Counted from the stretch's first letter, positions 1 through 64,000 are shown. The stretch: 64,000 bases of DNA from Candidatus Pacearchaeota archaeon (GCA_016186425.1 JACPLR010000011.1:13206-77205); one strand, 5' to 3'. Numbers and translations: made by a program. The notes: generated from the letters alone by a model not told the origin.

Positions 1-8
1 ATGATCTG

Positions 9-335
9 ATGCCACAGCAAAGAAAAGATGCGATTATGAAATCAAGAGCAGTTTTAGGAGGGCAATTTTCAGAGCAATTAGCTCCATTCCTGCCTAATTT
101 CAAGTATCTGCCGACTGAAGCGAGGTTTATAGGAAAGCCGATAGATTTCCTAGTTTTTAAGGGAATGGATGAGAAAAAAATAGATGAAGTAGTATTTGTT
201 GAAGTTAAAAGCGGGAATGCAAAGACTTCTCCTGTTGAGAAAAGCCTTAAAGAAACAATTGAGAAGAAAAGAGTCAGGTGGGAAGAATACAGGATACCTG
301 AGGAATTAACTAAAAAGAAGGTGGAAGAGAAATAA
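9..335 (+). CDS. Small PD-(D/E)xK nuclease-fold protein (Hjc/DUF91-like); possibly 5'-truncated at window edge
   Basis: The ORF is open to position 3. The core FLVFKG...IDEVVFVEVKSG resembles the D...(E/D)xK arrangement of Holliday-junction-resolvase-like nucleases, followed by a K/E-rich tail. Weak recognition only. Confidence 0.3.
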   Translation: MPQQRKDAIMKSRAVLGGQFSEQLAPFLPNFKYLPTEARFIGKPIDFLVFKGMDEKKIDEVVFVEVKSGNAKTSPVEKSLKETIEKKRVRWEEYRIPEELTKKKVEEK

Positions 336-1059
336 TAAACTAAAAAACTAAAAGGAGGTAAAAATGACAACAGGATTGGAAAGCTTGGATTTGAATTATA
401 CTTAGAACAATACAATCAATTTCTTATCTAATCAGTTTACTAAATCAATAAATGAGACAATTAAAGTTTTATAATTATAATATATAGAATTATATGTAGA
501 AGTTAAATAATTCCCAAAGGAATTAGTTTTTATTTCAGGAGTTTTTTCTTTTACAAATACAGAAACAGTTATTCTTTCAGAGCTGGAAGCAGAGACCAAG
601 CTAGCTAGCATTAAAATTATGGCTATTAAACATATTATTTTCATAAAAAAAGAGCGAGATTAGGTTATTTAAATCTATTTATTTTCCGATATTGTCAACT
701 TATCGTGGTATAACCTATTTTTTAATAGACCAAAAACATTAATCCAAAATAATCATGGATTGCAGACCATATTAACTTTAAGAATAGTAACTATATATTT
801 ATTTAATTTTGAATTTAACAAACAGCTTAATTTCATATGTTTCAGTCTTTAAAGATAATTTATTATTATATCATATTAACTTGACAGTATCTTATTTTCC
901 TTAATACCCTGTGCTCTTGGCACTGGGATAAAATCATAACATGTAAAAATATACAATAATGAAGAGTAGTTTAGCTATAGATTAAATATTAATAAATGTA
1001 AAATAAGCGGACTGCCCCCCTAAAAGTAGACAAATAAATAATGAAATTAAATATTAGGT

Positions 1060-1662
1060 TTAGGCCACTTGTTTATTACGCTTCTTAATAAGAAAAAATA
1101 TTGATATAATTATGAATATAATAATTAAAACCGAGATAATTGCAATAACTATAGTTATATATGAAATATTTGATTTGTTTGCTTCAGCAGGCGGGATATT
1201 AGCTGTCTTTATTACAGATGATATTTCTGATTGTGACACTATTTCAACTGGGAAATCTACATTATATTCGACATTTAGCTTTACATTTCCTTCTCCTCCA
1301 GCTGGAGTGTACAATACTTTGAATCCTATAGTATAGTTATCCCCTATTTTTGCACTTTCTGGAATTGTTATTTTTATTATTATATTTTTATTATTCTCGC
1401 CAGGGCTTACTGTGTATTTATCTTCGCTTGTTATCGTTGCAATTTCGCTTCCTTTTGTGATAGAAACAGTTGCTTCGGTAGTTGGTTCATTTATACCATT
1501 TGCCAATGGAAATGCCACTTCTCTTGTTTCTCCAGAAGACATTTTTAATGGATTTTCTTGCCAGTATGGAGCGTTTACACCTAGAGCAAATGCTAAGTTT
1601 ATATTAATTATTACTAACACTGCTAATGTTATTATTGCGATTAATTTATTGCTATTACCCAT
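1060..1662 (-). CDS. Surface/membrane protein with N-terminal signal peptide and C-terminal TM anchor plus basic tail
   Basis: From internal Met (MGNSNKLIAIITLAVLVININLAFALG) of the 1060..1821 ORF: a hydrophobic signal is followed by an N-x-S/T-rich ectodomain and a C-terminal hydrophobic stretch plus KKRNK. This topology is typical of archaeal surface proteins. Start chosen to avoid overlap with the upstream gene. Confidence 0.45.
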   Translation of the reverse strand: MGNSNKLIAIITLAVLVIININLAFALGVNAPYWQENPLKMSSGETREVAFPLANGINEPTTEATVSITKGSEIATITSEDKYTVSPGENNKNIIIKITIPESAKIGDNYTIGFKVLYTPAGGEGNVKLNVEYNVDFPVEIVSQSEISSVIKTANIPPAEANKSNISYITIVIAIISVLIIIFIIISIFFLIKKRNKQVA

Positions 1663-2540
1663 GAACTGCCTCCTGTTGCAGAATATGCTTGAGAACTTAT
1701 TTCTGGAACTGATGTTAAACAATATGATAAGGTTTCTGTATTGGCTGCAGCTCCTCTTGGAAGTGTGGAGGTAGTTATTGCAGTTGATGAAGCATGCACT
1801 AGAGAATTTCCTAATCCACATACATCTGGTTGAGATAAGCCGGCTACTTTAAAATTCGCTGCTGGAATATTTTGCGATGCATCTGTTTCTCCAATTAAAT
1901 TATATGCAGTTGCTAAAATTGCCCCTGGAGGGGCTTCGAAATTTCCATTATTTGTAATTAATGTATTATCTGTTGAAAGAATATTAATATCTTCTGGAGC
2001 CACAGATGGGAAATTAATTATTGCCGGGCTAATTGAAATATCTCTTAAAAGGTTGACTGTCAGGGTTGATGAGCTTTGTGCAGTAGCTGCCTTTGTGTCA
2101 GCTACACTTACAGTTGCTGTCCATGCCCCGCTTTTATCATAATAATTCATTGAAACACTGCACTGATATGTTTTTTCCTTCCCTGCTGAAGATTGCATAG
2201 AACATGTTCCTGTTCGTGTTGGTTCTCCTGTATTTGTGAATTGCGCAGAAGCTGTTGCGTCAACAAGGTCATTTGCTCCGTTTGCATCTCTGGCTGTAAA
2301 TGTAACTAAGACAGATGTTGTTGACGGCGATGGATTTAAATTTACATTAGGTATTGCCTGCAGATTAGTAATTGTTGGCTGCGCATTTCCAACATTAATT
2401 TTTACTTGTGTTGGTTGAGATGGGGAAAGTCCAATATTTTGATTGTTTATTGCATACGAGAATGCATAGATTAAAATAACTGCAAGAATAATTATAGCCA
2501 AGATTAGAAACTTATTCAGCTTCTTTTTCCTCTTTTTCAT
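1641..2540 (-). CDS. Secreted/membrane-anchored T/S/N/A-rich protein
   Basis: A K-rich N-terminus is followed by a hydrophobic anchor (MKKRKKKLNKFLILAIIILAVILIYA). The remainder is rich in T/S/N/A, typical of extracellular glycoprotein regions. Adjacent to another surface-protein gene. Confidence 0.5.
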   Translation of the reverse strand: MKKRKKKLNKFLILAIIILAVILIYAFSYAINNQNIGLSPSQPTQVKINVGNAQPTITNLQAIPNVNLNPSPSTTSVLVTFTARDANGANDLVDATASAQFTNTGEPTRTGTCSMQSSAGKEKTYQCSVSMNYYDKSGAWTATVSVADTKAATAQSSSTLTVNLLRDISISPAIINFPSVAPEDINILSTDNTLITNNGNFEAPPGAILATAYNLIGETDASQNIPAANFKVAGLSQPDVCGLGNSLVHASSTAITTSTLPRGAAANTETLSYCLTSVPEISSQAYSATGGSSWVIAIN

Positions 2541-2637
2541 ACAAATACTAGCTTTTTATTGTTTAAAAAGATTTCTTTCATAAGTTTAGGCATAACGGAA
2601 AGGATAATTTTAAAAATATGCTTTTTCTGGAGTTATC

Positions 2638-3912
2638 ATGGAAAGAAGTTATATTGAAGAAGCTTTTAAGAAAAAAGGAAAAGTTTTGCTAAAAGGCTGG
2701 GTTCATGAAGTTAGAGACTTAAGCAAGATTAGGTTTATTATTCTTAGAGATATTACTGGCCAGATTCAGTTAGTTGGAGTGAAATCTGAAACAGGTGAAA
2801 AAGCTTTTGAGTTAATGAAAAGCTTGAACAGAGAAAGTGTTATTTCAGTTATAGGAGAGGTTAAGGATTCTAAACAGGCACCTGGTGGAAAAGAAGTTTT
2901 AATTGAGAAAATTGAGTTAATTGCCAAAGCAGAGCATCCTTTGCCAATTGATGTAAGTGATTTTTCGAAAACAGAACTGCCAAAAAGGCTAGATTACAGA
3001 TTTTTAGATTTGCACAGAAAGCAGACACAGGCTATTTTTAAGGTTCAGTCAACAATTCAACAAGCTTATATGGAATTTATGATTAATGAAGGAGCTGTAA
3101 TGGCTCAATTCCCTTCAATAATTGGAAGCAGCAGCGAGGGTGGAACTGATTTATTTAATGTTCAGTATTTTGAGAAAAAAGCGTGCTTGTCTCAAAGCTG
3201 TCAGTTGTATAAACAAATGCTGGCCTGTTCAATGGAAAAAGTTTTTGCAATATTCACAGTATGGAGAGCTGAAAAGCATAATACTGTAAGGCATTTGAAT
3301 GAATCAAGACAGTTTGATTATGAGCAGGCATTTGCAGATGATAAAGTTGTAATGGAAGTTTTAGGAAGATGTGTTCATTATATTGTTAAAAGAGTTATGG
3401 AATTAAATAAAAAAGAACTAGAGCTTTTAGAAGTTAAATTAAAAATTCCAACTACTAAGTATATTACTTTTGCACAGGTTTCCGAGATAATGAAAAAATA
3501 TAAGATTCATGTTGGAAAAGATGATCTTTCAGGAGAAGCTGAAGAAAAGCTTGGAGAGTTATATCCAGATACTATTGTTTTTGTTCATGACTGGCCTTTA
3601 AGCGGAAAGCCGTTTTATATAATGCCAAAAGGCAAGGATTTAAGTTACGGATTTGATGCAATTTACAAAGGAATGGAAATTTCATCAGGAGGGCAAAGAA
3701 TTCATCTTCCTGATTTATTAATTGAAAGACTTAAAGCCAAAGGACTTGATCCTAAACAATTTAAAGCTTATGTTGACAGTTTCAGATACGGAGCTCCAAT
3801 GCACGCTGGCTGGGGAGTTGGATTGGAAAGAATAACTATGTTAATTCTAGGATTGAAAAATATCAGAGAAGCTGTTTTATTCCCAAGAGACAGAGATAGA
3901 GTAAGCCCTTGA
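2638..3912 (+). CDS. aspS: Aspartyl-tRNA synthetase, archaeal/eukaryal type (class IIb)
   Basis: N-terminal OB anticodon-binding domain (LKGWVHEVRDLSKIRFIILRD). Class II motifs are present, including the flipping loop QSCQLYKQ (AspRS-like LYKQ rather than AsnRS) and motif 3 (GAPMHAGWGVGLERI). Length 424 aa. Confidence 0.85.
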   Translation: MERSYIEEAFKKKGKVLLKGWVHEVRDLSKIRFIILRDITGQIQLVGVKSETGEKAFELMKSLNRESVISVIGEVKDSKQAPGGKEVLIEKIELIAKAEHPLPIDVSDFSKTELPKRLDYRFLDLHRKQTQAIFKVQSTIQQAYMEFMINEGAVMAQFPSIIGSSSEGGTDLFNVQYFEKKACLSQSCQLYKQMLACSMEKVFAIFTVWRAEKHNTVRHLNESRQFDYEQAFADDKVVMEVLGRCVHYIVKRVMELNKKELELLEVKLKIPTTKYITFAQVSEIMKKYKIHVGKDDLSGEAEEKLGELYPDTIVFVHDWPLSGKPFYIMPKGKDLSYGFDAIYKGMEISSGGQRIHLPDLLIERLKAKGLDPKQFKAYVDSFRYGAPMHAGWGVGLERITMLILGLKNIREAVLFPRDRDRVSP

Positions 3913-3931
3913 TTTTAAGAAGAAAGAGTAA

Positions 3932-4561
3932 TTATAAAATTCTTACTTTATATGGTTGTGTTCTTAATTCTTTCCAGCTTTTAAACCACATTGGTTTCTG
4001 AGGGATTTCATCACCCATTTTTATAAAAATTTCTCCTCTTGAAACTTTTTCTACATCTATTCCACGAATAATCATTGCATTTACCCATTCATCATTTACA
4101 GGAGTTAAGTGGTTGAAAGTAACATCTGGACCATAAGTTGTTTTAAGAGTTTCAACAAATTCGCTGTATGAATCCCATTTTGGATGGGGCCATACTCCAT
4201 TTGATAAACCGTAAAGTTCTTGCTTTTGTTTGAATCTTTTTTCAGCTTCGCTAAAATTAATTCCCTCTTCAATTCTAAATTGGTATTTCTCTAAATTTTT
4301 ATCCTGCAATATTTCATCAACTCTTTCTGGAGAGTCTAAAATTCTTATAAGGCATGCTGGATGATCTGTTCCAGCTTCATTTTTCTGCCTCCATTGAACA
4401 GCTCCCTCAAGCTTCATATTTATTGGTCCGCTTAGCCAAGTTCCAATATGCATGTAAGTGGTTGTTGCTTTCCAGGCATCAGTTAACCCTTCTTTGTCCC
4501 GCCTATATAATTTTCTTATATCATCTTTTACATTCTTATGCAGGTCGTAAATTTCTAACAT
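3932..4561 (-). CDS. Hypothetical protein (209 aa), W/H-rich, no family recognised
   Basis: Long clean ORF, compact spacing with neighbours. No motif I can assign. Confidence 0.45.
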   Translation of the reverse strand: MLEIYDLHKNVKDDIRKLYRRDKEGLTDAWKATTTYMHIGTWLSGPINMKLEGAVQWRQKNEAGTDHPACLIRILDSPERVDEILQDKNLEKYQFRIEEGINFSEAEKRFKQKQELYGLSNGVWPHPKWDSYSEFVETLKTTYGPDVTFNHLTPVNDEWVNAMIIRGIDVEKVSRGEIFIKMGDEIPQKPMWFKSWKELRTQPYKVRIL

Positions 4562-4708
4562 TTTAGCATTATACTTTAATAGTGCTGAAAACTCTTTTAT
4601 AAGATTTTATATGCTGTTTTTTCATGATTTTAGTTATTACTAAAAATTAATGAAGCTTGATTAAAGAGGTTTTTAAAAAACAGAAAGACTTAAATACACA
4701 TACATAGT

Positions 4709-4987
4709 ATGAGTATATGTATGGGAAGTGTAAATATTGCTGTAAAAAAAGAAGCTTATGAATTTCTTAAGTCTTTGAAATCAGATAGCAAGAGCTTTTC
4801 CGATGTTATTTTGGAATTTAAAGAAACTAAGGGAAACAAGGAAAATATTATGAAATTTTTTGGGGTCTTAAAAAATAACAAAATATCATTAAGTGAAGTA
4901 GAGAGGAATATGAAAAGATTTAGAAAAGATTTTGAAAAAAGGGTGAGACACACTGCATTAATAATGGAGAAAAATAGATTAAAATGA
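4709..4987 (+). CDS. vapB: VapB-like antitoxin (ribbon-helix-helix/SpoVT-type)
   Basis: The N-terminus (NIAVKKEAYEFLKSLK...SFSDVILEF) matches the archaeal VapB antitoxin pattern (I-V-E-Y--L--LK....SFSDVI). Its stop overlaps the PIN gene start (ATGA). Confidence 0.5.
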   Translation: MSICMGSVNIAVKKEAYEFLKSLKSDSKSFSDVILEFKETKGNKENIMKFFGVLKNNKISLSEVERNMKRFRKDFEKRVRHTALIMEKNRLK

Positions 4988-5376
4988 TTGGATTAGATAC
5001 AACCGCAATTATAGATCTTTTTAATGGTGATAAAAACCTTATATCTGTTTTAGAAAATATTAATGAACCTTTATCAACTACTATAATAAATTACCAAGAA
5101 ATTTTTTTTGGATTAAACATCTTTAATAGAGAGCATTTGGTAGAATATGCAAAATATGATGAATTTTTTAATAATTTGCTTGTTTTTCCTATCACAAAAC
5201 AATCTGCAAAAAAGGCCTCTTTGATTTTGTGGTCATTAAAAAAATTAGGACAAGAAATCGATAGGTTTGATTGTATGATTGCAGGAATATTTTTAGAGCA
5301 AGGGGTTAGTTCTGTTATAACAAGAAACACAAAACATTTTTCAGTTATCAAAGGTTTAAAGGTTGTTTCCTATTGA
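4984..5376 (+). CDS. vapC: PIN-domain ribonuclease toxin VapC
   Basis: Starts MIGLDTTAIIDLF (PIN Asp near N-terminus). A conserved acidic residue lies in DCMIAG and a C-terminal ITRNTKHF motif is present. Translationally coupled to the upstream antitoxin. Confidence 0.65.
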   Translation: MIGLDTTAIIDLFNGDKNLISVLENINEPLSTTIINYQEIFFGLNIFNREHLVEYAKYDEFFNNLLVFPITKQSAKKASLILWSLKKLGQEIDRFDCMIAGIFLEQGVSSVITRNTKHFSVIKGLKVVSY

Positions 5377-5436
5377 TTTTGTATATTTTCAATTATTTTA
5401 GAGAGGTTTTTAAAAGAATATTTCTTAATATATTAC

Positions 5437-6222
5437 ATGAAAATTTTAGCAATTGGTGATCCTCATGGAAGCATTCCTAAAAATTTGCCTAAAGATATAG
5501 ATTTAATTCTTTTAACAGGAGATATAGGAAAAGCAGACTTAGCTAGAAAAATGGCTTTTGAAAATATTGAGAGAAAAAAACAAGGGTTGCCTGAAGTTGA
5601 ATATTCTGCTATTCAAAAAAAAAGGGCTTTTATGGAAGAATATAATTCCTGTCTTTTTGTTGTTAGGTATTTATCTAAAATAGCTCCTGTTTATACTATT
5701 TATGGAAATGTGGAAAAGAATAATTATGAAGTAAGAAGGATAATGAAGGAAATAGGTATTAAATTGCCTTTTTTTACAAATGCTTTAAATTCAATTAGGA
5801 ATACGAGAGTTATTAATAATAAAGTTATAAAATTTAATGGATTAAGGATTGGTGGATTGGAATATTTTATTGATACTAATTGGGTTAGAGATTTTAAACC
5901 ATCTGAATATCGTGAAAGCCTGAAAGATGCTAAAAAAATGACGGAAAAAGCAAAGAGTATACTGGACTGGTTTAAAGAAGTAGATATTTTGGTTTGTCAT
6001 CAGCCACCTTATGGTATTTTAGATAAAGTAACTTTTAAATCTGCTCCAAAACATTGGATGGGAAAACATGCAGGAAGTGAAGCAATTTTAAAATATATTA
6101 AAAAATATCAGCCAGATTATGTGTTTTGCGGTCATATTCATGAAGGTGAAGGAATGAAAAGAATTGGTAAAACACAAGTGTATAATTTGGGTGTTGGCGG
6201 ATATAAAGTTATTAATCTATAA
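5437..6222 (+). CDS. Calcineurin-like metallophosphoesterase
   Basis: Motifs GDPHG (GDxHG), TGDIGK (GDxxD/R-like), YGNVE (GNHE-like) and CGHIHEG (GHxH). Confidence 0.7.
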   Translation: MKILAIGDPHGSIPKNLPKDIDLILLTGDIGKADLARKMAFENIERKKQGLPEVEYSAIQKKRAFMEEYNSCLFVVRYLSKIAPVYTIYGNVEKNNYEVRRIMKEIGIKLPFFTNALNSIRNTRVINNKVIKFNGLRIGGLEYFIDTNWVRDFKPSEYRESLKDAKKMTEKAKSILDWFKEVDILVCHQPPYGILDKVTFKSAPKHWMGKHAGSEAILKYIKKYQPDYVFCGHIHEGEGMKRIGKTQVYNLGVGGYKVINL

Positions 6223-6252
6223 CTTTATTAATTAGAAATAAATTATTCCATA

Positions 6253-6876
6253 ATGAAAATTATTCTTGAAATTGAAAGATTAATAAAGTCAAATGAATAT
6301 GTTATAAAAGATTACAAATTAATAGCTCTTTTTGGGAGTGTCTTAAAAGATAATAAATATGATGATATAGACTTAGTAACTATCGGAAATAATAAAAATC
6401 ATAATGTTTTTCTTAAAATTATAAAAGATTATTTTGAAACTAAAGGATTTAAGGTTATTTTCTTTAAAACAATTAAGAAAAAACCAGATGTAAAAGATAA
6501 AAAAGAGATGTTTATTCATGATTTACATTATCCAAACATTAATTATTTATTAGAAAAGGAATGGAAAAGTCCGATAATTCAAATTAAGTTACAATCAAGA
6601 GTGCTTTATGGATCTAAAAAAGGTATACCTTTGATTAAACTTAAAGAAAGAGATTTATATTACCCGTATTATGTGTGGTGTAAGGAAGTTAATAATAAAA
6701 TTAATTTTGACAGATTTCAAGATAATTTAATTAAGATTGTTCCGTTTTATTATAAAGAGTATTCTTATATAAGATTAAGCAATTTGGGATATACTCTATT
6801 AAAAATATTAAGAGGTCATAGTAACTGGCATGAAAAGAGAGATAGGATTATGAAGGTTTTCTTACAAAATCTATAG
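6253..6876 (+). CDS. Pol-beta superfamily nucleotidyltransferase domain protein
   Basis: ALFGSVLKDNKYDDIDLV gives the hG[GS] motif plus DxD, the signature of minimal nucleotidyltransferases. A C-terminal extension of unknown function follows. Confidence 0.55.
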   Translation: MKIILEIERLIKSNEYVIKDYKLIALFGSVLKDNKYDDIDLVTIGNNKNHNVFLKIIKDYFETKGFKVIFFKTIKKKPDVKDKKEMFIHDLHYPNINYLLEKEWKSPIIQIKLQSRVLYGSKKGIPLIKLKERDLYYPYYVWCKEVNNKINFDRFQDNLIKIVPFYYKEYSYIRLSNLGYTLLKILRGHSNWHEKRDRIMKVFLQNL

Positions 6877-6919
6877 ATTTTTAAACTTCTTCTTTTTTGA
6901 TTTAATATAGGATAATAAA

Positions 6920-7188
6920 ATGGCAAGTGAGTTAATGTGGCGAAGGGTTTCTGAAGCTGAGAAAAAGCAGATTGAAGAGAAAGCAAAGAGAATCATGCTT
7001 GATTTTGGCAAGACACTTGAAAAACTTCCAAAAGTTAAAGAAGCTGTTGTGGAAAGAGATGTTTTTATGAAAATATGAATTCTGATAGTGATAATAATAC
7101 TGATTTTAGAAAAATCATGTTTGATAATGCTCCAAACAAAGAAGGAGACTGCATTGTTGCTGAAAAAGGAAAATGGGTGGAGAAATAG
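6920..7188 (+). pseudogene. gatC: gatC (Asp/Glu-tRNA amidotransferase subunit C) interrupted by a frameshift in an A-run
   Basis: 6920..7078 encodes MASELMWRRVSEAEKKQIEEKAKRIMLDFGKTLEKLPKVKEAVVERDVFMKI*. A second frame, 7075..7188, encodes MNSDSDNNTDFRKIMFDNAPNKEGDCIVAEKGKWVEK*, which carries the GatC C-terminal NAP-x-K-(D/E)G motif. Adding one A in the run aaaa at 7070-7073 fuses both into a ~90-aa GatC. Confidence 0.5.
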
Positions 7189-7469
7189 GGAAAATGGAAA
7201 GAAGATTAACACAAGATGAATTATTGATGAAGTTTCTTGAATTAAGAAAAGATATCCAGATGCATTTATTGGAAAGTTATCTTCATCCAAGTAATTTAGC
7301 TGGAGAATTATATGTTGATGAAATGGATTATTCACAGAGACATAAATATCTTGAAAATAGAGAAAAAGAGTTAATAATAATTTGCGGGAGAAAGGCTGGA
7401 AAAAAGTATGATATAATGATGTTTGATAAGGCTATTAATTATGTTAAATTAGCTTTGAATTTAAAATGA
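7173..7469 (+). CDS. Small hypothetical protein, paralog 1 (shared F-ELR-DIQ--LLESYL-P motif)
   Basis: 98 aa. Shares LELRKDIQMHLLESYLHP with the next ORF. Overlaps the next gene by ATGA. Confidence 0.45.
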   Translation: MGGEIGKMERRLTQDELLMKFLELRKDIQMHLLESYLHPSNLAGELYVDEMDYSQRHKYLENREKELIIICGRKAGKKYDIMMFDKAINYVKLALNLK

Positions 7470-7720
7470 GCAGAAAAGTTATTTATTTGGATGATTTAAG
7501 ATCAAGATTTCAAGAGTTAAGACAGGATATTCAGGCTTATTTGCTGGAAAGTTATCTAGATCCAAAAAGCCTTGAAAGTGAAGAAAGAAAAGAAAAAGAT
7601 TTTCGGGAAAGAATAAAATTTTTTCATGTCCATCAAAACAGATTAACTGATATTTGTAAAAACGATCAAAAATCTTATAGCCAATCTGTAAATTATATTG
7701 CAGAGGTTTTAGGAGTTTAA
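7466..7720 (+). CDS. Small hypothetical protein, paralog 2
   Basis: 84 aa. Carries FQELRQDIQAYLLESYLDP, which is paralogous to 7173..7469. Confidence 0.45.
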   Translation: MSRKVIYLDDLRSRFQELRQDIQAYLLESYLDPKSLESEERKEKDFRERIKFFHVHQNRLTDICKNDQKSYSQSVNYIAEVLGV

Positions 7721-7834
7721 AAATAAGTTTAAAGAAAACAAAACTATAAAAAATTAAAATGATAAAAACAAATAAAATTTTAGAAGATAAGTATGAAAAA
7801 TTAAGTAAAGATATGGTAGAGATTCAAGAACCTT

Positions 7835-9211
7835 TTGAAAAATAAAATGAGCGTTATAGAAAAAATAAAGCAGATAAAAGCAGGGAAGATGACAGCTGAG
7901 CAAAACATAAAAGGATTTCTAAATGCAATTGAAAAAGACAATGGGAATGGCAGAAAAATAAATGCAGTGTTAAGTTTGAATCCTAATGCAGTTTCTGATG
8001 CAAGAAAAATTGATGAGAGAATAAGAAAAGGGCAGAAAGTTGGGAAGCTTGCAGGAGCTGGAATAATTGTTAAGGCAAATATTTGTGTTAAAAACCTTGA
8101 ATGTAATTGTGCCAGTTTAACATTAAAAGACTGGAAATCTCCTTATGATGCTAGTGTTATTCAGAAAATAAAAAAAGAAGATGGAATAATTATTGGAATT
8201 GCTAATATGGATGAGTTTGCTTGCGGAGGTAGTGGAGAAACCAGCGCTTTTGGTGTGACAAAAAACCCCCGCAACTTAACCTTGATTCCTGGAGGAACTT
8301 CAAGTGGAAGTGCAGCAAGTGTTGCAGCTGGTTTTTGTGATTTAGCTTTAGGAAGTGATACAGGGGGAAGTATTAGAAATCCGGCTTCACATTGCGGAGT
8401 TGTTGGATTGAAACCCAGTTATGGTGCTGTTTCCCGTTATGGATTAATTGACATGGCAATGAGTTTTGATCAAATTGGTCCTTTGGCAAGAGATATTGAA
8501 TCAGCTGCTTTATTATTTGATGTAATAAAAGGTTATGATGAGCATGACCCTACAACTTATAATGACGAGGAACATAATAAAGAAATAACTTTAGAGAAAA
8601 TTGGAAAGAAGATTATAATTGGAGTTATAAAACCATTGGCAAACAAGCAAGTTCAGAGTATTATTGATGATAAAATAAGTTTAATGTGTGAGAAGTTAGG
8701 ATGGAATAAAAAACAGATTGAAATAAAGTATATCGATGTTGCAGTTCAGACTTATTATCCAATTGTTTATGTTGAGTTTTTTTCAGGAACTAGAAAATTT
8801 GATGGAAGAAGATTTGGAAAAAAAATTGAAGATGTTGCAGGGCCTGAAGTTCTAAGAAGAATTTTAGGAGGAAGTGAGATTTCAAAGGCAGAGTATGAAG
8901 GAAGGTATTATAAAAAAGCATTAGAAGTCAAGCAGATTATTAAAGAAGAATTTGAAAATGCTTTTAAGAAAGTTGATTGCTTGATTGTTCCTACATGTCC
9001 GGGTTTGCCTTGGAAGATTGGAGAGTCAATGAGGGTTGAAGAAATTTATGCTTATGATGCTTTGACAATTCCTGCTAATTTGGCAGAAATCTGTTCTGTA
9101 ACAATTCCTGCAGGAATTGTTAGTGGAGTTCCTGTGGGCATGCAGGTAATGTGTGCTAAGGCAAATGAGGGAAAGATGCTGAGCATTGCGAGGGAGATTG
9201 AAAAATTATAA
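7835..9211 (+). CDS. gatA: Glutamyl/aspartyl-tRNA amidotransferase subunit A (amidase signature family)
   Basis: Amidase signature region GGTSSGSAASVAAGFCDLALGSDTGGSIRNPASHCGVVGLKPSYG including the Ser-cisSer-Lys triad. Length 458 aa. Lies downstream of the gatC remnant. Confidence 0.85.
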   Translation: MKNKMSVIEKIKQIKAGKMTAEQNIKGFLNAIEKDNGNGRKINAVLSLNPNAVSDARKIDERIRKGQKVGKLAGAGIIVKANICVKNLECNCASLTLKDWKSPYDASVIQKIKKEDGIIIGIANMDEFACGGSGETSAFGVTKNPRNLTLIPGGTSSGSAASVAAGFCDLALGSDTGGSIRNPASHCGVVGLKPSYGAVSRYGLIDMAMSFDQIGPLARDIESAALLFDVIKGYDEHDPTTYNDEEHNKEITLEKIGKKIIIGVIKPLANKQVQSIIDDKISLMCEKLGWNKKQIEIKYIDVAVQTYYPIVYVEFFSGTRKFDGRRFGKKIEDVAGPEVLRRILGGSEISKAEYEGRYYKKALEVKQIIKEEFENAFKKVDCLIVPTCPGLPWKIGESMRVEEIYAYDALTIPANLAEICSVTIPAGIVSGVPVGMQVMCAKANEGKMLSIAREIEKL

Positions 9212-9381
9212 ACTTCTAAAATTTAGTGTCCGTAGTCCAACTAAATTTTTTATATTTAATCTGAAAATGTAAGAAACTTAATCTTAAATAATATCAGGTT
9301 ACTTTAGATAAATTAGGTAGGGATATGGTATATTTTCAAAACATAATTAACTTTTTAAACAACATTTATTTTTCTATTATT

Positions 9382-10065
9382 ATGAAATCAATTCAAGTAA
9401 AAGATGTGAAGATAGAATGGCTTGGGCATTCTGGTTTCTTGATAACAAGCCAAGATGGAAAGAGAATTGCAATTGATCCTTTTAATATTAATTCTGGAAT
9501 TGATCCTGTTGATATGATTTTAATAACACATCCACATTATGATCATTGCAGTATAAAAGATATTCAGCTGCTAGTTAAAGAAGGAACAAGTGTTGTTGTG
9601 CCTATTGGAGCTCAAAGTAAAATAAACAAAATTGAAGGAATAAATATTCAACTTTCTCAGGTTGGCTTAAAGATGAAAGTTCAGGGAATTAATATTTATC
9701 CGTTTCCTGCTTATAATATAGACAAAGAATTTCATCCTAAAGAAGAGGACTGGATGGGTTATATGCTAAAGTTAAATGATGTGATTATTTATCATTCTGG
9801 TGATACTGATAATATTCCTGAAATGAATAATTTAGTTTATATTGCGCAGGAAGGAGAAGAAGTTGTTTTATTGCTTCCAGTTTCTGGAGTGTATGTAATG
9901 AATGCTAAAGAAGCTGTTAGCGTTGCAGAAATTATAAAGCCTGCTTTAGCAATTCCAATGCATTATGGTTCAGTTGCTGGAACAGAAGCTGATGCTAAAA
10001 AATTTGTAGAATTATGCAAGGAGAAAGGCATAAGAGCGGAAATTTTGGAAAAATTAAATGGCTGA
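9382..10065 (+). CDS. Metallo-beta-lactamase-fold metal-dependent hydrolase
   Basis: Starts from internal Met (MKSIQVKD...). Carries the HxHxDH motif (ITHPHYDHCS) and a later HYG motif typical of MBL-fold hydrolases. Confidence 0.7.
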   Translation: MKSIQVKDVKIEWLGHSGFLITSQDGKRIAIDPFNINSGIDPVDMILITHPHYDHCSIKDIQLLVKEGTSVVVPIGAQSKINKIEGINIQLSQVGLKMKVQGINIYPFPAYNIDKEFHPKEEDWMGYMLKLNDVIIYHSGDTDNIPEMNNLVYIAQEGEEVVLLLPVSGVYVMNAKEAVSVAEIIKPALAIPMHYGSVAGTEADAKKFVELCKEKGIRAEILEKLNG

Positions 10066-10393
10066 AAATAGGTTTAGAGAAAATCTTAATGAATATGCGA
10101 TAAATTTTCTTTTTGCGGGCATTTTGTATGCTGCTTTTTTTAGTTTTGTATTTCCAAAAATTATGAATGGCATGATTAATTACGGATATGAAATTTTTCC
10201 TGAAGTAAAAGCTCATAAAATTGCTGAAGATGGGAGAAAAGAAGAGGAGGTCAATAGAAAAAAGGTTAATGAGCTTGAGGATATTCTTACTTCTATGGCT
10301 GAGTTAGATTTGGAAAGGAATTTAGGCATTTTATCAGAGAAATCTAGAGAAGAATATGCAAAATTGCACAAAGAACTTGAATTTTATAAATAA
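10058..10393 (+). CDS. Small membrane protein with C-terminal coiled-coil/charged region
   Basis: An N-terminal hydrophobic segment (INFLFAGILYAAFFSFVF) is followed by a charged tail. Overlaps the upstream gene end by 8 nt. Confidence 0.35.
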   Translation: MAENRFRENLNEYAINFLFAGILYAAFFSFVFPKIMNGMINYGYEIFPEVKAHKIAEDGRKEEEVNRKKVNELEDILTSMAELDLERNLGILSEKSREEYAKLHKELEFYK

Positions 10394-10853
10394 AATTAAT
10401 TAGTATTTATGTTTTATGAGAACAAGAAAATATATAAATAGTACTAGTCAAATAATAAAATGTTAGAAACATATTCAATTAATGAGTTAATTAGACAAAC
10501 ACTTGACCCGGGTTTTTATGCAGTTCATAATGAAGACATCTTTTTTTCTAGTTCCAGGCAAGAGTTGTCCAGTTTTTTAGATAGTATTGGGTGTAAATCT
10601 GAAATAAAACCCAATGATGATGGATATCATCCAACATATCGTGATGATGATATTCTTACTGAAGAGCATATTGGTAAAAGAGTTTGCTAAATTTCGTTAA
10701 TTTTCTGTTAAAATTCTATATTTTCCATAAGAATAAAATGAACCCTTTTAAAAACGGTTCCCAAAACCTATATTTCTTACAAGAATAAAATATATAAACA
10801 AGCAATTTGTTGCTTTTGTTAATATTGATTGAAAGGAGGTTAAATAAAAAGAG

Positions 10854-11930
10854 ATGGTATTAGATTTTGCAAAAGAGGCGATAGAGCATGCTTCTACCCA
10901 TAGCATTAACTTTGATGAATTAAAAGCCGGAAAAGCTAACATCAAGGTTTTTGGAGTGGGTGGGGCTGGATGCAACGCTGTTACATGGCTTTTTAACAAA
11001 GGAGTTTCAGGAGCTACTGTTTATTCTGCAAATACAGATGCCTTGCATTTAAGTATTAGTAAATCTGATGAGAAAATACTTATCGGAAAGGAATTAACAA
11101 GAGGTCTTGGATGTGGCGGATATCCTGCTAAAGGAAGAGAAGCTGCAAAAGAATCTTTGGCTGAAATTAAAAGAGCTGCATCAGGAGCTGATATGGTTTT
11201 TATCATATCTGGAATGGGAGGCGGAACCGGAACTGGAGCTGCACCTGTTTTTGCGCAGATGTCTAAAGAAGCTGGAGCTGTTGTGATAGGAGTTGTTACA
11301 ATGCCTTTTGAGTGTGAGAAATCAAGAATTGACAAAGCAGAGTTTGGATTACAGGAATTAAGAGATACTGTTGATACTTGTATTGTTATCGACAACAACA
11401 GGCTTGTTGATATTGCTGGAAACCTGCCTATTGAGCAAGCATTTGCCGTCGCAAACGAACTTGTTAGTACAATGATAAAAGGAATCGTGGAAACAATTAC
11501 CTTGCCTTCATTGATTAACCTGGACTATGCGGATGTTTCAGCTATTATGAAAAATGGCGATGTTGCTGTTATAGGAATTGGCGAAAGCGACACTCAAAAC
11601 AGGGTTGATGAGGCTGTAAGACAGGCTTTAACTCATCCACTTTTAGATGTGGATTACAGAGGAGCTTCAGGAGCTTTAATACATATAACTTGTGGTCCGG
11701 ATATGAAATTAGAGGAGTTCAGTAATATAGGACAGTTAATTACTGAAAATCTTAATCCAGAGGCGCAAGTTATTATTGGAGCTAGAATTAATAAGGAATT
11801 CCAGGGAAAGATAAGAGTTATAACAATTATGACTGGAGTTAAATCTCCTTATGTGCTTGGAAGGCCTGCATATGAAGCAGCAATTGCTAGACCTCAGATA
11901 TCTGATTTAGGCATTCAGACATTCCGTTAA
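10854..11930 (+). CDS. ftsZ: Cell division GTPase FtsZ
   Basis: Tubulin signature GGGTGTG (ISGMGGGTGTGAAPV) and GVGGAGCNAV, T7 loop region and archaeal FtsZ C-terminus. Length 358 aa. Confidence 0.9.
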   Translation: MVLDFAKEAIEHASTHSINFDELKAGKANIKVFGVGGAGCNAVTWLFNKGVSGATVYSANTDALHLSISKSDEKILIGKELTRGLGCGGYPAKGREAAKESLAEIKRAASGADMVFIISGMGGGTGTGAAPVFAQMSKEAGAVVIGVVTMPFECEKSRIDKAEFGLQELRDTVDTCIVIDNNRLVDIAGNLPIEQAFAVANELVSTMIKGIVETITLPSLINLDYADVSAIMKNGDVAVIGIGESDTQNRVDEAVRQALTHPLLDVDYRGASGALIHITCGPDMKLEEFSNIGQLITENLNPEAQVIIGARINKEFQGKIRVITIMTGVKSPYVLGRPAYEAAIARPQISDLGIQTFR

Positions 11931-12107
11931 TAAAAACCACCTCCGGGTTTTTATGAATCCTGGAGCCACGTTGTAATAAGGCAAATATTTTATTTTTTAT
12001 TTTCTTTGCCTTTTTTATTTCTTAGAATATATTTTAATTAATAGTATATAATCTATAGAATTATTATGGTATTAAGCGGTTAATTAATAAAGTATCTGTA
12101 GCTTTCA

Positions 12108-12218
12108 CATTCAAATCAGGCAAAAATATGGGGTGTTTAGCTAAACTTTTTTCTGAAAATATTGCAATAAACAAATTTAAAGGAAAGTTTGATAAAGAAA
12201 ACCATGGGTTGTCTTTAT
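12108..12218 (+). repeat. A-type leader variant (aaatcaggcaaaaatat...) fused to B-type module (ggaaagtttgataaagaaaaccatgggttgtctttat)
   Basis: Shares aaatcaggcaaaaatat and gaaaatattgcaat with the copy at 55401. The B module is identical to the copy at 58228. Confidence 0.7.
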
Positions 12219-12280
12219 TTTTTAAGCTTGAAATGTTAATCTTTATCGTTTAGGTGGTTTTTAACTTGTAGAGATCATTA

Positions 12281-12372
12281 ACTTACTCATTTAAATTAGG
12301 AAAGGATGTTATGTAATTCAAGAACTTTTTGAAAACATACAATATCAAATTTTTCTATGTGAAAAATTTAAC
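12281..12372 (+). repeat. A-type intergenic repeat copy (leader + hairpin 1 TTCAAGAA..TTTTGAA + hairpin 2 AAATTTTTC-tatgtg-GAAAAATTT-AAC)
   Basis: cttactcatttaaattaggaaaggatgttatgtaattcaagaactttttgaaaacatacaatatcaaatttttctatgtgaaaaatttaac. Confidence 0.8.
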
Positions 12373-12483
12373 TTGATTTTATAGCTGTTTAATTTAATTA
12401 GTGTATGTGCATAATAGATTAGATATAACATACTTCTTTTTTACTTCCATAGAACTTAAAAATCCTCAATACTTAAGCATTTT

Positions 12484-13059
12484 ATGGAAAATCTTACAAA
12501 AGAGACTCTAGATGAACTGGATAATGCCAGGGATTTAGAAAACATGAAAAAAGTTGAAGCAGCGCTTTTTGTGTCTGGCAAGTTTCTTACAACACAAGAG
12601 CTAGTAGCTTTAACTGATTTAAATCCCATTCTTTTAAACCAGGTTTTAACTAAGCTCATGGATAAGTATGATGATGGCTCTGCGATTGAAATAGTTAATA
12701 AAGGAGATTTATGGAAAATGGATATTAAAGGGAATTATACCAGTATTGTAAATAAATTAGCTACAGGAAACGAAGAGTTTACAAGAGCTGAACAAGAGAC
12801 ATTAGCTGTTATTGCGCATAAGCAACCGATGAAACAGTCAATGGTTATTCAGATGAGGGGAAATAAAGCTTATGACCATATTAAAAGATTTACAGAACTC
12901 GGATTAATAAAGAGCAAGAGATTTGGAAGAACAAGAGAATTAAGCTTGAGCGATGATTTTTATGATTATTTCAGTGTTGGAAAGAAAGCCAATGAAATAA
13001 AAGAGAAAGAATCGGATAAAAAAGATTTATCGGAAGGGGATAAGGGAAAAGGAGAGTAA
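12484..13059 (+). CDS. scpB: Segregation and condensation protein B (ScpB)-like winged-helix protein
   Basis: VEAALFVSGKFLTTQEL matches the ScpB N-terminal wHTH, and a second wHTH-like repeat is present. Acidic/K-rich tail. Confidence 0.6.
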   Translation: MENLTKETLDELDNARDLENMKKVEAALFVSGKFLTTQELVALTDLNPILLNQVLTKLMDKYDDGSAIEIVNKGDLWKMDIKGNYTSIVNKLATGNEEFTRAEQETLAVIAHKQPMKQSMVIQMRGNKAYDHIKRFTELGLIKSKRFGRTRELSLSDDFYDYFSVGKKANEIKEKESDKKDLSEGDKGKGE

Positions 13060-13061
13060 TC

Positions 13062-14315
13062 ATGGAATTTTATCATGTTTTAATATACATTTTAGCATAT
13101 ATAGGGTTTTTTGCGATTGCATATTATGTAATAAGTCTTTTCACTTACTATAAAAATAAAGAAATAGATGGCGAAAGTACGGATAAGAAAGTAAGTATTT
13201 TAATTCCCGCTTATAATGAGGAAGAAGGCATAGCTAGAACAATTGAATCGGCTTTATCTCTTGACTACCCAAGAGATAAATTAGAAATTATAGTTGTTGA
13301 TGATGGCAGTCACGATGATACTTATAAAATTGCAAAAACATTTATTTCAAGTAAAAATTCTATAGTAAAAGTTTTTACCAAGAAAAATAATGGAAAAGCA
13401 TCTGCATTAAATTTTGGCATAGAAAAATCTAAAGGCGAGATAATTGTTTCTATGGATGCTGATAGTTTTGTTAATCCAGATGCATTAAAAAAAATGGTTT
13501 ATTTCTTTAAGAATAAAGAAGTTATGTCAGTATCTCCCTCTATGGGCGTTTATAAGCCAAAAAATATATTAGAGAGAATTCAGCATATAGAATATTACAT
13601 GGGAGTTTTTTTAAGAAAATCTTTCGCAACAGTTAATGCAATTCATATAACTCCTGGAGCCTTTTCAGCTTATAGAAAGGAATTTTTTTTAAAGCACGGA
13701 GGGTATGATGAAAAAAATATTACTGAAGATTTGGAAGTTGCCTTGAGAATTCAAAGATATGGTTATATTATAGAAAATGCTCCCAAGGCAGTCGCTTATA
13801 CTATTGTTCCAAAGACTTTTAGACCTTTAATGATTCAGAGAAGAAGATGGTATGTTGGACTTATAAATAATTTATGGGAATATAAAGATTTAATCAGCCC
13901 TAAAAAAGGGCCTCTTGGATTAGTTGTTCTGCCAGTTGCAATAATTACAGTCATCCTCTCTTTGATATTGACTGTTTATTCAATAATAAGGTCTTTAATT
14001 CAGGTTAGAAACGAGCTAATATCATTAAGCGCAATTAATTTTCGGTTTAACGATGCCTTTGAAATAAATCAGTTCGTTTTTAGCCAATTCTTTTATCAAT
14101 TATTTAGTTCACCAATATTTTTAATAAGTTTTATATTTGCAATTATAATGGCATTTTACTTGCGCTTTTCGAGGCATCAAATGAGATATAGCGAAAATAT
14201 CAGATTAAATTTATTCTTATTTTTATTCTTTTACAGTTTCCTTTTTTCTTTTTGGTGGATTATTTCATTTCTTTATGCTATATTAAATAAGAAAGTTATT
14301 TGGAGGAAAGAGTAA
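13062..14315 (+). CDS. Family-2 glycosyltransferase, processive beta-glycan synthase-like (PgaC/IcaA/NodC/cellulose-synthase-like), integral membrane
   Basis: Catalytic motifs appear in order: DDGSHDDT (D,D), SMDADS (DxD), TEDLEVALR (TED) and QRRRW (QxxRW). An N-terminal TM segment and several C-terminal TM segments are present. Confidence 0.75.
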   Translation: MEFYHVLIYILAYIGFFAIAYYVISLFTYYKNKEIDGESTDKKVSILIPAYNEEEGIARTIESALSLDYPRDKLEIIVVDDGSHDDTYKIAKTFISSKNSIVKVFTKKNNGKASALNFGIEKSKGEIIVSMDADSFVNPDALKKMVYFFKNKEVMSVSPSMGVYKPKNILERIQHIEYYMGVFLRKSFATVNAIHITPGAFSAYRKEFFLKHGGYDEKNITEDLEVALRIQRYGYIIENAPKAVAYTIVPKTFRPLMIQRRRWYVGLINNLWEYKDLISPKKGPLGLVVLPVAIITVILSLILTVYSIIRSLIQVRNELISLSAINFRFNDAFEINQFVFSQFFYQLFSSPIFLISFIFAIIMAFYLRFSRHQMRYSENIRLNLFLFLFFYSFLFSFWWIISFLYAILNKKVIWRKE

Positions 14316-14316
14316 G

Positions 14317-14955
14317 ATGAAAGAAATTAATCGCAAACATCCTATTAAGCATTATTTAATGGCTTTTATTGCTTCAACAATTATTTTTATTTTAATATCT
14401 TTAATTTCTTATTCAATATCTTACTTAAATTACCGCGATATTTCTTCTAGGAATAATGTAATTAATGACTACATAAATGATCTTTCCGGGTATATTTCTG
14501 AATTAAATTGCAGTAATCAACTCCTATTTGATTCATCGGAAAGATTAGATGAGGTTGGATTTAAAATGAGTATACTTGAAAATAGATTTGGTAAAGATGA
14601 CGTTAGAGTGATCTCCCAAAAAAAGCTTTATACTCAATTAGAGTTGAACCATTTTAATATCGTTCGTGAATTTAATAATAAATGCAACACATCTTTTAAT
14701 ACAATTATATTTTTTTACTCAAATAAGAAGGAAGTTAAGGATGAAAATGAGCGAGTAGGGTTTGTATTAAGTACACTAAAAAATAAATGGCCTGAAGATG
14801 TTATGATATATTCTTTTGATTATAACTTAGATTCTTATTTAATTTATGATTTAAAGAGTAAATATAAGGTTATTGACACACCATTTGTTTTAGTAAATGA
14901 GAGAGATAAAGTAGAAGTAAAAAATATAAAGGATATTGAGCGATTGATTAAGTAA
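14317..14955 (+). CDS. Membrane protein (single N-terminal TM), translationally coupled to GT2 synthase
   Basis: Its start lies 1 nt after the GT2 stop (TAAGATG). It has an N-terminal hydrophobic anchor (LMAFIASTIIFILISLISY) and a soluble remainder. No family recognised. Confidence 0.5.
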   Translation: MKEINRKHPIKHYLMAFIASTIIFILISLISYSISYLNYRDISSRNNVINDYINDLSGYISELNCSNQLLFDSSERLDEVGFKMSILENRFGKDDVRVISQKKLYTQLELNHFNIVREFNNKCNTSFNTIIFFYSNKKEVKDENERVGFVLSTLKNKWPEDVMIYSFDYNLDSYLIYDLKSKYKVIDTPFVLVNERDKVEVKNIKDIERLIK

Positions 14956-15034
14956 TTCTTACCATTTTCTTATGATTTTTTACCATTCTTTAGACTATAC
15001 AAAAGAATAAAAATAGCAGTTTTATATATTTTTC

Positions 15035-15763
15035 ATGGAAATTCAGTTAAACGATGAAAAATGCATGCTTTGCGGCAGCAATTCTGGAGAATCTGGATTA
15101 ATTGATGCAATTGACGGGCGTGAAATCATAAAGCTATGCGAGAATTGCGCTTCTAAAAATAATTTCCCTTTAATAAGAAAACCAACCCAAGAGCAGATAA
15201 ACAGGGCTAATAGGTTTTATGGAGTGAGAGATAGGTTAATGGTTAACAGGCCTGATTTAAAGCAGATAGCTGTGAGGAAAGAGACCCCTGAAGATAAAGA
15301 GCTAAAGAGGGTTATTTCTGAAAATGCAAAACTGCAGAAATACGAAGACTTAGTTGATAATTTTCATTGGCATATTCAGCAGGGAAGAAGAATGAGAAAA
15401 TTAAGCCAGAAACAGCTTGCTGAAATGATTGCAGAGCCTGAAGTTGTGATAAGCATGGCTGAACAAGGAAAGTTACCTGAAGATTATAATAGAGTTATAA
15501 GTAAACTTGAGCAGTTTTTAAAAGTCAAGCTGAAAAAACAAGAGGACAAGCCTGTTTCTGAAACAGAACAAAACCAAGAACAAAGTGAAGAAGAAGGATT
15601 TGACATTAAGAAAGCAAATTTCTTCAAGGTGACTACTGGCTATTTAAAATCCCTGAAAGAAAAAATGATTGGAAAGCAGGAAGCAAAAGAGGAAAAAAAG
15701 GAAGAGCAGGAGAAAACCCTTGATGAGGAGAAATTAGCTGAGGGTGGCGATGTTAAGAAATAA
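15035..15763 (+). CDS. Zinc-ribbon plus HTH (XRE-type) protein, MBF1-like, with acidic/K-E-rich C-terminal tail
   Basis: A C4 zinc ribbon (CMLCGS...CENC) is followed by an HTH_3-like segment (LSQKQLAEMIAEPEVVISMAEQGK). This architecture matches archaeal multiprotein bridging factor 1. Confidence 0.5.
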   Translation: MEIQLNDEKCMLCGSNSGESGLIDAIDGREIIKLCENCASKNNFPLIRKPTQEQINRANRFYGVRDRLMVNRPDLKQIAVRKETPEDKELKRVISENAKLQKYEDLVDNFHWHIQQGRRMRKLSQKQLAEMIAEPEVVISMAEQGKLPEDYNRVISKLEQFLKVKLKKQEDKPVSETEQNQEQSEEEGFDIKKANFFKVTTGYLKSLKEKMIGKQEAKEEKKEEQEKTLDEEKLAEGGDVKK

Positions 15764-15822
15764 GGTTTTGAAATTTAATTCTGAAAATGTAAAAAAATAT
15801 TAGTAACTTAAGATGTAAAAAT

Positions 15823-15880
15823 AAGGGAAGGATATAGTATTATTTCAAGAACAATTTTGAAAATATCACAACATCTTTAC
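15823..15880 (+). repeat. A-type repeat, partial (leader + hairpin 1 only)
   Basis: ataagggaaggatatagtattatttcaagaacaattttgaaaatatcacaacat. Confidence 0.7.
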
Positions 15881-16023
15881 ATGGTTTTTAAGCCGGATTA
15901 AGTATGTTAAAATTACAATTTTCAGTGGCTTATCCTAATAAATTATGGAAAGATATTACATATTTTCAGAACTCAGAAAGATTTATAAGCCATCTTTTTG
16001 ATTCTATTTATAATTAAATCAAA

Positions 16024-16059
16024 GGAAGCTTCATAAAAGAAACCTTTGTGTTATTTATA
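16024..16059 (+). promoter_or_regulatory. B-type X unit directly upstream of rpoL start (tttataATG context shared with rpl39e)
   Basis: ggaagcttcataaaagaaacctttgtgttatttataATG. Confidence 0.4.
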
Positions 16060-16320
16060 ATGAGAACTGAAATAATTAAAGATGAGAAGAATGAAATGGA
16101 AATATCAATAGATTCTCTGACTGTTGCAGAAGCTATTAGGGTTTATCTTCAGAAAGATGATGCTGTCAGCTTTGCTGCATGGAGACAGGAACATCCTAGC
16201 AAGCCAGTGCTTTTAAGGATTGAAACAAAAGGCAAATCTCCAAGAAAGGCAATTGAAGATGCTATTGAACATATTCAAAAAGACGCTGATAAGCTGGTTG
16301 CGGAAGTGAAGAAGGCTTAA
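16060..16320 (+). CDS. rpoL: DNA-directed RNA polymerase subunit L (Rpo11)
   Basis: The pattern MRTEIIKDE...ISIDSLTVAEAIRVYL...VSFAAWRQEHP...LRIETKG matches Rpb11/RpoL. Start chosen at the Met directly following the B-type promoter-like repeat (tttataATG); the ORF track's upstream Met at 16048 is less likely. Confidence 0.7.
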   Translation: MRTEIIKDEKNEMEISIDSLTVAEAIRVYLQKDDAVSFAAWRQEHPSKPVLLRIETKGKSPRKAIEDAIEHIQKDADKLVAEVKKA

Positions 16321-16460
16321 ATATCTACTTCGCAGAGATTATATAATTTCTGAAAAATAAAAGATAAATTATTAATAAAATTTATAAGTTTTTAATTTAA
16401 ATATTGGTAGTTCAAGTTTAATGAATCATGGAAAGTTATTGCAATATTTTCAAAATAATT

Positions 16461-16757
16461 TTAATTTTTAAATACTATTGAAGATTTTTCTACTGTTATG
16501 CATCTGCTGGCCTCTTCACCATGCCCGTATACGCCAAAAAAATTTCCGTGTGGGACAGCAAGTAATATAAGCCCTTTTTCTATATCTTCATCCAATACTT
16601 GAACTTCTAGCAAGGAATTATCAGAATTTTCATTAGTATGGCATTGGTCAAAATATATCTCAAACATTTTTCCTTCATAATCTCTAACCTTGCCAATTCT
16701 ATGACTGCTGAATAATCCTGGTTGGATATCATTAATTGGAATATAAGTCTTTCCCAT
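16461..16757 (-). CDS. Hypothetical protein (98 aa) with conserved-looking H/C residues
   Basis: Clean ORF. Contains CHTNE and VPHG...YGHGEE...C. No confident family assignment. Confidence 0.4.
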   Translation of the reverse strand: MGKTYIPINDIQPGLFSSHRIGKVRDYEGKMFEIYFDQCHTNENSDNSLLEVQVLDEDIEKGLILLAVPHGNFFGVYGHGEEASRCITVEKSSIVFKN

Positions 16758-16823
16758 TTTTTATTGTTAATTTATTATTTATGTTATTTTTAAATATTTG
16801 GATAATTCAGTAGATTTAAAACT

Positions 16824-16918
16824 CAGTAATTCTAGCGAAAAAGGCAGGGAAAGTTATGATGTGATTTCAAAATATTCTTGAAAATACACAATATAAAATT
16901 TTTCTATGTGAAAAATTT
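16824..16918 (+). repeat. A-type repeat copy (with upstream agta.ttctagcgaaaaa extension)
   Basis: tcagtaattctagcgaaaaaggcagggaaagttatgatgtgatttcaaaatattcttgaaaatacacaatataaaatttttctatgtgaaaaattttgcc. Confidence 0.8.
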
Positions 16919-16947
16919 TGCCTTATTTAGGCTAGGTTGTAGAATAT

Positions 16948-17136
16948 TTATAGCTTTTTTTCAAGCCCTTTATCTTCTTTTTTTCTTTCTATATTTCTAA
17001 TATCATACCATAATTTTATAGAATGGCCAAGAAAAAATAGTCCTCCAACTACCATTACTCCTGATGCTACATTTAGAAAGTTTGAATTAGTGATATAATC
17101 TGAAATTGTTTGGTAAGTTTGTCTAATTTCTTCCAT
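16948..17136 (-). CDS. Small membrane protein (62 aa)
   Basis: Single hydrophobic helix (VASGVMVVGGLFFLGHSI) and K/E tail. Small, so low confidence. Confidence 0.3.
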   Translation of the reverse strand: MEEIRQTYQTISDYITNSNFLNVASGVMVVGGLFFLGHSIKLWYDIRNIERKKEDKGLEKKL

Positions 17137-17220
17137 AGTTTTTGTTACTATGATATAGTTTATAAAGCTTTTGATTTCAAGTTATTTTTTAATTGATAAT
17201 TAGATGAGTAGTTTTTTTAA

Positions 17221-17817
17221 TTAAATCCCCCTCCTATCTAATTCGTTATTAACAATTGTTACAACTTGGCTGGCAAAATAAGTTTTGTTTCCTACTGAAA
17301 CAGGAGTTGCTATAGACTTGAGCTTTTTCAGCTCTTTCTTGTTAAACCCTTCATTATCCCCCAATAGAAAAACCGGGCTGTTAGCAATTTTTATTTTTCT
17401 TATGTCTTTTCCTTTGTCATCTAAAACATAAATTTCTTTCCCCTCTTTTTGCATTTCTTCTATTAATTTAAATAATGATTTCTTTTCAATCTCAAAACCT
17501 TCTTCTACAATTGTATTCTGACCTGATTTATATTTATACAGCATTTTTTTAATTAGGTTTGCAATATCTTTTTTGCTTATTGATATTTTGCCAACTGTTT
17601 TCTTGCCCTTTGGGTTTAAAAGAATATGTTTTGGTGGATCAGGAGGGCCGTTAAATACTAGATGCACTCTGACATCATCTCTCATATTGTGGGATATAAA
17701 GAAAGCATGAATTATAGAATGAATTGCAATATCCATTCTTCCGGCATCCATAAGATTCTCTGTTGGAAAATTGCCTGTTGTTCTTGCCCGGTTTGAGAAG
17801 TAAATGAATTCTCTCAT
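17221..17817 (-). CDS. trmY: SPOUT methyltransferase, TrmY-like (tRNA pseudouridine54 N1-methyltransferase family, DUF358)
   Basis: N-terminus MREFIYFSNRARTTGNF...DAGRMDIAIHSIIHAFFISH resembles the TrmY family (MR-F-----A-T-G-F...GRMD). Length ~200 aa. Confidence 0.55.
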   Translation of the reverse strand: MREFIYFSNRARTTGNFPTENLMDAGRMDIAIHSIIHAFFISHNMRDDVRVHLVFNGPPDPPKHILLNPKGKKTVGKISISKKDIANLIKKMLYKYKSGQNTIVEEGFEIEKKSLFKLIEEMQKEGKEIYVLDDKGKDIRKIKIANSPVFLLGDNEGFNKKELKKLKSIATPVSVGNKTYFASQVVTIVNNELDRRGI

Positions 17818-17927
17818 GATTATTTGAAGGAAGTAGTGTTATTAAGGTTAACTTTTTGCATCTAACTTATAGAGAATTCTAATTTCTAGAAGATAATTAA
17901 TAAAAATCAGAAACTTACTTATATAAA

Positions 17928-18005
17928 TAAGGTAAAGATGTGGCATGATTTCAGAACAATTTTGAATCTATACAATCCAAAATTTTTCTATGTGAAAAAT
18001 TTAAC
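17928..18005 (+). repeat. A-type repeat copy
   Basis: aaggtaaagatgtggcatgatttcagaacaattttgaatctatacaatccaaaatttttctatgtgaaaaatttaac. Confidence 0.8.
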
Positions 18006-18064
18006 ATGAGCTATTAGATATTTAAATTAATTGTAATAGCAACAATAGTTATGCCCTAATGGCG

Positions 18065-18688
18065 TTAACTTTTTGTATGTCTGCGAAAAATTTTTTTAGG
18101 AATTATTTTAATTCTTGCTGTTCCTTTTGCGGATATGTTTCCATTTGAATTTACATAGTCTGTTCTAATTTCATAATCTCTTTTTGAACCATCTATTTTT
18201 TTAAGTGTTCCAATATCAAGTAATGGATTTTGCAAAGGAATTCCATTAAATTCAAGTGTTTGGCTTAAATAAACTGGAAAGTTATCTTCCCCTATTAATT
18301 CTAGCCCTTGGCTGCTCCTTTGCAGGTCTCCTGCTATTAAATAAAGTAAATTAAATTTTTCATTATTCTCTCCACTATGGGTTCCATAACTAAATCTTCC
18401 CATGCATAATTCTTTTTCTTCTTTATCATGAAACATAAATTCTAAAGCATCTTCTTTCCTAGTTAAATTAAGCCATAAATTTAAAGGATAAAATGCTTGA
18501 TTTGTAAAACTAACCTCTAAACGTGAGACTGGCTTGCATAAATGACTTTCAACAAGTCTTGTATAATACATGCCTGGCATTACTTTTTGCCCTATATGAA
18601 GATTTATGTTTGGATCTTTTATTTCTTCAAGAAAGTTCTCAATTTTCTTATCTGATGTATTTTCTTCTGTTATTTTTATAGTTATCAT
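18065..18688 (-). CDS. Hypothetical protein (207 aa)
   Basis: Clean ORF between trmY and cbf5. No family recognised. Confidence 0.45.
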   Translation of the reverse strand: MITIKITEENTSDKKIENFLEEIKDPNINLHIGQKVMPGMYYTRLVESHLCKPVSRLEVSFTNQAFYPLNLWLNLTRKEDALEFMFHDKEEKELCMGRFSYGTHSGENNEKFNLLYLIAGDLQRSSQGLELIGEDNFPVYLSQTLEFNGIPLQNPLLDIGTLKKIDGSKRDYEIRTDYVNSNGNISAKGTARIKIIPKKIFRRHTKS

Positions 18689-18744
18689 ATAGTGAGTTCT
18701 AATTTATAATTTAAAAACCTGTTGTTTTTCAGTTTTTAATTGAA

Positions 18745-19638
18745 TCATTTTATCGGCTGAAGCACAAATTCTGGAGTTGCCAGAATTCTTTCACTTTTTA
18801 TTATCCTGAAAGTTCCTATAAATTTATCTTCATTAAAAACAGCGATTTTTTCATCTATCTTTAGTTCCTTTGCCTTTTCTAGATTACCTATGTATTCTTT
18901 AAATAATGGAGAGCCATGGTATAATTTATTTATGTATTGCTTTTTTACCTGCAAAACCGGGAGAACTTCAGATATAATCTCTCCTGGAATAAGCATTTCT
19001 CTTAATTGATTTTCACATTCTTTATTTCCTTTTTTATATTCTCCTACAGCTTCTAAAAATTCATAAATTGTATAGCTTTTATTTTCTTGGAAAATACTTG
19101 CTTGTATTCTTCTTAATTCAAGCATGTGAGCACCTTGGATTTTCTCGCCTAAATCAGATATTAATTTTCTAATATATGTTCCTGCTTCAACTTCTGCGAG
19201 AAATAAAATATCTTTTTTATTTTCACTAACTTCAAGGATTTCAAACCTGTAAACTTCTCTTTGCCTTTCCTCACGCTTGACACGGGATTTTACAGGAGGC
19301 AATTGAGTTATTGTTCCAATGAAGTTTTTTATTTCTTCCCTTAGCTTTTTTTCACTTATTTCTTCATGAATTCGCATTATTCCAATATATGTTTTGGTTT
19401 TTCCAATAAAATAAGGCATTAGCCTGCATGCTCGGCTTAATGCAACTGGCAATACTCCTGTAACCATGGGATCTAGAGTTCCAAAATGGCTTGTTTTCTT
19501 TAAATTCAGAGCATTTTTAATAATTAAATCAACTGAAAAGCTTGTAGGTCCTGAAGGCTTGTCAATGTTTATTATGCTAAACTCTAAAAGTTCTTTCAGA
19601 GTTTTCTTGGATTTAATGGTTTCTAGATCAATATTCAT
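18745..19638 (-). CDS. cbf5: H/ACA RNP pseudouridine synthase Cbf5 (TruB family with C-terminal PUA domain)
   Basis: TruB catalytic region INIDKPSGPTSFSVDLI...HFGTLDPMVTGVLPV with the catalytic Asp in GTLDP. A C-terminal PUA-like segment is present. Confidence 0.85.
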   Translation of the reverse strand: MNIDLETIKSKKTLKELLEFSIINIDKPSGPTSFSVDLIIKNALNLKKTSHFGTLDPMVTGVLPVALSRACRLMPYFIGKTKTYIGIMRIHEEISEKKLREEIKNFIGTITQLPPVKSRVKREERQREVYRFEILEVSENKKDILFLAEVEAGTYIRKLISDLGEKIQGAHMLELRRIQASIFQENKSYTIYEFLEAVGEYKKGNKECENQLREMLIPGEIISEVLPVLQVKKQYINKLYHGSPLFKEYIGNLEKAKELKIDEKIAVFNEDKFIGTFRIIKSERILATPEFVLQPIK

Positions 19639-19717
19639 GTTTAGATAATTACTTGTTTATTTTTAAATGTTTTTTGTTACAATAATGTTTATTAATCCTA
19701 GTTGAGTAATTAGTTTT

Positions 19718-20164
19718 ATGACAGGTGTGAGTTATTTTGAGGGTAAAGATGTCGGTTATAAAAGGTCTCATGAAATTATGATGGATTTACTTTTACCACA
19801 TTTTAAAACTAGAGAAGAAGTTCTTAATCATATTAAAAAACAGCTTTCTAAAGATGTACGTTTATGTGTTGGGGGATTAGATCATATTTTAGAATATTCT
19901 GGATTGTTTTTAAGTGAACATAATTTATCTAGATATAATATAAGGCAACAGTTAAATGGCAGCAATACTCCTTTAACTTATGAAGTGTTTGAACATTTAG
20001 TTGGCAGATTAGGAATTCTTCATGAAAGATTTTTTCCGTATGATGAGACTATTTCAGAATCAAAATATGAAGAATTATTTAAAAAGTTATGCAAGGGTAA
20101 TTGGGATCCAGTAGATTCTGTCAGAACTCTTTTAGAATTAAGATTTTTTCATGAACCAGAATAA
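19718..20164 (+). CDS. Hypothetical protein (148 aa)
   Basis: Clean ORF. No family recognised. Confidence 0.4.
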   Translation: MTGVSYFEGKDVGYKRSHEIMMDLLLPHFKTREEVLNHIKKQLSKDVRLCVGGLDHILEYSGLFLSEHNLSRYNIRQQLNGSNTPLTYEVFEHLVGRLGILHERFFPYDETISESKYEELFKKLCKGNWDPVDSVRTLLELRFFHEPE

Positions 20165-20167
20165 TTA

Positions 20168-21232
20168 TTATAATTTATATCTCCTCATTGTTTTCCATTC
20201 AATTAATGTTTTTAACAGGCCTGGTAATAAACCGGTTATAATGAACTTATTCTTGTATTGAAAAATTCCGTTAAATCTTCCTAAGCTTATTACAATAATT
20301 CTTTTTTCAGGACTATAGGACTTTGGTTCTTTATTATTTTCAATAAGATTTATGTTTTTAACAATTAATTTTGCGTGTTTTTCTGCATTTTGGGCAAGTT
20401 TTTCCTCTTTTATTGATGTTATATCTCCTGCTGCGAAAATGTTTTTAAGTGGCTTGTTACTTTTATTATCTAAAACCTGAAAATATTCATTGATATTTAC
20501 TTGTTTCTCGCTATTAAGCAATTTTTTTGGAATAAACTCTGAATTAGGGGTAATTCCTGTGCAGAGAAAAACAAGGTCTGCCTTAATTTTCCTGTTTTTA
20601 TCTGTTTTAACTAAATTATTTTCATAATTTAATGCTGTTTCGTTATAGAGTATGTTAACATTATGCTTTTTTAAAAATTTATCTGCATAATCTATTGTTT
20701 TTTCATGGTTTCTTTCCATTAGTTTATCATGTTTGTGAATAACTATTATCTCTTTTTCGTTTTTTCCTTTATAGAAATCAATAATTTCTCCAGCTAATTC
20801 CGTTCCAACAATTCCTCCGCCAATAATAATTATCTTTTTAGCAACATCTAATTTGTGATAATAATCTCTTATATGCCGTGTTCTTGTTAGATTAACAATA
20901 TTTTTTTCTTTAAACGGAGCATTGTAACTTGAGCCAGAGCAGATAAAGAGATAATCAAATTTTAATTTATGTTTATTAGCAGTAATTATTTCTTTTTCTG
21001 TCATTTTTTTGACACAATCAACAACAACTTTTGCTTTTTTCAGATAATGTGTATGCAAAACCTGAATTTTCTTGGCATGTTTAGGAGAAACTAGAGTTCT
21101 TAATATTCCCGGAGTGAATTCGTAATAATTCTTGCTGTCTATCAAAATAACATTGAAATCTTTATTTTTTTCAAGTTTCTTGGCTATGTAAGCTCCTGCA
21201 AAACCCCCACCAATAATAACTATGTTTTTCAT
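20168..21232 (-). CDS. FAD-dependent pyridine nucleotide-disulfide oxidoreductase (NDH-2/sulfide:quinone oxidoreductase-like)
   Basis: N-terminal Rossmann IVIIGGGFAGAYIAKKL, a second dinucleotide site IIIIGGGIVGTELAGE and FAAGDIT near the C-terminus. Confidence 0.7.
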   Translation of the reverse strand: MKNIVIIGGGFAGAYIAKKLEKNKDFNVILIDSKNYYEFTPGILRTLVSPKHAKKIQVLHTHYLKKAKVVVDCVKKMTEKEIITANKHKLKFDYLFICSGSSYNAPFKEKNIVNLTRTRHIRDYYHKLDVAKKIIIIGGGIVGTELAGEIIDFYKGKNEKEIIVIHKHDKLMERNHEKTIDYADKFLKKHNVNILYNETALNYENNLVKTDKNRKIKADLVFLCTGITPNSEFIPKKLLNSEKQVNINEYFQVLDNKSNKPLKNIFAAGDITSIKEEKLAQNAEKHAKLIVKNINLIENNKEPKSYSPEKRIIVISLGRFNGIFQYKNKFIITGLLPGLLKTLIEWKTMRRYKL

Positions 21233-21349
21233 AAAAACATAATGTTAAATGTGTTTAAAAAGATTAAGAAAGACAATTAGTAAAAAGAAAAAATATATAA
21301 AAAATAAAATGAAAGAAAAAACAAAAGAAAATAAATTAAAAATAAGAAG

Positions 21350-21733
21350 TTATTCCTTGCTAACTGCAAGTTTCCCAGGGCCTGTTAATGCCAGACTTAT
21401 AAGAGATGCAGCAGCAACCATATGGAAAATAAAGCTAGTTGATGATTGAGTGCTTATTCCAACAACTCCAAATGCTGCTACTAACATTATTATTACTAAA
21501 GGCCACGCGGTGTATTTTACTTTCCAGCCTACTAGTACACATACTCCAAATATTATTTCAGAAAGCAAGACAACCCATCCTAAAAACATTGGCAATGGAA
21601 ATCCTTGACTTGTCAGCAAGCCGATTATTCCGTCAGGATTTATCAGCTTTCCTATTCCTGCGTTTAGGAATAAAGCTGCAATTGCCAACCTGACTAATGA
21701 TGGCCCGTATCCTGCATATTCTTTTATGTTCAC
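21350..21733 (-). CDS. DoxX-family membrane protein
   Basis: Four predicted TM helices. The pattern VRLAIAALFLNAGIGKL is typical of the DoxX family. Adjacent to the oxidoreductase. Confidence 0.55.
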   Translation of the reverse strand: MNIKEYAGYGPSLVRLAIAALFLNAGIGKLINPDGIIGLLTSQGFPLPMFLGWVVLLSEIIFGVCVLVGWKVKYTAWPLVIIMLVAAFGVVGISTQSSTSFIFHMVAAASLISLALTGPGKLAVSKE

Positions 21734-21810
21734 TTTGATTTAACCCCCTTTCAGTTAATTATCATAGAATTTAATTATGTAAAATAAATATTCAATCTTT
21801 AAATACTTAA

Positions 21811-22431
21811 CTATTGTTTATTCCCTTTGTTTAACCCTTCATTTATTATTGTTTGGTAATATCCTTTAAGAGATTGGATTAAATCATTAGGAAATTCAAT
21901 GTTGAATTTATCCGGGTTTCCATCGCTATCCATGTCTACCATATAACATACTGCTTTTGGAACAGGATAATTATCTAATTTTAAAGTATTTGATGTTTCC
22001 CATACAATTCCTGGAATGTCTTGTTTTTTTGGTTTTCTTAATTCCTGATATTTTGTGTTTAGAATTTTTTTGGATTCATTTAACATTATTATTTTAGCAA
22101 ATTCCGCAATTCCATCTCCATTTTCATCCTTGATATAAGCTTGAAATCCTTTAGACGGCATATCTTCAATTGTAATAGACCTTTCTTCAGCATTCCAGTA
22201 GCATGTTAATACAGGATTGCTTAATTGCGGTGGGGGCTGAATGGGTTGCCCGGTATTTTTCAGAGAACTTTCCGGGTTATTTAGATAATTATATATTATA
22301 TCGCTTTTTGGAATTTGATATTGTATTTGCACTCTTTGCGCAAGATTTTGGGAGTTAACTATTGGGATATTTCCTAGAAATGGCATAGATATAACTGCTA
22401 TAAGACTTGTTTTTAAAAATCTGTTTATCAT
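21811..22431 (-). CDS. Secreted hypothetical protein with N-terminal signal peptide
   Basis: Signal-like N-terminus (MINRFLKTSLIAVISMPFLGNIPIVNS). No family recognised. Confidence 0.45.
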   Translation of the reverse strand: MINRFLKTSLIAVISMPFLGNIPIVNSQNLAQRVQIQYQIPKSDIIYNYLNNPESSLKNTGQPIQPPPQLSNPVLTCYWNAEERSITIEDMPSKGFQAYIKDENGDGIAEFAKIIMLNESKKILNTKYQELRKPKKQDIPGIVWETSNTLKLDNYPVPKAVCYMVDMDSDGNPDKFNIEFPNDLIQSLKGYYQTIINEGLNKGNKQ

Positions 22432-22487
22432 GCAAGAAATCTATTCTTTCTGATTTTATAAAGATTATTATGACGCATTATCTTGGC

Positions 22488-23183
22488 TTATTTTTTGCTT
22501 AGATATTTTTTTCTTTCTATTTCAGAAAGTTTTTCAATTGCGTATCTTAGCATAGTCCTTGGCATTGTTTTGCTGTATTGTTTTAGGAATTGCCTTAAGA
22601 CAGATTCATTCCTCTTGCCTACTTCTCTTAACATCCATCCGACTGCTTTTTGAATAAGGTCATGATTGTCTTTTAGCAGAATTTTGGATATGGCAATTGT
22701 ATGTTTAAATTGATTATTTTTAATGAAATAATAAGTTGAGACGATTGAAGTTCTTTTTTCCCATAAGTTATTAGATTTTGCAAGAGAATACAGCTCTGTT
22801 ATCTTGCTTTTATTATTAAAATAATATTTTCCAATTATTTTATCCGCGCTTAAATCAACCAAGTCCCAGTTGTTTATTTTTTGATTATGCTCTTTGTAAA
22901 AATTGACAATATTGTTATCGTTTGTTTCTTGGTATTTTTGGACAAGAATTAACACTCCAAGAAGCCTTTCTTCATGAATTTTACTTTCTAATAGAAGCTT
23001 TACTTCTTGTAAATTAATGTCTTTATATTTAATTGCTAGTTTTCTTGTTTCAGGAACAGTAACTCCAAGAAAAATATCTCCTTCTCCATAGCTTCCTGGC
23101 TGGGTTTTAAAGAATCTCTGCAAGATTTTTGCTTTTTCAGAGTTTGCTTTTGATTTCAGCTCTTTTTTTATTTGTGATATCAT
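22488..23183 (-). CDS. DNA alkylation repair protein (AlkD/AlkC-like HEAT-repeat glycosylase family)
   Basis: N-terminus ELKSKANSEKAKILQRFFKT...GDIFLGVTVPETRKLA matches the Pfam DNA_alkylation family pattern. Length ~230 aa. Confidence 0.6.
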   Translation of the reverse strand: MISQIKKELKSKANSEKAKILQRFFKTQPGSYGEGDIFLGVTVPETRKLAIKYKDINLQEVKLLLESKIHEERLLGVLILVQKYQETNDNNIVNFYKEHNQKINNWDLVDLSADKIIGKYYFNNKSKITELYSLAKSNNLWEKRTSIVSTYYFIKNNQFKHTIAISKILLKDNHDLIQKAVGWMLREVGKRNESVLRQFLKQYSKTMPRTMLRYAIEKLSEIERKKYLSKK

Positions 23184-23340
23184 GTTATTATTTTTAGTTT
23201 TTTAATATATAAAAATGTTTCATATTTTATTATCTATATATTAATTATAAAATATTTAACTATTAATTGATAAATAATAAAAGACACCAAAGTTTCTTTT
23301 ATGAAGCTTACTTTTAATTGCAAAGGGTTTTCTTTATGAA

Positions 23341-23400
23341 ACTTACTCATTAAAATTAGGCAAAGATATGATATGATTCAAGAACATTTTGAACTCATGC
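23341..23400 (+). repeat. A-type repeat, partial (leader + hairpin 1)
   Basis: acttactcattaaaattaggcaaagatatgatatgattcaagaacattttgaac. Preceded at 23281..23340 by two B-type modules in reverse orientation. Confidence 0.7.
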
Positions 23401-23510
23401 CATATTTCTGCCTTATCTTAAGCTAAATCAACTATTGCCAATTAAATTAAATAATTTTTAATATTCTAGCCAATCATAACCTTTAAAAGTCTATTTCTAT
23501 ATGCTATTTT

Positions 23511-24101
23511 ATGGCATTAAAAAAATCAAATAAAGAAAAATTAACTCAAGAAAGCTATGAAAAATATAGATGGTTCTACACTTCCAATAAGCATCTGGTT
23601 GTAGGAGGAAAAAGCGCAGAGCAAAATGAAGAAGTTATTAATAAGTATAAAGAGAAGGGGAAATATATTGTAATGCACACTAACTCTCCCGGAAGCCCGT
23701 TCTCAGTAATTCTTACAGATAATCCATCTCCAAAAGACTTGGAGGAAACCGCTATTTTCACAGCTTGTTTTTCAAGAGCATGGAGAGAAGGAAAGAAAAA
23801 AGAAATTGTAGATATTTTCTTGATGGAACAGATAATTAAAAATAAAAGTATGAAATCTGGTACATTTGCAGTAATAGGGCTTGTAGACAAAAAAACAGTT
23901 GAATTAAGATTATATTCAGAAATGCAGAAAAACAAGCTAAGATTCATTCCTTTCAAACCAAAAAATGAGGAAAGCATTTGTATCATATCTGGAAAAATTA
24001 ATAAAGAGCAATTTGCTGAGCAAATTGCCATAAAACTTGAAATTCCAAAGGAACAAGTTTTAAACGCGCTTCCCACGGGAGGTTTTAGAATAGTAAAATG
24101 A
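23511..24101 (+). CDS. NFACT-R/DUF814 domain protein (ribosome quality control RqcH C-terminal-like)
   Basis: YRWFYTSNKHLVVGGKSAEQNEEVINKY...YIVMHTNSPGSPFSVIL matches the DUF814 motif (W---S-G--I-vGr-a--Nd-L ... H----GS-V-l). Confidence 0.5.
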   Translation: MALKKSNKEKLTQESYEKYRWFYTSNKHLVVGGKSAEQNEEVINKYKEKGKYIVMHTNSPGSPFSVILTDNPSPKDLEETAIFTACFSRAWREGKKKEIVDIFLMEQIIKNKSMKSGTFAVIGLVDKKTVELRLYSEMQKNKLRFIPFKPKNEESICIISGKINKEQFAEQIAIKLEIPKEQVLNALPTGGFRIVK

Positions 24102-24156
24102 AATCTACAATAAATATGGATGCTGGATTCATAAAAACCCGCAGGAGGTTTTTATA

Positions 24157-24402
24157 ATGCAGCTTATATCAGCAGTTCAAATCGGAAAATCGGGAATATC
24201 AGAAAACCTAATTGAAACAATAAAAAGTCATTTTAAGCATCATCAGAATGTAAAAGTTGTATGCTTAAAAAACTCAAAAAGAGACAGAAATAGCATAAAG
24301 GCGATGGCGGAGAAAATTATTTCTCATCTAGGAAATAATTATACTTACAGAGTTATTGGCTTTACAATAATAATCAAGAAGTGGAGAAAACCGAAGAGAT
24401 AA
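24157..24402 (+). CDS. CRM-domain (YhbY/CRS1-like) RNA-binding protein
   Basis: MQLISAVQIGKSGISENLIETIKSHFKHHQNVKVVCL fits the YhbY GxxG pattern (GK-G------I---L--h-LvKV). Length 81 aa. Confidence 0.55.
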   Translation: MQLISAVQIGKSGISENLIETIKSHFKHHQNVKVVCLKNSKRDRNSIKAMAEKIISHLGNNYTYRVIGFTIIIKKWRKPKR

Positions 24403-24462
24403 CTTTATCATATATAATCCGCAACATAAATAATTAAAAAATCTATTTCTTATTAAAAAGCA

Positions 24463-24855
24463 ATGGAGACTCAAAGAGGAGTGTTATATGAAGATGATAG
24501 GTTAAAAGTAACCTACTTACATAGCCCTGAACCTGGTGAGCAAGCTAAAATAATAAGTGCAGAAGATCATGAATTATGGATAAAATTAGATGGAAACGAA
24601 TGGGGCAATTATATAATTCCAAGAGGAATTTTAGATGAGATAGCTACAACAAAAGGTTTAAAGAAAATTGAAAGAATTTTTAATACTTTTAATCCAGATT
24701 TAATGCATCATTTAAGAAATCAGAGATTAACAACTGCTGATGTAGCTTTAGCAATGGCTCAAGCAAAAATAAGTGAATTAGAATATAAAGTTGATTATTT
24801 TATTGACGAAGCAAGAAGAGCAAGAGAAGAAAGATTAGATAGGGAAGAAGAATAA
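24463..24855 (+). CDS. Hypothetical protein (130 aa) with acidic/Arg-rich C-terminal helix
   Basis: Clean ORF upstream of the r-protein cluster. No family recognised. Confidence 0.4.
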   Translation: METQRGVLYEDDRLKVTYLHSPEPGEQAKIISAEDHELWIKLDGNEWGNYIIPRGILDEIATTKGLKKIERIFNTFNPDLMHHLRNQRLTTADVALAMAQAKISELEYKVDYFIDEARRAREERLDREEE

Positions 24856-24971
24856 ACCAACAGCTTTATAAATCCCATTTCTCCCATATATTCAGACTTG
24901 ACCATTTTATGGTTCTATTGCCGAAAGGCAAGGTCTAATAAACATAAACTAAATAGAAAAATAAAATTACT

Positions 24972-25379
24972 ATGAGTGGCATTTATGAATTAAACCATAG
25001 AGAATTTAATAATAAGCTAGCAGAAGCTTTGAAGAAAGTTCCAGAACTTAAAGCTCCTGAATGGATAAATTTTGTAAAAACAAGTGTTGCAAAAGAAAGG
25101 CCAACTCAAGAGCCTGATTTCTGGCATAAAAGAGCTGCAAGCATTTTAAGGCAGATTTACATCAGAAAAACAGTTGGAGTAAACAGGCTAAAAATAAGAT
25201 ATGGCGGCAAGAAAAACAGGGGAGTTGCACCCCCAAGATTCAGGGAAGGCGGAGGAAAAATAATAAGAACAATACTTCAGCAATGCGAAAAAGCAGGCTT
25301 GCTGGAAAAAGCACCTGAAAAAAAAGCAGGAAGAAAATTAACCGATAAAGGAAAAAAATTACTGGAGAGCATAAAATGA
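24972..25379 (+). CDS. rps19e: 30S ribosomal protein S19e
   Basis: APEWINFVKTSVAKERPTQEPDFWHKRAASILRQIY and GGKKNRGVAPPRF are characteristic of S19e. Confidence 0.85.
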   Translation: MSGIYELNHREFNNKLAEALKKVPELKAPEWINFVKTSVAKERPTQEPDFWHKRAASILRQIYIRKTVGVNRLKIRYGGKKNRGVAPPRFREGGGKIIRTILQQCEKAGLLEKAPEKKAGRKLTDKGKKLLESIK

Positions 25380-25567
25380 AAACTAGGGTAAATGATGTTG
25401 TAGGATTAACAACAGATGGGAAATTAATTAGAGCAACAAAAGACATAGTTGGTTTGCCCACCGGATTTAATGAAGATGATAATTTATTTGATGAAACGAT
25501 ATATTTAAAAGATTTTTACGAAGATAGTATTGATTCAGAGAAAAGAATAACATATAATCTAATTTAA
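25376..25567 (+). CDS. Small hypothetical protein (63 aa) in r-protein cluster
   Basis: Overlaps the rps19e stop by 4 nt (ATGA), suggesting co-transcription. No family recognised. Confidence 0.35.
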   Translation: MKTRVNDVVGLTTDGKLIRATKDIVGLPTGFNEDDNLFDETIYLKDFYEDSIDSEKRITYNLI

Positions 25568-25599
25568 ATAAAAATATAAAAATGAAATACAAAATAAAA

Positions 25600-25672
25600 G
25601 GGAAGCTTCATAAAAGAAACCGTAGGCATGTAAGAGGAAAGTTTGATAAAGAAAACCAGGGGTTGTCTTTAT
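25600..25672 (+). promoter_or_regulatory. B-type repeat (X unit ggaagcttcataaaagaaacc + Y unit ggaaagtttgataaagaaaacc + hairpin) ending 2 nt before rpl39e ATG; BRE/TATA-like
   Basis: gggaagcttcataaaagaaaccgtaggcatgtaagaggaaagtttgataaagaaaaccaggggttgtctttataATG. A purine block followed by TTGATAAAG ~30-40 nt upstream of the start codon resembles archaeal BRE+TATA (inference). Confidence 0.45.
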
Positions 25673-25673
25673 A

Positions 25674-25883
25674 ATGACAGTTCCAAAACGCCAAAGACAA
25701 AAGAAAATAAAGCTAGCAAAAGCTGGAAGTCAGACAAAATGGGCTCCATTCTGGGTTGTTGTAAAGAAATACGGGGCTGGAAAAAGAATTCATCCTTCAC
25801 GAACAACAAGAATAAAAAGAAACTGGAGAATAAGAAAGCTTAAGATCAAGCCAAGAATAATCAGAAAGAGGCATCTAGGTTAA
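25674..25883 (+). CDS. rpl39e: 50S ribosomal protein L39e
   Basis: Basic 69-aa protein. KRQRQKKIKLAKA...NWRIRKLK matches L39e (KK-rLaKa-kqnr-vP-Wv----). Confidence 0.85.
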   Translation: MTVPKRQRQKKIKLAKAGSQTKWAPFWVVVKKYGAGKRIHPSRTTRIKRNWRIRKLKIKPRIIRKRHLG

Positions 25884-26213
25884 TTGACAAAAAATAAAAT
25901 GACAAAAAATAATATTGAAGTTATTGGGCTTTCGAAGCAAGATAAGGAAGAAATATATCTCTCTCTAAGAGATCCTGATATTAGATCTCATTTCGAATTT
26001 GTAGAAGTAGAGAAATTTCTAGTATCATCGCGTTATAATAATTATGTTTATCATGCAGAAACAGATAAAGGGGAAGTTACTGTTTTATTAATTAATTATA
26101 ATGAAACTCTCACGATTAAAACAGCTGGAAAAAAAGAAGCGAGAGAAATAGTTAAATCTAGACTTGAAGAAATTGCCAGGAAAGCAAAACAAACAATTTC
26201 CACATCAACTTAA
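25884..26213 (+). CDS. Hypothetical protein (109 aa) inserted between rpl39e and rpl31e
   Basis: Starts 1 nt after the rpl39e stop. Its start context ataaaATGACAAAAAATAA is shared with rpl31e. No family recognised. Confidence 0.4.
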   Translation: MTKNKMTKNNIEVIGLSKQDKEEIYLSLRDPDIRSHFEFVEVEKFLVSSRYNNYVYHAETDKGEVTVLLINYNETLTIKTAGKKEAREIVKSRLEEIARKAKQTISTST

Positions 26214-26386
26214 AATGACGTTAGAAACAAATCTTCCAAAATACCTAGAATATAAGGAATACATAAACAATTATGAAACGATAATTGCATTAACAACAAG
26301 AGCGACAAATCTTATGCTATTAAAACCTCAAGATGAAAATAATACTGCAGAAAATGGAGTGTTTTTAGTAATAGGAGAATAATAAA

Positions 26387-26962
26387 ATGACAAAAAATAA
26401 AGCAATCCCTGCTGAAAGAGAATATATTATTAATCTAAGAAGAGAAATAATGAAAGTTCCTAGATATAGGCGAACCCCTAAAGCAATAAAAGCAATAAAG
26501 CAGTTTATTGCAAAGCATATGCGGGTTCCAGATAGAGATTTGAATAAAGTAAAAATTGACAAATGGCTCAATCAAGAAATGTGGTTTAGGGGAATTCAAA
26601 ATCCATTGGCAAAAATAAAAGTTAAAGCAAAAAAAGATGGTGAAAATATAATAGTTTCTTTAGTTGATATTCCTGAAAAAATAAAATTCCAGATGGTGAG
26701 AGAGGAAAAATCAAAGAAAGCTTCTGAAAAGGTAAAAGAAAAGAAAAAGCAGGAAAAGACAGAAGTTGAGAAACAAATTGAGGAAAAGCCTAAAAGCCCT
26801 GAAGAAATTGAGAAAGAGAAACAGGAAGAAAAGGAAAAGGAAGAGGCTGTTAAAGAAGCTGAAATCAAGCAGGCTGATTTAAGGGCAAAAGAGCAAAAAC
26901 ATGTTCAAAAAATAAAGCCTGCAAAAACAGAAAGAATTCAAAGAAAAGCCTTGCAAAAATAA
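26387..26962 (+). CDS. rpl31e: 50S ribosomal protein L31e with long K/E-rich C-terminal extension
   Basis: IPAEREYIINLRRE...VPRYRRTPKAIKAIKQFIAKHM...VKIDKWLNQEMW matches the L31e core (~90 aa). It is followed by ~100 aa of low-complexity KEKEE repeats. Confidence 0.8.
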   Translation: MTKNKAIPAEREYIINLRREIMKVPRYRRTPKAIKAIKQFIAKHMRVPDRDLNKVKIDKWLNQEMWFRGIQNPLAKIKVKAKKDGENIIVSLVDIPEKIKFQMVREEKSKKASEKVKEKKKQEKTEVEKQIEEKPKSPEEIEKEKQEEKEKEEAVKEAEIKQADLRAKEQKHVQKIKPAKTERIQRKALQK

Positions 26963-26984
26963 TTGTTCTTGAATCATTACAATA

Positions 26985-27075
26985 ATAAAGACAACCAAGG
27001 TTTTCTTTATCAAACTTTCCTTTTAAGTACCAAAGGTTTTTTATCAAACTTTCCTTTTAAAAGGAAAATTTATCC
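26985..27075 (-). repeat. Two tandem reverse-orientation B-type Y units downstream of rpl31e
   Basis: aataaagacaaccaaggttttctttatcaaactttcc....aaaggttttttatcaaactttcc. Confidence 0.65.
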
Positions 27076-27194
27076 TGATTTATTAGTTGTTTAAATTAAT
27101 TTTAGATTAATGATATGTTTAATAACTTGATATTTATTTAATAAAAAATAGTAGCTCCTGCGTAAAAATCAGATAGAGATATTGCTATATTGAT

Positions 27195-27250
27195 AAAAGA
27201 CACCAAGGTTTCTTTTATGAAACTTCCTTTTATTAGGAAAAATTTATGCT
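27195..27250 (-). repeat. Reverse B-type X unit + hairpin-2-like end
   Basis: aaagacaccaaggtttcttttatgaaacttccttttattaggaaaaatttatgc. Confidence 0.65.
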
Positions 27251-27254
27251 TTAT

Positions 27255-27785
27255 TTAAAGGTTATAATTGGCTAGAATATTAAAACGACTATGTAATGGG
27301 CTGGGCAATCTTGTTGCTCGACTAGCTGGATATTCAACCCTGTAACCTTTAAATTCCTCTGGAAGATTATGTTCTTTAGGTATGATTATTTTTCCAAGAG
27401 GGGATTTTAAATGAGCTTTTATTACTTGTTCGAAAACAGGTTTTTGATTGAAAAATCCTTTCCATTCAGGAATTCTTACCAGTGTTTCAACAGAAGTTAC
27501 TCCATAATCCGAAATGTTTAAGTTCATATCTTTATTGTAATGTATGATTCTTCCTTGGAAACCATCTAATAATATTTTTGATAATCCTTTTGTTAATTTA
27601 GTTACAAAATCTAAACTTTTTTGTATTCCTTCATTACTTGTTGCACTATACCACTTTAACTGTTCTTCTTGCCTAGCTTTTTCATGAGTCATATATTTAT
27701 CTACAAATATATCAAAAGCTTCGTTGAAAACTGGGTCTCTTAATTTTTCTTGTAAAGATTCTGCTTTAATTGTTTTTTTTAACAT
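27255..27785 (-). CDS. Hypothetical protein (176 aa)
   Basis: Clean ORF next to rbcL. No family recognised. Confidence 0.45.
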   Translation of the reverse strand: MLKKTIKAESLQEKLRDPVFNEAFDIFVDKYMTHEKARQEEQLKWYSATSNEGIQKSLDFVTKLTKGLSKILLDGFQGRIIHYNKDMNLNISDYGVTSVETLVRIPEWKGFFNQKPVFEQVIKAHLKSPLGKIIIPKEHNLPEEFKGYRVEYPASRATRLPSPLHSRFNILANYNL

Positions 27786-27841
27786 CTTAGAATTATTTAG
27801 CCCCTATTTATAAATATTTATATTGTTAATAAAATTATTTG

Positions 27842-29182
27842 CTAGTAAATAATCTTCGGGCCATAGCCCCAAAGCCTGACAGCTGCAGCTAATTCTGAGT
27901 TAGGATTTTGAGAGACAAATTTCCTTAAAGGAATTTTTTTTGCGTGAATATCTCGCGCTTGCTCAATTGCTTTTACACCTGCCTCAATTCCCCGAGGATG
28001 GCCAAGCAAACCGCCACCAAACTGAAGAATTACATCTTCTCCAAGTTCATCTAAGACATTTTCAATATCTCCAGGATGCAAACCTCCTGAAGCAACCATC
28101 CAAACCGGTTTTATATGATGCCAGTTTTGTCCAAGGGAAGGAATTTGCAAATTTGGTTTTGTTATTTTTTCCTGAAGAATATCTCTAATATATTTTGCTT
28201 CCCCATAATCTTCCATTTTTGCTAAAGGAGAACCTCCATGCATATTATCCACGCCTAGCAACCGATATAATTTTGCAAGAGCTATCATTGAAATTGAAAA
28301 TCCGTAAAGTTTTCCTTTTCCATGCACTCCAGGACTATTATCTCTTGTCATAAAACCGTGCATTGCTCTGTGGGCATGAATTGCCAAGCCTGTATTCATT
28401 CTTCTAAAAGTATCGATTGCTGCAAATCCTGTTGTTACAACATCAATCATGCAATAAACTCCTTTATTCTTCTTTATTACTTCAGCATGTTTTTTCATTA
28501 TCTCCATATTTGAATGAGTTATATTTGCCAAATAGAATTTTTTCCTTCCGGTAAGCTTTTCAGCTTCTCTTGCTTCTTTTAAAACAAGGGAAACTCGCTT
28601 ATCAAAATGATTGAAAGATAAATTTGTTAGGTTTTCATCATCTTTAATTCCATCATAAGTTCCATTCCCGGAAGTGAATAATATTCTTGCCAGTTTTGCC
28701 TGTTCAATGTCTGTTCTGCCTATTTTTGGTTTTGGAACAGTTGCAACTAGCGGACCACGAGGTTTTTTTAATATTTTTCTAATTCCTTCAACCCCAAAAG
28801 CAGGGCCTGGAAATTTTGCAATCATTGCTTTTGGGAATTTAATATCATAAATTCTTAAACCAGAAAGCATTTTCATCCCAGCTATATTTCCAGCAATTCC
28901 AGCTAATAATCCGGAAATATTATCTAACTCAAATAACTCAATTGGATAAGCAATTTTAAACATAAAATTCTCAGAATCTAGATCGTAAGCCAGCGCTTTT
29001 TTTCTAAGCGCTAGAGGAATTCCAGAATCCTTTCCATCGTAGACTTTTGTCCATGTTCCTGTTGATGATTCAGCTGCAATAGTTCCTGCAGCTTCTTCGA
29101 AAAGCTGTTTAGAATTTTTACCTGCTTTTTTTGCTTCAGTTATTGCAGACTCGCTTAATTCTGCTTTTAAGAGAGTTATCAC
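27842..29182 (-). CDS. rbcL: Ribulose-1,5-bisphosphate carboxylase large-subunit homolog (form III / II-III archaeal type)
   Basis: RuBisCO landmarks include KPKIG (KPKLG), GIKDDEN (carbamyl-Lys region, cf. FTKDDEN), HAHRAMHG (HIHRAMH) and GGGLLGHPRG (GGGTLGHPWG). The MHGG...LAK region aligns to HAGT...GK. Length 446 aa. Confidence 0.8.
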   Translation of the reverse strand: MITLLKAELSESAITEAKKAGKNSKQLFEEAAGTIAAESSTGTWTKVYDGKDSGIPLALRKKALAYDLDSENFMFKIAYPIELFELDNISGLLAGIAGNIAGMKMLSGLRIYDIKFPKAMIAKFPGPAFGVEGIRKILKKPRGPLVATVPKPKIGRTDIEQAKLARILFTSGNGTYDGIKDDENLTNLSFNHFDKRVSLVLKEAREAEKLTGRKKFYLANITHSNMEIMKKHAEVIKKNKGVYCMIDVVTTGFAAIDTFRRMNTGLAIHAHRAMHGFMTRDNSPGVHGKGKLYGFSISMIALAKLYRLLGVDNMHGGSPLAKMEDYGEAKYIRDILQEKITKPNLQIPSLGQNWHHIKPVWMVASGGLHPGDIENVLDELGEDVILQFGGGLLGHPRGIEAGVKAIEQARDIHAKKIPLRKFVSQNPNSELAAAVRLWGYGPKIIY

Positions 29183-29343
29183 ATAATTATCTTCATTTGC
29201 TGGTTTCCAGCCTTTTTTTGCTACGTAATTAAATTGAACTGCTATATAAAAAGAACCTACGGTTCTTCTTATGACCTCTCCCTTTTTTGAGATGGTTAAG
29301 AATTGCGTAAGATCACCTCTTTGAATATTACGTTTATTATATA

Positions 29344-29676
29344 TTAATAATTATGCTCTTTAAAATCTTTTGCTAAACATTTAAACTGATGAGATAGATT
29401 GTTATGATCAGAACGAAGCTTTGCTAATTGAACTGAAGTTGTAAATACAATACCAATTAAAGTTAATAAAAGCGTTACTATAATATCTTCTGTTGCCCAT
29501 GAACCTCCCATAATTTTTCTAATTATCTGATATAATATAAATAATCCAAATACAATTAATATTGTCATCAAAATTATTTGTGATATATCTATAAAATCAT
29601 ATTTAGTTTTCATTTTACTATTAGCCATATTACAAGAGCAGTTGCTATCATAAGCATAACTATCCATAGAATCCAT
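29344..29676 (-). CDS. Small membrane protein (110 aa, 2 TM)
   Basis: Two hydrophobic helices (IILMTILIVFGLFILY, IIVTLLLTLIGIVFT). Confidence 0.4.
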   Translation of the reverse strand: MDSMDSYAYDSNCSCNMANSKMKTKYDFIDISQIILMTILIVFGLFILYQIIRKIMGGSWATEDIIVTLLLTLIGIVFTTSVQLAKLRSDHNNLSHQFKCLAKDFKEHNY

Positions 29677-29830
29677 TGCAGTATGTCATTTATTTTTGTG
29701 GGCATTTTTTCTCTTTTTATTTATAATACTTAATAACTTTAAGTTTATAATGTTTACTAAAACTAAATAATTATCTAAAAATATATCTTTATTATATAAA
29801 TAATTTTAAAGCCTTATTTTATGTATTTTT

Positions 29831-31354
29831 ATGGTAAATAATTTTGACCCAAATTTATCTGCACTTGCATCTTTTTTTAGGGCCTGCCCATTAATTTTAT
29901 CTTTAGAAGACAGAGAGTGGCATGAAAGGTATCTGCCTTTAGAAGGCCGTGTTTTTGTTGCCGATTTCTCTATAGACAATCCAACAGATGAACAGATAGT
30001 AAAAAAAGGATTGTGGTATTTAGCATCCCAAAGAAATTTTTGTGATATTGGAATTAACGATGCGATTGTTGATGAAGATCAAAAATCTAAAGGCCAAGTA
30101 TCTTCAAGAGATAGACCTTATCCATTTTCACGATATTCTAAGAAAAATGGTTTTATGTGGCCAATTAAGATAACTCCTACTAATCCTATATTCTTAAAAT
30201 CATATAAACCTATTTCAATTAAAGGAAATCGTATACTTAGAAAAGATCATAGAGTAAGACAAGAATATGATCTTTCAGCTGTAGATTTGTTTTCAAGGTG
30301 GATGAATGGAGAAGTTCCAGAGGATTTTAGAGATCTTTTTGAAGATGACAATCAAAATCTTGCAAGGATATATGCGATCATTGGCGCAAAAACTTATAAA
30401 ATCTCTGAAAATGAAAGAGTTTCACCCGAAATAAAAAAGATTGTTGAATCTGTAAAAGACAAAAATAGAAAAAATTTAGAAAAAGGAATTCCTATAGCAA
30501 TTCTTGAAGAAGCTATAAAAATAGTAGCATGTTCCTCAGGTTTTAAACGTTTTAAAGCTAACTTTAAACCTGAAGAAATACCTTTTAGAGAGAGTTTTGA
30601 GGTTTTCGAAGAAAGAGAAAGAATTCGTAACAGAACCTATAGAATACTTGCAGAAACAGCTTATGATATGCGCTCTCATTATCCAAGATATGGTTGGGAA
30701 GTTAAAGACGGACTCGTTCATAGACAGGCGTATCGCAAATTAGAAAGATTGGCTTGTGAAAAAGGAGCTAATCCTTTAATTGTGGCAGATATACTCCAGG
30801 CACATATTCGTCGTTCAAAATTACATTTTCCTTATTATGTGGTTACTGAAGAACCTGAAGAGGAGAAAATAACTGAAGATGAAAGATTAAGGAGAATACT
30901 CTATGGTAGATCATATTATAAAGAGGAAAGATATGATGAGTTACGTTATAGGTCTGTGTATGGTGGGTTTAAAGAAGCTTTTGCAATGATTGGTGCATTT
31001 AATATATTAAAGCCAAAGATGGTAGTGCCTGAAAAGACCAATGAAGAAATAGGAAGACTTAGAGTAAGGCAATTTTTAGAAGGAAGTAAACCTTATTCTG
31101 CAGAATTTAATAGTATGGTTAAGATTATGGAAAATTATATGAGCAAGCGAAGATTCAGAAGTGTGGTAAAAAAATGGATAGAAAAGCATTTAGATCATAA
31201 TTTAGACTGGGATGTAATTGATAAAGCTATTCCTCCAAATAAGAAGAGACTTAGGGGAGTAAATAGAGGAGTAAATTCATGGCATCCCTATTTTCCCAAT
31301 TTTTGTATGAATGAACAACTGAATAGGTGTTTGGACGGCGTGTATCTGGAGTAA
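29831..31354 (+). CDS. Large hypothetical protein (507 aa), R/Y/W/E-rich, no recognisable domain
   Basis: Long uninterrupted ORF with visibly higher G+C than neighbours. Composition is atypical for this genome (many R, Y, W). No motif recognised. Confidence 0.55.
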   Translation: MVNNFDPNLSALASFFRACPLILSLEDREWHERYLPLEGRVFVADFSIDNPTDEQIVKKGLWYLASQRNFCDIGINDAIVDEDQKSKGQVSSRDRPYPFSRYSKKNGFMWPIKITPTNPIFLKSYKPISIKGNRILRKDHRVRQEYDLSAVDLFSRWMNGEVPEDFRDLFEDDNQNLARIYAIIGAKTYKISENERVSPEIKKIVESVKDKNRKNLEKGIPIAILEEAIKIVACSSGFKRFKANFKPEEIPFRESFEVFEERERIRNRTYRILAETAYDMRSHYPRYGWEVKDGLVHRQAYRKLERLACEKGANPLIVADILQAHIRRSKLHFPYYVVTEEPEEEKITEDERLRRILYGRSYYKEERYDELRYRSVYGGFKEAFAMIGAFNILKPKMVVPEKTNEEIGRLRVRQFLEGSKPYSAEFNSMVKIMENYMSKRRFRSVVKKWIEKHLDHNLDWDVIDKAIPPNKKRLRGVNRGVNSWHPYFPNFCMNEQLNRCLDGVYLE

Positions 31355-31420
31355 GGGGAAATGATAAATTTAGTAGGAAATTACAATAATATTATATTGC
31401 AGATTTTGGGAAAAGATTAA

Positions 31421-32767
31421 TTATTGATGTTTTATCACAGGACCTTGATCAGTATCACTAATAAAATATCCTTGTTTATTAATCTTATCTCTTAATTCAT
31501 CAGCCAGCTTCCAGTTTTTAGATTTTCTGGCTTGCTCTCTATCCTTAACTAGTTTTTTTATCTCATCGGGAATGTTAATCTTTGGTTTGTCTAGCAAATC
31601 TAAACTGAAAATACTATCCATTATTTTTATTGTTTGGTATTTTCCCTTTGCTTTAGGATCTCTTAATAAATTCCAAAGCACTTGAAGCGCTTTTGGCATG
31701 TCTAAATCATCTTCAATAACTTTTTCAAATTCAGCCAGATAACTTTTATTTACATTTTTATCATCTTTAAGTTCTTGACAGATATTTTTCAGCCTTTCAT
31801 ACGAATTTTTTGCAGCATTTAGATTTTCTAATGAGAATATTAAAGGCGATCTATAGTGAGTTGTCAAACACATATATCGATAATCTAATGGAGAAAAACC
31901 CTGAGAGATAATATTTTCCAGATAAATTACATTCCCTAATGACTTAGACATTTTTCCTTCTTTTACAGTAAGAAAACCAGCATGAAGCCAGTAATTAACA
32001 AATTTCTTTCCAGTTGCTGCCTCACTTTGAGCTATTTCATTTGTGTGATGGGGAAAAATTAAATCAACAGCTCCTGTATGAATATCCAATCTATTTCCAA
32101 GAGACTTCATTGACATTGCAGAACATTCTATATGCCAGCCAGGCCTTCCCTTTCCTATTTCAGTATTCCAGAAGTTGTCCCCATCTTCTTTTGTATAAAA
32201 TTTCCAGAGTGCGAAATCGCGCATATTTTCCTTATCATACTCGTCATTCTTCACTCTTTCTTTATTCTTATCCTGCTTTCTTTTTTCTAATTGAGCAAGT
32301 TTTCCATAATCCTTGGATTTATTTATTGAAAAATAAATTCCATCAGAGGTTTTGTAAGCATACCCCTTATCCATAAGACTTTTTATAATTTTAACCATTT
32401 CATTTATTGATTCAGTTGCTCTTAATACATAATCGGGTTTCTTTATATTAAGAGAATCTATGTCCTGGAAAAATATTTTTTCATACTCTCTTGTAAATTC
32501 TTTTAAAGTTTTGTCATTTTTCTGGCTGGCCATTATTGTTTTATCATCCACATCTGTAATATTCATTACATGAATTACTTTATATCCAAGAAACTGAAGA
32601 GATTTTTTTAATAAGTCATTGAAAATATATGTTCTTAAATTTCCGATATGCGCATAATTATATACAGTTGGCCCGCAAGAATACATGCTTACACTTCCCT
32701 TTTTAATTGGAATAAATGCTTCTTTTTTCCTTGTTAGTGTATTATAAAGTTTTAGTTTTGAGGGCAT
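31421..32767 (-). CDS. cysS: Cysteinyl-tRNA synthetase
   Basis: Class I HIGH motif (CGPTVYNYAHIGNLRT) and KMSKS motif (GKMSKSLGN). Zinc-binding Cys and W in GRPGWHIECSAM. Length 448 aa. Confidence 0.9.
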   Translation of the reverse strand: MPSKLKLYNTLTRKKEAFIPIKKGSVSMYSCGPTVYNYAHIGNLRTYIFNDLLKKSLQFLGYKVIHVMNITDVDDKTIMASQKNDKTLKEFTREYEKIFFQDIDSLNIKKPDYVLRATESINEMVKIIKSLMDKGYAYKTSDGIYFSINKSKDYGKLAQLEKRKQDKNKERVKNDEYDKENMRDFALWKFYTKEDGDNFWNTEIGKGRPGWHIECSAMSMKSLGNRLDIHTGAVDLIFPHHTNEIAQSEAATGKKFVNYWLHAGFLTVKEGKMSKSLGNVIYLENIISQGFSPLDYRYMCLTTHYRSPLIFSLENLNAAKNSYERLKNICQELKDDKNVNKSYLAEFEKVIEDDLDMPKALQVLWNLLRDPKAKGKYQTIKIMDSIFSLDLLDKPKINIPDEIKKLVKDREQARKSKNWKLADELRDKINKQGYFISDTDQGPVIKHQ

Positions 32768-32809
32768 GAAACTTAGAAGAATAAGTATTTTATTAAGTTA
32801 TCGAATCAG

Positions 32810-33094
32810 TTATTTTCTTACATATCCAGTTCCTTTTGCTATGCAATTCCATCTATTATAGTCTGGATGATCTTCTCCTTCAAAAGTGTATTCAACACCA
32901 AAAACATACATACATTTTTGTCCTTCAGCTTCTGATTTTAATGCTTCATTTACTCTCCGCATTGCATTAATTTTTCCTTCTCCACGATTTATTCCTGCTA
33001 TAATTATACCTGCCATTTCTAACATCGGGAATGTTTCAAGTCCGCCTGCATCTCTAAAACTTTGAGTTGTTAATTTTACTTCTAAGTTAGTCAT
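32810..33094 (-). CDS. Hypothetical protein (94 aa)
   Basis: Clean ORF with GIIIAGINRGEG and a C-terminal DHPDYNRW. No confident family. Confidence 0.4.
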   Translation of the reverse strand: MTNLEVKLTTQSFRDAGGLETFPMLEMAGIIIAGINRGEGKINAMRRVNEALKSEAEGQKCMYVFGVEYTFEGEDHPDYNRWNCIAKGTGYVRK

Positions 33095-33151
33095 TTTAAT
33101 TTCATATAATAAAGGTATATAAAGATTTTGTTAAAAAATAATATATATTAA

Positions 33152-34060
33152 TTATTCTGTCACAACTTCAACTTTGCCTTGATGAATTATAAGAGTGTGT
33201 TCAGATTGAGCAACAACTGACTTTGATTTTTCAATCAGCTGCGAGAACTGATGCAGAATACCTGCTTTTTCTAAATGGGAAAGAGAGATTAATGCTCGTG
33301 TGCCAAATTTTTTGACTAACCAACGAGAACAAAAAGGCAGCGTATTGTATGTTTCTGTAATATAATTCAATAATTCTCTTGCATTACTATCTCTTACGTT
33401 TCCAGGCCTAACTAACTCATAAATTCCAGATGGTTTTCCGTCATAAACCATTCCAGTGGCAGTATTTGGAATAATAAAAGGTTCAATTGCATAAATTCCA
33501 TCATCTAATTTAGTTGTTTTACCATTATTATAGTTAGGTATTGTTATGCCTGCGTGCAAATTATTATTTTCTATGCTATGTCCTGAAAGATTTTTTATTG
33601 TTGTAAAATTAGCTTTTTCAGCTGTTTCATTTATTGAGCTTCCAATTTCTCCAAGACTTTTATTTTGTTTTGCAGCTTCAATTCCATTTTTGAGAGCTTC
33701 TTCACTTGTTTTAATCAGTTTTTTATTAGTTTCATTATTTTCTAAGTCAAATGATAAAGCATTGTCTGCTGTGAAGCCATTAATTGCAACTCCAAAATCT
33801 ACTTTTATTAGCCCGGAAGCAAGAGTTTCATCATTATAGCTCGGAGTGTAGTGAGCAGCATATTCATTTATTCCTAGATTAACTGGAAAAGCTGGCTTTC
33901 CTCCTTGTTTTATTATTTCAGCTTCTATTTTTTCAGCAATTTCTAATAAAGGAACATCTTTTTTCACTATTTTCCTAGCGTATTCTCTGAGATTAGCAAC
34001 TATTTTTCCTGCTTTTCTGATTGATTCAAGTTCTTTTTGTATAATCTCTTGGCCCTCCAT
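33152..34060 (-). CDS. map: Methionine aminopeptidase, type 2 (archaeal)
   Basis: Pita-bread fold motifs including AHYTP, metal ligands in DFGV...NGF..D and HSIE...H. The type-2 insertion is present. Length 302 aa. Confidence 0.85.
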   Translation of the reverse strand: MEGQEIIQKELESIRKAGKIVANLREYARKIVKKDVPLLEIAEKIEAEIIKQGGKPAFPVNLGINEYAAHYTPSYNDETLASGLIKVDFGVAINGFTADNALSFDLENNETNKKLIKTSEEALKNGIEAAKQNKSLGEIGSSINETAEKANFTTIKNLSGHSIENNNLHAGITIPNYNNGKTTKLDDGIYAIEPFIIPNTATGMVYDGKPSGIYELVRPGNVRDSNARELLNYITETYNTLPFCSRWLVKKFGTRALISLSHLEKAGILHQFSQLIEKSKSVVAQSEHTLIIHQGKVEVVTE

Positions 34061-34673
34061 TTAATTTTGGTTTAAGTGTTATTATAAATTCTTTTTCTAC
34101 CCTATTTAAATCTGATTCTGGTACAGGTAAATAAAACACTCTATCATAAAGTTTATCTTGTCTATGTGACGCTAATCTTGATGGAAGTTCTATCGTCTGT
34201 CCAACATAAATTACCTCATCATTTTTAACAAGAAAATAAATACATGAAGGAAAAACAATCTCTTCAAATTCCATTAGATTATTAATCCCTCTTAATGTTT
34301 TTGGAATAGGAGAATGGTAATCCCTATCTTTGTTGCTATATAAGGTTATATGAAATGGCAAGTTTCTACCATCTGATCTTCGATATACATTTTTCTCAGC
34401 CAATCTCAGAAATTCTCCTTTTTTAAAGAGGGGTTCTCCATCAGTACTTATAATACAAGGAGCATAACCTGTAAATGCCCATTCTCTAATCTTTTTTGGG
34501 TCTAACCCTAAGTGTTTAGCAATATCTTCAACATTATATTTATATCCGTTAATTCCTTGAAAAGATGGAGTTGGTTTTGATAATTTTACTTCAAGTTTTC
34601 CTACTTTCTGTTTTATTTCAGCTAAACTTTCTCCTTCAAGTATTTTCATTAATTCTTCTTCATCAAGTGTCAT
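34026..34673 (-). CDS. GIY-YIG nuclease-domain protein with N-terminal unknown/DNA-binding-like region
   Basis: The C-terminal half carries CIYFLVKNDEVIYVGQT (GIY...YIG motif) plus a downstream R and E (LASHRQ, ESDLNRVEKEFI). Its stop overlaps the map start by ~35 nt. Confidence 0.5.
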   Translation of the reverse strand: MTLDEEELMKILEGESLAEIKQKVGKLEVKLSKPTPSFQGINGYKYNVEDIAKHLGLDPKKIREWAFTGYAPCIISTDGEPLFKKGEFLRLAEKNVYRRSDGRNLPFHITLYSNKDRDYHSPIPKTLRGINNLMEFEEIVFPSCIYFLVKNDEVIYVGQTIELPSRLASHRQDKLYDRVFYLPVPESDLNRVEKEFIITLKPKLNGGPRDYTKRT

Positions 34674-34675
34674 TT

Positions 34676-35167
34676 TTACCTCAATCTTCTCTCTTTAGGA
34701 ACGTAGTTCTTTAAAAAACCTTGGTTTCTGGCAATGCCAAAAAAGTCATTGTTATGCTTTATTATAATAAATCTTGAGTTTAGATCTTTATTATTTTGTT
34801 TTATATCTAAATCTAGATTATCTCCCTTTAACCATGAGTTTAATTGTTCATCAGTTATCTCAATAAAATTTTTAGTTATTTGCGATTTTATTTCAGGCAT
34901 GTTTAATATGTCAAAACTCAATCTTATCCCATCTTTTTCTCCATCAAAAGTCTCTAAAGTTAATAGCTTAATTCCTATAGAATCAACATGAATTGTTTTT
35001 GCTAAATTGTTTAATTCATCTTTTGACAAGCTTCCTGAGAAAATTCTTATTTTGTCCTTTCCCGATTTGATAAATAAGTGCGGAAGCTGCGAAATTCCGT
35101 ATTCTTTATCTAATAAACTAAGTATTTTTTTCTTTTTTGTCTTGTCTAGTAAGTCTATATGTGTCAT
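34676..35167 (-). CDS. PUA-domain-like small protein (Nip7-like?) upstream of NOL1/NOP2/Sun methyltransferase
   Basis: The C-terminal FIIIKHNNDFFGIARNQG resembles the end of PUA domains. Position next to the Sun-family methyltransferase is typical for archaeal Nip7. Weak. Confidence 0.35.
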   Translation of the reverse strand: MTHIDLLDKTKKKKILSLLDKEYGISQLPHLFIKSGKDKIRIFSGSLSKDELNNLAKTIHVDSIGIKLLTLETFDGEKDGIRLSFDILNMPEIKSQITKNFIEITDEQLNSWLKGDNLDLDIKQNNKDLNSRFIIIKHNNDFFGIARNQGFLKNYVPKERRLR

Positions 35168-35176
35168 TTTTTCTGT

Positions 35177-36178
35177 TTAATTTATTTCTCCAACTTTTTT
35201 AAGTTTGGCAATGAAAAAACCCTCTGTGTCATTATCCTGAGGGTAAATTCTTGCACATTTTTTAACATCTTTATGAAATTTAGTATTTTTCCATTCAGTT
35301 ATTCCCTGCCTTGTTTTGAAACTTTTGGGAAGTTTAATATCTTCTAACTTTATGGATTCATGGTATGTTTCTAAAACATGAGAGATAATTGCTTCGTTTT
35401 CTTCAGGCGAGTGAGTGCAGGTGCTGTAAACTAACTCTCCATTTATTTTTAATACTTGCAGTGATTTAGTAAGAAGGGATTTTTGTATTCCTCCAAGTGA
35501 TTTAATAATATTTTCAGAGAAATTTAAAGCTGTTCTTGGAGAACTTCTTATTGTTCCCTCTCCACTGCATGGGGCGTCAACAAGAATTTTATCAAAACTA
35601 AATTTAGGATTAAGGTTATTTAATTTCTTGCATAATTCTCTTCCATCCATTTGAGTTATAATTGTGTTTGTAACGCCACATCTCTGCAGATTAGTTGAGA
35701 GAGAAACAATTCTGCTTAGCTGTAAATCATTTGCAATTATTGTTCCTTTATTATTCATTCTTGCAGCTGCCTGTGTTGTCTTGCTGCCTGGCGCTGCTGC
35801 AATATCAAGAAAAATATCATTTTCATCTGGATTTAGAGCAAGAATAGGCATCATACTTGAGATTTCCTGTATGTAATAATAACCCAAGACATGTTCCTCT
35901 GCTTTTCCAAGTTCTCCTGGCAGTAAACTACTTTCAACAATCATTATTTCAGGATATTCTTCCTTGAATGGTTGCAAGATTTTCCATTTTTTTTCCAACC
36001 TAGTTTTCAATTCTTTAACACTCATCTTTAAAGTATTGCATCTAATAGAGTTAATAGTTGGCTTATTGCAGTATTCACAGAACAATTCATAATCTTTCTC
36101 ATTATTTAAAAGATCTTTCATCCTAGCAATAAACTCTGGATGTGCTTTTGACATTGGATTTTCAATTCTTTGAGGCAT
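35177..36178 (-). CDS. NOL1/NOP2/Sun-family RNA (cytosine-C5)-methyltransferase
   Basis: SAM-binding LDIAAAPGSKT. Motif IV VDAPCSGEGTIR with catalytic Cys and motif VI YSTCTHSPEENE (TC Cys). Confidence 0.8.
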   Translation of the reverse strand: MPQRIENPMSKAHPEFIARMKDLLNNEKDYELFCEYCNKPTINSIRCNTLKMSVKELKTRLEKKWKILQPFKEEYPEIMIVESSLLPGELGKAEEHVLGYYYIQEISSMMPILALNPDENDIFLDIAAAPGSKTTQAAARMNNKGTIIANDLQLSRIVSLSTNLQRCGVTNTIITQMDGRELCKKLNNLNPKFSFDKILVDAPCSGEGTIRSSPRTALNFSENIIKSLGGIQKSLLTKSLQVLKINGELVYSTCTHSPEENEAIISHVLETYHESIKLEDIKLPKSFKTRQGITEWKNTKFHKDVKKCARIYPQDNDTEGFFIAKLKKVGEIN

Positions 36179-36240
36179 GAAAAATAAAGAAAAAGAGCGT
36201 ATTTAATTGTTGGCATATTGTTATGAGAATAATCTAGATT

Positions 36241-36340
36241 AAGTAGTTCCAGCGAATAAATGAAGGAAAATTATAGTGAAGATTCAAAAATATTCTTGAA
36301 TTACTACAATAAAAAATTTCTCGTTTAAGAGAAATTTAAC
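36241..36340 (+). repeat. A-type repeat copy (loop variant tcgttta)
   Basis: aagtagttccagcgaataaatgaaggaaaattatagtgaagattcaaaaatattcttgaattactacaataaaaaatttctcgtttaagagaaatttaac. Confidence 0.75.
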
Positions 36341-36412
36341 TTTATTTATTGTTTATTATCTCAATTTGAATTAATATTCTTTTAGGTGATTAGTTTCTAT
36401 TATTATATTTTA

Positions 36413-37291
36413 TTATAATATTTTCAAAGGCAGTTTTACTTTAGCATAGAATAAAGGAGAATCTTGCTCTTTGTTGTGTTCATATTCTTTACTATAAACT
36501 GCTTTTTCATAATCTTCTTCTGTTTTTGGGTTTATTCTTTTTTTAGAATCGCTCCTTATTTTTAAATCTCCAAAAAATCCCTGCCTTACTGCTTTATTTA
36601 CAAAATATAATCCAAGGCCCTCGTTTCTTACATACTCCTCTTTTTTTACCCCTTCTTTTCTATAACCTCTTTTCAATAAATCATTTAATTCATTAGCATC
36701 AATAGGAGAAGATATTTGATTTTCTATTTCAAATGTTAATCCTTGGTCTAGTGTAAGTTTTGCATGAATGTTTGAATATTTATTTGCGTATTGTATTGAA
36801 TTTCCTAACAGATTTGAGAATATTGTTGAAAATGCCCCCGGATTTGTTATTGTTTTTTTATCTTTGTCGTCATTTCTATACTCAAGGCTCAATCCTTTTC
36901 CCCTTCTTACAGCATCATGAGTCCATACTTTAAAGACTTCGTCAATTTTGTAAGCTGGATAAAATTCTTCTGATTCTTGGGCTACTTCTTCAGGGGTAAG
37001 GTTGCTTAGATCTAGAATTTTTGTCATATCTGCAACTCGCCTGCCAGCACTCATCATTTGTTTTAAACTGCCCTTAAATCTGAACATCCTTTCTTTTAAT
37101 TCTTCAGGGATTAAACTACCATAATCTTTCTCTAGTTCATCTAAGGTCTTTTTTATTTCATGAATATAAAGATCAAGAGTTGAAGCTGGGCTTCTTAAGT
37201 CATGTGCCAGAAGCTGCTTTATTTCTCCATGAAACTCTAATTCTCTTGCAAATTCTCTTTCTAATCTTGTTACTGGAGTGTTTCTGTCCAT
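36413..37291 (-). CDS. Sensor histidine kinase core (HisKA + HATPase_c), no obvious TM sensor
   Basis: H-box LLAHDLRSPAS, N-box NLLGNSIQYA and G-boxes GLGLYFV. Confidence 0.65.
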   Translation of the reverse strand: MDRNTPVTRLEREFARELEFHGEIKQLLAHDLRSPASTLDLYIHEIKKTLDELEKDYGSLIPEELKERMFRFKGSLKQMMSAGRRVADMTKILDLSNLTPEEVAQESEEFYPAYKIDEVFKVWTHDAVRRGKGLSLEYRNDDKDKKTITNPGAFSTIFSNLLGNSIQYANKYSNIHAKLTLDQGLTFEIENQISSPIDANELNDLLKRGYRKEGVKKEEYVRNEGLGLYFVNKAVRQGFFGDLKIRSDSKKRINPKTEEDYEKAVYSKEYEHNKEQDSPLFYAKVKLPLKIL

Positions 37292-37415
37292 TTTGATTTT
37301 TAAAATTAATTTTTATTACAATTGAGCTTATAAATCTTATGATTTTCAAGTGTTACTGGGGAGTTAAGGATATTAATTTAGCAATGTTTATAACCTTTAA
37401 TTATTTTATTTTGTT

Positions 37416-37685
37416 GTGGTAAACATATGGAATCCCGATTATGCAGGAAATCCTGATAATGCTTTTTATGTTCATTCCTCTAGACTTGTTGGTATGGATT
37501 GGAAGGAATTCAGGAAAATGTATGGAGGATTAAATGAAGAAGTTAGAAAGGAGTTTGACAGTTATTTATTGCAGGTTGAACATATGAAAACTTGGGAATA
37601 TTTGAGGATGTTAGATCAGCATGAAAAAAGCCGAGGTAAAAGAATATTTATTAAATTTGGCTGTTTAGAGGGTTGTGTTGCTTAA
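37416..37685 (+). CDS. Hypothetical protein (89 aa)
   Basis: Clean short ORF. No family recognised. Confidence 0.3.
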   Translation: MVNIWNPDYAGNPDNAFYVHSSRLVGMDWKEFRKMYGGLNEEVRKEFDSYLLQVEHMKTWEYLRMLDQHEKSRGKRIFIKFGCLEGCVA

Positions 37686-37697
37686 AACTCGAAACTT

Positions 37698-38147
37698 TTA
37701 CAATTCAACAAATTCTGTTTTTACCTGCTTTAACGATGTTATTGAAATTATTTTTGAGAAATTATATTTCTTAATTGCATGTTTTGTCCATTCATAATAT
37801 TCGTCAATATCTTTTGTTCTTAGTTTTATCAACAATTCATAATCTCCAGTACATATATCAATACTTTCAACTTTTGGATCTTTTGCTATATCTTTGCAAA
37901 TAGATTCTGGATTTCCATAATTTTCTTCTGTGAGATTTACAAGTATGTATGTGCAGTGGCCTTCATTTATTTTTTTATAGTCAAATACTGCTTTATATGA
38001 CTTGATTGCCCCCTCTTTTTCCAATCTTTTTATGTTGTAATGAATTGTTGTTGCCGGTTCTTTGATCTTTTTGGCTATTCTTGCTATTTGCGGAGTGCAG
38101 TATCCTTGCTTGAACAATCCAATTATTCTTGGTTCTATGTTTTTCAT
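37698..38147 (-). CDS. Lrp/AsnC-family transcriptional regulator
   Basis: N-terminal HTH (TPQIARIAKKIKEPATTIHYNIKRLEKEGAI) followed by a RAM domain pattern. Confidence 0.75.
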   Translation of the reverse strand: MKNIEPRIIGLFKQGYCTPQIARIAKKIKEPATTIHYNIKRLEKEGAIKSYKAVFDYKKINEGHCTYILVNLTEENYGNPESICKDIAKDPKVESIDICTGDYELLIKLRTKDIDEYYEWTKHAIKKYNFSKIISITSLKQVKTEFVEL

Positions 38148-38257
38148 TTTTTGATATTTTATTAAAATTGAATAATATTCAACTATTTATATATTTTTCG
38201 GTTAATATTTGAATAATCTACAATTAAGTATATTAAGGTAAGGTTTCATTAAGTTAT

Positions 38258-38521
38258 ATGAAAAATCAAGAATTAATACAAATGAGAAATGAAATAGATT
38301 TAATAGATGGAACTTTAATGCCCCTGTTAAATAGAAGAGCAGACATAGCTAAAGCTATTGTTGAGATAAAAATTAAAGAAGGTATGCCTGTTTTTAATAG
38401 GGAAAGAGAAAATGAAATTCTTTCAAAAACTAATAAATTTGGTAACTTTAAGTTTGTAAAGTCTGTTTTTCTAAAAATACTCGAAGAATCAAAGCAAATT
38501 CAGGAGGAAAAATGGAAATAG
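38258..38521 (+). CDS. Chorismate mutase (AroQ class)
   Basis: LIQMRNEIDLIDGTLMPLLNRRADIAKAIVEIK matches the AroQ helix 1 pattern (R--ID-ID--l--Ll-eR---a--i---K). Confidence 0.7.
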   Translation: MKNQELIQMRNEIDLIDGTLMPLLNRRADIAKAIVEIKIKEGMPVFNRERENEILSKTNKFGNFKFVKSVFLKILEESKQIQEEKWK

Positions 38522-39237
38522 GAATAATTGGGTTTGGAAGTTTTGGAAGATTAATGGCAAAACATCTTAAATCTAAGGCAAAAGTGTTTGTTTTTGACAA
38601 TGTAAATAAAGAAAAAGAAGCAAATGAAATGGGAGTTAGTTTTATACCAATAGAAAAGGTTGCTTCTAAGCAAATTGTTATACTTGCAGTTCCTATGGAA
38701 AATATTGAAGAAGTTCTTGTTAAAATTAAAGATAGTTTGCAGAAAAATGCTCTGGTTTTTGATGTATGCTCTTTGAAAATATTTTCTTGTGAACTTATGA
38801 AGAAAATTCTTCCTGAAAGTGTGGAGATTATTGGAACACATCCTTTATTTGGACCACAGTCGGCTCCAAATTCAATTGAGGGAATGAAAATTGCGCTCTG
38901 TAATGTTCGTGTAGATAATGAAACATTTGATTTAGTTAAAGAATTTTGCAAATCTCTAGGGCTTAATGTATTTGTGACAACTCCTGAAGAACATGACCGA
39001 CAAATGGCTTTATCACAAGCATTAACTCATTTTATTGGGCAGGCTATGAAGAATGCGGATATAAAAAGAATTGAATTAAGTACAAAAACCTTTGATAAGT
39101 TAATGGATGTTGCAGAGATAATTGGGAATGATACTCCCGCATTATTTAATAATATGCAAACAATGAATCCCTTTGCTGGAGAAGTAAGGCAAAGGTTAAT
39201 GAATGAATTAAATAAAATTGATGTGGAGTTAAAATGA
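38512..39237 (+). CDS. tyrA: Prephenate dehydrogenase
   Basis: N-terminal Rossmann IGIIGFGSFGRLMAKHL and a conserved THPLFGP catalytic-His region. Overlaps the chorismate mutase stop. Confidence 0.75.
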   Translation: MEIGIIGFGSFGRLMAKHLKSKAKVFVFDNVNKEKEANEMGVSFIPIEKVASKQIVILAVPMENIEEVLVKIKDSLQKNALVFDVCSLKIFSCELMKKILPESVEIIGTHPLFGPQSAPNSIEGMKIALCNVRVDNETFDLVKEFCKSLGLNVFVTTPEEHDRQMALSQALTHFIGQAMKNADIKRIELSTKTFDKLMDVAEIIGNDTPALFNNMQTMNPFAGEVRQRLMNELNKIDVELK

Positions 39238-39491
39238 GTTCGTTTTTATTTGAAGCCCATGTTTCAGCAATAACTGATGCTTTAATTAAGGCCTTGCCTA
39301 GATTACGAAAAGAGTTTGGAGAGTCTTTGAGTCTTGAAGAAGTTACGGATACTATTGGCACTGGGATTTTAATGCATAGTTCTTTTGAAAATAGTTTAGG
39401 TGGAGGGTTAGGTATTTTAACATTATATAAACAAGCATTGGAAGAAAATAAAAATCCTCTAAATCCTCCATATTTTGGAGAGGGGATATAA
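39234..39491 (+). CDS. Hypothetical protein (85 aa), overlaps tyrA stop (ATGA)
   Basis: Translationally coupled small ORF. No family recognised. Confidence 0.35.
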   Translation: MSSFLFEAHVSAITDALIKALPRLRKEFGESLSLEEVTDTIGTGILMHSSFENSLGGGLGILTLYKQALEENKNPLNPPYFGEGI

Positions 39492-39504
39492 ATTTAGAAA
39501 ATAG

Positions 39505-42015
39505 TTAAAACTCTGCCAAACTCTTTTGATTTTTGGCTTGTTTTTCAATTAAATCATTAACATTAATATTAAAAACCTGGAAAATATTTTCAACAGCTGG
39601 AAGAACCTGATTTTTTAAATAATAATCTATATCATAAGGTTTTGTTTCATCTGGCAGAAATGCCCGATCTCGCTTAAGTGCTTTTTTATTGTCACTTTCA
39701 GCAATATAATATTCAATTAACATGCCCTGATTGACAGGCATGCCTTCTGCAAGCATTTTTCTTGCAATTGTTACATGAGGTGTTACTGCTTTGTATTCTG
39801 AAAGAGGCTTTTTCAGCTGAGTCCTGATTATTATCTTATTTTTTTCAATTTTTCTTTCTTTTATCTGCTTAATTAATTGTTTTGTAAGCTCTAAAGCTGC
39901 TTTTTCATTTCCATCTTTAAGAATTTTTTCAAGAACTTTATTCTGAAGTTCTCTGGCGAGGTTGCACCAGTCTCGCCTTACTGTTTCAAATCCTCTAATT
40001 TTTAATTTTCCTTCATGGTTTATTAAAGCATATTTCTTTTTTGCCCCAAATTCTCCTTTTCGTGTTGTAACCCAGATTCCTCTTTTGTAAAAATCCTCTA
40101 ATTCCAGTTCCATTATTCCGGGAAGCTTGGAATTTATTTTTTTAAGAAATTCAAGTGCTTGAGAATTGGTTTTTTTACCTATTTCTAAAGAAAGTGAATC
40201 TGTATCGGAATAAATCGCTTTAAAGCCCGATTTTTCAGCTTTTTCAATAACTTCTTTCATAAATTTTCTTGATATTGCTGTTGCCGATGCAGAAGCTTCT
40301 GGGCAGTAATACCTTGCTCCAAAAAAACCCTGATATCCATAAGAAGCATTTGCAATAAGCTTGAAGGCGTTGCTTCTTGCTTTTAATATTGGCGAAGGAT
40401 GCGATTTATATTCGACCTTATACTGCTTTCTTAATTTAATCACTTCTTCAAGCATCTGCGGGAAAAATCCCTTTTCTTTTGTGAAGAAATATTTATTCTT
40501 GCCTGTATCTACTTCCAAAGCATTTTTACCTTTATCTTTTATTAGCTTATCTGACTTTTCACCTAGAAAAGTTGATCTTGATAAATTAAATGTTGAAATA
40601 ATACTCGGCCAGTAACTTGTAAAGTCAAACATTACAATATTCTCATAGAGTTTTGGTATTGGCTGTAAAACAAATGCTCCCTCATATTTTTCCCTTGATC
40701 TTCGTTGAGAAATTTCATCGTGCAACGGCTTTCTTTCAGCTATTTCATTATATTTATATAAATTATGAATAATGTAATGCTCAACATTTGCTGACATGCC
40801 GTCTCTTGAAATATTAAATAAAGGTTCTTGCATTAACTTTGAGAATTCTACCATATCTGGCCAGGATTTCATAAATAACTTATATGTAAGAACAGCATCC
40901 TGAAGGTTATATTCAAAAAAATTCCTCCATTCTTCCTCTTTCATTTTCTCACTTCTCTTGAATTCATGAACGACTTTTTTCTCTCCAAGAAGTTCGTTTG
41001 CAACATCTCCTAAACCCAGGGTTTCTGATTGTAAATATTGAGAATAGGCTGTTTCAATAAATTGGTATAAGTCAATATGAGTAATTCCAGATATTCTTCC
41101 TTTTGGATTTACTCCTCCTGAGAATTTTGGAATTGAATTATCAATTCCAAGGCTTAATTTGATTTTTAGCTTTTCACAGCGGGATTTTAAATAAGGAAGA
41201 TCAAAACCGTCTGAAAAATACCCCGTTAAAACATCTGGATTTACTTTCTTGAAATATTTTATAAAATCTTCAATCATGTCAGTTTCATTGCTATAACACT
41301 CAACATAATCTGGCATTGAAGGTATTTTCTTGCATGTTAAAACTTTTTTAAATCCTTCACTAACAAGAGAAATCATCAAGATTTTTCCTTTGCCAATTTC
41401 GAAATCATCTGTTTCAAGGTCAAATGCCAGGATTTTTGGAATAAATAATTTTTCATTTGTTTTTTCACTTTCAAGTTTTGTTATTTTTTCAGCTTTAATA
41501 ATAATATCAGCATCTAAGCCACTACCTATACTTCCAAACTCACCAGAATTGCTTATTTCCTCACCTTCTAATTTATACCAGTAGCTTGGAATAAGCTGTT
41601 TTTCCATAATATACCTAGTTATATAATTAATATCTAGTTCTCTTATTTTTTCTATTTCCTTATCATATTCTTTGGATATTTTTTCAGATAACTTTCCGGC
41701 ATCTTTATGGTTTGAAATAAATATTTTTATTACCTTGATTTCTTTGCCTAGAAATTTTTTGCTTTTTATTTCTGTTTTAATAACTTTCGCTGGGCGAGAA
41801 TCATCTTTTATAGTTATTTCAAGCAATTCTTTCGCTACTTCCTCTGCTTTTTTATCACTTATTTTTTCCTTTAAAATTGCCCAGAAATAAACATCGCATT
41901 TGTCAATTACTACAGCTCTTTTCTCTTGTGATGTCTTGCCAGTTACCTTTATATAATTCCTGCCTTCAAAGTCAAATGAGTCGTAATCTATGGGCATGAA
42001 GTCTATTACTACCAT
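39505..42015 (-). CDS. polB: DNA polymerase, family B
   Basis: Exonuclease motifs FDLET (Exo I) and YFSDGFDLPY (Exo II region). Polymerase motifs FDFTSYWPSII (motif A, DxxSLYPS) and YSDTDSL (motif C, YGDTDS). KKKY motif is present. Confidence 0.9.
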   Translation of the reverse strand: MVVIDFMPIDYDSFDFEGRNYIKVTGKTSQEKRAVVIDKCDVYFWAILKEKISDKKAEEVAKELLEITIKDDSRPAKVIKTEIKSKKFLGKEIKVIKIFISNHKDAGKLSEKISKEYDKEIEKIRELDINYITRYIMEKQLIPSYWYKLEGEEISNSGEFGSIGSGLDADIIIKAEKITKLESEKTNEKLFIPKILAFDLETDDFEIGKGKILMISLVSEGFKKVLTCKKIPSMPDYVECYSNETDMIEDFIKYFKKVNPDVLTGYFSDGFDLPYLKSRCEKLKIKLSLGIDNSIPKFSGGVNPKGRISGITHIDLYQFIETAYSQYLQSETLGLGDVANELLGEKKVVHEFKRSEKMKEEEWRNFFEYNLQDAVLTYKLFMKSWPDMVEFSKLMQEPLFNISRDGMSANVEHYIIHNLYKYNEIAERKPLHDEISQRRSREKYEGAFVLQPIPKLYENIVMFDFTSYWPSIISTFNLSRSTFLGEKSDKLIKDKGKNALEVDTGKNKYFFTKEKGFFPQMLEEVIKLRKQYKVEYKSHPSPILKARSNAFKLIANASYGYQGFFGARYYCPEASASATAISRKFMKEVIEKAEKSGFKAIYSDTDSLSLEIGKKTNSQALEFLKKINSKLPGIMELELEDFYKRGIWVTTRKGEFGAKKKYALINHEGKLKIRGFETVRRDWCNLARELQNKVLEKILKDGNEKAALELTKQLIKQIKERKIEKNKIIIRTQLKKPLSEYKAVTPHVTIARKMLAEGMPVNQGMLIEYYIAESDNKKALKRDRAFLPDETKPYDIDYYLKNQVLPAVENIFQVFNINVNDLIEKQAKNQKSLAEF

Positions 42016-42056
42016 GATAATAAGAAAGAAATAAGAATATTAAAAGGTTCTGATGT

Positions 42057-42455
42057 TTATACTTTTCCTTCTAATCTTTGCTTAGCTCTTGAAACATATT
42101 GTTCAATTGCACTTACATTTGTTCTTTTTCTTTCATCAATACCTGATTTAGAACAAACATAATCTGATATATCTGGAAAATACCCTTTTTCTGTTTTTAA
42201 TTCAGCCTCTCTAAATTCTGGAAATGTATCCATTAACCTAAAATAAGTTTTAATTAACTCGTATGTATTACAAAACCCCTCTCTCCATTCTCTTTGGTTA
42301 GGATTGTCAGAAGCCATGCCTCTAAAACCATTTAATCCTACAATTAAATTTGCAGCAATATCTCTAAACTTGCTAGAACCTGTAGCTTCTTTTTCTACTT
42401 CTTCCCATTTCTTTATATATTTTTGATATACTTTTTGGTATAAGTCCGTTATCAT
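42057..42455 (-). CDS. Hypothetical protein (132 aa)
   Basis: Clean ORF divergent from the next gene. Composition (R/E/Y/Q) is atypical of the locus. Confidence 0.4.
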   Translation of the reverse strand: MITDLYQKVYQKYIKKWEEVEKEATGSSKFRDIAANLIVGLNGFRGMASDNPNQREWREGFCNTYELIKTYFRLMDTFPEFREAELKTEKGYFPDISDYVCSKSGIDERKRTNVSAIEQYVSRAKQRLEGKV

Positions 42456-42556
42456 TTAGATAAATTATAGTAGAGGTTTTTAAACCTTTCTCCATTAGTT
42501 ATTATATAGTAGTTACATATAGAAAGGTTTAAAAATGGGAAAATACTTGAGAGAAT

Positions 42557-43192
42557 ATGGTATCCAGACAGCAAAAAAAGGAAATGCAGGAATATATTGC
42601 TTCAGCATTAGAAGGTTCTAGTTCTTATATAGAACCAAGAAATAGAATTATTTCAGGAATTAATTCGAATTATATTTTAATTGGTGAAGGTGCAACTAAA
42701 GGTTTAGTAGTTATGGTTGATCAACCTTATCCTAATCAAGCTTTAGAGGAGTTTTATAATAAAGCATTGAACCAGAGGTTGAATCCTGCTTTTGTTTTTT
42801 TTAAAGACGGAAAAACATTTTTCAGAAGTGCTATGGCCGGCAAGGATGCAACAGGGATAAAGTCTAAAAGACGTAAACAAAAAGATGAATTAGGCTTAAA
42901 AGAATATTCTAATGAAGAATTAAGAAGGATGATTTCATTCAGGCCTGAAGAAGAATTTGCCAAGTCTGTTCAACCTTTTGTTCAATATTATCAGCCTGAA
43001 TCTGATAGGCTTGAACAAGGCATTGTTTCTTATAAATTTGAACCAGTTGTTTTTGATTACAGCCATATCCCTCCTAAAGAAAGGTGGTATACATCAGAAC
43101 AAGATGAATCAACAAAATTAAGAATTTGGACAGATAGAAATTTTAATTCAGGAAAATTAAAATTAGAAGAGGGATTATTGGTTTCTGCTTAA
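42557..43192 (+). CDS. Hypothetical protein (211 aa)
   Basis: Clean ORF. No family recognised. Confidence 0.45.
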   Translation: MVSRQQKKEMQEYIASALEGSSSYIEPRNRIISGINSNYILIGEGATKGLVVMVDQPYPNQALEEFYNKALNQRLNPAFVFFKDGKTFFRSAMAGKDATGIKSKRRKQKDELGLKEYSNEELRRMISFRPEEEFAKSVQPFVQYYQPESDRLEQGIVSYKFEPVVFDYSHIPPKERWYTSEQDESTKLRIWTDRNFNSGKLKLEEGLLVSA

Positions 43193-43350
43193 TTATTTTT
43201 TAAAATATATAATATAAAATTTTTCTTTTAGGAAAAATTTTGCATGATTTATTAGATATTTAATTTAGGTTTAATAATTGTAACTTTTATTTTTCCAGTT
43301 AATTATTTATACTATTCTTTACTTAAACTTCTATATAAAATTATAGAAAA

Positions 43351-44355
43351 ATGGGACTAAACATACGAGATATCGTGCCGAGAAGGCAACTTGAACACGG
43401 AGAATTAAAAGGAAAAGTAGTAGCTGTTGATGCATTTAATGCTCTTTACCAATTTTTAAGTTCTATAAGGCAGTATGATGGAACTCCTTTGCAGGATTCA
43501 AAAGGGAGAATAACAAGCCATCTTTCTGGATTGTTTTACAGAAATGTTGCTTTATTGTCTGAAGGAATAAGATTAGTATATGTTTTTGATGGAAAGCCTC
43601 CTGAAATGAAAGCTGGAACAAACCAAGGAAGAATTGAGAGAAAAGATATTGCAAATGAAAAATATAAAGAAGCAAAAGAGAAAGAAGATTACGAGGCAAT
43701 GAAGAAATACAGCCAGCAAAATATAAGACTTAGTACAGAAATGATTGAAGAAAGCAAAGAATTGCTGATGGCAATGGGAATTGCTGTTGTTCAGTCGCCT
43801 AGCGAGGGTGAAGCACAAGCGTCTTATTTCGTAAAGAATAAAGAGGTTTATGCTGTTGCTTCGCAGGATTATGATTGCTTGTTATTTGGAGCGCCAAGAT
43901 TAATCCAAAATTTGACGCTGTCAAGAAAAAGAAAAACAGTTTCCGGATATGTTGAGATTTTTCCAGAGATTATTGAATTAGAAAAAGTTCTTAATAGCTT
44001 GCAAGTAAATCATGATCAGCTGATTTCTCTTGGCATTTTAGTTGGAACTGATTATAATCCTGGAGGTATTCACGGAATTGGCCAGAAAAAAGCCCTTCAG
44101 CTGGTGCAGAAATTCAAACAGCCCGCCTTGATTTTCAAGCAGTATGAGGAACTTGATTCGGAATGGAAGAAGATTTTTGAGATGTTTAAGAAACCTAGCG
44201 TTGATAAAAATGCAGAAATTAATTTTCCAAAGATAAATGAAGAGAAAATAAAAGAGATTCTTTTAGAGCACGAATTTTCAGAAGAGAGAATTAGCAACAG
44301 TCTTGAGAAATTGAAAGAGGCTAAGGAAAAAGGAAGCCAGAAGACGCTTTTCTGA
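43351..44355 (+). CDS. fen: Flap endonuclease 1 (FEN-1)
   Basis: XPG-N (MGLNIRDIVPRR..., DAFNALYQFL) and XPG-I regions (SPSEGEAQASY, ASQDYDCLLFGAP). H3TH region GIGQKKA. Confidence 0.9.
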   Translation: MGLNIRDIVPRRQLEHGELKGKVVAVDAFNALYQFLSSIRQYDGTPLQDSKGRITSHLSGLFYRNVALLSEGIRLVYVFDGKPPEMKAGTNQGRIERKDIANEKYKEAKEKEDYEAMKKYSQQNIRLSTEMIEESKELLMAMGIAVVQSPSEGEAQASYFVKNKEVYAVASQDYDCLLFGAPRLIQNLTLSRKRKTVSGYVEIFPEIIELEKVLNSLQVNHDQLISLGILVGTDYNPGGIHGIGQKKALQLVQKFKQPALIFKQYEELDSEWKKIFEMFKKPSVDKNAEINFPKINEEKIKEILLEHEFSEERISNSLEKLKEAKEKGSQKTLF

Positions 44356-44423
44356 AAATATTACAATAATTTTACCCGATTTTTAAGTTAAATTAGATAT
44401 GTTAAAATTACAAGTCTCTATAG

Positions 44424-44517
44424 CTTACTCATTTAAATAATGGAGGGAGATGGGATGATTTCAGATAAGGTTTTGAAAATAAGTAATCTAAAATTTTTCT
44501 ATGTAAAAAATTTATGC
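44424..44517 (+). repeat. A-type repeat copy
   Basis: cttactcatttaaataatggagggagatgggatgatttcagataaggttttgaaaataagtaatctaaaatttttctatgtaaaaaatttatgc. Confidence 0.8.
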
Positions 44518-44607
44518 CTAATTTAGAGCTTAAGTTATTATTGATCTCTATTCTGTTATGTATATTACTTACGATTTAATTCTTTATAATTAACTAAACT
44601 TTATATA

Positions 44608-45408
44608 TTGGTTTTTACTATTTATTTTATGATTCCAAAAAGCTTTGATGTGCTAGGAAATATTGCAATTCTTAAGTTTCCTGAAGAAACTAGAAAAAGT
44701 GAAAAATTAAAATCTGCAAAGCAGATATTAAAAGTGCATAAAAGCATTACCACTGTTTTGGAAAAATCTGATAAAATTAAAGGAAGATTAAGGACATTTA
44801 AGACAACTTATCTTGCTGGGATTAAAACAAAAATAGCTTCTTATGTTGAGAATGGATGCAGATTCAGGTTTGATGTTGAAAAAACATATTTTTCTCCGAG
44901 GTTAAGCAATGAGAGAAATCAGCTGGCAAAGAAAATAAAGAAAAATGAAAAAGTCTTGGTTTTGTTTGCAGGTGTTGCACCATTTGCTATAGTTATTGCA
45001 AAACTGGCAAAGCCGGAAATAGTTTATAGTGTTGAAATTAATAAAAATGCCAGTAAATGTGCTGAAGAAAATGTCAAACTGAATAAGTTGCAGAATATTA
45101 GGGTTATTCAGGGAGATTCTAAGAAAGTTATTCCAAAGTTGGTTAAGCAAGGAATTAAATTTGACAGAATAGTCATGCCAAGAGCTCAATTAAAAGAAAC
45201 TTTTTTGACTTTTGCCTTGAAAGTTATTAAAAAAAATGGAATAATTAATTATTACGGGTTTGGAAAGCAAGAAAGCGAGATATTAGATGAAATTGAGAGA
45301 GATGTTAAGAAGGCTGGGAAGAAAATTAAAATAATAAATATTAAAAAAGCCGGGAATATTGCTCCTTATAAGTATCGCTGGAGAGTGGATTTTAAGGTTT
45401 TGAATTAA
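44608..45408 (+). CDS. trm5: tRNA (guanine37-N1)-methyltransferase Trm5/Taw2-like class I SAM methyltransferase
   Basis: N-terminal SFDVLGNIAIL (Trm5 FDvIGdIaIv pattern), SAM motif VLVLFAGVAPFAI and NLPK-like region. Confidence 0.7.
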   Translation: MVFTIYFMIPKSFDVLGNIAILKFPEETRKSEKLKSAKQILKVHKSITTVLEKSDKIKGRLRTFKTTYLAGIKTKIASYVENGCRFRFDVEKTYFSPRLSNERNQLAKKIKKNEKVLVLFAGVAPFAIVIAKLAKPEIVYSVEINKNASKCAEENVKLNKLQNIRVIQGDSKKVIPKLVKQGIKFDRIVMPRAQLKETFLTFALKVIKKNGIINYYGFGKQESEILDEIERDVKKAGKKIKIINIKKAGNIAPYKYRWRVDFKVLN

Positions 45409-45432
45409 AATTCAGTCAATAAAAAGAAATAA

Positions 45433-45531
45433 AGTAGTTCTAGCGAAAAAATAAGTTAAAGGTATTAATGTATTTCAAAAAGTTTTTGAATCAATATAAG
45501 ACTAAATTTCTCTTTTGGGAGAAATTTAAAC
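45433..45531 (+). repeat. A-type repeat copy (loop variant ttttggga)
   Basis: agtagttctagcgaaaaaataagttaaaggtattaatgtatttcaaaaagtttttgaatcaatataagactaaatttctcttttgggagaaatttaaac. Confidence 0.75.
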
Positions 45532-45664
45532 TTAGTTATTGGCTGGTTAAGCTAAGCAGTTTTATTAATCTTATAATCTATTATCAACTACTTTTTCTAA
45601 TGATTTTACAACAAATATATTTAAAAACATCTTTAATTTTCTGCTATTCTACTGAATTATTAAA

Positions 45665-47698
45665 ATGCAATTTGAAGATATTAAAAAAGAAAGTGATAAA
45701 ACTGAAAAGAGCCAGCTGAAATTTAATGCTGACGGAAGCATTGATTTGCCGGATAGTGTTAAGGAAGATTTGGAAAAACAGAAAAAAGAGATGAAGGAAC
45801 TGGATATCTGGGATGACTTAGATGAAAATACTGGAGATGAGGAAAAAGAATATAATTTAAACGATAATGTCTCCGGATTTAATCTTTATTCACAAAATTC
45901 AAGGCTTAATCCTTTGATGTTTTCAAACAATAAAACACAGGAAGATGTTGTTAGTGAAGTTATGGATCTTATTCAAAAGGGGAAGAGAGTCATTTTTATT
46001 AAAGGTGTGTGTGGTACGGGCAAGTCAGCTATTGCGTTGAATCTTGCAAAAAAATTAGGAAGGGCAAGCATTATTGTTCCTGGCAAGGCTTTGCAGAAGC
46101 AATATATGGAGGATTATTCAAAGCAAAAATATGTTTTGAAAGATGACCATAAAAAACTAAAAATAAAAGTGATTACAGGAAGGAATAATCATCCTTGCTT
46201 GTATAAAAAGGGAGTTAGCGCTGATGATTCTGAACTGCCGTGTAAAATTGAAATAAACGAGAAAAATCTGGAAAAATTAAAAGAATATTTAAAAGAGAAT
46301 CCGAGAATAAAAAAAGATTTGGCGTTGAAAAATATAAGAAGAATATCTATTGCTCCTGTTTGCCCGTATTGGTCTCCAATTATTCCTTATGAGATGGATT
46401 ATCCTTTGGAAGCTGAGAAAAGGGAATATAGGGGATTGAGAGGAAGAAGATTTAGAATTTATAACAGAGAAAATGGATGCAGATATTATAATCAGTTTAA
46501 TTCTTACCTGGATTCAGAGGTAATTGTTTTTAATTCCATGAAATACAAGCTAGAAATGCTTATGAACCGCAAGCCGGCTACGGATGTTGAAATAATTGAC
46601 GAATGTGACGAATTTCTTGATAGTTTTGCAAATATAAACAGAATTAACCTCACAAGACTTTTAAATACTCTAATAAAACTTTATATTGATGATGACAGGG
46701 CTGAATTTGTAATTAAAAAATTGCTGGATTCTGTGAATAAAATTTTAAACGATGATTATACTGGAGAACTTATACTCAGAAATGATATAACTGAAATTAA
46801 AAAGACAGAAATTTATAATATCCTAAAGATTTTTTCAGATTATAAAGATATTTTCGAATTAGTTGATGAAGAAAATTACTGCTTAACTGTTTTGGAGACT
46901 GCCCTGGAATTTGAAGATCTGATTGATGAGGCATTTGTAAAGCTTTATCATAGTGAGAGAGGTTTGATTGCTGAAGTAGCTGCAACAAACCTTGCAAAAA
47001 AGTTTTTTGAAATGCTGGATAAAAATAAAATACTAATTTTAATGTCCGGGACAATCCACTCTCCGAGTGTTTTAAGAGACATTTTCGGAATTAAAGATTT
47101 TGAAGTAGTGGATGCTGAAGTTTTAACTCAGGGGAAAATTGAAGTTAAGAATACAGGCTTTGAAATAGATTGCAGGTATGAAAATTTTAAAAACGGCAAA
47201 GCAACCAGAGAAAATTATTTAATTGCATTAAATAAAGCTGTTGAACAGGCTGTAAAGCCTATTCTTGTTCATGTAAATTCTTTTAACGATCTTCCTTCTT
47301 ATGAAGAGAAATTTAAATATGGTTTAATCGAATTAATCACGGGACAGCAGCTTAAAGATACTCAATGGGAAGATAAGGAAAATAAGGAGGTAGAGAAATT
47401 TAAAAGCGGAAAAATCAGTGTTTTATTCACAACTAAATGCAATCGTGGAGCTGATTTTCCCGGAGATCAGTGCAGAAGCGTGATTTTCACAAAATATCCT
47501 AACCCTGATGTAGATTCAATATTCTGGAAAATTCTTAATAAAACACACAAGCATTATTACTGGGAGTTTTACAAGGACAAAGCAAAAAGAGAATTCTTGC
47601 AGAGAGTTTATCGTGGAGTTAGAAGCAAAGATGACTGGGTTTATGTTTTATCTCCCGATAAAAGAGTTTTGGATGCTGTTAAGACAATGAATGTTTAA
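45665..47698 (+). CDS. Rad3/XPD-like superfamily-2 DNA helicase with 4-Cys (Fe-S-like) insertion
   Basis: Walker A GVCGTGKSAIAL, four Cys between motif Ia and II (HPC...LPC...VCPYW...GCRYY), DExD-like IIDECDEF and motif VI-like QRVYRGVRS. The acidic N-terminal ~100 aa is atypical. Confidence 0.55.
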   Translation: MQFEDIKKESDKTEKSQLKFNADGSIDLPDSVKEDLEKQKKEMKELDIWDDLDENTGDEEKEYNLNDNVSGFNLYSQNSRLNPLMFSNNKTQEDVVSEVMDLIQKGKRVIFIKGVCGTGKSAIALNLAKKLGRASIIVPGKALQKQYMEDYSKQKYVLKDDHKKLKIKVITGRNNHPCLYKKGVSADDSELPCKIEINEKNLEKLKEYLKENPRIKKDLALKNIRRISIAPVCPYWSPIIPYEMDYPLEAEKREYRGLRGRRFRIYNRENGCRYYNQFNSYLDSEVIVFNSMKYKLEMLMNRKPATDVEIIDECDEFLDSFANINRINLTRLLNTLIKLYIDDDRAEFVIKKLLDSVNKILNDDYTGELILRNDITEIKKTEIYNILKIFSDYKDIFELVDEENYCLTVLETALEFEDLIDEAFVKLYHSERGLIAEVAATNLAKKFFEMLDKNKILILMSGTIHSPSVLRDIFGIKDFEVVDAEVLTQGKIEVKNTGFEIDCRYENFKNGKATRENYLIALNKAVEQAVKPILVHVNSFNDLPSYEEKFKYGLIELITGQQLKDTQWEDKENKEVEKFKSGKISVLFTTKCNRGADFPGDQCRSVIFTKYPNPDVDSIFWKILNKTHKHYYWEFYKDKAKREFLQRVYRGVRSKDDWVYVLSPDKRVLDAVKTMNV

Positions 47699-47825
47699 TA
47701 AAAAATTTAAAATTTTATAAATACCCCGGTATATTTTATACCTCTTTTTGGTATAAAACTTACCATAAATAATTTATAGTATATAATCTATAAAAAAATA
47801 TTAAAGCTTAATATATCTAGTGTGA

Positions 47826-47945
47826 AAATCGGGGAAGAATATGGTTATATTTCAAAATTATTCTTGAATCAACACTATACTAAATAATAAAGACAATCAA
47901 TGGTTTTCTTTATCAAACTTTCCTTTTATTAGGAGAAATTTAACA
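47826..47945 (+). repeat. Composite repeat: A-type leader + hairpin 1, reverse B-type module, then hairpin-2-like end (ttttattaggagaaatttaac)
   Basis: aaatcggggaagaatatggttatatttcaaaattattcttgaatcaacactatactaaataataaagacaatcaatggttttctttatcaaactttccttttattaggagaaatttaac. Confidence 0.8.
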
Positions 47946-48125
47946 TAATTTCAAGTAGTCACTAGTTTCTTAAGGTAAATGAGGTGTTTTGATAACTTAT
48001 AGTTTTTATATATTTTTGTAAAAAGAGATTTCATAAAGAGAATTATAAATTCTTTTTATTTTATATATCATAATATTTATATACTATACTGCCAATATTT
48101 GAATATAAAAAGAGAATAAAAGAGG

Positions 48126-51100
48126 ATGAGAATTAGCAAATTTGCTCTTAGTTTAATAGTTGTATTTATCTTTACTTTAGGATTATCTGTAGCTGTTTAC
48201 GCAGTTGACGACTTGATGGCTTTGCAGGGAAATGTGCAACAAAGCGGGGTTAATCTGGCTTCTGGAAACCTGACTGTTTATATTTTTGATGCTTATAGCA
48301 GTGGAAATGTTGTTTATAATTCAACCACTGATTTTTTTAATTCTATTTCAAGCGGAAAATATGATGTAATGCTTGGAAATGGCTCGCAAACATTAAGCCT
48401 TGAATACGGAAGAACATATTTTCTTGAAATGTATGTTAATAATGAGAAGCTAAGCTTTAATGGCTCAACAAGGCAGGTATTCCAGAGTTCTGCAGGCCAG
48501 ATTAATGGCAGTTTTATTAATCCAAACCAGATAAATACAACCCATATTTCTGGAAACATTTCTTTCACACAATTATCTGGATACGAAAATATTGTTTTAA
48601 CAAATAAATCCTCAACATTATCTGATGGCTACAACATTACAACTGGCGCTGGGGGATGGTTTAAAGGGCTGTTTAATTGGATTATAAACTCAACATCATC
48701 CCTTTATTTAAGCTTTAATGGAACAACTTTAAGTTTTAATGAAGCGCAATTAAATTCAACTATTGACTCTAGAGTTAGCTGGGGAGGATATATAATTTCA
48801 TCAGTAAGCAATAACACATTCTCTCAAATAACAAACAATACATTCTCTTTAATAACAAATAACACATTCTCTCAAATAACAAACAATACATTCTCTTTAA
48901 TAACAAATAATACACTCTCTCAAATAACAAATAATACACTCTCTCAAATAACAAATAATACTTTCTCTTTAATAACAAATACAACATTCTCAACTATTGG
49001 TAATAACACAATTTCAACCATAGGAAATTCCACCTTTTCTTTAATTACAAACACAACTATTTCAACAATTGGGAATAATACTTATTTAAAAATTACAGAC
49101 AATAATCTTTATCTTAATTTCACGCCTTCTGGTACAGTTGACTTTAATAGGGGATGGCAGTCTGGAGGGCTGACAATAAGCAACGGAAATATTTTTGCTC
49201 AAACAGGTTATTTTTATAATATAACTTCACTAGCCGTAAATAATCTTAATGTAAATGCGAGCATAATTCCTGGGACTGGATTTGATTCAACATTTGATAT
49301 TGGAAACGTGACTTCTAGATGGAGAGATGCCTTTTTTACAGGTGTTGTTAATGCCTCAACATTCTCGGCAAAATATCTGAATGCAACAACAGAAGCTTAC
49401 ATTAATGGCGCTGCTGTTAGCACTTGGCTTTATAACCAAACAACGCCCGCATCAATAATCGGCAACTCATCTGTAAGTAATCTGATTAACAATACTTTTT
49501 CTCCAATATCTAACAGCACATTTTCATTAATTACTAATACTACCTTTTCAGAAAGAATTAATGCAACTTATCCATTTATTTCAAATTTTTCAATATCAAA
49601 AACAATTAATGAAACTTTATCTGAAAGAGGAAATGCAACTTATGTAAAGTTAGGTTATAATCCATTCAACCAAGACCTTAACACATCAGATTCTGTTATC
49701 TTCCAAAATATAACTTTAACAGGGAATTTGACTCTTAAAAGTTCTTTTATGAATAATACACAAGTAATTTTCATTAACAGTCCTACTAACGGTGAATTAG
49801 TAGATGGATTATATTTAACAAAAACAGCCGATGCAAGCAGGAACTGGATAACTTGGAATCAAGGCGCATCTGGTTTAGCAGATTGGAGAATTGGCATGAC
49901 TAGAAATTCTATAGGAGGTTATTCTTTATCTTTTTATAATGCTAATGGCTCTACGTCAAATGCAACAAATCCTGGATTAGAAGTTTTAAGATTAACTGGT
50001 TATACTCAAGCTGGAAATGTTATTATTCCAAATGGGAGAGTAGGAATAAATATAACCTCTCCAGCAGCTGCTTTAGATGTAAATGGGGGAATTATTGGAG
50101 CAAACATAACTTCAACAGGAAATTTAACTATAAGCGGGAATGCAACATTTTTAGATAGGGTTGGAATAGGAACAGCAAGTCCTGCAGCAACTTTAGATGT
50201 TAATGGAGGAGATATAAGAGTTAATGGAGAAATTGTTACTAATAATTATAGCAGAATAGTTTTAACAAGACCAGACCAATTAGCAAGCGGAAATGTTTTA
50301 AATATAATTAATTATGGGGCAAATCAAAGCGACCAAACAAATTTAGGGATATCAACAACTAATACTACAATGATTTTTACAAATATTGGAAGTCCTGAAC
50401 AGGTTGCTTTTGCAATAGGAACAAGAGGTTCTTCTCCTTTAGTATTTTCTACAAATAATGCAGAAAGAATGAGGATACTTTCTGGAGGGAATGTGGGGAT
50501 AGGAACAACAACTCCTGCAAAAACATTAGAAGTTGCAGGACAAGCTCAAATTAGGTCTACATCTCCTGAATTATATTTTAATGATACAAGTGCAACAGGG
50601 CAAAATTATAGATTATCAATGTTTAATGATGATTTTTTGCTTCAAGATTGGAATGGTGCAAATACAATATTCCAAATGAATAATACCAGAATAGTTTTTA
50701 ATAAAAATGTTGGAATTGGGACAACAACTCCGAAAGCAACTTTAGATGTTAATGGAAATTTAACTATCACTGGGAATTTAACAATTACAAACGGAACAAC
50801 TGATAATGTTATATTCTATGCTAATCCTGTAAATTCAAGAGTTGGAATAGGAACAGTAAGCCCTGCAAATAATTTGAATATTCTTGCGGGGGCTGTTTCA
50901 AATATAGTTAATATATCTTCAAACGGGGCAAATAGAGAAGGAGATATAATATTAGGAAGAACAACAGGATATTTTGTATCATCAACTCCAGGAGGTTTTA
51001 TTTCTACTGCGGATACTTTGTCAATTGTCTCTGCAAACCATATTTCTTTCGGCAATTCAAGTTCTCTTGTTGAATATGCAAGAATTACGGGAGATGGAAA

Positions 51101-51884
51101 ATTCATTGTTTCAGGAACTGTAAATATCACTTCAAATTTAACAATAAGGAATAGTTTTTTTGTTAATGGCTCTAATTTACGATTAGGAATGGTTAATGCG
51201 CCAGATAATAGTGTTGTCCATATAAATGGAAGTGCTATTGGAAATGGAAATGCAATTACCTTAGGAAAGGCAGGACCAGGAAATTGGGGTTTAGATAGCA
51301 CTGGGGCTTTGATAGTTATAATTGGAGGAGATGATGCTGTAGCTCGTGATGCAGGAATTGCATTTAGAGATGAAAGAAGCAATAACATATGGAGCATAAG
51401 AAATGATGTTTCCGAGGGGAGAAAATTAAAAATAGGTTATGGGGGTACTGTAACCGATTTGCTTATTTTAGTTAATACGACAAATCTTGTTGGAATTAAT
51501 GTTCCAGACCCTGCAGCAACCTTAGATGTAAATTCAACTTCAGGATTAGGGGCATTTTTAGTAAGAAATAATTCAAATAATTTATTCTTTATTAATGCCA
51601 CTACAGGTTTTTTGGGAATTGGAACAGCAAATCCAACATCAACATTATATGTTAATTCTTCTTATGGAAACGGAGCATTTCTTGTTCAAAATGATTCAAA
51701 TCCAAATTTATTGTTTGTAAATGGCTCAAGTGGATTTGTTGGGATAGGAACTGTTTCGCCAAGACAGAAGCTTGAAGTAGCCGGCAACGTTAATGTCAGC
51801 AATCATGGAAGCAATATTACATTAGGAAAAGGCCAGATGTACTGGGATAATCCAAACAACAGGCTTGTTATTAGGGTGAGCTAA
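48126..51884 (+). CDS. Giant cell-surface (S-layer/adhesin-like) glycoprotein, 1252 aa, with internal repeats
   Basis: An N-terminal signal/anchor (ISKFALSLIVVFIFTLGLSVAVYA) is followed by dozens of N-x-S/T sequons. There are 14 tandem heptads NNTFSQIT/NNTFSLIT and 8 copies of the motif (R/N)VGIGTxxPxxxL(D/E)V(N/A)G. Confidence 0.8.
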   Translation: MRISKFALSLIVVFIFTLGLSVAVYAVDDLMALQGNVQQSGVNLASGNLTVYIFDAYSSGNVVYNSTTDFFNSISSGKYDVMLGNGSQTLSLEYGRTYFLEMYVNNEKLSFNGSTRQVFQSSAGQINGSFINPNQINTTHISGNISFTQLSGYENIVLTNKSSTLSDGYNITTGAGGWFKGLFNWIINSTSSLYLSFNGTTLSFNEAQLNSTIDSRVSWGGYIISSVSNNTFSQITNNTFSLITNNTFSQITNNTFSLITNNTLSQITNNTLSQITNNTFSLITNTTFSTIGNNTISTIGNSTFSLITNTTISTIGNNTYLKITDNNLYLNFTPSGTVDFNRGWQSGGLTISNGNIFAQTGYFYNITSLAVNNLNVNASIIPGTGFDSTFDIGNVTSRWRDAFFTGVVNASTFSAKYLNATTEAYINGAAVSTWLYNQTTPASIIGNSSVSNLINNTFSPISNSTFSLITNTTFSERINATYPFISNFSISKTINETLSERGNATYVKLGYNPFNQDLNTSDSVIFQNITLTGNLTLKSSFMNNTQVIFINSPTNGELVDGLYLTKTADASRNWITWNQGASGLADWRIGMTRNSIGGYSLSFYNANGSTSNATNPGLEVLRLTGYTQAGNVIIPNGRVGINITSPAAALDVNGGIIGANITSTGNLTISGNATFLDRVGIGTASPAATLDVNGGDIRVNGEIVTNNYSRIVLTRPDQLASGNVLNIINYGANQSDQTNLGISTTNTTMIFTNIGSPEQVAFAIGTRGSSPLVFSTNNAERMRILSGGNVGIGTTTPAKTLEVAGQAQIRSTSPELYFNDTSATGQNYRLSMFNDDFLLQDWNGANTIFQMNNTRIVFNKNVGIGTTTPKATLDVNGNLTITGNLTITNGTTDNVIFYANPVNSRVGIGTVSPANNLNILAGAVSNIVNISSNGANREGDIILGRTTGYFVSSTPGGFISTADTLSIVSANHISFGNSSSLVEYARITGDGKFIVSGTVNITSNLTIRNSFFVNGSNLRLGMVNAPDNSVVHINGSAIGNGNAITLGKAGPGNWGLDSTGALIVIIGGDDAVARDAGIAFRDERSNNIWSIRNDVSEGRKLKIGYGGTVTDLLILVNTTNLVGINVPDPAATLDVNSTSGLGAFLVRNNSNNLFFINATTGFLGIGTANPTSTLYVNSSYGNGAFLVQNDSNPNLLFVNGSSGFVGIGTVSPRQKLEVAGNVNVSNHGSNITLGKGQMYWDNPNNRLVIRVS
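48805..49100 (+). repeat. Tandem 21-bp repeat (~14 copies) within the giant surface protein gene, encoding heptads (I)TNNTFS(Q/L)
   Basis: The unit ATAACAAA(T/C)AA(T/C)ACATTCTCT(C/T)(A/T)A repeats head-to-tail. Diverged copies follow (TNTTFSTIGNNTISTIGNSTFSLI...). Confidence 0.8.
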
Positions 51885-52163
51885 TGATTATTTACAAAAT
51901 AAAAAGGAATTAAAATGTTTTATAAATTAGAACATTTGTTCAAGAAATTAGAACAAGAGAAAGAAAAGATGAAGAAAAATAAAATAATATCAGTTAATAA
52001 GTATAATAAATTAGGCAAAAGTATTTCATGGTTTCAAGATATTATGAATCATTACCATACTAAATTTCTCATTAGAGAGAAATTTAACCTTATTTATTTG
52101 GCTAGTTAAGTTTATTAAATTTATAAAATGGGCGTGAAAAATGGAAAATAAATATGAGAATAT

Positions 52164-52529
52164 TTATTTAATTCGGAATCCAAATAAAGAAAGGATAAAT
52201 AATTTGCCAGAAAATTCTATCGGGCTAATTTCATTAAATAACTTTGAGAGTGATGAAAATATGACCTCAATCCTTGGTGGATGTAGGTCTATAAAAATAA
52301 TTCCTGGATGCTCTTTTGGAGGAAACAGGTTTTTATCTATGAAGTGCTTATCAAAAGTTAATATAACTCTCGATTCGGCTTTTGCTAGGTTCGAAAGAAT
52401 TTTGTCAGTTGCACCTATAGGTATTTTTTTAATGTCAAAACCCTCTTTGATCAACAATTCAGTCAGTCCAACAGGTATATTTTCATCAGAAATAAGCTTT
52501 GGTTTATTGGAAGAGGACATATTTCTCAT
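52164..52529 (-). CDS. DUF5615 (PIN-like) putative toxin, cassette 1
   Basis: KLISDENIPVGLTELLIKEGFDI...ILTFDKHF matches the DUF5615 pattern (M-fLlDENl......L...GhDv...ilT-D-DF). Overlaps the end of the DUF433 gene. Exact start is uncertain (Met at 52550, 52529 or 52520). Confidence 0.6.
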   Translation of the reverse strand: MRNMSSSNKPKLISDENIPVGLTELLIKEGFDIKKIPIGATDKILSNLAKAESRVILTFDKHFIDKNLFPPKEHPGIIFIDLHPPRIEVIFSSLSKLFNEISPIEFSGKLFILSLFGFRIK

Positions 52530-52740
52530 CTTCCACAAGCTTAGAAGCATAGTTCAAGACAGAGAAAATAGCTTCTTTATTGAGTTGCGGGAAATAATTT
52601 TTTATAATCTCCTCAATAGTTATTCCGCTTCCAAGAAGCTCCAATACCTGCCATACCATAATTCTAGTATTCTTGAATACAGGCTTTCCGTGGCATATTT
52701 CACTATCTACAATAATATAATCATTTATTTCAATTCTCAT
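52504..52740 (-). CDS. DUF433 putative antitoxin, cassette 1
   Basis: MRIEINDYIIVDSEICHGKPVFKNTRIMVWQVLELLGSGITIEEIIKNYFPQL closely matches the DUF433 consensus (I--dP-i--GkP-i-GTRI-V--vl--l--G-s-eEI---YP-Lt-e-I-aAL-yA). Confidence 0.75.
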   Translation of the reverse strand: MRIEINDYIIVDSEICHGKPVFKNTRIMVWQVLELLGSGITIEEIIKNYFPQLNKEAIFSVLNYASKLVEDEKYVLFQ

Positions 52741-52900
52741 AAAGCAATTAAGTCAGAAGAAGTATTTAAACTTTCTGAATCTTTACCATATTTTAAGCAT
52801 GATATTAATAATCATCAGCTTTTATATAATGATTTAAAGCATATAAATTATAGAAAATGAAACTTAAAAATAGAATAACTTCAATAGATAAGTATGGCAA
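52741..52900. repeat. Direct repeat copy 1 (~145 bp) immediately upstream of the cassette 1 DUF433 start
   Basis: Nearly identical to 53596..53745 (tcagaagaagtatttaaactttctgaatctttaccatattttaagcatgatattaataatcatcagcttttatataatgatttaaagcatataaattatagaaaatgaaacttaaaaatagaataacttcaatagataagtat). Confidence 0.85.
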
Positions 52901-53018
52901 AAGCATTATAGGATTTCATAATATTTATTTGACTAGTTAAATTAGTGTTTGTTGACTTTATAAAATGAGCGTGAAAAATGGAAAATAAAATTAATGAAAG
53001 AATTAAAACAGAGCAAGA

Positions 53019-53360
53019 TTATAGTATTTTAAACTCTTTATCCGAGATTAAAAGAATAACTCTTCCTTTTAATTCATACTCTGAAAATTTTTTTAATAGG
53101 TTTAATATCGCATTTTTTTGTAGATCAACCTTATTTGGAGGGATTCTTAATAATATTATCCCAAAATGGTGTTCTAAAGAAGAATATGGAGGCTTTGAAA
53201 AATCAGTATCTTGTGAAATAATTATTCTTTCTTTAGTTATTGCTAATTTAAAGACTTCACCATTTTTAATTCCTTTAGGGCAGAATATAACATCATGCCC
53301 TAATTTCTTTAGAAAAGAAAGTAAATTATTATGTGCATTTTCGTCCAATAAAAATCTCAT
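53019..53360 (-). CDS. DUF5615 (PIN-like) putative toxin, cassette 2
   Basis: MRFLLDENAHNNLLSFLKKLGHDVIF...IIISQDTDF...GIILLR matches DUF5615. Its start is 1 nt after the DUF433 stop. Confidence 0.7.
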   Translation of the reverse strand: MRFLLDENAHNNLLSFLKKLGHDVIFCPKGIKNGEVFKLAITKERIIISQDTDFSKPPYSSLEHHFGIILLRIPPNKVDLQKNAILNLLKKFSEYELKGRVILLISDKEFKIL

Positions 53361-53361
53361 T

Positions 53362-53595
53362 TTATACAGCTATAGTGTCAAAACTTCTTTTAGTAAGCTT
53401 GGTAGCAAGATCAAGTGCTGCTTTAATGTGCTCTTTTGTAAGAGAGGGATAGGCCTCAAAGATATCATTTATACTAGCTCCTTCTTCAAGCATTTCAAGA
53501 ACGAGATATACCATTATCCTAGTCCCTTTAAATACAGGTTTTCCATGGCATATTTCACTATCTACAATGATATAGTCATTTATGTCAATTCTCAT
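53362..53595 (-). CDS. DUF433 putative antitoxin, cassette 2
   Basis: MRIDINDYIIVDSEICHGKPVFKGTRIMVYLVLEMLEEGASINDIFEAYPSLTKEHIKAALDLA is canonical DUF433. The first ~30 aa are near-identical to the cassette 1 antitoxin. Confidence 0.8.
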   Translation of the reverse strand: MRIDINDYIIVDSEICHGKPVFKGTRIMVYLVLEMLEEGASINDIFEAYPSLTKEHIKAALDLATKLTKRSFDTIAV

Positions 53596-53750
53596 AAGCT
53601 AATTAAGTTAGAAGAAGTATTTAAACTTTCTGAATCTTTACCATATTTTAAGCATGATATTAATAATCATCAGCTTTTATATAATGATTTAAAGCATATA
53701 AATTATAGAAAATGAAACTTAAAAATAGAATAACTTCAATAGATAAGTAT
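53596..53750. repeat. Direct repeat copy 2 upstream of the cassette 2 DUF433 start
   Basis: See copy 1. This is the shared promoter/5' region of the two TA-like operons. Confidence 0.85.
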
Positions 53751-53763
53751 TTGGCTATGGGCC

Positions 53764-55281
53764 ATGATAACTAATAAGGTGAAATTAAAAATGGAAAATA
53801 AAAAATTTGGATATTTTGAGTATATAAAAAGCAAAAAAATGGTTTTTCTGTATTTAGCAATTATTTTATTAGCCTCTATACTAATTTTTAGGTTATTTGA
53901 CCCAAATAATCCTCTTACAGGAAACTCTGTTAAGATTACAGGAGAGGCAATTAGGCAGGAACAAATTAGTGCTGAAAAAGATAAATTAATTAAAGCGCCA
54001 ATTGAGGTAAAAGAAAAGAGAGATTATACTTCTCAAACTTATAAAAATCCTGATGGCACCTACACAGCAGTAATTGGGGCTAGGCCCCAGTTTTTTTTCA
54101 ATGGAAGCGAGTTTACAGAAATTGAAAAAATTTCTCAGCCAAGAATTGAAAAAAAAGAAATTGTTTTAAATAAAAAACCAACAAATAATATTTTTGATTT
54201 TGGAACTTATAATCTTGCCGAAGGCATTAATGCCAGCATAGACCTTGAAACTCAAGAATTAATTTTAAGGGATGTAAATAATAATATCATGCAGGTTTTG
54301 CCAAGGCCTTTCAGCATTGACAAAAATAATAATACTTTATTTAATAATTATAAAATATCACAAAAAAAGCAAAAGCTGACGATAAGTGTTAATGTTGACA
54401 AAATATGGCTAGATAATGCTGAATATCCGGTTGTAATTGATCCGACAACAATAACAATTTTAACAAATACTTATATGGGAAATGTTTATCCGGTAGGAGG
54501 CATAGGAGGGGGGTATTATAAAAGAAGTTCTAATGGCTCTACTATTGGAGCAGACTGCACTTTTGGAGAGCCAAATACCTGTGAAACCTACAGAACTTTT
54601 ATTGAATTTGATACAACAGCAATACCTGATTCAGCAGATATAAATGACACAATACTTAATATAAGTGTTAGTTCAAGAACATTTTGCTCTGGCGAATCAG
54701 AAATTCATACAAATATAACAAGATTTAATAACTCGCGAATTTCAGACCCAACGAACTATTCCGGAACTAATGCGGGAAATCTGTCTTTATTCAACAATAT
54801 TTCAACAGGATATAAATACCTTGGAAGCTATGCCAGTGATTTAAATTACACCGAAGTTGGCAAAGAATTTACACGAGACCTAGGAACAAAGGCTGATGAA
54901 GATTTAAAATCACAATTAGGAAATAATTTTTTTGCATTAGGAGTTTATACAAACCAAGAAACTTCAACATTAGACTGTATACATACAGTTACTTTTAATG
55001 ACTCTGCAAAAGCTTCTGGATATCCAAAACTTATGGTAAATTACACCTCTGCTGCATGTGTTATACCGCCTAATGGTGATTGGAATTGCAATGCCAGCTG
55101 TATTTTTACAAATGAAAACCTTAAAATTACTGGGGGCGATTTAGTTATTCGTGACCAGTGTAACCTAACCTTGAACGCATCAACTAACCTAACCTTGGCT
55201 TCGCCAGGAAGATATATTTTGGTATATAGTGGGGGGCAAATTTTTATCCATAATGGCTCTGGAATTAACAGGAGAAATTAA
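53764..55281 (+). CDS. Secreted/anchored surface protein (505 aa), N-terminal TM/signal anchor
   Basis: An N-terminal hydrophobic segment (MVFLYLAIILLASILIF) is followed by an N-x-S/T-rich, Cys-containing ectodomain. No family recognised. Confidence 0.55.
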   Translation: MITNKVKLKMENKKFGYFEYIKSKKMVFLYLAIILLASILIFRLFDPNNPLTGNSVKITGEAIRQEQISAEKDKLIKAPIEVKEKRDYTSQTYKNPDGTYTAVIGARPQFFFNGSEFTEIEKISQPRIEKKEIVLNKKPTNNIFDFGTYNLAEGINASIDLETQELILRDVNNNIMQVLPRPFSIDKNNNTLFNNYKISQKKQKLTISVNVDKIWLDNAEYPVVIDPTTITILTNTYMGNVYPVGGIGGGYYKRSSNGSTIGADCTFGEPNTCETYRTFIEFDTTAIPDSADINDTILNISVSSRTFCSGESEIHTNITRFNNSRISDPTNYSGTNAGNLSLFNNISTGYKYLGSYASDLNYTEVGKEFTRDLGTKADEDLKSQLGNNFFALGVYTNQETSTLDCIHTVTFNDSAKASGYPKLMVNYTSAACVIPPNGDWNCNASCIFTNENLKITGGDLVIRDQCNLTLNASTNLTLASPGRYILVYSGGQIFIHNGSGINRRN

Positions 55282-55400
55282 TATATTTTATGAACTTTGC
55301 AAATACAAAATTATAAGTAAAAATAAAAGATAATTGATATTATCCTATAAATATTAGAGAAATTAAAAGAGGTAATTTAAAATTAGCAGTTAAGTATAAA

Positions 55401-55482
55401 AAATCAGGCAAAAATATTGCAATATTATCTAAGATTTTTGAAAATATACAATAAATAAATTTTTCTCCAAGAAAAATTTAAC
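55401..55482 (+). repeat. A-type repeat copy (leader variant; loop variant tccaag)
   Basis: aaatcaggcaaaaatattgcaatattatctaagatttttgaaaatatacaataaataaatttttctccaagaaaaatttaac. Confidence 0.75.
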
Positions 55483-55825
55483 ATTATTTGATACTATTAA
55501 TTAAGTTACAGCTAAATTTATAATATATAATTTATAGCATCTTAGAGTATAAGGTATTAATCTTTATAATTTATGTATTTTGATCAGTAATTGGCATAAT
55601 TTATGCATTATTTAGATAAATACTTATCACTTAATCTGTTATTATATTAATTTATCTAATCTTTAATTGTCCTTTATTATATTCATTGCCCTAATTTGAT
55701 TAATATGCTATAAAAAACATCTCTTGCAATTACTACTTTTTAATTGCCATTATTCTTGCTTAATTGTTATTACTAAAAACTAAGGCTTAGGAAAAATTTA
55801 TAAATCTTAGTCTTTTAAGAATTAT

Positions 55826-57337
55826 ATGCAATCAGCAAGGTCTGAAGATAATAGTAGTAAGTATGCTCAAGATAGCAATAATGTAAATAATAGTGAAAGT
55901 GATAGAGGCCTCTATGGGTTTTATTCTGGCTTAAAAGATTTTGGAAAAAGCCTGGGGAAAAAAGCACTTAGAACAGGGCTTGTTTCTTTAGTAGGATTAA
56001 CAGCTTATTTTTCTGGGATTTTACCAATGGGAAAAGCATACGCTCTTCCAAGTCCTCCAGCCGGGCTTACAACAATTAATGCCCAGTTAATGGATAAAGC
56101 AACTTTTGATAGTAAATACCCAAATCCAAATGATGCTCCAGCTTATACTTATTTTGATGATCCTGCTAATCCTTATCGTGATGCACAGGGCAATCTTATA
56201 AATACTCCTTTAGATACTGCTTTAGAGGATTTTAAAGCACTTACACAAGCAAATCCTGATACATATTTAATTGATTTTCATATTTCAGATAACAGAAGAT
56301 ATTTTTCTCATAGGGACTTGCATGATCTAAATTATGACATGGAAATTTATGGAGATGGAAAAGATTATACCATAATTGAGGTATCATTGCAGGCTCTTAA
56401 GTTTCTAGGAATTAGGGATATAAGCGGAGGAACAGGCACTACTGGTATTGGTTTTGTTGTATATCCTCTGGATTCAAGCGGATATATGGTAAATAGCCAT
56501 AGTGAAGAAACAATTAACATTGATCAGTCAGCTAATATTGAAATTATTAACAATATACTTACAAACCGCAGCACTGATGCAACAATAATCGTATCAGGTC
56601 CTCTTGCAAAATCAGGAATAGTTAATTCTATTCTTAATTATAATGATATATCGGCAACTTTAGGATTTCAGTTGCAAAGGGCTGCTGTTGTTGATATGGG
56701 AACAAGTGGAAAATTTGGTAACAATAATGTTAACTGCACTACTGCAATATATGGTTCTCCAACATTTAACGGAGAGGTTATTGCAGTTGGTGATGCTTGG
56801 GTTGGAACAGTTGCAAAATCTATAAAGGGCTCTACAAGAATGGAAAAAACGCAAGGTTACTTGACGAATGTTAATGATATTTTTGCTCAAAAAGTTGACA
56901 ATGACGGGGGCGGAACAATAACTATTTCAAGCCCTTTAGGTTATAATCCTGTAGTAGTTGATACTGACAATGAAGGATTAACAGATGGTTTTGAAGCAAC
57001 AATTGGCACAAATCCTACTCTGGCTGACACAGACGGAGACCATATCAGCGATTATGCAGAACATACTCTTGGAAGCAATCCTCTTAACCCTGCAGATGTT
57101 CCGTTAATATCTCCTGATGTCTGGGTTGATTTTGCTTATCCTTATACAGATGGCATTGGCACAAGCAATAATCCATTTCCAACAGCCCTTGAGGGAATTA
57201 TTAGCGTTTTCCCATTTGGAACAGTTAAAATAAAGGGAAATACTGGAGATAATTCAACTGCAGAAGCTTTACGCATTACAAAACCAATGAGAATTGAGGC
57301 AGTTAATGGTGGTGTAAGAATTGGGGCAAACAATTAA
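55826..57337 (+). CDS. Secreted surface protein (503 aa) with thrombospondin-type-3-like Ca-binding repeats
   Basis: The hydrophobic segment LVSLVGLTAYFSGILPMGKAYA acts as signal/anchor. A later DTDNEGLTDGFEATIGTNPTLADTDGDHISDYAEHTLGSNPLNPAD region has the DxDxDG-x-x-D/E pattern of TSP3-like calcium-binding repeats. Confidence 0.55.
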   Translation: MQSARSEDNSSKYAQDSNNVNNSESDRGLYGFYSGLKDFGKSLGKKALRTGLVSLVGLTAYFSGILPMGKAYALPSPPAGLTTINAQLMDKATFDSKYPNPNDAPAYTYFDDPANPYRDAQGNLINTPLDTALEDFKALTQANPDTYLIDFHISDNRRYFSHRDLHDLNYDMEIYGDGKDYTIIEVSLQALKFLGIRDISGGTGTTGIGFVVYPLDSSGYMVNSHSEETINIDQSANIEIINNILTNRSTDATIIVSGPLAKSGIVNSILNYNDISATLGFQLQRAAVVDMGTSGKFGNNNVNCTTAIYGSPTFNGEVIAVGDAWVGTVAKSIKGSTRMEKTQGYLTNVNDIFAQKVDNDGGGTITISSPLGYNPVVVDTDNEGLTDGFEATIGTNPTLADTDGDHISDYAEHTLGSNPLNPADVPLISPDVWVDFAYPYTDGIGTSNNPFPTALEGIISVFPFGTVKIKGNTGDNSTAEALRITKPMRIEAVNGGVRIGANN

Positions 57338-57490
57338 GTTGATACTAGAATTATTTCTTAAATAAGCAGTTAAATATTGTTTTTTTTAAAAACAGAGAGG
57401 TTTAAATATTGTTTTTTCTTAAAAAAATTATGGATATTGAAAAGGTATTTGAAGAATGGAATGCTTATGCAGAAAAGAGGGAACTTATAG

Positions 57491-57560
57491 AGAGAAATTT
57501 AAAATGATTTATAGTTGTTTAAATTAAATTCTTTAACATTAATGAAGTGATTTTAACTCG
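57491..57560 (+). repeat. C-type repeat (~70 bp), second copy at 63768..63838
   Basis: agagaaatttaaaatgatttatagttgtttaaattaaattctttaacattaatgaagtgattttaact versus agaagagatttaaaatgatttatagctgtttaaattaaactctttaacattaataaagcgattctaact. Confidence 0.7.
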
Positions 57561-57587
57561 ATATATTTTAATTATTTTGGTTAAGCC

Positions 57588-57626
57588 ATGATTCAGGACA
57601 AAATAAGAAAAACTATTCACTGAAAT
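57588..57626 (+). pseudogene. Duplicated 5' fragment of the DUF357 gene (ATGATTCAGGACAAAATAAGAAAAAC... then stop)
   Basis: atgattcaggacaaaataagaaaaactattcactga mirrors the real start at 57858 (atgattcaagacaaaataacaaaagaaaaac) ~270 bp downstream. Confidence 0.4.
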
Positions 57627-57851
57627 ATTTATAAAGTGTCTAATAGTAACTTACATATTTATATAAATATTGTAAGATTGAAACAGACAAAATTATTTAT
57701 AAAAGAAAGCTTTTGAATGAGTTTATTAGGCGGATTGAAGCTTAAAAAGCTGTCTGGCAGTTTAGGATTAAAAGAATGTTATGTAATTTCAAAAGAGTTT
57801 ATTAACGAAAAAGGATTTATAACTTCAACTGACCTCTAAAATGCTTAAAAA

Positions 57852-58148
57852 TTGACTATGATTCAAGACAAAATAACAAAAGAAAAACTTAATAAATATT
57901 TTAACTTAAGCTCTAAAGCCTTGGAAATTGTTAAAAATAAGAAAAATATCGCTAAAGGCAAGGAAAAGGAAGCAAAAGAAATAATAAGCATGGTTGAAAA
58001 TTATTTAAGCGATGCTAAATTCTTCGAGAAAAAACAGGATTATGTAAATGCTTTTGCAGCCCTGAATTACGCTCACGGATGGATAGATTCTGGCGTGAGG
58101 TTAGGAATATTTAATGTTAATGATAATAAGCTGTTCACGGTTAGATAA
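57852..58148 (+). CDS. DUF357 family archaeal protein
   Basis: C-terminal NYAHGWIDSGVRLG is the conserved DUF357 motif. Length 98 aa. Confidence 0.55.
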   Translation: MTMIQDKITKEKLNKYFNLSSKALEIVKNKKNIAKGKEKEAKEIISMVENYLSDAKFFEKKQDYVNAFAALNYAHGWIDSGVRLGIFNVNDNKLFTVR

Positions 58149-58227
58149 AAAATATCAATATATCAATATTATAATTATAGATAAAATGATGCTAATAATG
58201 TTAGATTAAGCATAAATTTTCTTTTTA

Positions 58228-58268
58228 AAAGGAAAGTTTGATAAAGAAAACCATTGGTTGTCTTTATT
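58228..58268 (+). repeat. B-type Y unit + hairpin (forward)
   Basis: aaaggaaagtttgataaagaaaaccattggttgtctttat. A 10-bp stem aaagaaaacc/ggttgtcttt is predicted. Confidence 0.65.
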
Positions 58269-58408
58269 ATTTATTGTAGCAATTCATAAACATTTTGAAG
58301 CCACACCATAACTTTCCATGCTTTATTAGTTTAATTTACTAGTTTTGTTATTAAGCACAATATATATTCATAAATTTAATCTATTTTTATCTTTTATATG
58401 CTATTTTA

Positions 58409-60061
58409 CTAACTCAATTCTCTTAAAACATCTTCAATATCAATTTCTAATAATGCCACGGGCATTTTTATCTTGAAATTATTAAGTATCTTTGGATGAA
58501 TTTCTCCGATATGCCCTATTGATTTATTATTAAATGTTATTTCAGCAGCTCGGCCGTCAATAAAATAACCCGGAATTTTGCTTGAATTAACAATATTAAA
58601 TTTTATATTTAACATTTTAGATAAATAATCAATAATCTGTTTTGCTTTTGTAAAATTTCCTGGAGCAAGAGCAATAGATAGATGCTCTTTTTCTTTTATT
58701 ATGTTGCTCTCTTGATGGAATATTTTTCCCAATTGGAAAATTTCCTGCGGATATTCAACATCAACATTTTCTGAAAGTATTTTTAACATGTAATGAGCTA
58801 AATCATTGCGTAAAATATTATACTCTGTTTTTGAATCCATAACTTCAACAGCATTAGTTTCTTTTAATTCTGTTTTTTTAATCTGGTCATCAATTGTTGT
58901 AAGGTGGTAACTTGATGTTTCCAATAATCCTAAACCGGTTAAAATTTCAGCTATTTTCTTTTTAATTACCTCTTTCTTATCCTGCTCGCCAATTGTTGAA
59001 ATTTGCGGTATTTTTGGCATAAAATTCTCATAACCATAGGCAATTGCAATATCCTCAATTAAATCAACTTCATGCAAGATATCAGTTCTATAAGCAGGAA
59101 TTAAAACACTTTTATTTTTGTATTCATAACCCATTTTTTCAAGACATTTTTTAATATCATTTTCCTTTAGGTTTAGGCCAAGTAATTTATTGACATTATC
59201 TAAACTTATTTTCATTGATTCTGGGGTTAAATCAGGGGTTGCAATATTTTTATTTCCGTATTTTAAATTCATACTATAAACCTTTCCACCAATTTCTGCA
59301 AGAGAAAAAATAATTATATTAAGAAGTTTTTTTAAAATATTTAGGTCAAAACCACTACATTCAACAAAAACCTCTTTAGTTTCTCTTGTAATCTTGCCTG
59401 TTTTATGCGAATTAATAATCGGAGGCATGCTTAACACTTCATTACTTGCATCAATAAAAACAGGATACATATCATAATTTTCAAGTAAAAAACCGTATTC
59501 TCTTCCAGCAGGATGCTGGGATAAAATCTGCCTTCCGGTTATCTCTCTTGGGAATTCTAATGGCTGAAATTTTATCCTGTCAGGATCAATGGCTTTGTAG
59601 CAGATTGGCAGTTTAATTTCTTCTAGAGGATAAATTCCAATAGCTGCTTTTTTTCTCTTTCTTCCAAGTGTTGCATGAAGTTTTTCCTGAATATCAATTA
59701 TTTCCTTAATTTTATTATCATCAAACTTTAAATTCTTAACAATAGCACAAGCTGTATAGGGCCTTACTTTCTCAACACTTTTATCAATAATAACTTCATA
59801 ATTTTTTTTAGGATTGTAAGGCTCAATTTTTATTTTCCTCAAGCCAGTTTTTCCGCTTTTTCCTAAAAAAGCCAAAAAAGAATTCTTGAAATTGCCATAA
59901 CTTAGCAAATCAGGCCGATTTGGAAAAATTTCAACATCAATATTCTCATTTGTTATTGCTTCTATTGGCGTTCCGAACATGGCTACTTTATTCTCCATTT
60001 TCTCGTCTAACTTTCCAATGTCTTTTTCAAATTGCTTTCTTGAAATGCTTAATATTGCCAT
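58409..60061 (-). CDS. pheT: Phenylalanyl-tRNA synthetase beta subunit (archaeal)
   Basis: 550 aa. B3/4 and B5 domain patterns (LLEIDIEDVLREL, IEPYNPKKNYEVIIDKSVEKVRPY). Sits beside pheS with archaeal-type organisation. Confidence 0.85.
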   Translation of the reverse strand: MAILSISRKQFEKDIGKLDEKMENKVAMFGTPIEAITNENIDVEIFPNRPDLLSYGNFKNSFLAFLGKSGKTGLRKIKIEPYNPKKNYEVIIDKSVEKVRPYTACAIVKNLKFDDNKIKEIIDIQEKLHATLGRKRKKAAIGIYPLEEIKLPICYKAIDPDRIKFQPLEFPREITGRQILSQHPAGREYGFLLENYDMYPVFIDASNEVLSMPPIINSHKTGKITRETKEVFVECSGFDLNILKKLLNIIIFSLAEIGGKVYSMNLKYGNKNIATPDLTPESMKISLDNVNKLLGLNLKENDIKKCLEKMGYEYKNKSVLIPAYRTDILHEVDLIEDIAIAYGYENFMPKIPQISTIGEQDKKEVIKKKIAEILTGLGLLETSSYHLTTIDDQIKKTELKETNAVEVMDSKTEYNILRNDLAHYMLKILSENVDVEYPQEIFQLGKIFHQESNIIKEKEHLSIALAPGNFTKAKQIIDYLSKMLNIKFNIVNSSKIPGYFIDGRAAEITFNNKSIGHIGEIHPKILNNFKIKMPVALLEIDIEDVLRELS

Positions 60062-60064
60062 TTT

Positions 60065-60427
60065 TTATTTATATGCTTTATTTTTAATAATTAAATTTTC
60101 AATCCTGCTCATTTTCTCATCAACATTATCAAATCTATTATTCACCCCTAAAAATCTAATATCTATATCTTTTCTTAATTTAATAAAACTAACTGCAGTA
60201 TTTTTATCCATGGACATGATTTTTCTCCATATTAATAATTCAGATGTTGCGACAAATATAGTAATGGTTATTAAAGCATTTTCTTCCGGTGGAGAGCCAG
60301 AAAGAAGCCAAAAAGCTATTGCTATCATTGCAATTATCAATAACCAAAACACTATATCTTCTAATTTTATTTTCATTTGAATAAAGCATAAATACCAATT
60401 ATTATCAATATTAAAATTACAATCCAA
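60065..60427 (-). CDS. Small membrane protein (120 aa)
   Basis: Two hydrophobic helices (IVFWLLIIAMIAIAFWLL, ITITIFVATSELLIW). Lies between pheT and the MazG-like gene. Confidence 0.4.
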   Translation of the reverse strand: MDCNFNIDNNWYLCFIQMKIKLEDIVFWLLIIAMIAIAFWLLSGSPPEENALITITIFVATSELLIWRKIMSMDKNTAVSFIKLRKDIDIRFLGVNNRFDNVDEKMSRIENLIIKNKAYK

Positions 60428-60452
60428 AATAAAATATCTTTTATTTTCATTT

Positions 60453-60809
60453 TTATTTATTATCCCAGCCTCCCGCTAATTTATTTCCGTGCTTGAATTG
60501 TAATATTTTATCAACAGGCATTCTTTTTTCATATTCTTTCAAAACTTTCAAAGTCTCTTTTTCAGAATCAACATCGCAAATAAATGCAATTTTCAGCAAC
60601 AGATACTGCATATCTCCTATAAAATTTCCAACTTCTTCTTTATGCTTTTCAATAAGTTCTCTTTGTTTTTCAGCATCAACCCATTTAATTATATGCCAAA
60701 TTTCTCCAATTTCCTCATTCATATTTAATAAAAGGTCTTTTACTTCCGAAACCTTGCCCCATTCTCTTTCTTCATTAAATTTTTTCACTTTTTCTTGAAT
60801 AGTTTTCAT
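60453..60809 (-). CDS. MazG-like nucleotide pyrophosphohydrolase (all-alpha NTP-PPase)
   Basis: EExxE-type metal-binding helix (LNMNEEIGEIWH) and a second acidic motif (GDMQYLLLKIAFICDVD) resemble MazG/HisE-fold NTP pyrophosphatases. Confidence 0.6.
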   Translation of the reverse strand: MKTIQEKVKKFNEEREWGKVSEVKDLLLNMNEEIGEIWHIIKWVDAEKQRELIEKHKEEVGNFIGDMQYLLLKIAFICDVDSEKETLKVLKEYEKRMPVDKILQFKHGNKLAGGWDNK

Positions 60810-60810
60810 T

Positions 60811-62340
60811 TTATCCCTTTATCCAAAGCTTCATCTGCCTTAGCTGTTTAATATCATTCTTATACATATCTCTTAGATCTTTTATTTCATAATAATCCAT
60901 TAACATTCTGTCAAAACCCGGCCCCCAAGCCAAAACAGGAATTGCTTTTCCTAATAGAGGTGTTGTAACTTCTGGCCTGAATATTCCAGCTCCTCCTAAT
61001 TCTAGCCATATTTTTTTCTCAGGATGATAGACATCTATTTCAACACTTGGCTCTGTGTAAGGGAAGTAACTGGGCCTGAACCTAATTTTTTCAAAACCCA
61101 TTTTCTTGAAAAATTCCTGCAGATAGCCTAATAAATGAGCGAAGTTTGCATTTTCATCTATAACAATTCCTTCTGTCTGGTTAAATTCAAATCCGTGTTT
61201 CCAATCTAGAGTTTCGTTTCTGAAGCATTTTCCAACTGCAAAATATTTTTGCGGCAGTTTATTTTTATCTGCTTTGGATAATGTTCGCGCTGACAAGCAA
61301 GTGGTGTGTGTTCTTAAAACTAGTTTTTCAGCAGTTTTTTCATCCCATTTATACTGCCATCCTTTGCTTCCCACAATTCCTTTTTCGTGAGCTTGTTTGA
61401 CATTATTAATTACTTTTACATCAATATCTTTATTTAGATTAATATTTTTATTCAGAAAAAAAGTATCTTGCATTTCCCTAACAGGATGATCTTGTGCTGT
61501 GAAAAGTGCATCAAAATTCCAGAAACTGCTCATAATCAGCTCTCCAGACATTTCCTTAAAGCCCATTTCTGTCCAGACTTTTCTTGCATAATCTGTTGCT
61601 TGTGAAACGAAATGGCGTTTCCCTCCGTAAATTCTAGGAACTTGAGAAATAACATCATATCGCCTGAATTTTTTTCCTTTCCAGCTTCCTATTTTTATCA
61701 TTTCTGGCGTTAGCTCTTCTATAAGGCTTTCTGCAGAAGACAAATCTTCTTTAATTATTTGCTTTCCCAATTCTGTTACTTCATATTTGATGATTTGCTC
61801 CTCTCTTATCTCTATAATTTCTTTTCTTTCTCTTAGGTTATTTAAAGCAAATAATTGTTCGGGTTTTAACTGATTATAATCTAATGGCAATTCATCAATA
61901 AAAGTTTCTTCCAGTGTTTTCTTAGCAATCTCGTTTTTAGGGGAATTTAGCATTATTTTTCCGTTTTTCAGCTCGATCATTGCTTTTTTCTTCAATGCCC
62001 CAAGAGCTGCCCTAAATTCATTTTGGGAGAGCTTGCTTTCTTTTTGTGCTTCTTCTAAACTGCAAGATTTTTTTTCAATTAAATGAAGTAGCTGCCTTTC
62101 AGGCAGGCCTTTTTTCTTGTAAAAAATGCCGTTTGTTCCTAAATCAACTATTTTTTTCTTGCTTATATGCAAATTAATAATTCCCTTGCTATTAAGAAAT
62201 TCCAAAGCTCTTAAAGCAGTCACTCTATCTTCTCCTGAATGTTTAATAACTAAGTCAAAATTCTGCTCTTTTAAATAAGGCATTATTTTTCTTTCGATTG
62301 GAGATAAAGATTCTATTATTTCTTTGTTGTTTTGTGTCAT
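60811..62340 (-). CDS. pheS: Phenylalanyl-tRNA synthetase alpha subunit (archaeal, with N-terminal wHTH extension)
   Basis: Class II motifs including motif 2 (FRNETLDWKHGFEFNQTEG), motif 3 (GAGIFRPEV...GPGFDRM) and FPYTEPS. Length 509 aa. Confidence 0.85.
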   Translation of the reverse strand: MTQNNKEIIESLSPIERKIMPYLKEQNFDLVIKHSGEDRVTALRALEFLNSKGIINLHISKKKIVDLGTNGIFYKKKGLPERQLLHLIEKKSCSLEEAQKESKLSQNEFRAALGALKKKAMIELKNGKIMLNSPKNEIAKKTLEETFIDELPLDYNQLKPEQLFALNNLRERKEIIEIREEQIIKYEVTELGKQIIKEDLSSAESLIEELTPEMIKIGSWKGKKFRRYDVISQVPRIYGGKRHFVSQATDYARKVWTEMGFKEMSGELIMSSFWNFDALFTAQDHPVREMQDTFFLNKNINLNKDIDVKVINNVKQAHEKGIVGSKGWQYKWDEKTAEKLVLRTHTTCLSARTLSKADKNKLPQKYFAVGKCFRNETLDWKHGFEFNQTEGIVIDENANFAHLLGYLQEFFKKMGFEKIRFRPSYFPYTEPSVEIDVYHPEKKIWLELGGAGIFRPEVTTPLLGKAIPVLAWGPGFDRMLMDYYEIKDLRDMYKNDIKQLRQMKLWIKG

Positions 62341-62364
62341 GAGGGTTTATTGTTAATTCTATTA

Positions 62365-62841
62365 TTAAAATTTGCGGTTAAAATTGAGGGTTTCTTTTGC
62401 CATATTGGTTGGCATGCCTAAGCTGATTAACAAGGAAAATAAATCATATTTGTTCTTGTTTTCAGCATTAAACAGGATAATTTTAACTTTGTATTTATTA
62501 CATAATTTAATATTTTGAATCATTTTTTCGGCACACAAAGAAAGTTCTTTTTCATTTTTTTCATAGAAAATATTGAAATCAATTCCAATTAAAATATTAT
62601 TCTCTTTAGCTAATTTACATAAAACTTGGTTTAGGCCAGAATCTCTTTGTTTTAGCTTGTCTTTTCTGGATTTAAAATCCCTAAATAGCAAAATATCAAT
62701 TTTTTTAATCTCAAGAACTTTTCTATTAAATTCATCATTTTTAGCAGTTACAACTATGCTTTGGCTAAGGTTAGAATATTTATTTATTAGATTTTTTGCT
62801 TCGTTTATATTGTCTGTATTAATTAACTGATAATTTTTCAT
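62365..62841 (-). CDS. rnp3: RNase P protein component 3 (Rpp30/Rnp3), shortened
   Basis: By recollection of the Pyrococcus Rpp30 C-terminal half (GIDHVLAKL...ALGF...YKVRRFLTSSAQ...DLISLG), the segment GLNQVLCKLAKENNILIGIDFNIFY...YKVKIILFNAENKNKYDLFSLLISLGM appears to match it. No alignment or profile search was possible. Confidence 0.5.
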   Translation of the reverse strand: MKNYQLINTDNINEAKNLINKYSNLSQSIVVTAKNDEFNRKVLEIKKIDILLFRDFKSRKDKLKQRDSGLNQVLCKLAKENNILIGIDFNIFYEKNEKELSLCAEKMIQNIKLCNKYKVKIILFNAENKNKYDLFSLLISLGMPTNMAKETLNFNRKF

Positions 62842-62891
62842 ATATTAACAAGAAATAATAACTTTATAAATAATAATGTTTTAACTATAAC

Positions 62892-63584
62892 ATGGAAAAG
62901 AGGATATTTGTATTAAGCATTGGCGGAAGCCAGATATTTAAAGATAATAAAATAAATGTTAGTTTTCTTAATAAATTTAAAAAAATTATTTTATCCAATA
63001 TAAAAAACAAGAAATTTATAATAGTATGTGGTGGGGGAAGTGTTGCAAGAATGTACATTCAAGGATTGAAAAATGTAAATGCTAGCGAGAAACTTCAAAG
63101 CTTTGCGGGAATTTCTGTCACAAGGACAAATGCGAGATTTTTGAGTTATTTCTTTGGATTTGATGCTGAAGATGGGATAGCACATACAATGCAGGATATT
63201 GAAAAAATCATTAAAAAACAAGATGTTGTATTTTGCGGAGCACTGGAATACCATCCCCATCAAACAAGCGATTCGACAGCCGCCCAAATTGCAGAGCATT
63301 TTAATTGTGATTTTATAAACCTAACAAATGTTGCGGGTTTATACACTTCTAATCCACTAACAAACAAAAATGCCAAGTTTATACCTTATATTACTTGGAA
63401 AAAATTTCATGAAATAGCTCTAAAAATCCCATTCAAGCCAGGCCAGCATTTTGTCCTGGACCAAAAAGCATCTAAAATAATTCTAGAAAAGAAGATAAAA
63501 ACATATATTCTTGGTTCAAATTTAAAAAATCTTGAGAATTTATTTATGGGAAAAAAATTTAATGGAACAATTATATTTGGATAA
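62892..63584 (+). CDS. pyrH: Uridylate (UMP) kinase, archaeal type
   Basis: Amino-acid-kinase fold motifs SIGGSQIF (GGS), VCGGGSVAR, GISVTRTNARF, QTSDSTAAQIAEHFNCDFINLTNVAGLYTSNP and C-terminal NGTII. Confidence 0.8.
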   Translation: MEKRIFVLSIGGSQIFKDNKINVSFLNKFKKIILSNIKNKKFIIVCGGGSVARMYIQGLKNVNASEKLQSFAGISVTRTNARFLSYFFGFDAEDGIAHTMQDIEKIIKKQDVVFCGALEYHPHQTSDSTAAQIAEHFNCDFINLTNVAGLYTSNPLTNKNAKFIPYITWKKFHEIALKIPFKPGQHFVLDQKASKIILEKKIKTYILGSNLKNLENLFMGKKFNGTIIFG

Positions 63585-63646
63585 TTTATTGTTATGCCTT
63601 ATTACCCATAACTTATACTATATAACTTATAATGGATTAAGTAAAA

Positions 63647-63790
63647 CTACTTGTTCTAGCTGATAAACTGAGGGAAAGTATTATAGTATTTTCAAAATTT
63701 TGAATCATTACAATACTAAATAATAAAAAGAACCAAGGTTCTTCTTATGACATCTCCTTTTAATAGAAGAGATTTAAAATGATTTATAGC
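63647..63790 (+). repeat. Composite repeat, close relative of 47826..47945 (A leader + hairpin 1 + reverse B-like + hairpin-2-like end)
   Basis: gagggaaagtattatagtattttcaaaattttgaatcattacaatactaaataataaaaagaaccaaggttcttcttatgacatctccttttaatagaagagatttaaaatg. Confidence 0.75.
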
Positions 63791-63871
63791 TGTTTAAATT
63801 AAACTCTTTAACATTAATAAAGCGATTCTAACTTATAAAATGAATTAAGCTCAGCAACTTAAATATATAAA

Positions 63872-63950
63872 TTATGGAGAGAGATTATATTATTTCATAA
63901 TATTTTTTGAAAATACACTATAGCAACTTTTCATAATGAAAATTTATGCT
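63872..63950 (+). repeat. A-type repeat, degenerate copy
   Basis: ggagagagattatattatttcataatattttttgaaaatacactatagcaacttttcataatgaaaatttatgc. Confidence 0.55.
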
Positions 63951-64000
63951 TAATTTGGAGTAGATTAATAAAGCATTCATAGTTCATTTCAATAATTTTG

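What the first reader, a model, noticed from the sequence alone, without database searches (positions are those of the whole stretch)
48126..51884. 1252-aa surface glycoprotein with 14 perfect-ish heptad tandem repeats and an 8-fold VGIGTxxPxxxLDVNG motif
The 21-bp tandem array (48805-49100) encoding (I)TNNTFS(Q/L) is nearly perfect at the DNA level. That implies recent expansion and likely copy-number variation (phase or antigenic variation) by slipped-strand or recombination events. Each heptad carries an N-x-T/S sequon, so repeat number directly sets the N-glycan density. Downstream, the motif (R/N)VGIGTxxPxxxL(D/E)V(N/A)G recurs 8 times at irregular spacing. Similar GIGT..P...L-V-G motifs occur in beta-helical fibre or adhesin proteins (recalled from memory, not verified). 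This is the likely dominant surface antigen or attachment protein.
Basis: seen in the sequence. Interest (0 to 1): 0.55.

Follow-up and report, generated by a model that had tools for sequence, protein, structure and literature searches.

The report
Tail-fibre-like surface fibre of a DPANN archaeon
This gene of a tiny, probably symbiotic archaeon (Pacearchaeota) most likely encodes a sugar-coated, three-stranded surface fibre built from the same modules as phage tail fibres and the prey-grabbing fibres of Bdellovibrio, and its middle part changes very fast between close relatives.

Summary
The 1252-aa ORF (48126-51884, +) is real. The tandem repeat is real but mis-measured. Its unit is 24 bp / 8 aa (ITNNTFSQ/L), not 21 bp / 7 aa. 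There are 13 units, and only the first 7 (48804-48971) are near-identical at the DNA level. A second, degenerate octad array lies at aa 447-510. The eight VGIGTxxPxxxL motifs are confirmed.

The window is chromosomal DNA of a 30 % GC Pacearchaeota (DPANN) archaeon. The motif-bearing C-terminal half is homologous to the intertwined trimeric beta-helix stalks of Bdellovibrio "mosaic adhesive trimer" (MAT) fibres (family profile against PDB 8OND, E 1e-16). There the same motif forms capping loops. It also resembles annotated phage tail fibres.

The N-terminal Ig-like domain, which directly follows a signal peptide, defines a DPANN family of at least 582 clusters. Relatives carry S74 chaperone, YadA-head or lectin modules. 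The gene sits at one conserved housekeeping locus in at least 14 of 20 genomes. In the closest relative, neighbours are 86-88 % identical but the fibre is only 43 %, with the middle cassettes exchanged.

N-x-S/T sequons occur at twice the expected number (z 7.2).

Copy-number variation could not be tested. Phase variation is unlikely because the unit is in frame. Trimer formation and an adhesin role are inferred.

The parts
48126..51884 (+). Complete ORF, 1252 aa, with stop codon. Putative trimeric surface fibre. It has no cysteine and 72 N-x-S/T sequons.
48126..48203 (+). Sec-type signal peptide (aa 1-26: MRISK, then a 19-residue hydrophobic core, then VYA). Cleavage after A26 is inferred.
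   Evidence: Read from the sequence. In most of the 150 best family representatives the conserved domain starts at about residue 20-45, directly after such a segment.
48204..48800 (+). Conserved N-terminal domain (aa 27-225, 'VDDLMALQGNVQQSGVNL...'). Its core, aa 27 to about 122, is predicted as an Ig/FN3-like beta-sandwich. It is the family-defining module and the presumed base or docking end of the fibre.
   Evidence: Conserved in 46 of 57 homologues. It gives 582 hits at E<=1e-3 among 1.84e9 representatives. AF2 pLDDT is 68-88 for the first 90 or so residues. Foldseek finds only generic Ig/FN3 matches, best E 0.013. It is 79 % identical in the closest relative.
48804..49115 (+). Octad array 1: 13 units of 24 bp / 8 aa (ITNNTFSQ/L and variants), with 12 sequons spaced by 8 residues. 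Units 1-7 (48804-48971) are young (83-100 % identical apart from unit 1, with exact duplicates). Units 8-13 are old and show a 3-unit (24-aa) super-period.
   Evidence: family D1
49116..49463 (+). Conserved middle module (aa 331-446: ...DFNRGWQSGGLTISNGNIFAQTGYFYNITSL...FDIGNVTSRWRD...VSTWLYNQT). Its fold is unknown.
   Evidence: Conserved in about 31-35 of 57 homologues. It is 56 % identical in the closest relative. The family profile finds no PDB match.
49464..49655 (+). Octad array 2: 8 degenerate octads (aa 447-510), each starting with an N-x-S/T sequon. The units are diverged at the DNA level.
50040..51785 (+). Stalk region carrying the 8 capping-loop motifs (V/L)G(I)(G/N)(T)xxPxxxLxV. 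The 48-nt motif copies are at 50040, 50160, 50493, 50709, 50841, 51489, 51612 and 51738.
   Evidence: family D4: 7 copies, 69-85 % DNA identity. The motif equals the MAT capping-loop consensus (PMC10769870).
50313..50804 (+). Segment aa 730-893, aligned to the two beta-helix domains of Bdellovibrio Bd2133 (PDB 8OND). It includes the '...STNNAERMRILSGGNVGIGT...' strand-plus-loop signature.
   Evidence: phmmer E 1.4e-8 and 1.6e-7. Family profile E 1.1e-16 against 8OND, plus 8OJN, 8OML, 8OL4 and 8ON4. PHROG 9942 'tail fiber protein' E 1.1e-10 over aa 700-1010. Phage tail fibres by tblastn, E 1e-8 to 2e-4.
51606..51881 (+). Conserved C-terminal end (aa 1161-1252). The last 45 or so residues, '...VGIGTVSPRQKLEVAGNVNVSNHGSNITLGKGQMYWDNPNNRLVIRVS', form the exact C-terminus of at least 13 family members. 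There is no transmembrane helix. Its role is unknown; a trimer cap or a docking tail are possibilities.
   Evidence: 13 proteins end with this tail; 62 % identity to the closest relative
53764..55281 (+). Conserved downstream neighbour (505 aa) with an N-terminal transmembrane anchor and 19 sequons against 8.3 expected. It is a candidate partner or anchor of the fibre. This link rests on inference only.
   Evidence: A homologue follows the fibre gene in L008 (60 % identity), L014, L017, L018 and L024. Sequon count. No Pfam family.

Best explanation
The gene encodes a secreted, probably heavily N-glycosylated, homotrimeric surface fibre of a Pacearchaeota (DPANN) archaeon.

Proposed anatomy, from N to C:
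- a Sec signal peptide;
- a family-defining Ig-like N-terminal domain, presumed to hold the fibre on the cell envelope;
- a shaft made of two octad arrays, with one N-glycan site per 8 residues, around a conserved middle module;
- a distal stalk of several intertwined triple-beta-helix modules, each bounded by a VGIGTxxPxxxL capping loop, as in Bdellovibrio MAT fibres and S74-type phage tail fibres;
- a short conserved C-terminal tail.

Proposed function: it reaches out from the small cell and binds a surface ligand, on the host cell of the presumed episymbiont or on another surface.

Proposed evolution: the ends are kept while the middle cassettes are exchanged, expanded or contracted. The 24-bp octads allow in-frame gain or loss of units. 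Each change would alter shaft length and glycan number together.

Shown here: the ORF and its repeats; homology of the stalk to solved trimeric beta-helix fibres; family distribution; the conserved locus; mosaic divergence; sequon excess.

Inferred: signal-peptide cleavage; actual glycosylation; trimer formation; the fold of the octads; orientation on the cell; adhesin function.
For: 1. Chromosomal archaeal context. PolB, FEN1, Trm5/Taw2, an XPD-like helicase and archaeal-type PheRS alpha/beta flank the gene, and GC is about 30 %.
2. The stalk is homologous to five solved MAT fibre fragments. phmmer against 8OND gives E 1.4e-8. The family profile gives 1.1e-16 (8OND), 4e-10 (8OJN), 2.5e-8 (8OML), 1e-5 (8OL4) and 4e-4 (8ON4). 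The alignments cover the 'ERMRI...G.VGIGT..P...L.V' strand-loop unit, not just the motif.
3. PMC10769870 shows these regions are intertwined trimeric beta-helices. It identifies this motif as their capping loop, shared with S74 tail fibres.
4. PHROG 9942 'tail fiber protein' matches at E 1.1e-10. Annotated tail fibres of Pelagibacter, cyano- and Thermus phages match at E 1e-8 to 2e-4.
5. Relatives with the same N-terminal domain carry trimer-specific modules: the Peptidase_S74 chaperone at the C-terminus (P0018, P0035) and YadA head repeats in nine stretches (P0036). Others carry a lectin-type Laminin_G_3 (P0001).
6. The N-terminal domain gives 582 hits at E<=1e-3 among 1.84e9 representatives, 268 at E<=1e-10 and 55 at E<=1e-30, in most listed hits directly after a leader. 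All 20 species-level genomes found are DPANN archaea, going by record title or, for the mislabelled L018, by neighbouring genes.
7. The locus is conserved in at least 14 of 20 genomes.
8. Fast mosaic evolution. In the closest relative (L008), FEN1, Trm5 and the helicase are 88, 86 and 86 % identical. The fibre is 43 % identical over the aligned 706 columns. The N-terminal domain is 79 %, the middle module 56 % and the C-terminal tail 62 % identical. The octad arrays and the centre have no collinear counterpart.
9. Sequons are enriched (z 7.2) and there is no cysteine, as is typical of archaeal surface glycoproteins.
10. The octad period of 8 equals that of the T4 gp5 C-terminal triple beta-helix. 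There is a weak Pfam hit to Gp5_trimer_C over aa 255-325 (E 0.015).
Against: - No oligomer model could be made. Monomer AF2 of both halves was low-confidence (pLDDT 49.5 and 46.2), so neither the fibre fold nor the trimer was seen directly.
[quoted passage not shown] Its homology to the MAT N-terminal domain could not be tested.
- MAT fibres end in variable tips. This protein and at least 12 relatives end in the same short conserved tail, so the MAT logic (conserved base, variable tip) does not map simply.
- The Gp5_trimer_C hit is far below Pfam's cut-off (15.9 against 30.9 bits).
- The octads also match 24-residue LRR proteins (E 1e-9).
- There are no expression, localisation, glycosylation or binding data. 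Host association of Pacearchaeota is itself inferred from general knowledge of DPANN archaea.
Confidence: 0.65

Rival explanations
1. It is the S-layer protein, or an S-layer stalk or anchor subunit, of this archaeon. In this reading it is a structural envelope lattice component and not an adhesin fibre.
For: Proposed S-layer proteins of DPANN archaea are large, have signal peptides, Ig-like folds and many N-glycosylation sites, lack a C-terminal TM helix and diverge fast (bioRxiv 10.1101/2023.10.27.564410). This protein shares those traits: an Ig-like N-terminal domain, 72 sequons and no C-terminal TM. One copy sits at a conserved core locus.
Against: The C-terminal half is homologous to fibre stalks, not to any S-layer protein. 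Relatives carry S74 chaperone, YadA-head and lectin modules, which are typical of fibres and adhesins. No Pfam or NCBIfam S-layer family was hit. Cassette swapping of the middle part between close relatives fits a recognition protein better than a lattice protein. However, S-layer proteins also diverge quickly.
Confidence: 0.15
2. One reading: a dominant surface antigen whose 21-bp heptad array undergoes slipped-strand phase or antigenic variation, with repeat number setting glycan density.
For: Units 1-7 include exact duplicates and a 53-bp exact direct repeat, which are substrates for slippage or unequal recombination. There is one sequon per unit. The array is absent from the closest relative and matches nothing in the 5.8e9-cluster protein database, so it is evolutionarily young. 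Another family member (P0030) has an independent octad array, NFTDSFKL.
Against: The unit is 24 bp, so any copy-number change stays in frame and no ON/OFF switching is possible. Seven near-identical 24-bp units make a short array with a modest expected slippage rate. No polymorphism data were obtainable. Units 8-13 are old and stable. There is no evidence on abundance or antigenicity.
Confidence: 0.25
3. The octad array folds as a single-chain solenoid or leucine-rich-repeat-like domain (three octads equal one 24-residue coil). In this reading it is itself a ligand-binding domain and not part of a trimeric shaft.
For: phmmer hits designed and natural 24-residue LRR proteins (5A5C, 3RFJ, 5GS2; E 1e-9 to 1e-5) over aa 225-321. 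TRF finds a 72-bp (24-aa) super-period. Units 8-13 read as two 3-unit super-repeats. The conserved Asn could form an Asn ladder.
Against: Only 3 of the 5 LRR signature positions (LxxLxLxxNxL) are matched when the alignment is read by eye. No Pfam LRR family is reported, even at E<=1. AF2, which usually models LRRs confidently, gave pLDDT of about 30 here. The match can be explained by shared periodicity and N/T/L-rich composition. The young units duplicate in steps of 1 and 2 octads, not 3.
Confidence: 0.15
4. It is the receptor-binding tail fibre of an integrated or defective archaeal virus.
For: There is similarity to phage tail fibres. One relative (P0044) is auto-annotated 'tail fiber domain-containing protein'.
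Against: The gene lies between housekeeping genes at the same locus in at least 14 of 20 DPANN genomes. It has an N-terminal secretion signal, which virion fibres lack. The genes scanned between 39.5 and 62.3 kb (housekeeping genes, a DUF5615 protein, a TSP3-repeat protein) include no viral structural, packaging or integrase gene; the small ORFs at 52-53.7 kb were read only by eye.
Confidence: 0.03

Closest known systems
Bdellovibrio bacteriovorus MAT (mosaic adhesive trimer) fibres, non-S74 subgroup, e.g. Bd2133 (PDB 8OND); Caulton et al. 2024, PMC10769870
   Same: - About 1000-aa secreted proteins.
- A conserved beta-rich domain directly after the signal peptide.
- A stalk of beta-helix modules bounded by the (V)G(I)(G/N)(T)xxPxxxL capping loop, with direct sequence homology (E 1e-8 for the single sequence, 1e-16 for the profile).
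- The family contains both S74-terminated and non-S74 members.
- Mosaic domain swapping.
- The owner is a small cell that lives on other cells.
   Different: - Archaeal rather than bacterial owner, with no outer membrane.
- The N-terminal domain shows no detectable similarity to anything solved, and homology to the MAT N-terminal domain was not tested.
- Both ends are conserved and the middle varies, whereas MATs vary at the C-terminal tip.
- There is a massive N-x-S/T sequon load.
- Octad arrays are present.
- One copy was seen at a conserved locus in each locus examined (whole genomes were not surveyed), whereas B. bacteriovorus has 21 paralogues.
S74-type phage tail fibres and tailspikes (K1F endosialidase 3GW6, T5 pb1 4UW8; Pfam PF13884 Peptidase_S74)
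   Same: The same capping-loop motif and triple beta-helix stalk logic (PMC10769870). Weak direct similarity to annotated tail fibres. Relatives P0018, P0035, P0044 and P0047 carry PF13884.
   Different: This protein has no S74 chaperone domain. It has a secretion signal and is a chromosomal cellular gene.
T4 gp5 C-terminal triple-stranded beta-helix (octapeptide VxGxxxxx; Pfam PF22178)
   Same: An 8-residue period in a protein that is otherwise fibre-like. Weak Pfam hit over aa 255-325 (E 0.015).
   Different: The score is below Pfam's cut-off. The octad consensus is I-T-N-N-T-F-S-Q/L, with no conserved Gly, and carries a glycosylation sequon. The fold was not established.
Putative S-layer and surface glycoproteins of cultivated DPANN archaea (e.g. 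Nanobdella aerobiophila MJ1_0160; bioRxiv 10.1101/2023.10.27.564410)
   Same: Signal peptide, Ig-like fold, many N-glycosylation sites, no C-terminal TM helix, restriction to DPANN, fast divergence.
   Different: No sequence relationship was tested or seen. Those proteins are strings of Ig-like domains or pectin-lyase folds, not capping-loop beta-helix fibres.

Membership tests
MAT (mosaic adhesive trimer) fibre superfamily | N-terminal signal peptide | tested here: met
   MRISK plus a 19-residue hydrophobic core plus VYA, read from the sequence. The conserved domain starts right after such a leader across the family. No dedicated signal-peptide predictor was available.
MAT (mosaic adhesive trimer) fibre superfamily | Conserved beta-rich domain of about 130 aa immediately after the signal peptide, homologous among members | tested here: inconclusive
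   A conserved domain of about 100-200 aa with a beta-sandwich core occupies this position. Homology to the Bdellovibrio N-terminal domain could not be tested, because that domain has no solved structure or sequence in the tools. The profile found nothing in the PDB.
MAT (mosaic adhesive trimer) fibre superfamily | Beta-helix stalk modules with the capping-loop motif V-G-(x)-G/N-small-x-x-P-x-x-x-L | tested here: met
   Eight motif copies. Sequence homology to 8OND, 8OJN, 8OML, 8OL4 and 8ON4.
MAT (mosaic adhesive trimer) fibre superfamily | Intertwined homotrimer | not testable with these tools
   Only monomer AF2 was available, and it gave pLDDT 46-50. Indirect support comes from trimer-specific modules (S74, YadA head) in relatives.
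MAT (mosaic adhesive trimer) fibre superfamily | Diversified adhesive C-terminal tip or S74 chaperone | tested here: not met
   The protein ends in a short tail that is conserved at the C-terminus of at least 13 family members. No tip domain or S74 was detected. Variation is in the middle.
Peptidase_S74 (intramolecular chaperone) tail fibres | C-terminal S74 chaperone/protease domain (PF13884, SDxxxK) | tested here: not met
   No PF13884 hit at E<=1 in this protein. It is present in relatives P0018, P0035, P0044 and P0047.
T4 gp5 C-terminal beta-helix (PF22178) | Match to the family model above the gathering score; VxGxxxxx octads | tested here: not met
   15.9 bits against a cut-off of 30.9. 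The period of 8 is shared, but there is no conserved Gly.
Leucine-rich repeat proteins | LxxLxLxxN(x)L signature in 20-29-residue repeats; match to Pfam LRR models | tested here: inconclusive
   phmmer hits to LRR chains at E 1e-9, but no Pfam LRR family is reported at E<=1. Three of five signature positions fit when read by eye. AF2 pLDDT is about 30 over the array.
Archaeal N-glycoproteins (AglB substrates) | Secreted protein with N-x-S/T sequons that are actually glycosylated | not testable with these tools
   Sequons occur at twice the expected number (z 7.2), against no excess in cytoplasmic neighbours. Occupancy needs glycoproteomics.
Contingency (phase-variable) loci with tandem repeats | Repeat unit not divisible by 3, or located in a promoter, so that copy number switches expression | tested here: not met
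   The unit is 24 bp, in frame and inside the ORF.
Diversity-generating retroelement targets | A template repeat elsewhere that matches a variable region of the gene, plus a reverse transcriptase | tested here: not met
   No repeat elsewhere in the 64-kb window matches any part of the gene. An element outside the window is not excluded.

The most novel reading that the evidence does not exclude
This is the founding example of a DPANN-wide, single-locus fibre system, made of the fibre plus the conserved TM-anchored, sequon-rich neighbour orf505. In this reading it is the host-recognition device of Pacearchaeota and Woesearchaeota episymbionts, an archaeal counterpart of Bdellovibrio MAT fibres and phage tail fibres. 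Host range would be re-tuned by cassette exchange in the middle of the gene. In-frame gain or loss of glycan-bearing octads would set fibre reach and glycan shielding.
Probability: 0.3. Interest if true: 0.75.

Novelty: new variant of a known kind. Interest (0 to 1): 0.5.

Why it matters
How uncultivated DPANN archaea such as Pacearchaeota find and hold on to host cells is unknown. Their surface proteins are almost entirely unannotated. This gene links a large DPANN-restricted protein family to an experimentally characterised class of recognition fibres, namely Bdellovibrio MAT fibres and phage tail fibres.

The family has at least 582 clusters at 50 % identity. It sits at one conserved chromosomal locus. 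It evolves much faster than its neighbours.

That makes it a concrete, testable candidate for the host-recognition determinant of these organisms. It also gives a marker locus for strain-level host-range variation in metagenomes.

The octad arrays, with one N-glycan sequon per 8 residues, would be an unusual, modular way of building a glycan-coated fibre shaft.

Tried and rejected
- **Monomer AF2 of aa 600-1252 and aa 27-600, with family alignments.** Mean pLDDT was 49.5 and 46.2. Only aa 27 to about 122 were usable, so the C-half model was not used for fold search.
- **Foldseek of the N-half model against PDB and BFVD.** Only generic Ig/FN3 matches, E >= 0.013 for PDB, and nothing meaningful in BFVD. 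The AFDB library was unavailable.
- **Pfam, NCBIfam and PHROGs on the whole protein.** No family above threshold except PHROG tail-fibre groups.
- **Search for the same gene in other assemblies, to test copy-number variation.**
  - Exact-protein look-up found nothing.
  - Neighbour look-ups found one same-strain Logan contig that ends upstream of the gene.
  - Look-up of the downstream gene found nothing.
  - The metagenome scan found only relatives at 51-61 % identity.
  - The first genome scan found nothing.
  - A query with the array plus its flanks gave no hit in 5.8e9 clusters.
- **Prophage origin.** Rejected because of the conserved housekeeping synteny.
- **DGR-type diversification.** No template-like repeat in the window.
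- **Phase variation.** Rejected because the unit is 24 bp.
- **Rfam.** No RNA family anywhere in the window. Nothing significant in the upstream intergenic region.
- **Literature.** No paper was found that describes this DPANN family. The cryo-ET 'antennae' of PMC11329633 belong to the host, not to the DPANN cell.

Full report
**1. Observation**

The ORF 48126..51884 (+) is intact and encodes 1252 aa. An SD-like GAGGA lies directly upstream of the ATG.

*Repeat unit.* Tandem Repeats Finder reports a period of 24 bp (48810-48991, 7.6 copies, 85 % matches) and a 72-bp super-period. It does not report 21 bp. In protein register there are 13 octads from aa 227 to 330 (nt 48804-49115): VSNNTFSQ, ITNNTFSL, ITNNTFSQ, ITNNTFSL, ITNNTLSQ, ITNNTLSQ, ITNNTFSL, ITNTTFST, IGNNTIST, IGNSTFSL, ITNTTIST, IGNNTYLK, ITDNNLYL.

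*Age of the units.* Only units 1-7 (48804-48971) are close to one another at the DNA level, at 17-24 of 24 bases. Units 2 and 4 are identical, and so are units 5 and 6. A 53-bp exact repeat sits at a 48-bp offset. Units 8-13 share 10-18 of 24 bases with the others. So there were a few recent duplications of one or two units on top of an old array.

*Second array.* A degenerate array of eight octads lies at aa 447-510, each beginning with a sequon.

*Motif.* The eight (V/L)G(I)(G/N)(T)xxPxxxLxV motifs are at aa 640, 680, 791, 863, 907, 1123, 1164 and 1206. They occur nowhere else in the window. At the DNA level the copies are 69-85 % alike (family D4).

*Sequons.* The protein has 72 N-x-S/T sequons against 36.8 +/- 4.9 in shuffles (z 7.2). 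Without the arrays it has 52 against 26.8. It contains no cysteine. Neighbouring cytoplasmic proteins have only the expected few sequons.

**2. Organism and context**

The window has about 30 % GC. Around the gene it carries family-B DNA polymerase, FEN1, Trm5/Taw2, an XPD-like helicase and archaeal PheRS alpha and beta. All named homologues of the protein come from Pacearchaeota, Woesearchaeota or Nanoarchaeota MAGs.

A Logan contig from run SRR12113424 matches window 43213-47927 at 99.98 %. The strain therefore exists in a public data set, but that contig stops before the gene.

The closest species-level genome is Pacearchaeota RIFCSPHIGHO2_02_FULL_31_29 (L008).

**3. What the protein is made of**

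*C-terminal half.* aa 730-893 align to the two beta-helix domains of Bdellovibrio Bd2133 (PDB 8OND; E 1.4e-8). Other parts align to 8OJN and 8OML. A profile of the archaeal family raises this to E 1.1e-16. It adds 8OL4 and 8ON4, and the S74-bearing MyRF weakly at E 0.1.

Caulton et al. (PMC10769870) solved these structures. They are intertwined trimeric beta-helices ("mosaic adhesive trimer" fibres). The motif V-G-G/N-small-x-x-P-x-x-x-L forms capping loops at the edges of each helix module. The same feature occurs in S74 tail fibres (K1F endosialidase, T5 pb1).

The alignments printed show that the shared unit is longer than the motif: "S..ERMRI...G.VGIGT..P...L.V.G". PHROG 9942 (tail fiber protein) matches aa 700-1010 at E 1.1e-10. 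tblastn finds annotated tail fibres of Pelagibacter phages, cyanophage S-TIM5 and Thermus phages at E 1e-8 to 2e-4.

*N-terminal end.* aa 27-225 is the best-conserved module of the family, present in 46 of 57 homologues. AF2 predicts a beta-sandwich for aa 27 to about 122, with pLDDT 68-88. That sandwich has only generic Ig/FN3 neighbours in the PDB. Against 1.84 billion representative proteins this domain finds 582 proteins at E<=1e-3, 268 at E<=1e-10 and 55 at E<=1e-30. In most of the 150 listed hits it starts at about residue 20-45, directly after a leader; a minority have longer N-terminal extensions.

*Other conserved parts.* A middle module (aa 331-446) and the last 45-90 residues are also conserved. 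At least 13 family members end with the same "...GNxNxS...GxGxxYWDxxNxRLVIxVS" tail.

*Relatives.* Proteins with the same N-terminal domain carry a C-terminal Peptidase_S74 chaperone (P0018, P0035), YadA head repeats in nine matched stretches (P0036), a YadA stalk (P0051, just under Pfam's cut-off), Laminin_G_3 (P0001), and DUF2341 and DUF2793. S74 and YadA modules are hallmarks of obligate trimers.

**4. Evolution at the locus**

The gene has positional orthologues. In at least 14 of 20 species-level DPANN genomes it lies beside the same helicase/Trm5/FEN1/PolB block, or beside the PheRS / amino-acid-kinase / RNase P p30 block.

Identity between the window and each relative:

| Protein | L008 (closest relative) | L007 (more distant) |
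|---|---|---|
| FEN1 | 88 % | 74 % |
| Trm5 | 86 % | 68 % |
| Helicase | 86 % | 62 % |
| Fibre | 43 % over 706 aligned columns | 34 % |

Other L007 neighbours fall in the same range: PolB 70 %, PheRS alpha 73 %, amino-acid kinase 70 %. RNase P p30 is lower, at 48 %.

Region by region against L008, the N-terminal domain is 79 % identical, the middle module 56 % and the C-terminal 93 residues 62 %. The octad arrays and the central stalk have no collinear counterpart. Instead, L008 has "WLYNQT...NxTNLNxSG" modules and a Laminin_G_3 insert.

The octad array with its flanks has no match at E<=1e-3 among 5.8 billion clusters. Another member (P0030) carries an independent octad array, NFTDSFKL. So sequon-bearing octads arise repeatedly in this family.

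A 505-aa neighbour (53764-55281) has an N-terminal TM anchor and 19 sequons. Its homologue follows the fibre gene in at least five other genomes.

**5. Mechanism proposed**

The most likely reading is a secreted, N-glycosylated homotrimeric fibre. The conserved Ig-like N-terminal domain would hold it on the envelope, possibly through the conserved TM-anchored neighbour. The octad arrays and the middle module would form a glycan-covered shaft. The capping-loop beta-helix modules would form the distal stalk.

Its likely job is ligand or host-cell recognition. This rests on analogy with MAT fibres and phage tail fibres, and on the fast, cassette-like change of the middle part.

Gain or loss of 24-bp units is in frame. 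It would change length and glycan number together. It cannot switch the gene off.

Steps shown: repeats, homology, distribution, synteny, mosaic divergence, sequon excess. Steps inferred: cleavage, glycosylation, trimer formation, octad fold, orientation, function.

**6. Rivals**

- *S-layer or S-layer stalk protein.* It shares the general traits described for DPANN surface proteins. It does not explain the fibre homology or the adhesin-type modules in relatives.
- *LRR-like solenoid for the octads.* This is kept as a minority view.
- *Viral tail fibre.* Rejected because of the synteny and the signal peptide.

**7. Comparison and novelty**

The protein works like a MAT or tail-fibre stalk, and it meets the motif and homology criteria. 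It does not have the MAT arrangement of a variable C-terminal tip or S74 end. Its N-terminal domain could not be linked to the MAT base domain.

No paper in the searchable library describes this DPANN family. Database names are "hypothetical protein" or, for one relative (P0044), "tail fiber domain-containing protein".

I rate it a new variant of a known kind. It is of moderate interest as a concrete candidate for DPANN host recognition.

Noticed in passing
window 52164-52740 and 53019-53595 (minus strand); direct repeats 52607-52895 / 53462-53750 and 52110-52152 / 52947-52989: Two tandem gene pairs lie immediately downstream of the fibre gene. Each pair is a 77-78-aa ORF (the two begin with the same motif, MRIxINDYIIVDSEICHGKPVF; they look DUF433-like from memory and were not scanned) followed by a 113-128-aa ORF. 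The first larger ORF matches DUF5615 (Pfam E 1.9e-13); the second was not scanned. The pairs look toxin-antitoxin-like. The small-ORF ends are 87 % identical over 289 nt, while the larger partners differ. The long + strand ORFs 52141-52860 and 52978-53715 overlap these genes and are probably spurious.
   Followed up: partly
window 47875-47949 (+) and 58205-58279 (-); also 12177-12207 (-), 25631-25661 (-), 26995-27025 (+): A dispersed intergenic element has the core 'ATAATAAAGACAAnCnATGGTTTTCTTTATCAAACTTTCCTTTTA'. Five copies match within 3 mismatches, against 0 expected. Related variants lie at 23277, 27193 and 63723. One inverted pair (75 nt, 84 % complementary) brackets the 10.3-kb block that holds the fibre, the DUF5615-type gene pairs, orf505 and orf503. 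The same-strain Logan contig ends inside the left copy. There is no Rfam match. Function unknown; a promoter, terminator, small RNA or MITE-like element are possibilities.
   Followed up: partly
window 12327-12399, 16876-16948, 17960-18032, 36294-36366, 43198-43270, 44471-44543, 45484-45540, 52042-52098: A second family of intergenic repeats contains a hairpin, 'AAATTTTTCTnTGTGAAAAATTT', followed by 'TTAAC.TGATTTAT'. It recurs between many genes and may be a combined terminator/promoter module of this genome.
   Followed up: no
window 53764-55281 (+): A 505-aa protein with an N-terminal TM anchor, 19 sequons (8.3 expected), 8 Cys and no Pfam family. Its homologue follows the fibre gene in L008 (60 % identity), L014, L017, L018 and L024. 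A 1426-aa protein in L007 is weakly similar. It is a possible partner or anchor of the fibre.
   Followed up: partly
window 55826-57337 (+): A 503-aa protein with bacterial thrombospondin type-3 (TSP3_bac, calcium-binding) repeats at aa 379-399 and a hydrophobic segment near aa 50-70. It is 48 % identical to its positional counterpart in L008. It is a further surface-protein candidate in the same block.
   Followed up: no
L018 (DAOTCN010000002.1) and protein P0022: These records are labelled 'Candidatus Paceibacterota bacterium' (a CPR bacterium). However, L018 carries the fibre gene next to a Trm5, an XPD-like helicase and PheRS alpha/beta that are 55-70 % identical to those of the window. 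The genome is most likely a mislabelled Pacearchaeota archaeon. P0022's own contig was not examined.
   Followed up: partly
protein P0030 (Pacearchaeota WC584_02295), aa ~422-470: An independent octad array, (K/S)(L)NFTDSF(K), with 8-spaced sequons in another member of the family. This shows that sequon-bearing 8-residue repeats arise repeatedly in these fibres.
   Followed up: no
protein P0182 (163-aa fragment, source 'src'): A database fragment 97 % identical to the N-terminal domain of the window protein. It shows that a very close strain was sampled elsewhere. It is too short to reach the octad array.
   Followed up: no
window 1-64000: No Rfam family reached its gathering score anywhere in the 64 kb, on either strand.
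   Followed up: no

Follow-up and report, generated by a model that had tools for sequence, protein, structure and literature searches.

Within a surface-protein gene cluster of a DPANN archaeon (Candidatus Pacearchaeota), the minus strand carries two tandem gene pairs, each consisting of a DUF433 gene and a DUF5615 gene for a PIN-like protein, and a long open reading frame runs antisense to each pair. We analysed a stretch of 64,000 nt, referred to here as the window, and compared the pairs with related cassettes from genome and metagenome contigs. We consider it fairly probable that both pairs are selfish, toxin–antitoxin (TA)-like modules with promoters of their own, which lie backwards in the leader of a surface-protein gene and have been selected to let translation in the host sense pass through them.

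A preliminary description of the locus had proposed two bicistronic DUF433–DUF5615 TA-like modules, and a Pfam profile search confirmed this assignment, with matches for all four ORFs. The features it described were all present, their coordinates being off by no more than ~10 nt. The genes and predicted promoters of the two cassettes are as follows:

52504–52740, minus strand: DUF433-1, 78 aa, predicted antitoxin-like DNA-binding protein (PF04255, E 2.8e-20)
52164–52529, minus strand: DUF5615-1, PIN-like (Mut7-C group) nuclease (PF18480, E 1.9e-13)
52763–52777, minus strand: BRE/TATA promoter of cassette 1, CAGAAAG TTTAAATA
53362–53595, minus strand: DUF433-2, 77 aa, a mosaic gene (PF04255, E 8.1e-22)
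53019–53360, minus strand: DUF5615-2, 113 aa, PIN-like nuclease (PF18480, E 2.6e-16, plus a weak Mut7-C match)
53618–53632, minus strand: BRE/TATA promoter of cassette 2, same sequence as in cassette 1

The pairing is widely conserved, with a DUF5615 partner directly downstream of 73 of 84 DUF433 homologues. DUF5615-1 overlaps the end of DUF433-1; the junction in cassette 2 is TAA-A-ATG, which places the ATG of DUF5615-2 1 nt past the stop codon of DUF433-2. The longest ORF for DUF5615-1 spans 52164–52550 (128 aa as listed), and its true start is probably M8 at 52529 or M11 at 52520, because an M(K/R)NMSS.NKPK start is kept in two related loci, L001 and L005. DUF433-1 is 95% identical to a Pacearchaeota locus (L007) and DUF433-2 matches PDB entry 2GA1 at E 0.003, while a sequence search of the PDB with DUF5615-2 gave no significant match. 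The two DUF5615 proteins share 25% identity. Among relatives the acidic motifs L.DEN and T.D.DF are conserved (D at 97%), and in cassettes with open antisense frames they are fully conserved. DUF5615-2 carries LLDEN and SQDTDF; DUF5615-1 carries L.DEN and TFDKHF, with a His at the third conserved acidic position, where 90% of relatives have Asp. Sense-gene dN/dS values were 0.07–0.2 (0.07 for DUF433-1).

The unit common to cassette 1 and L005 comprises 52157–52770 only, that is, the promoter and the two genes. Most archaeal relatives have a GAAAGnTTTAAATA motif at the same distance from DUF433, and many bacterial relatives have an extended −10 element instead. Since the TATA box ends 22 nt ahead of the DUF433 ATG, a leaderless or near-leaderless mRNA is expected.

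VapBC-like type II TA modules of the PIN-COG2442 (DUF433) type were predicted by Makarova et al. (2009; PMC2701414), and one such pair, VapBC10 of Synechocystis, was tested and acts as a TA system (PMC3834315). COG4634/DUF5615 proteins are regarded as putative toxins of the Mut7-C group of PIN-like domains (PMC5499597). Judged by profile matches and gene order, the family described here is of this VapBC-like PIN-COG2442 type, and its two proteins would be expected to act as a toxin–antitoxin pair.

Both cassettes lie among copies of a host element, which we call module R and in which a small ORF is followed by a TATA-like box and then by the first codons of a surface-protein gene:

51915–52152, plus strand: module R copy 1, with a 64-aa small ORF (51915–52109) followed by TTTATAAAATGGGCGTGAAAAATGGAAAATAAA
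52857–52989, plus strand: module R copy 2, shortened, with a small ORF (52857–52940; MKLKNRITSIDKYGKSIIGFHNIYLTS) followed by TTTATAAAATGAGCGTGAAAAATGGAAAATAAA
53712–53803, plus strand: module R copy 3, most reduced, with a small ORF (53712–53774) followed by GGTGAAATTAAAAATGGAAAATAAAA, leading into the 505-aa gene
55340–55560, plus strand: module R copy 4, cassette-free, upstream of the next surface-protein gene (55826–57337)
53764–55281, plus strand: host gene for a 505-aa predicted membrane-anchored surface protein, with the cassettes in its leader

Each cassette is thus flanked by module R copies, i.e. by direct repeats of the host leader. The common 3′ flanks noted in the preliminary description were confirmed: 52110–52152 and 52947–52989 agree at 91% over 43 nt, with another repeat, of 31 nt, adjoining them. 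TTTATAAAATGGGCGTGAAAAATGGAAAATAAA matches the TATA-like box and first codons seen ahead of the surface-protein gene in L001, and a 504-aa homologue of the 505-aa protein lies downstream of a single cassette in L001–L003. A third copy of AAAAATGGAAAATAAA occurs at 53787, at the 5′ end of the 505-aa gene (three copies, against 0.12 expected by chance); here an in-frame MENK start at 53791 offers an alternative to the listed start at 53764. Host-derived direct repeats of 17–134 nt also flank 21 of 70 related cassettes. In their length and variability these repeats do not look like the footprint of a transposase; we found no transposase or recombinase in the shared unit 52157–52770 and no flanking inverted repeats.

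The two long plus-strand ORFs, which we regard as candidate pass-through frames, are:

52141–52860, plus strand: pass-through frame 1, 239 codons, starting at a ATGGAAAATAAA (MENK) motif
52978–53715, plus strand: pass-through frame 2, 245 codons, matching frame 1 in layout and in relative frames

Frame 1 runs antisense to DUF5615-1 (in antisense frame 1) and to DUF433-1 (in the codon-aligned frame 0), and then through the promoter. Each plus ORF opens with the ATGGAAAATAAA motif, which the 505-aa gene likewise has at its 5′ end, and each overlaps a small leader ORF through ATGA at its other end. Their C-termini are alike only through the repeated upstream segment, as had been proposed, since both ORFs read through the same 141 nt. 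Neither 52141–52860 nor 52978–53715 matched a Pfam profile. Open homologues of plus ORF 1 were found at 55–84% identity; searching public assemblies for an exact match to plus ORF 2 returned nothing. Purifying selection on the amino acids of these ORFs, named in the preliminary description as evidence that would speak against its reading, was not seen over the DUF433 overlap, where dN/dS in antisense frame 0 was 0.65–1.08. Over DUF5615 the antisense ratio is uninformative, because third codon positions are common to both frames and the value mirrors that of the sense gene.

Taken jointly, the open stretches of each cassette are improbable given the proteins encoded on the minus strand. In the window's other genes, antisense stop codons occur at 0.065 per codon in frame 0 and 0.040 per codon in frame 1, and the longest frame-0 shadow spans 109 codons. 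Long antisense ORFs opposite FtsZ, NFACT, prephenate dehydrogenase and the 1252-aa protein served as a calibration for chance shadows; all proved to be frame-1 shadows lacking Pfam matches, and we rejected them as candidates. Both cassettes are open over a 78-codon frame-0 stretch and a 113–118-codon frame-1 stretch. None of the 14 Leu codons in the two DUF433 genes is TTA or CTA, codons that account for 55% of Leu in the window's genes. By synonymous resampling, the probability of an open frame was 0.0012 for each DUF433 gene, 0.015 for DUF5615-2 and 0.78 for DUF5615-1, whose openness results from its amino-acid composition (no Tyr, no Gln) and not from codon choice. For the two genes of a cassette jointly, it was 9e-4 in cassette 1 and 2e-5 in cassette 2.

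The same two antisense frames were stop-free in 46 of 68 related cassettes from genome contigs and in 31 of 63 from metagenome contigs; both samples were retrieved by tblastn irrespective of gene calls, and their loci are mutually related, so that these counts are not independent events. Cassette 1 and L005 are both open at a dS of ~1–1.8. The nuclease contains 1.2% Tyr in open cassettes versus 3.0% in closed ones (p = 6e-7). Openness also follows genomic context: open non-embedded cassettes have 47 antiparallel and 12 parallel neighbours, compared with 27 and 28 for closed cassettes (Fisher p = 8e-4). An in-frame ATG lies upstream of the cassette in 31 of 36 stand-alone open frames, or in 26 of 31 once duplicates are removed, where ~12 would be expected. 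The open plus frames are not a product of chance, and the pattern suggests that they are maintained by selection. A GC-richer donor was rejected as the cause, as the GC3 of the four genes is 0.17–0.34 and closed relatives exist at equal GC; the giant antisense ORFs of relatives are likewise no artefact of masked N runs, their loci being free of N.

In many relatives the host frame is that of an intein. Intein parts were found on both sides of at least 20 cassettes of the first sample and on one or both sides of eight in the second. The host ORFs of these embedded relatives are giant LamG-type or otherwise large ones. The cassette lies antisense in their inteins, at precisely the place between block B and the C-terminal blocks that an endonuclease usually occupies, and the inteins have no other nuclease domain. 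The Pfam Intein_splicing profile brackets the cassette in L067 (E 6e-21; intein plus cassette at 2213–3272 of the locus, minus strand, arranged as 67, 190 and 96 aa). L057, L080, L030, L053, L075, L039 and L073 show the same bracketing, and all these matches exceed the gathering score. The antisense ORF of L030 also contains a paralogous intein, whose N-terminal part is followed immediately by an NYN (PIN-like) domain in frame (E 1.2e-23). One intein of L053 holds two cassettes, and one of L019 holds a DUF433 cassette together with a PIN_2 cassette. Seeds for the N- and C-terminal intein parts found nothing at E ≤ 1 in a six-frame translation of the whole window. The reason for openness is accordingly less obvious here than in the embedded relatives, and a recent descent of the window cassettes from an intein-embedded copy keeps a small residual probability. 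Viral contigs scanned with the DUF433 alignment yielded no relatives and thus no evidence for a viral vector.

The preliminary description had dismissed the plus ORFs as antisense artefacts that should not be annotated. The first of these claims did not stand, as their openness is improbable, recurrent, linked to orientation and, in relatives, part of giant intein-containing ORFs. The second holds insofar as they are not ordinary protein genes; they nevertheless appear to be a selected feature and not noise.

The two cassettes also differ in origin. The observations that their upstream segments are near-identical, and that their DUF433 genes are alike at the 5′ end and diverge strongly thereafter, were all reproduced. 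The upstream segments are:

52755–52895: 141-nt segment copy 1, which contains the promoter and 86 nt of context and in which the small leader ORF begins
53610–53750: 141-nt segment copy 2, 100% identical to copy 1 (141 of 141 nt)

Over their first 87 nt the DUF433 genes are 86–90% identical, with eight synonymous and two non-synonymous differences in the minus frame (counted from the alignment), after which nucleotide identity falls abruptly to ~45%. Codons 1–29 of DUF433-2 are 86% identical in nucleotides to cassette 1 and 70–76% to its own clade; from codon 30 to the end the values are 45% and 64–68%. Upstream, between −41 and −141, cassette 2 is 100% identical to cassette 1 and 30–43% to its own clade; this part of the segment shares 93% identity with L007, and the upstream sequences of the cassette-2 clade are unrelated to it. 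In a rough neighbour-joining tree, the two cassette bodies fell into separate deep clades, each with intein-embedded relatives in other phyla. By the segment identities, codon 30 to the end of DUF433-2 comes from the L067/L034/L048/L077 clade, and codons 1–29 from the cassette-1 lineage. These identities indicate that cassette 2 is a mosaic with a breakpoint near 53508, its 5′ end overwritten from the cassette-1 lineage. A duplication of one cassette followed by divergence, as first suggested, does not agree with bodies from different deep clades, whereas the suggestion of recombination or gene conversion limited to the 5′ end fits the segment-wise identities well. In cassette 2, gene conversion would have replaced DUF433 as far as codon 29, together with the promoter and the 141 nt upstream.

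Taken as a whole, the locus is best explained by two compact selfish modules of ~615 bp, each with its own BRE/TATA promoter, a DUF433 gene and a DUF5615 gene, whose bodies would derive from different old clades. Their lineages would reside antisense within transcription units of the host, very frequently in those of giant surface proteins whose inteins hold the cassette in the endonuclease loop; in the window, both modules would be nested backwards in the leader of the surface-protein gene, with module R copies on each side. Selection would keep the host-sense frame of such lineages free of stop codons, in that DUF433 avoids the codons TTA, CTA and TCA, and the nuclease gene avoids Tyr, His or Gln after codons ending in T or C. 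The plus ORFs would then be pass-through frames, kept open with unconstrained amino acids, beginning at a MENK motif like that at the 5′ end of the 505-aa gene and coupled through ATGA to the next leader ORF. We infer that ribosomes on the host mRNA cross the cassette, and their passage would spare the downstream surface gene a polar effect or, where the cassette lies in an intein, keep the host protein from being cut short.

Other explanations have to be weighed against this one. The locus might consist of ordinary tandem TA duplicates whose long plus ORFs are chance antisense shadows of no significance. The missing Pfam matches, an antisense dN/dS of ~1 over DUF433 and the existence of 166–206-codon shadows opposite FtsZ, NFACT, prephenate dehydrogenase and the 1252-aa protein in the same window would fit such an origin. 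Those shadows, however, all lie in antisense frame 1, with 109 codons as the longest in frame 0. Chance also accounts poorly for the joint probabilities of 9e-4 and 2e-5 for the open frame-0 and frame-1 stretches, for the recurrence of the same open frames in between about one half and two thirds of the related cassettes of both samples, and for the link between openness and the orientation of neighbouring genes; the cassette bodies, moreover, are not mutual duplicates. We strongly disfavour this explanation and give it very little credence. It is also quite improbable that the plus ORFs yield functional proteins, such as a third module component. Stand-alone copies do stay open despite saturated synonymous divergence, start codons are enriched upstream of the cassette, the ORFs overlap the next one through ATGA at their ends, and open homologues have been recorded as predicted proteins, with gene calls in those contigs that were looked up. 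Against this stand the dN/dS of 0.65–1.08 in the frame-0 overlap, the lack of Pfam matches, and N- and C-terminal extensions that are wholly different between loci (signal peptides, intein relics, host leader); within inteins, the same segment is merely an intein linker.

A more serious competitor, though still an unlikely one, is a two-component homing or mobility nuclease on the antisense strand of mini-inteins, in which DUF433 would recognise DNA and DUF5615 would cut. The window copies would be free-standing and the identity of their flanks would come from co-conversion during double-strand break repair, a scenario we also regard as doubtful. In its broadest form, to which we assign a similarly low probability, DUF433–DUF5615 and at least one PIN_2 module would form an undescribed antisense-in-coding class that supplies the homing or maintenance nuclease of mini-inteins, the window holding free-standing copies with co-conversion tracts. 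Several observations point this way: relatives occupy the homing-endonuclease position of inteins that have no other nuclease domain, the paralogous intein in L030 carries its PIN-like NYN domain in frame, host-derived direct repeats of 17–134 nt surround 21 of 70 cassettes, the same cassette type recurs in unrelated contexts, and the acidic motifs of open cassettes are fully conserved. Yet a PIN-COG2442 pair has been shown to be a TA system (PMC3834315), and the VapC-type PIN toxins studied are ribonucleases (introduction of PMC3834315). Two cassettes in one intein, as in L053 and L019, would be needless for homing, and the open frame of stand-alone copies would be left unexplained.

As in known PIN-COG2442 TA modules, a small DUF433 gene comes first and an overlapping or adjacent PIN-like nuclease gene second, the pairing is conserved across bacteria and archaea with the acidic motifs present (in DUF5615-1 with His at one acidic position), and several divergent paralogues can occur per genome. 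Unlike those modules, the lineages described here have a predicted minimal promoter of their own for a leaderless mRNA and sit antisense within a host gene, an intein or the leader of a gene, and the stop-free opposite strand shapes both their codon use and the Tyr content of the toxin. The literature that we searched contained no description of antisense-open DUF433–DUF5615 cassettes or of their nesting in inteins; a paper on Thiomargarita that had looked relevant proved to be unrelated.

Intein homing endonucleases (LAGLIDADG/HNH) and free-standing ones offer a further parallel, since the cassettes of relatives occupy the endonuclease loop of mini-inteins and, like homing endonuclease genes, combine a nuclease-family protein (here with a DNA-binding protein) with varied contexts and duplicated host flanks. 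In contrast to these endonucleases, the cassette comprises two genes, lies on the opposite strand and out of the intein frame, encodes a PIN-like nuclease of the Mut7-C group that belongs to no known homing-endonuclease family, and has no intein around it in this window. Like shadow ORFs, the plus frames are antisense to real genes, lack amino-acid constraint and are picked up by gene callers. They differ in that, in an AT-rich genome (~30% GC), a codon-aligned open stretch needs total avoidance of TTA, CTA and TCA, and in that openness is conserved in the same frames across phyla and correlated with genomic context. Frame-preserving inserts in coding sequence, such as Rickettsia palindromic elements and inteins, are likewise tolerated since the host frame stays open; the cassette, unlike these, carries two genes of its own on the other strand.

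If our interpretation is correct, the locus represents a clear, comparatively supported prokaryotic case of long (~570 nt), fully antiparallel dual use of DNA, in which one strand encodes two proteins under purifying selection and the other is kept open as an intein linker or leader ORF. A selfish TA-like module would then adapt its codons, and even its amino acids, to be tolerated inside host genes, and TA-like modules would be linked with inteins and giant surface proteins of DPANN archaea and CPR bacteria. The cassettes would also provide a testable system for translation-dependent transcript protection (polarity) in archaea. In all related contigs that were looked up the plus ORF was the called gene, which suggests that gene callers may systematically miss DUF433/DUF5615 pairs and report a false hypothetical protein in their place.

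The window has a GC content of about 30% and encodes, among others, a family-B DNA polymerase, a FEN1-like XPG nuclease, a RuBisCO large-subunit homologue, FtsZ and several aminoacyl-tRNA synthetases, a gene content indicative of an archaeon. Among related loci from other genomes and contigs (designated L), the closest genome match is L007, from Candidatus Pacearchaeota RIFCSPHIGHO2_02_FULL_31_29. Two gene pairs on the minus strand are located between the gene of a 1252-aa protein with many N-x-S/T motifs (48126-51884) and that of a membrane-anchored 505-aa protein (53764-55281). All four ORFs matched PF04255 or PF18480, in line with the preliminary description of DUF433-DUF5615 pairs:

52504-52740, minus strand, DUF433-1 (PF04255, E 2.8e-20)
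52164-52550 as listed, start probably at 52529 or 52520, minus strand, DUF5615-1 (PF18480, E 1.9e-13)
53362-53595, minus strand, DUF433-2 (PF04255, E 8.1e-22)
53019-53360, minus strand, DUF5615-2 (PF18480, E 2.6e-16)

The two genes overlap in cassette 1 and are separated by a 1-nt gap in cassette 2. The cassettes are DUF433 plus PIN-like modules of the known PIN-COG2442 type, and the active-site-like motifs L.DEN and T.D.DF are conserved in the nuclease. PIN-COG2442 pairs are predicted toxin-antitoxin (TA) modules (PMC2701414), of which VapBC10 is one tested member (PMC3834315), and the COG4634 partner belongs to the Mut7-C group of PIN-like proteins (PMC5499597). In most archaeal cassettes GAAAGnTTTAAATA ends 22 nt before the DUF433 ATG, and in many bacterial ones an extended -10 element lies about 7 nt before it; the modules therefore carry a promoter of their own for a leaderless mRNA.

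Opposite the cassettes, two plus-strand ORFs (52141-52860 and 52978-53715) run codon-aligned antisense across DUF433 (frame 0) and in antisense frame 1 across DUF5615. The other window ORFs with 120 aa or more have 0.065 antisense stops per codon in frame 0 and 0.040 in frame 1, and their longest frame-0 shadow spans 109 codons; frame 1 accounts for all of the long shadows (166-206 codons), which lie opposite FtsZ, NFACT, prephenate dehydrogenase and the 1252-aa protein. TTA and CTA, which make up 55% of Leu codons in window genes, account for none of the 14 Leu codons in the two DUF433 genes. When the proteins were held fixed and synonymous codons were redrawn with window usage, each DUF433 gene kept an open frame with a probability of 0.0012, DUF5615-2 with 0.015 and DUF5615-1 with 0.78, giving joint values of 9e-4 for cassette 1 and 2e-5 for cassette 2. 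DUF5615-1 avoids stops at the amino-acid level, containing neither Tyr nor Gln.

A protein search with the first plus-strand ORF, which is biased towards open frames, returned open homologues at 55-84% identity. Two tblastn samples independent of gene calls, covering genomes (68 cassettes) and metagenome contigs (63 cassettes), were decisive. Neither frame contained a stop in 46/68 and 31/63 cassettes, respectively, many of them at 29-36% GC, while the remaining antisense frames held about 6-14 stops. Closed cassettes usually had several stops in each gene, and the distribution of stop counts looks two-peaked. The recurrence of the same open frames, together with the resampling probabilities, contradicts the preliminary view that the plus-strand ORFs are mere antisense artefacts.

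The sense genes are under purifying selection (dN/dS 0.07-0.2). The antisense frame over DUF433 gave a dN/dS of 0.65-1.08, indicating that its amino-acid sequence is free and that openness alone is retained; over DUF5615 the antisense ratio is uninformative, as third codon positions are common to both frames. Cassette 1 and its relative in L005 are both open, although synonymous sites are saturated (dS about 1-1.8) and the contexts differ. Tyr makes up 1.2% of the nuclease in open cassettes compared with 3.0% in closed ones (p = 6e-7), and since TAY codons create frame-1 stops, the protein itself has been shaped by the constraint. These data show that selection keeps the host-sense frame open in cassettes nested antiparallel to their host.

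In the first sample, 17 loci had an open antisense frame of more than 1000 codons, and N runs were absent from all five of those checked. Open frames with Pfam matches belonged to LamG/ConA-like, FG-GAP or Ig-like surface proteins; the others, including several CPR loci, had no host-domain match in Pfam. The cassette was bracketed by the Pfam Intein_splicing profile in L067 (E 6e-21) and, above the gathering score, in L057, L080, L030, L053, L075, L039 and L073. L067 has the clearest layout: a canonical intein starts with C-VAEDSLITL, contains block B (TTKEHPYL), ends with VYDLSIEGTKNFIANDIIAHN followed by T, and is broken exactly past block B by a 190-codon stretch antisense to DUF5615 and DUF433. 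Of the 46 open cassettes in the first sample, searches with intein seeds placed intein parts on both sides of at least 20 and on one side of 4 more; in the second sample, intein parts flanked 8 cassettes on one side or both. Cassettes nested in inteins are intact, and purifying selection acts on them (dN/dS about 0.1 for L030 vs L053). Cassette hosts include DPANN archaea, Methanosarcinales, Altiarchaeota, CPR bacteria and Nitrospinota.

Some inteins hold more than one module. In L053 (Kaiserbacteria), two DUF433-DUF5615 cassettes lie in tandem within a single intein (antisense ORF, aa 158-772). L088 has two open cassettes 0.8 kb apart in one gene array (L088/L089 2501-3095, 3904-4468), and both arrangements resemble the tandem cassettes of the window. 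In L019, a DUF433 cassette and a second TA-like module are both antisense in one intein; the second module (1722-2429, plus strand of the locus) pairs a 96-aa ORF with a downstream PIN_2 protein (PF10130, E 1.3e-18), leaves the host frame open and has a repeated intein segment, LRPVTDV(F/Y)AD, at its flanks. Other families besides DUF433 may thus share the pass-through property.

The DPANN LamG-protein inteins in the L019 and L062 antisense ORFs are non-canonical, starting with CYDN... and having a C-terminal part ...YDVDV.NDVVLVRR...IWSGN followed by S, in which Gly appears to replace the penultimate His. Their insertion point is marked by an intein-free paralogous repeat, SRYGNNGTL, in the same protein, and the L019 intein has an extra insertion of ~110 aa near its start. 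In a third intein in the L030 antisense ORF (L030:2-3856:-, aa 994-1208), the N-terminal splicing part is immediately followed by an in-frame NYN (PIN-like) nuclease domain (PF01936, E 1.2e-23). This suggests that inteins of CPR bacteria can carry PIN-superfamily nucleases as cargo, and it keeps alive the idea of a nuclease for homing. The two cassette proteins may form an addiction module or, alternatively, a mobility nuclease.

The window belongs to a stand-alone class of about 20 open cassettes with short open frames (217-281 codons, first sample), and no intein remnant was found in the window itself. Neighbours of open non-embedded cassettes run antiparallel to the cassette in 47 cases and parallel in 12, whereas those of closed cassettes are divided 27 to 28 (Fisher p = 8e-4). 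An in-frame ATG lies upstream of the cassette in 31/36 stand-alone frames, or 26/31 with duplicates removed, where about 12 would be expected. Some leading sequences contain relics of intein block B (L024, L145); those in L023 and L049 look like host signal peptides.

A repeated leader module, R, of about 130-240 nt lies before the surface-protein genes of the window and may act as a leader peptide or a regulatory element:

51915-52152, plus strand, R1, before cassette 1
52857-52989, plus strand, R2, between cassette 1 and cassette 2
53712-53803, plus strand, R3, after cassette 2 and followed by the 505-aa gene
55340-55560, plus strand, R4, cassette-free, after the 505-aa gene and before the next gene

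R comprises a small ORF (M.KNKIISVNKYNK.GKSI..F..) and then TTTATAAAATGAGCGTGAAAAAT, with a TATA-like box and the opening codons of the gene that follows; in L001, TTTATAAAATGAGCGTGAAAAAT includes the start of a 504-aa gene (MSVKN). L001 has two copies (1700-1880, 2582-2775), each about 170 nt, with a single cassette between them. Both plus-strand ORFs of the window start with the ATGGAAAATAAA (MENK) motif, a third copy of which lies at 53791 in the 505-aa gene (three occurrences vs 0.12 expected), and at their ends both overlap the following small leader ORF by ATGA (52857 and 53712). Through these starts and overlaps, the plus strand forms an almost unbroken chain of host-direction ORFs. The 545 bp around R4, between the 505-aa and 503-aa genes (55282-55825), contain only two small ORFs of at least 25 aa, one at each end.

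Within inteins, the inferred reason for openness is plain: any stop codon would cut short the giant host protein, while the endonuclease loop tolerates an unconstrained 190-aa linker. For leader positions such as those in the window, we propose that host-sense translation crosses the cassette and passes to the next ORF via the ATGA overlap, which would prevent transcription polarity, or the decay that an untranslated stretch ahead of the surface gene might undergo.

The two cassettes had been described as having near-identical 5' regions, diverged bodies and similar 3' flanks, a pattern said to fit cassette duplication. The alignment bears out this pattern: the upstream 141 nt match fully (52755-52895 and 53610-53750), identity is 86-90% over the first 87 nt of DUF433, with 8 synonymous and 2 non-synonymous differences in the minus frame, and then drops sharply to about 45%, and the 3' flanks are similar again over about 75 nt. 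The two DUF5615 proteins share 25% identity. For comparison, 80 loci were fetched from species-representative genomes by DUF433 alignment and tblastn; a DUF5615-like gene lay directly downstream in 73/84 DUF433 homologues. In a rough neighbour-joining tree of concatenated proteins, cassette 1 clusters with L007, L008, L010 and L009, and cassette 2 with L048, L034, L067 (a Methanosarcinales MAG) and L077, which contradicts a local duplication.

Identity of cassette 2 segments to the cassette 1 lineage and to its own clade
DUF433 codons 1-29: cassette 1 lineage 86%, own clade 70-76%
DUF433 codons 30 to end: cassette 1 lineage 45%, own clade 64-68%
Upstream -41 to -141: cassette 1 lineage 100% (L007 93%), own clade 30-43%

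These identities and the derived signature YIIVDSEICHGKPVFK in codons 1-29 of both cassettes show that cassette 2 is a mosaic whose 5' end was overwritten from the cassette-1 lineage, with a breakpoint near 53508. This agrees with the earlier suggestion of recombination or gene conversion limited to the 5' end. In L001-L003 and L007 the cassette-1 orthologue is the sole cassette and immediately precedes the homologous 504-aa gene; cassette 2 is therefore a presence/absence polymorphism. The unit common to cassette 1 and L005 is confined to 52157-52770, from 7 nt past the nuclease stop codon to the TATA box, and lacks a recombinase. In 21/70 cassettes, host-derived direct repeats of 17-134 nt lie at the flanks, suggesting that cassettes may enter and leave via recombination at repeated host sequence. 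L001 (1105-1684), L002 and L003 also have an extra, conventional TA pair in host orientation, a 71-aa ORF and a PF01850 PIN protein, located between the 1252-aa gene homologue and the leader module; it is absent from the window.

The DUF433 plus PIN-like module family is already known. Within the incomplete coverage of our literature search, we found no paper linking DUF433 or PIN-type TA modules with inteins and no description of conserved open antisense frames like these; what appears to be new is the pass-through architecture on the antisense strand and the nesting within inteins. TA genes of the DUF433/DUF5615 type may be under-represented in public protein sets. In the contigs looked up for L001-L006, the pass-through plus-strand ORF is called as a gene everywhere, and the DUF433 and DUF5615 genes are uncalled.
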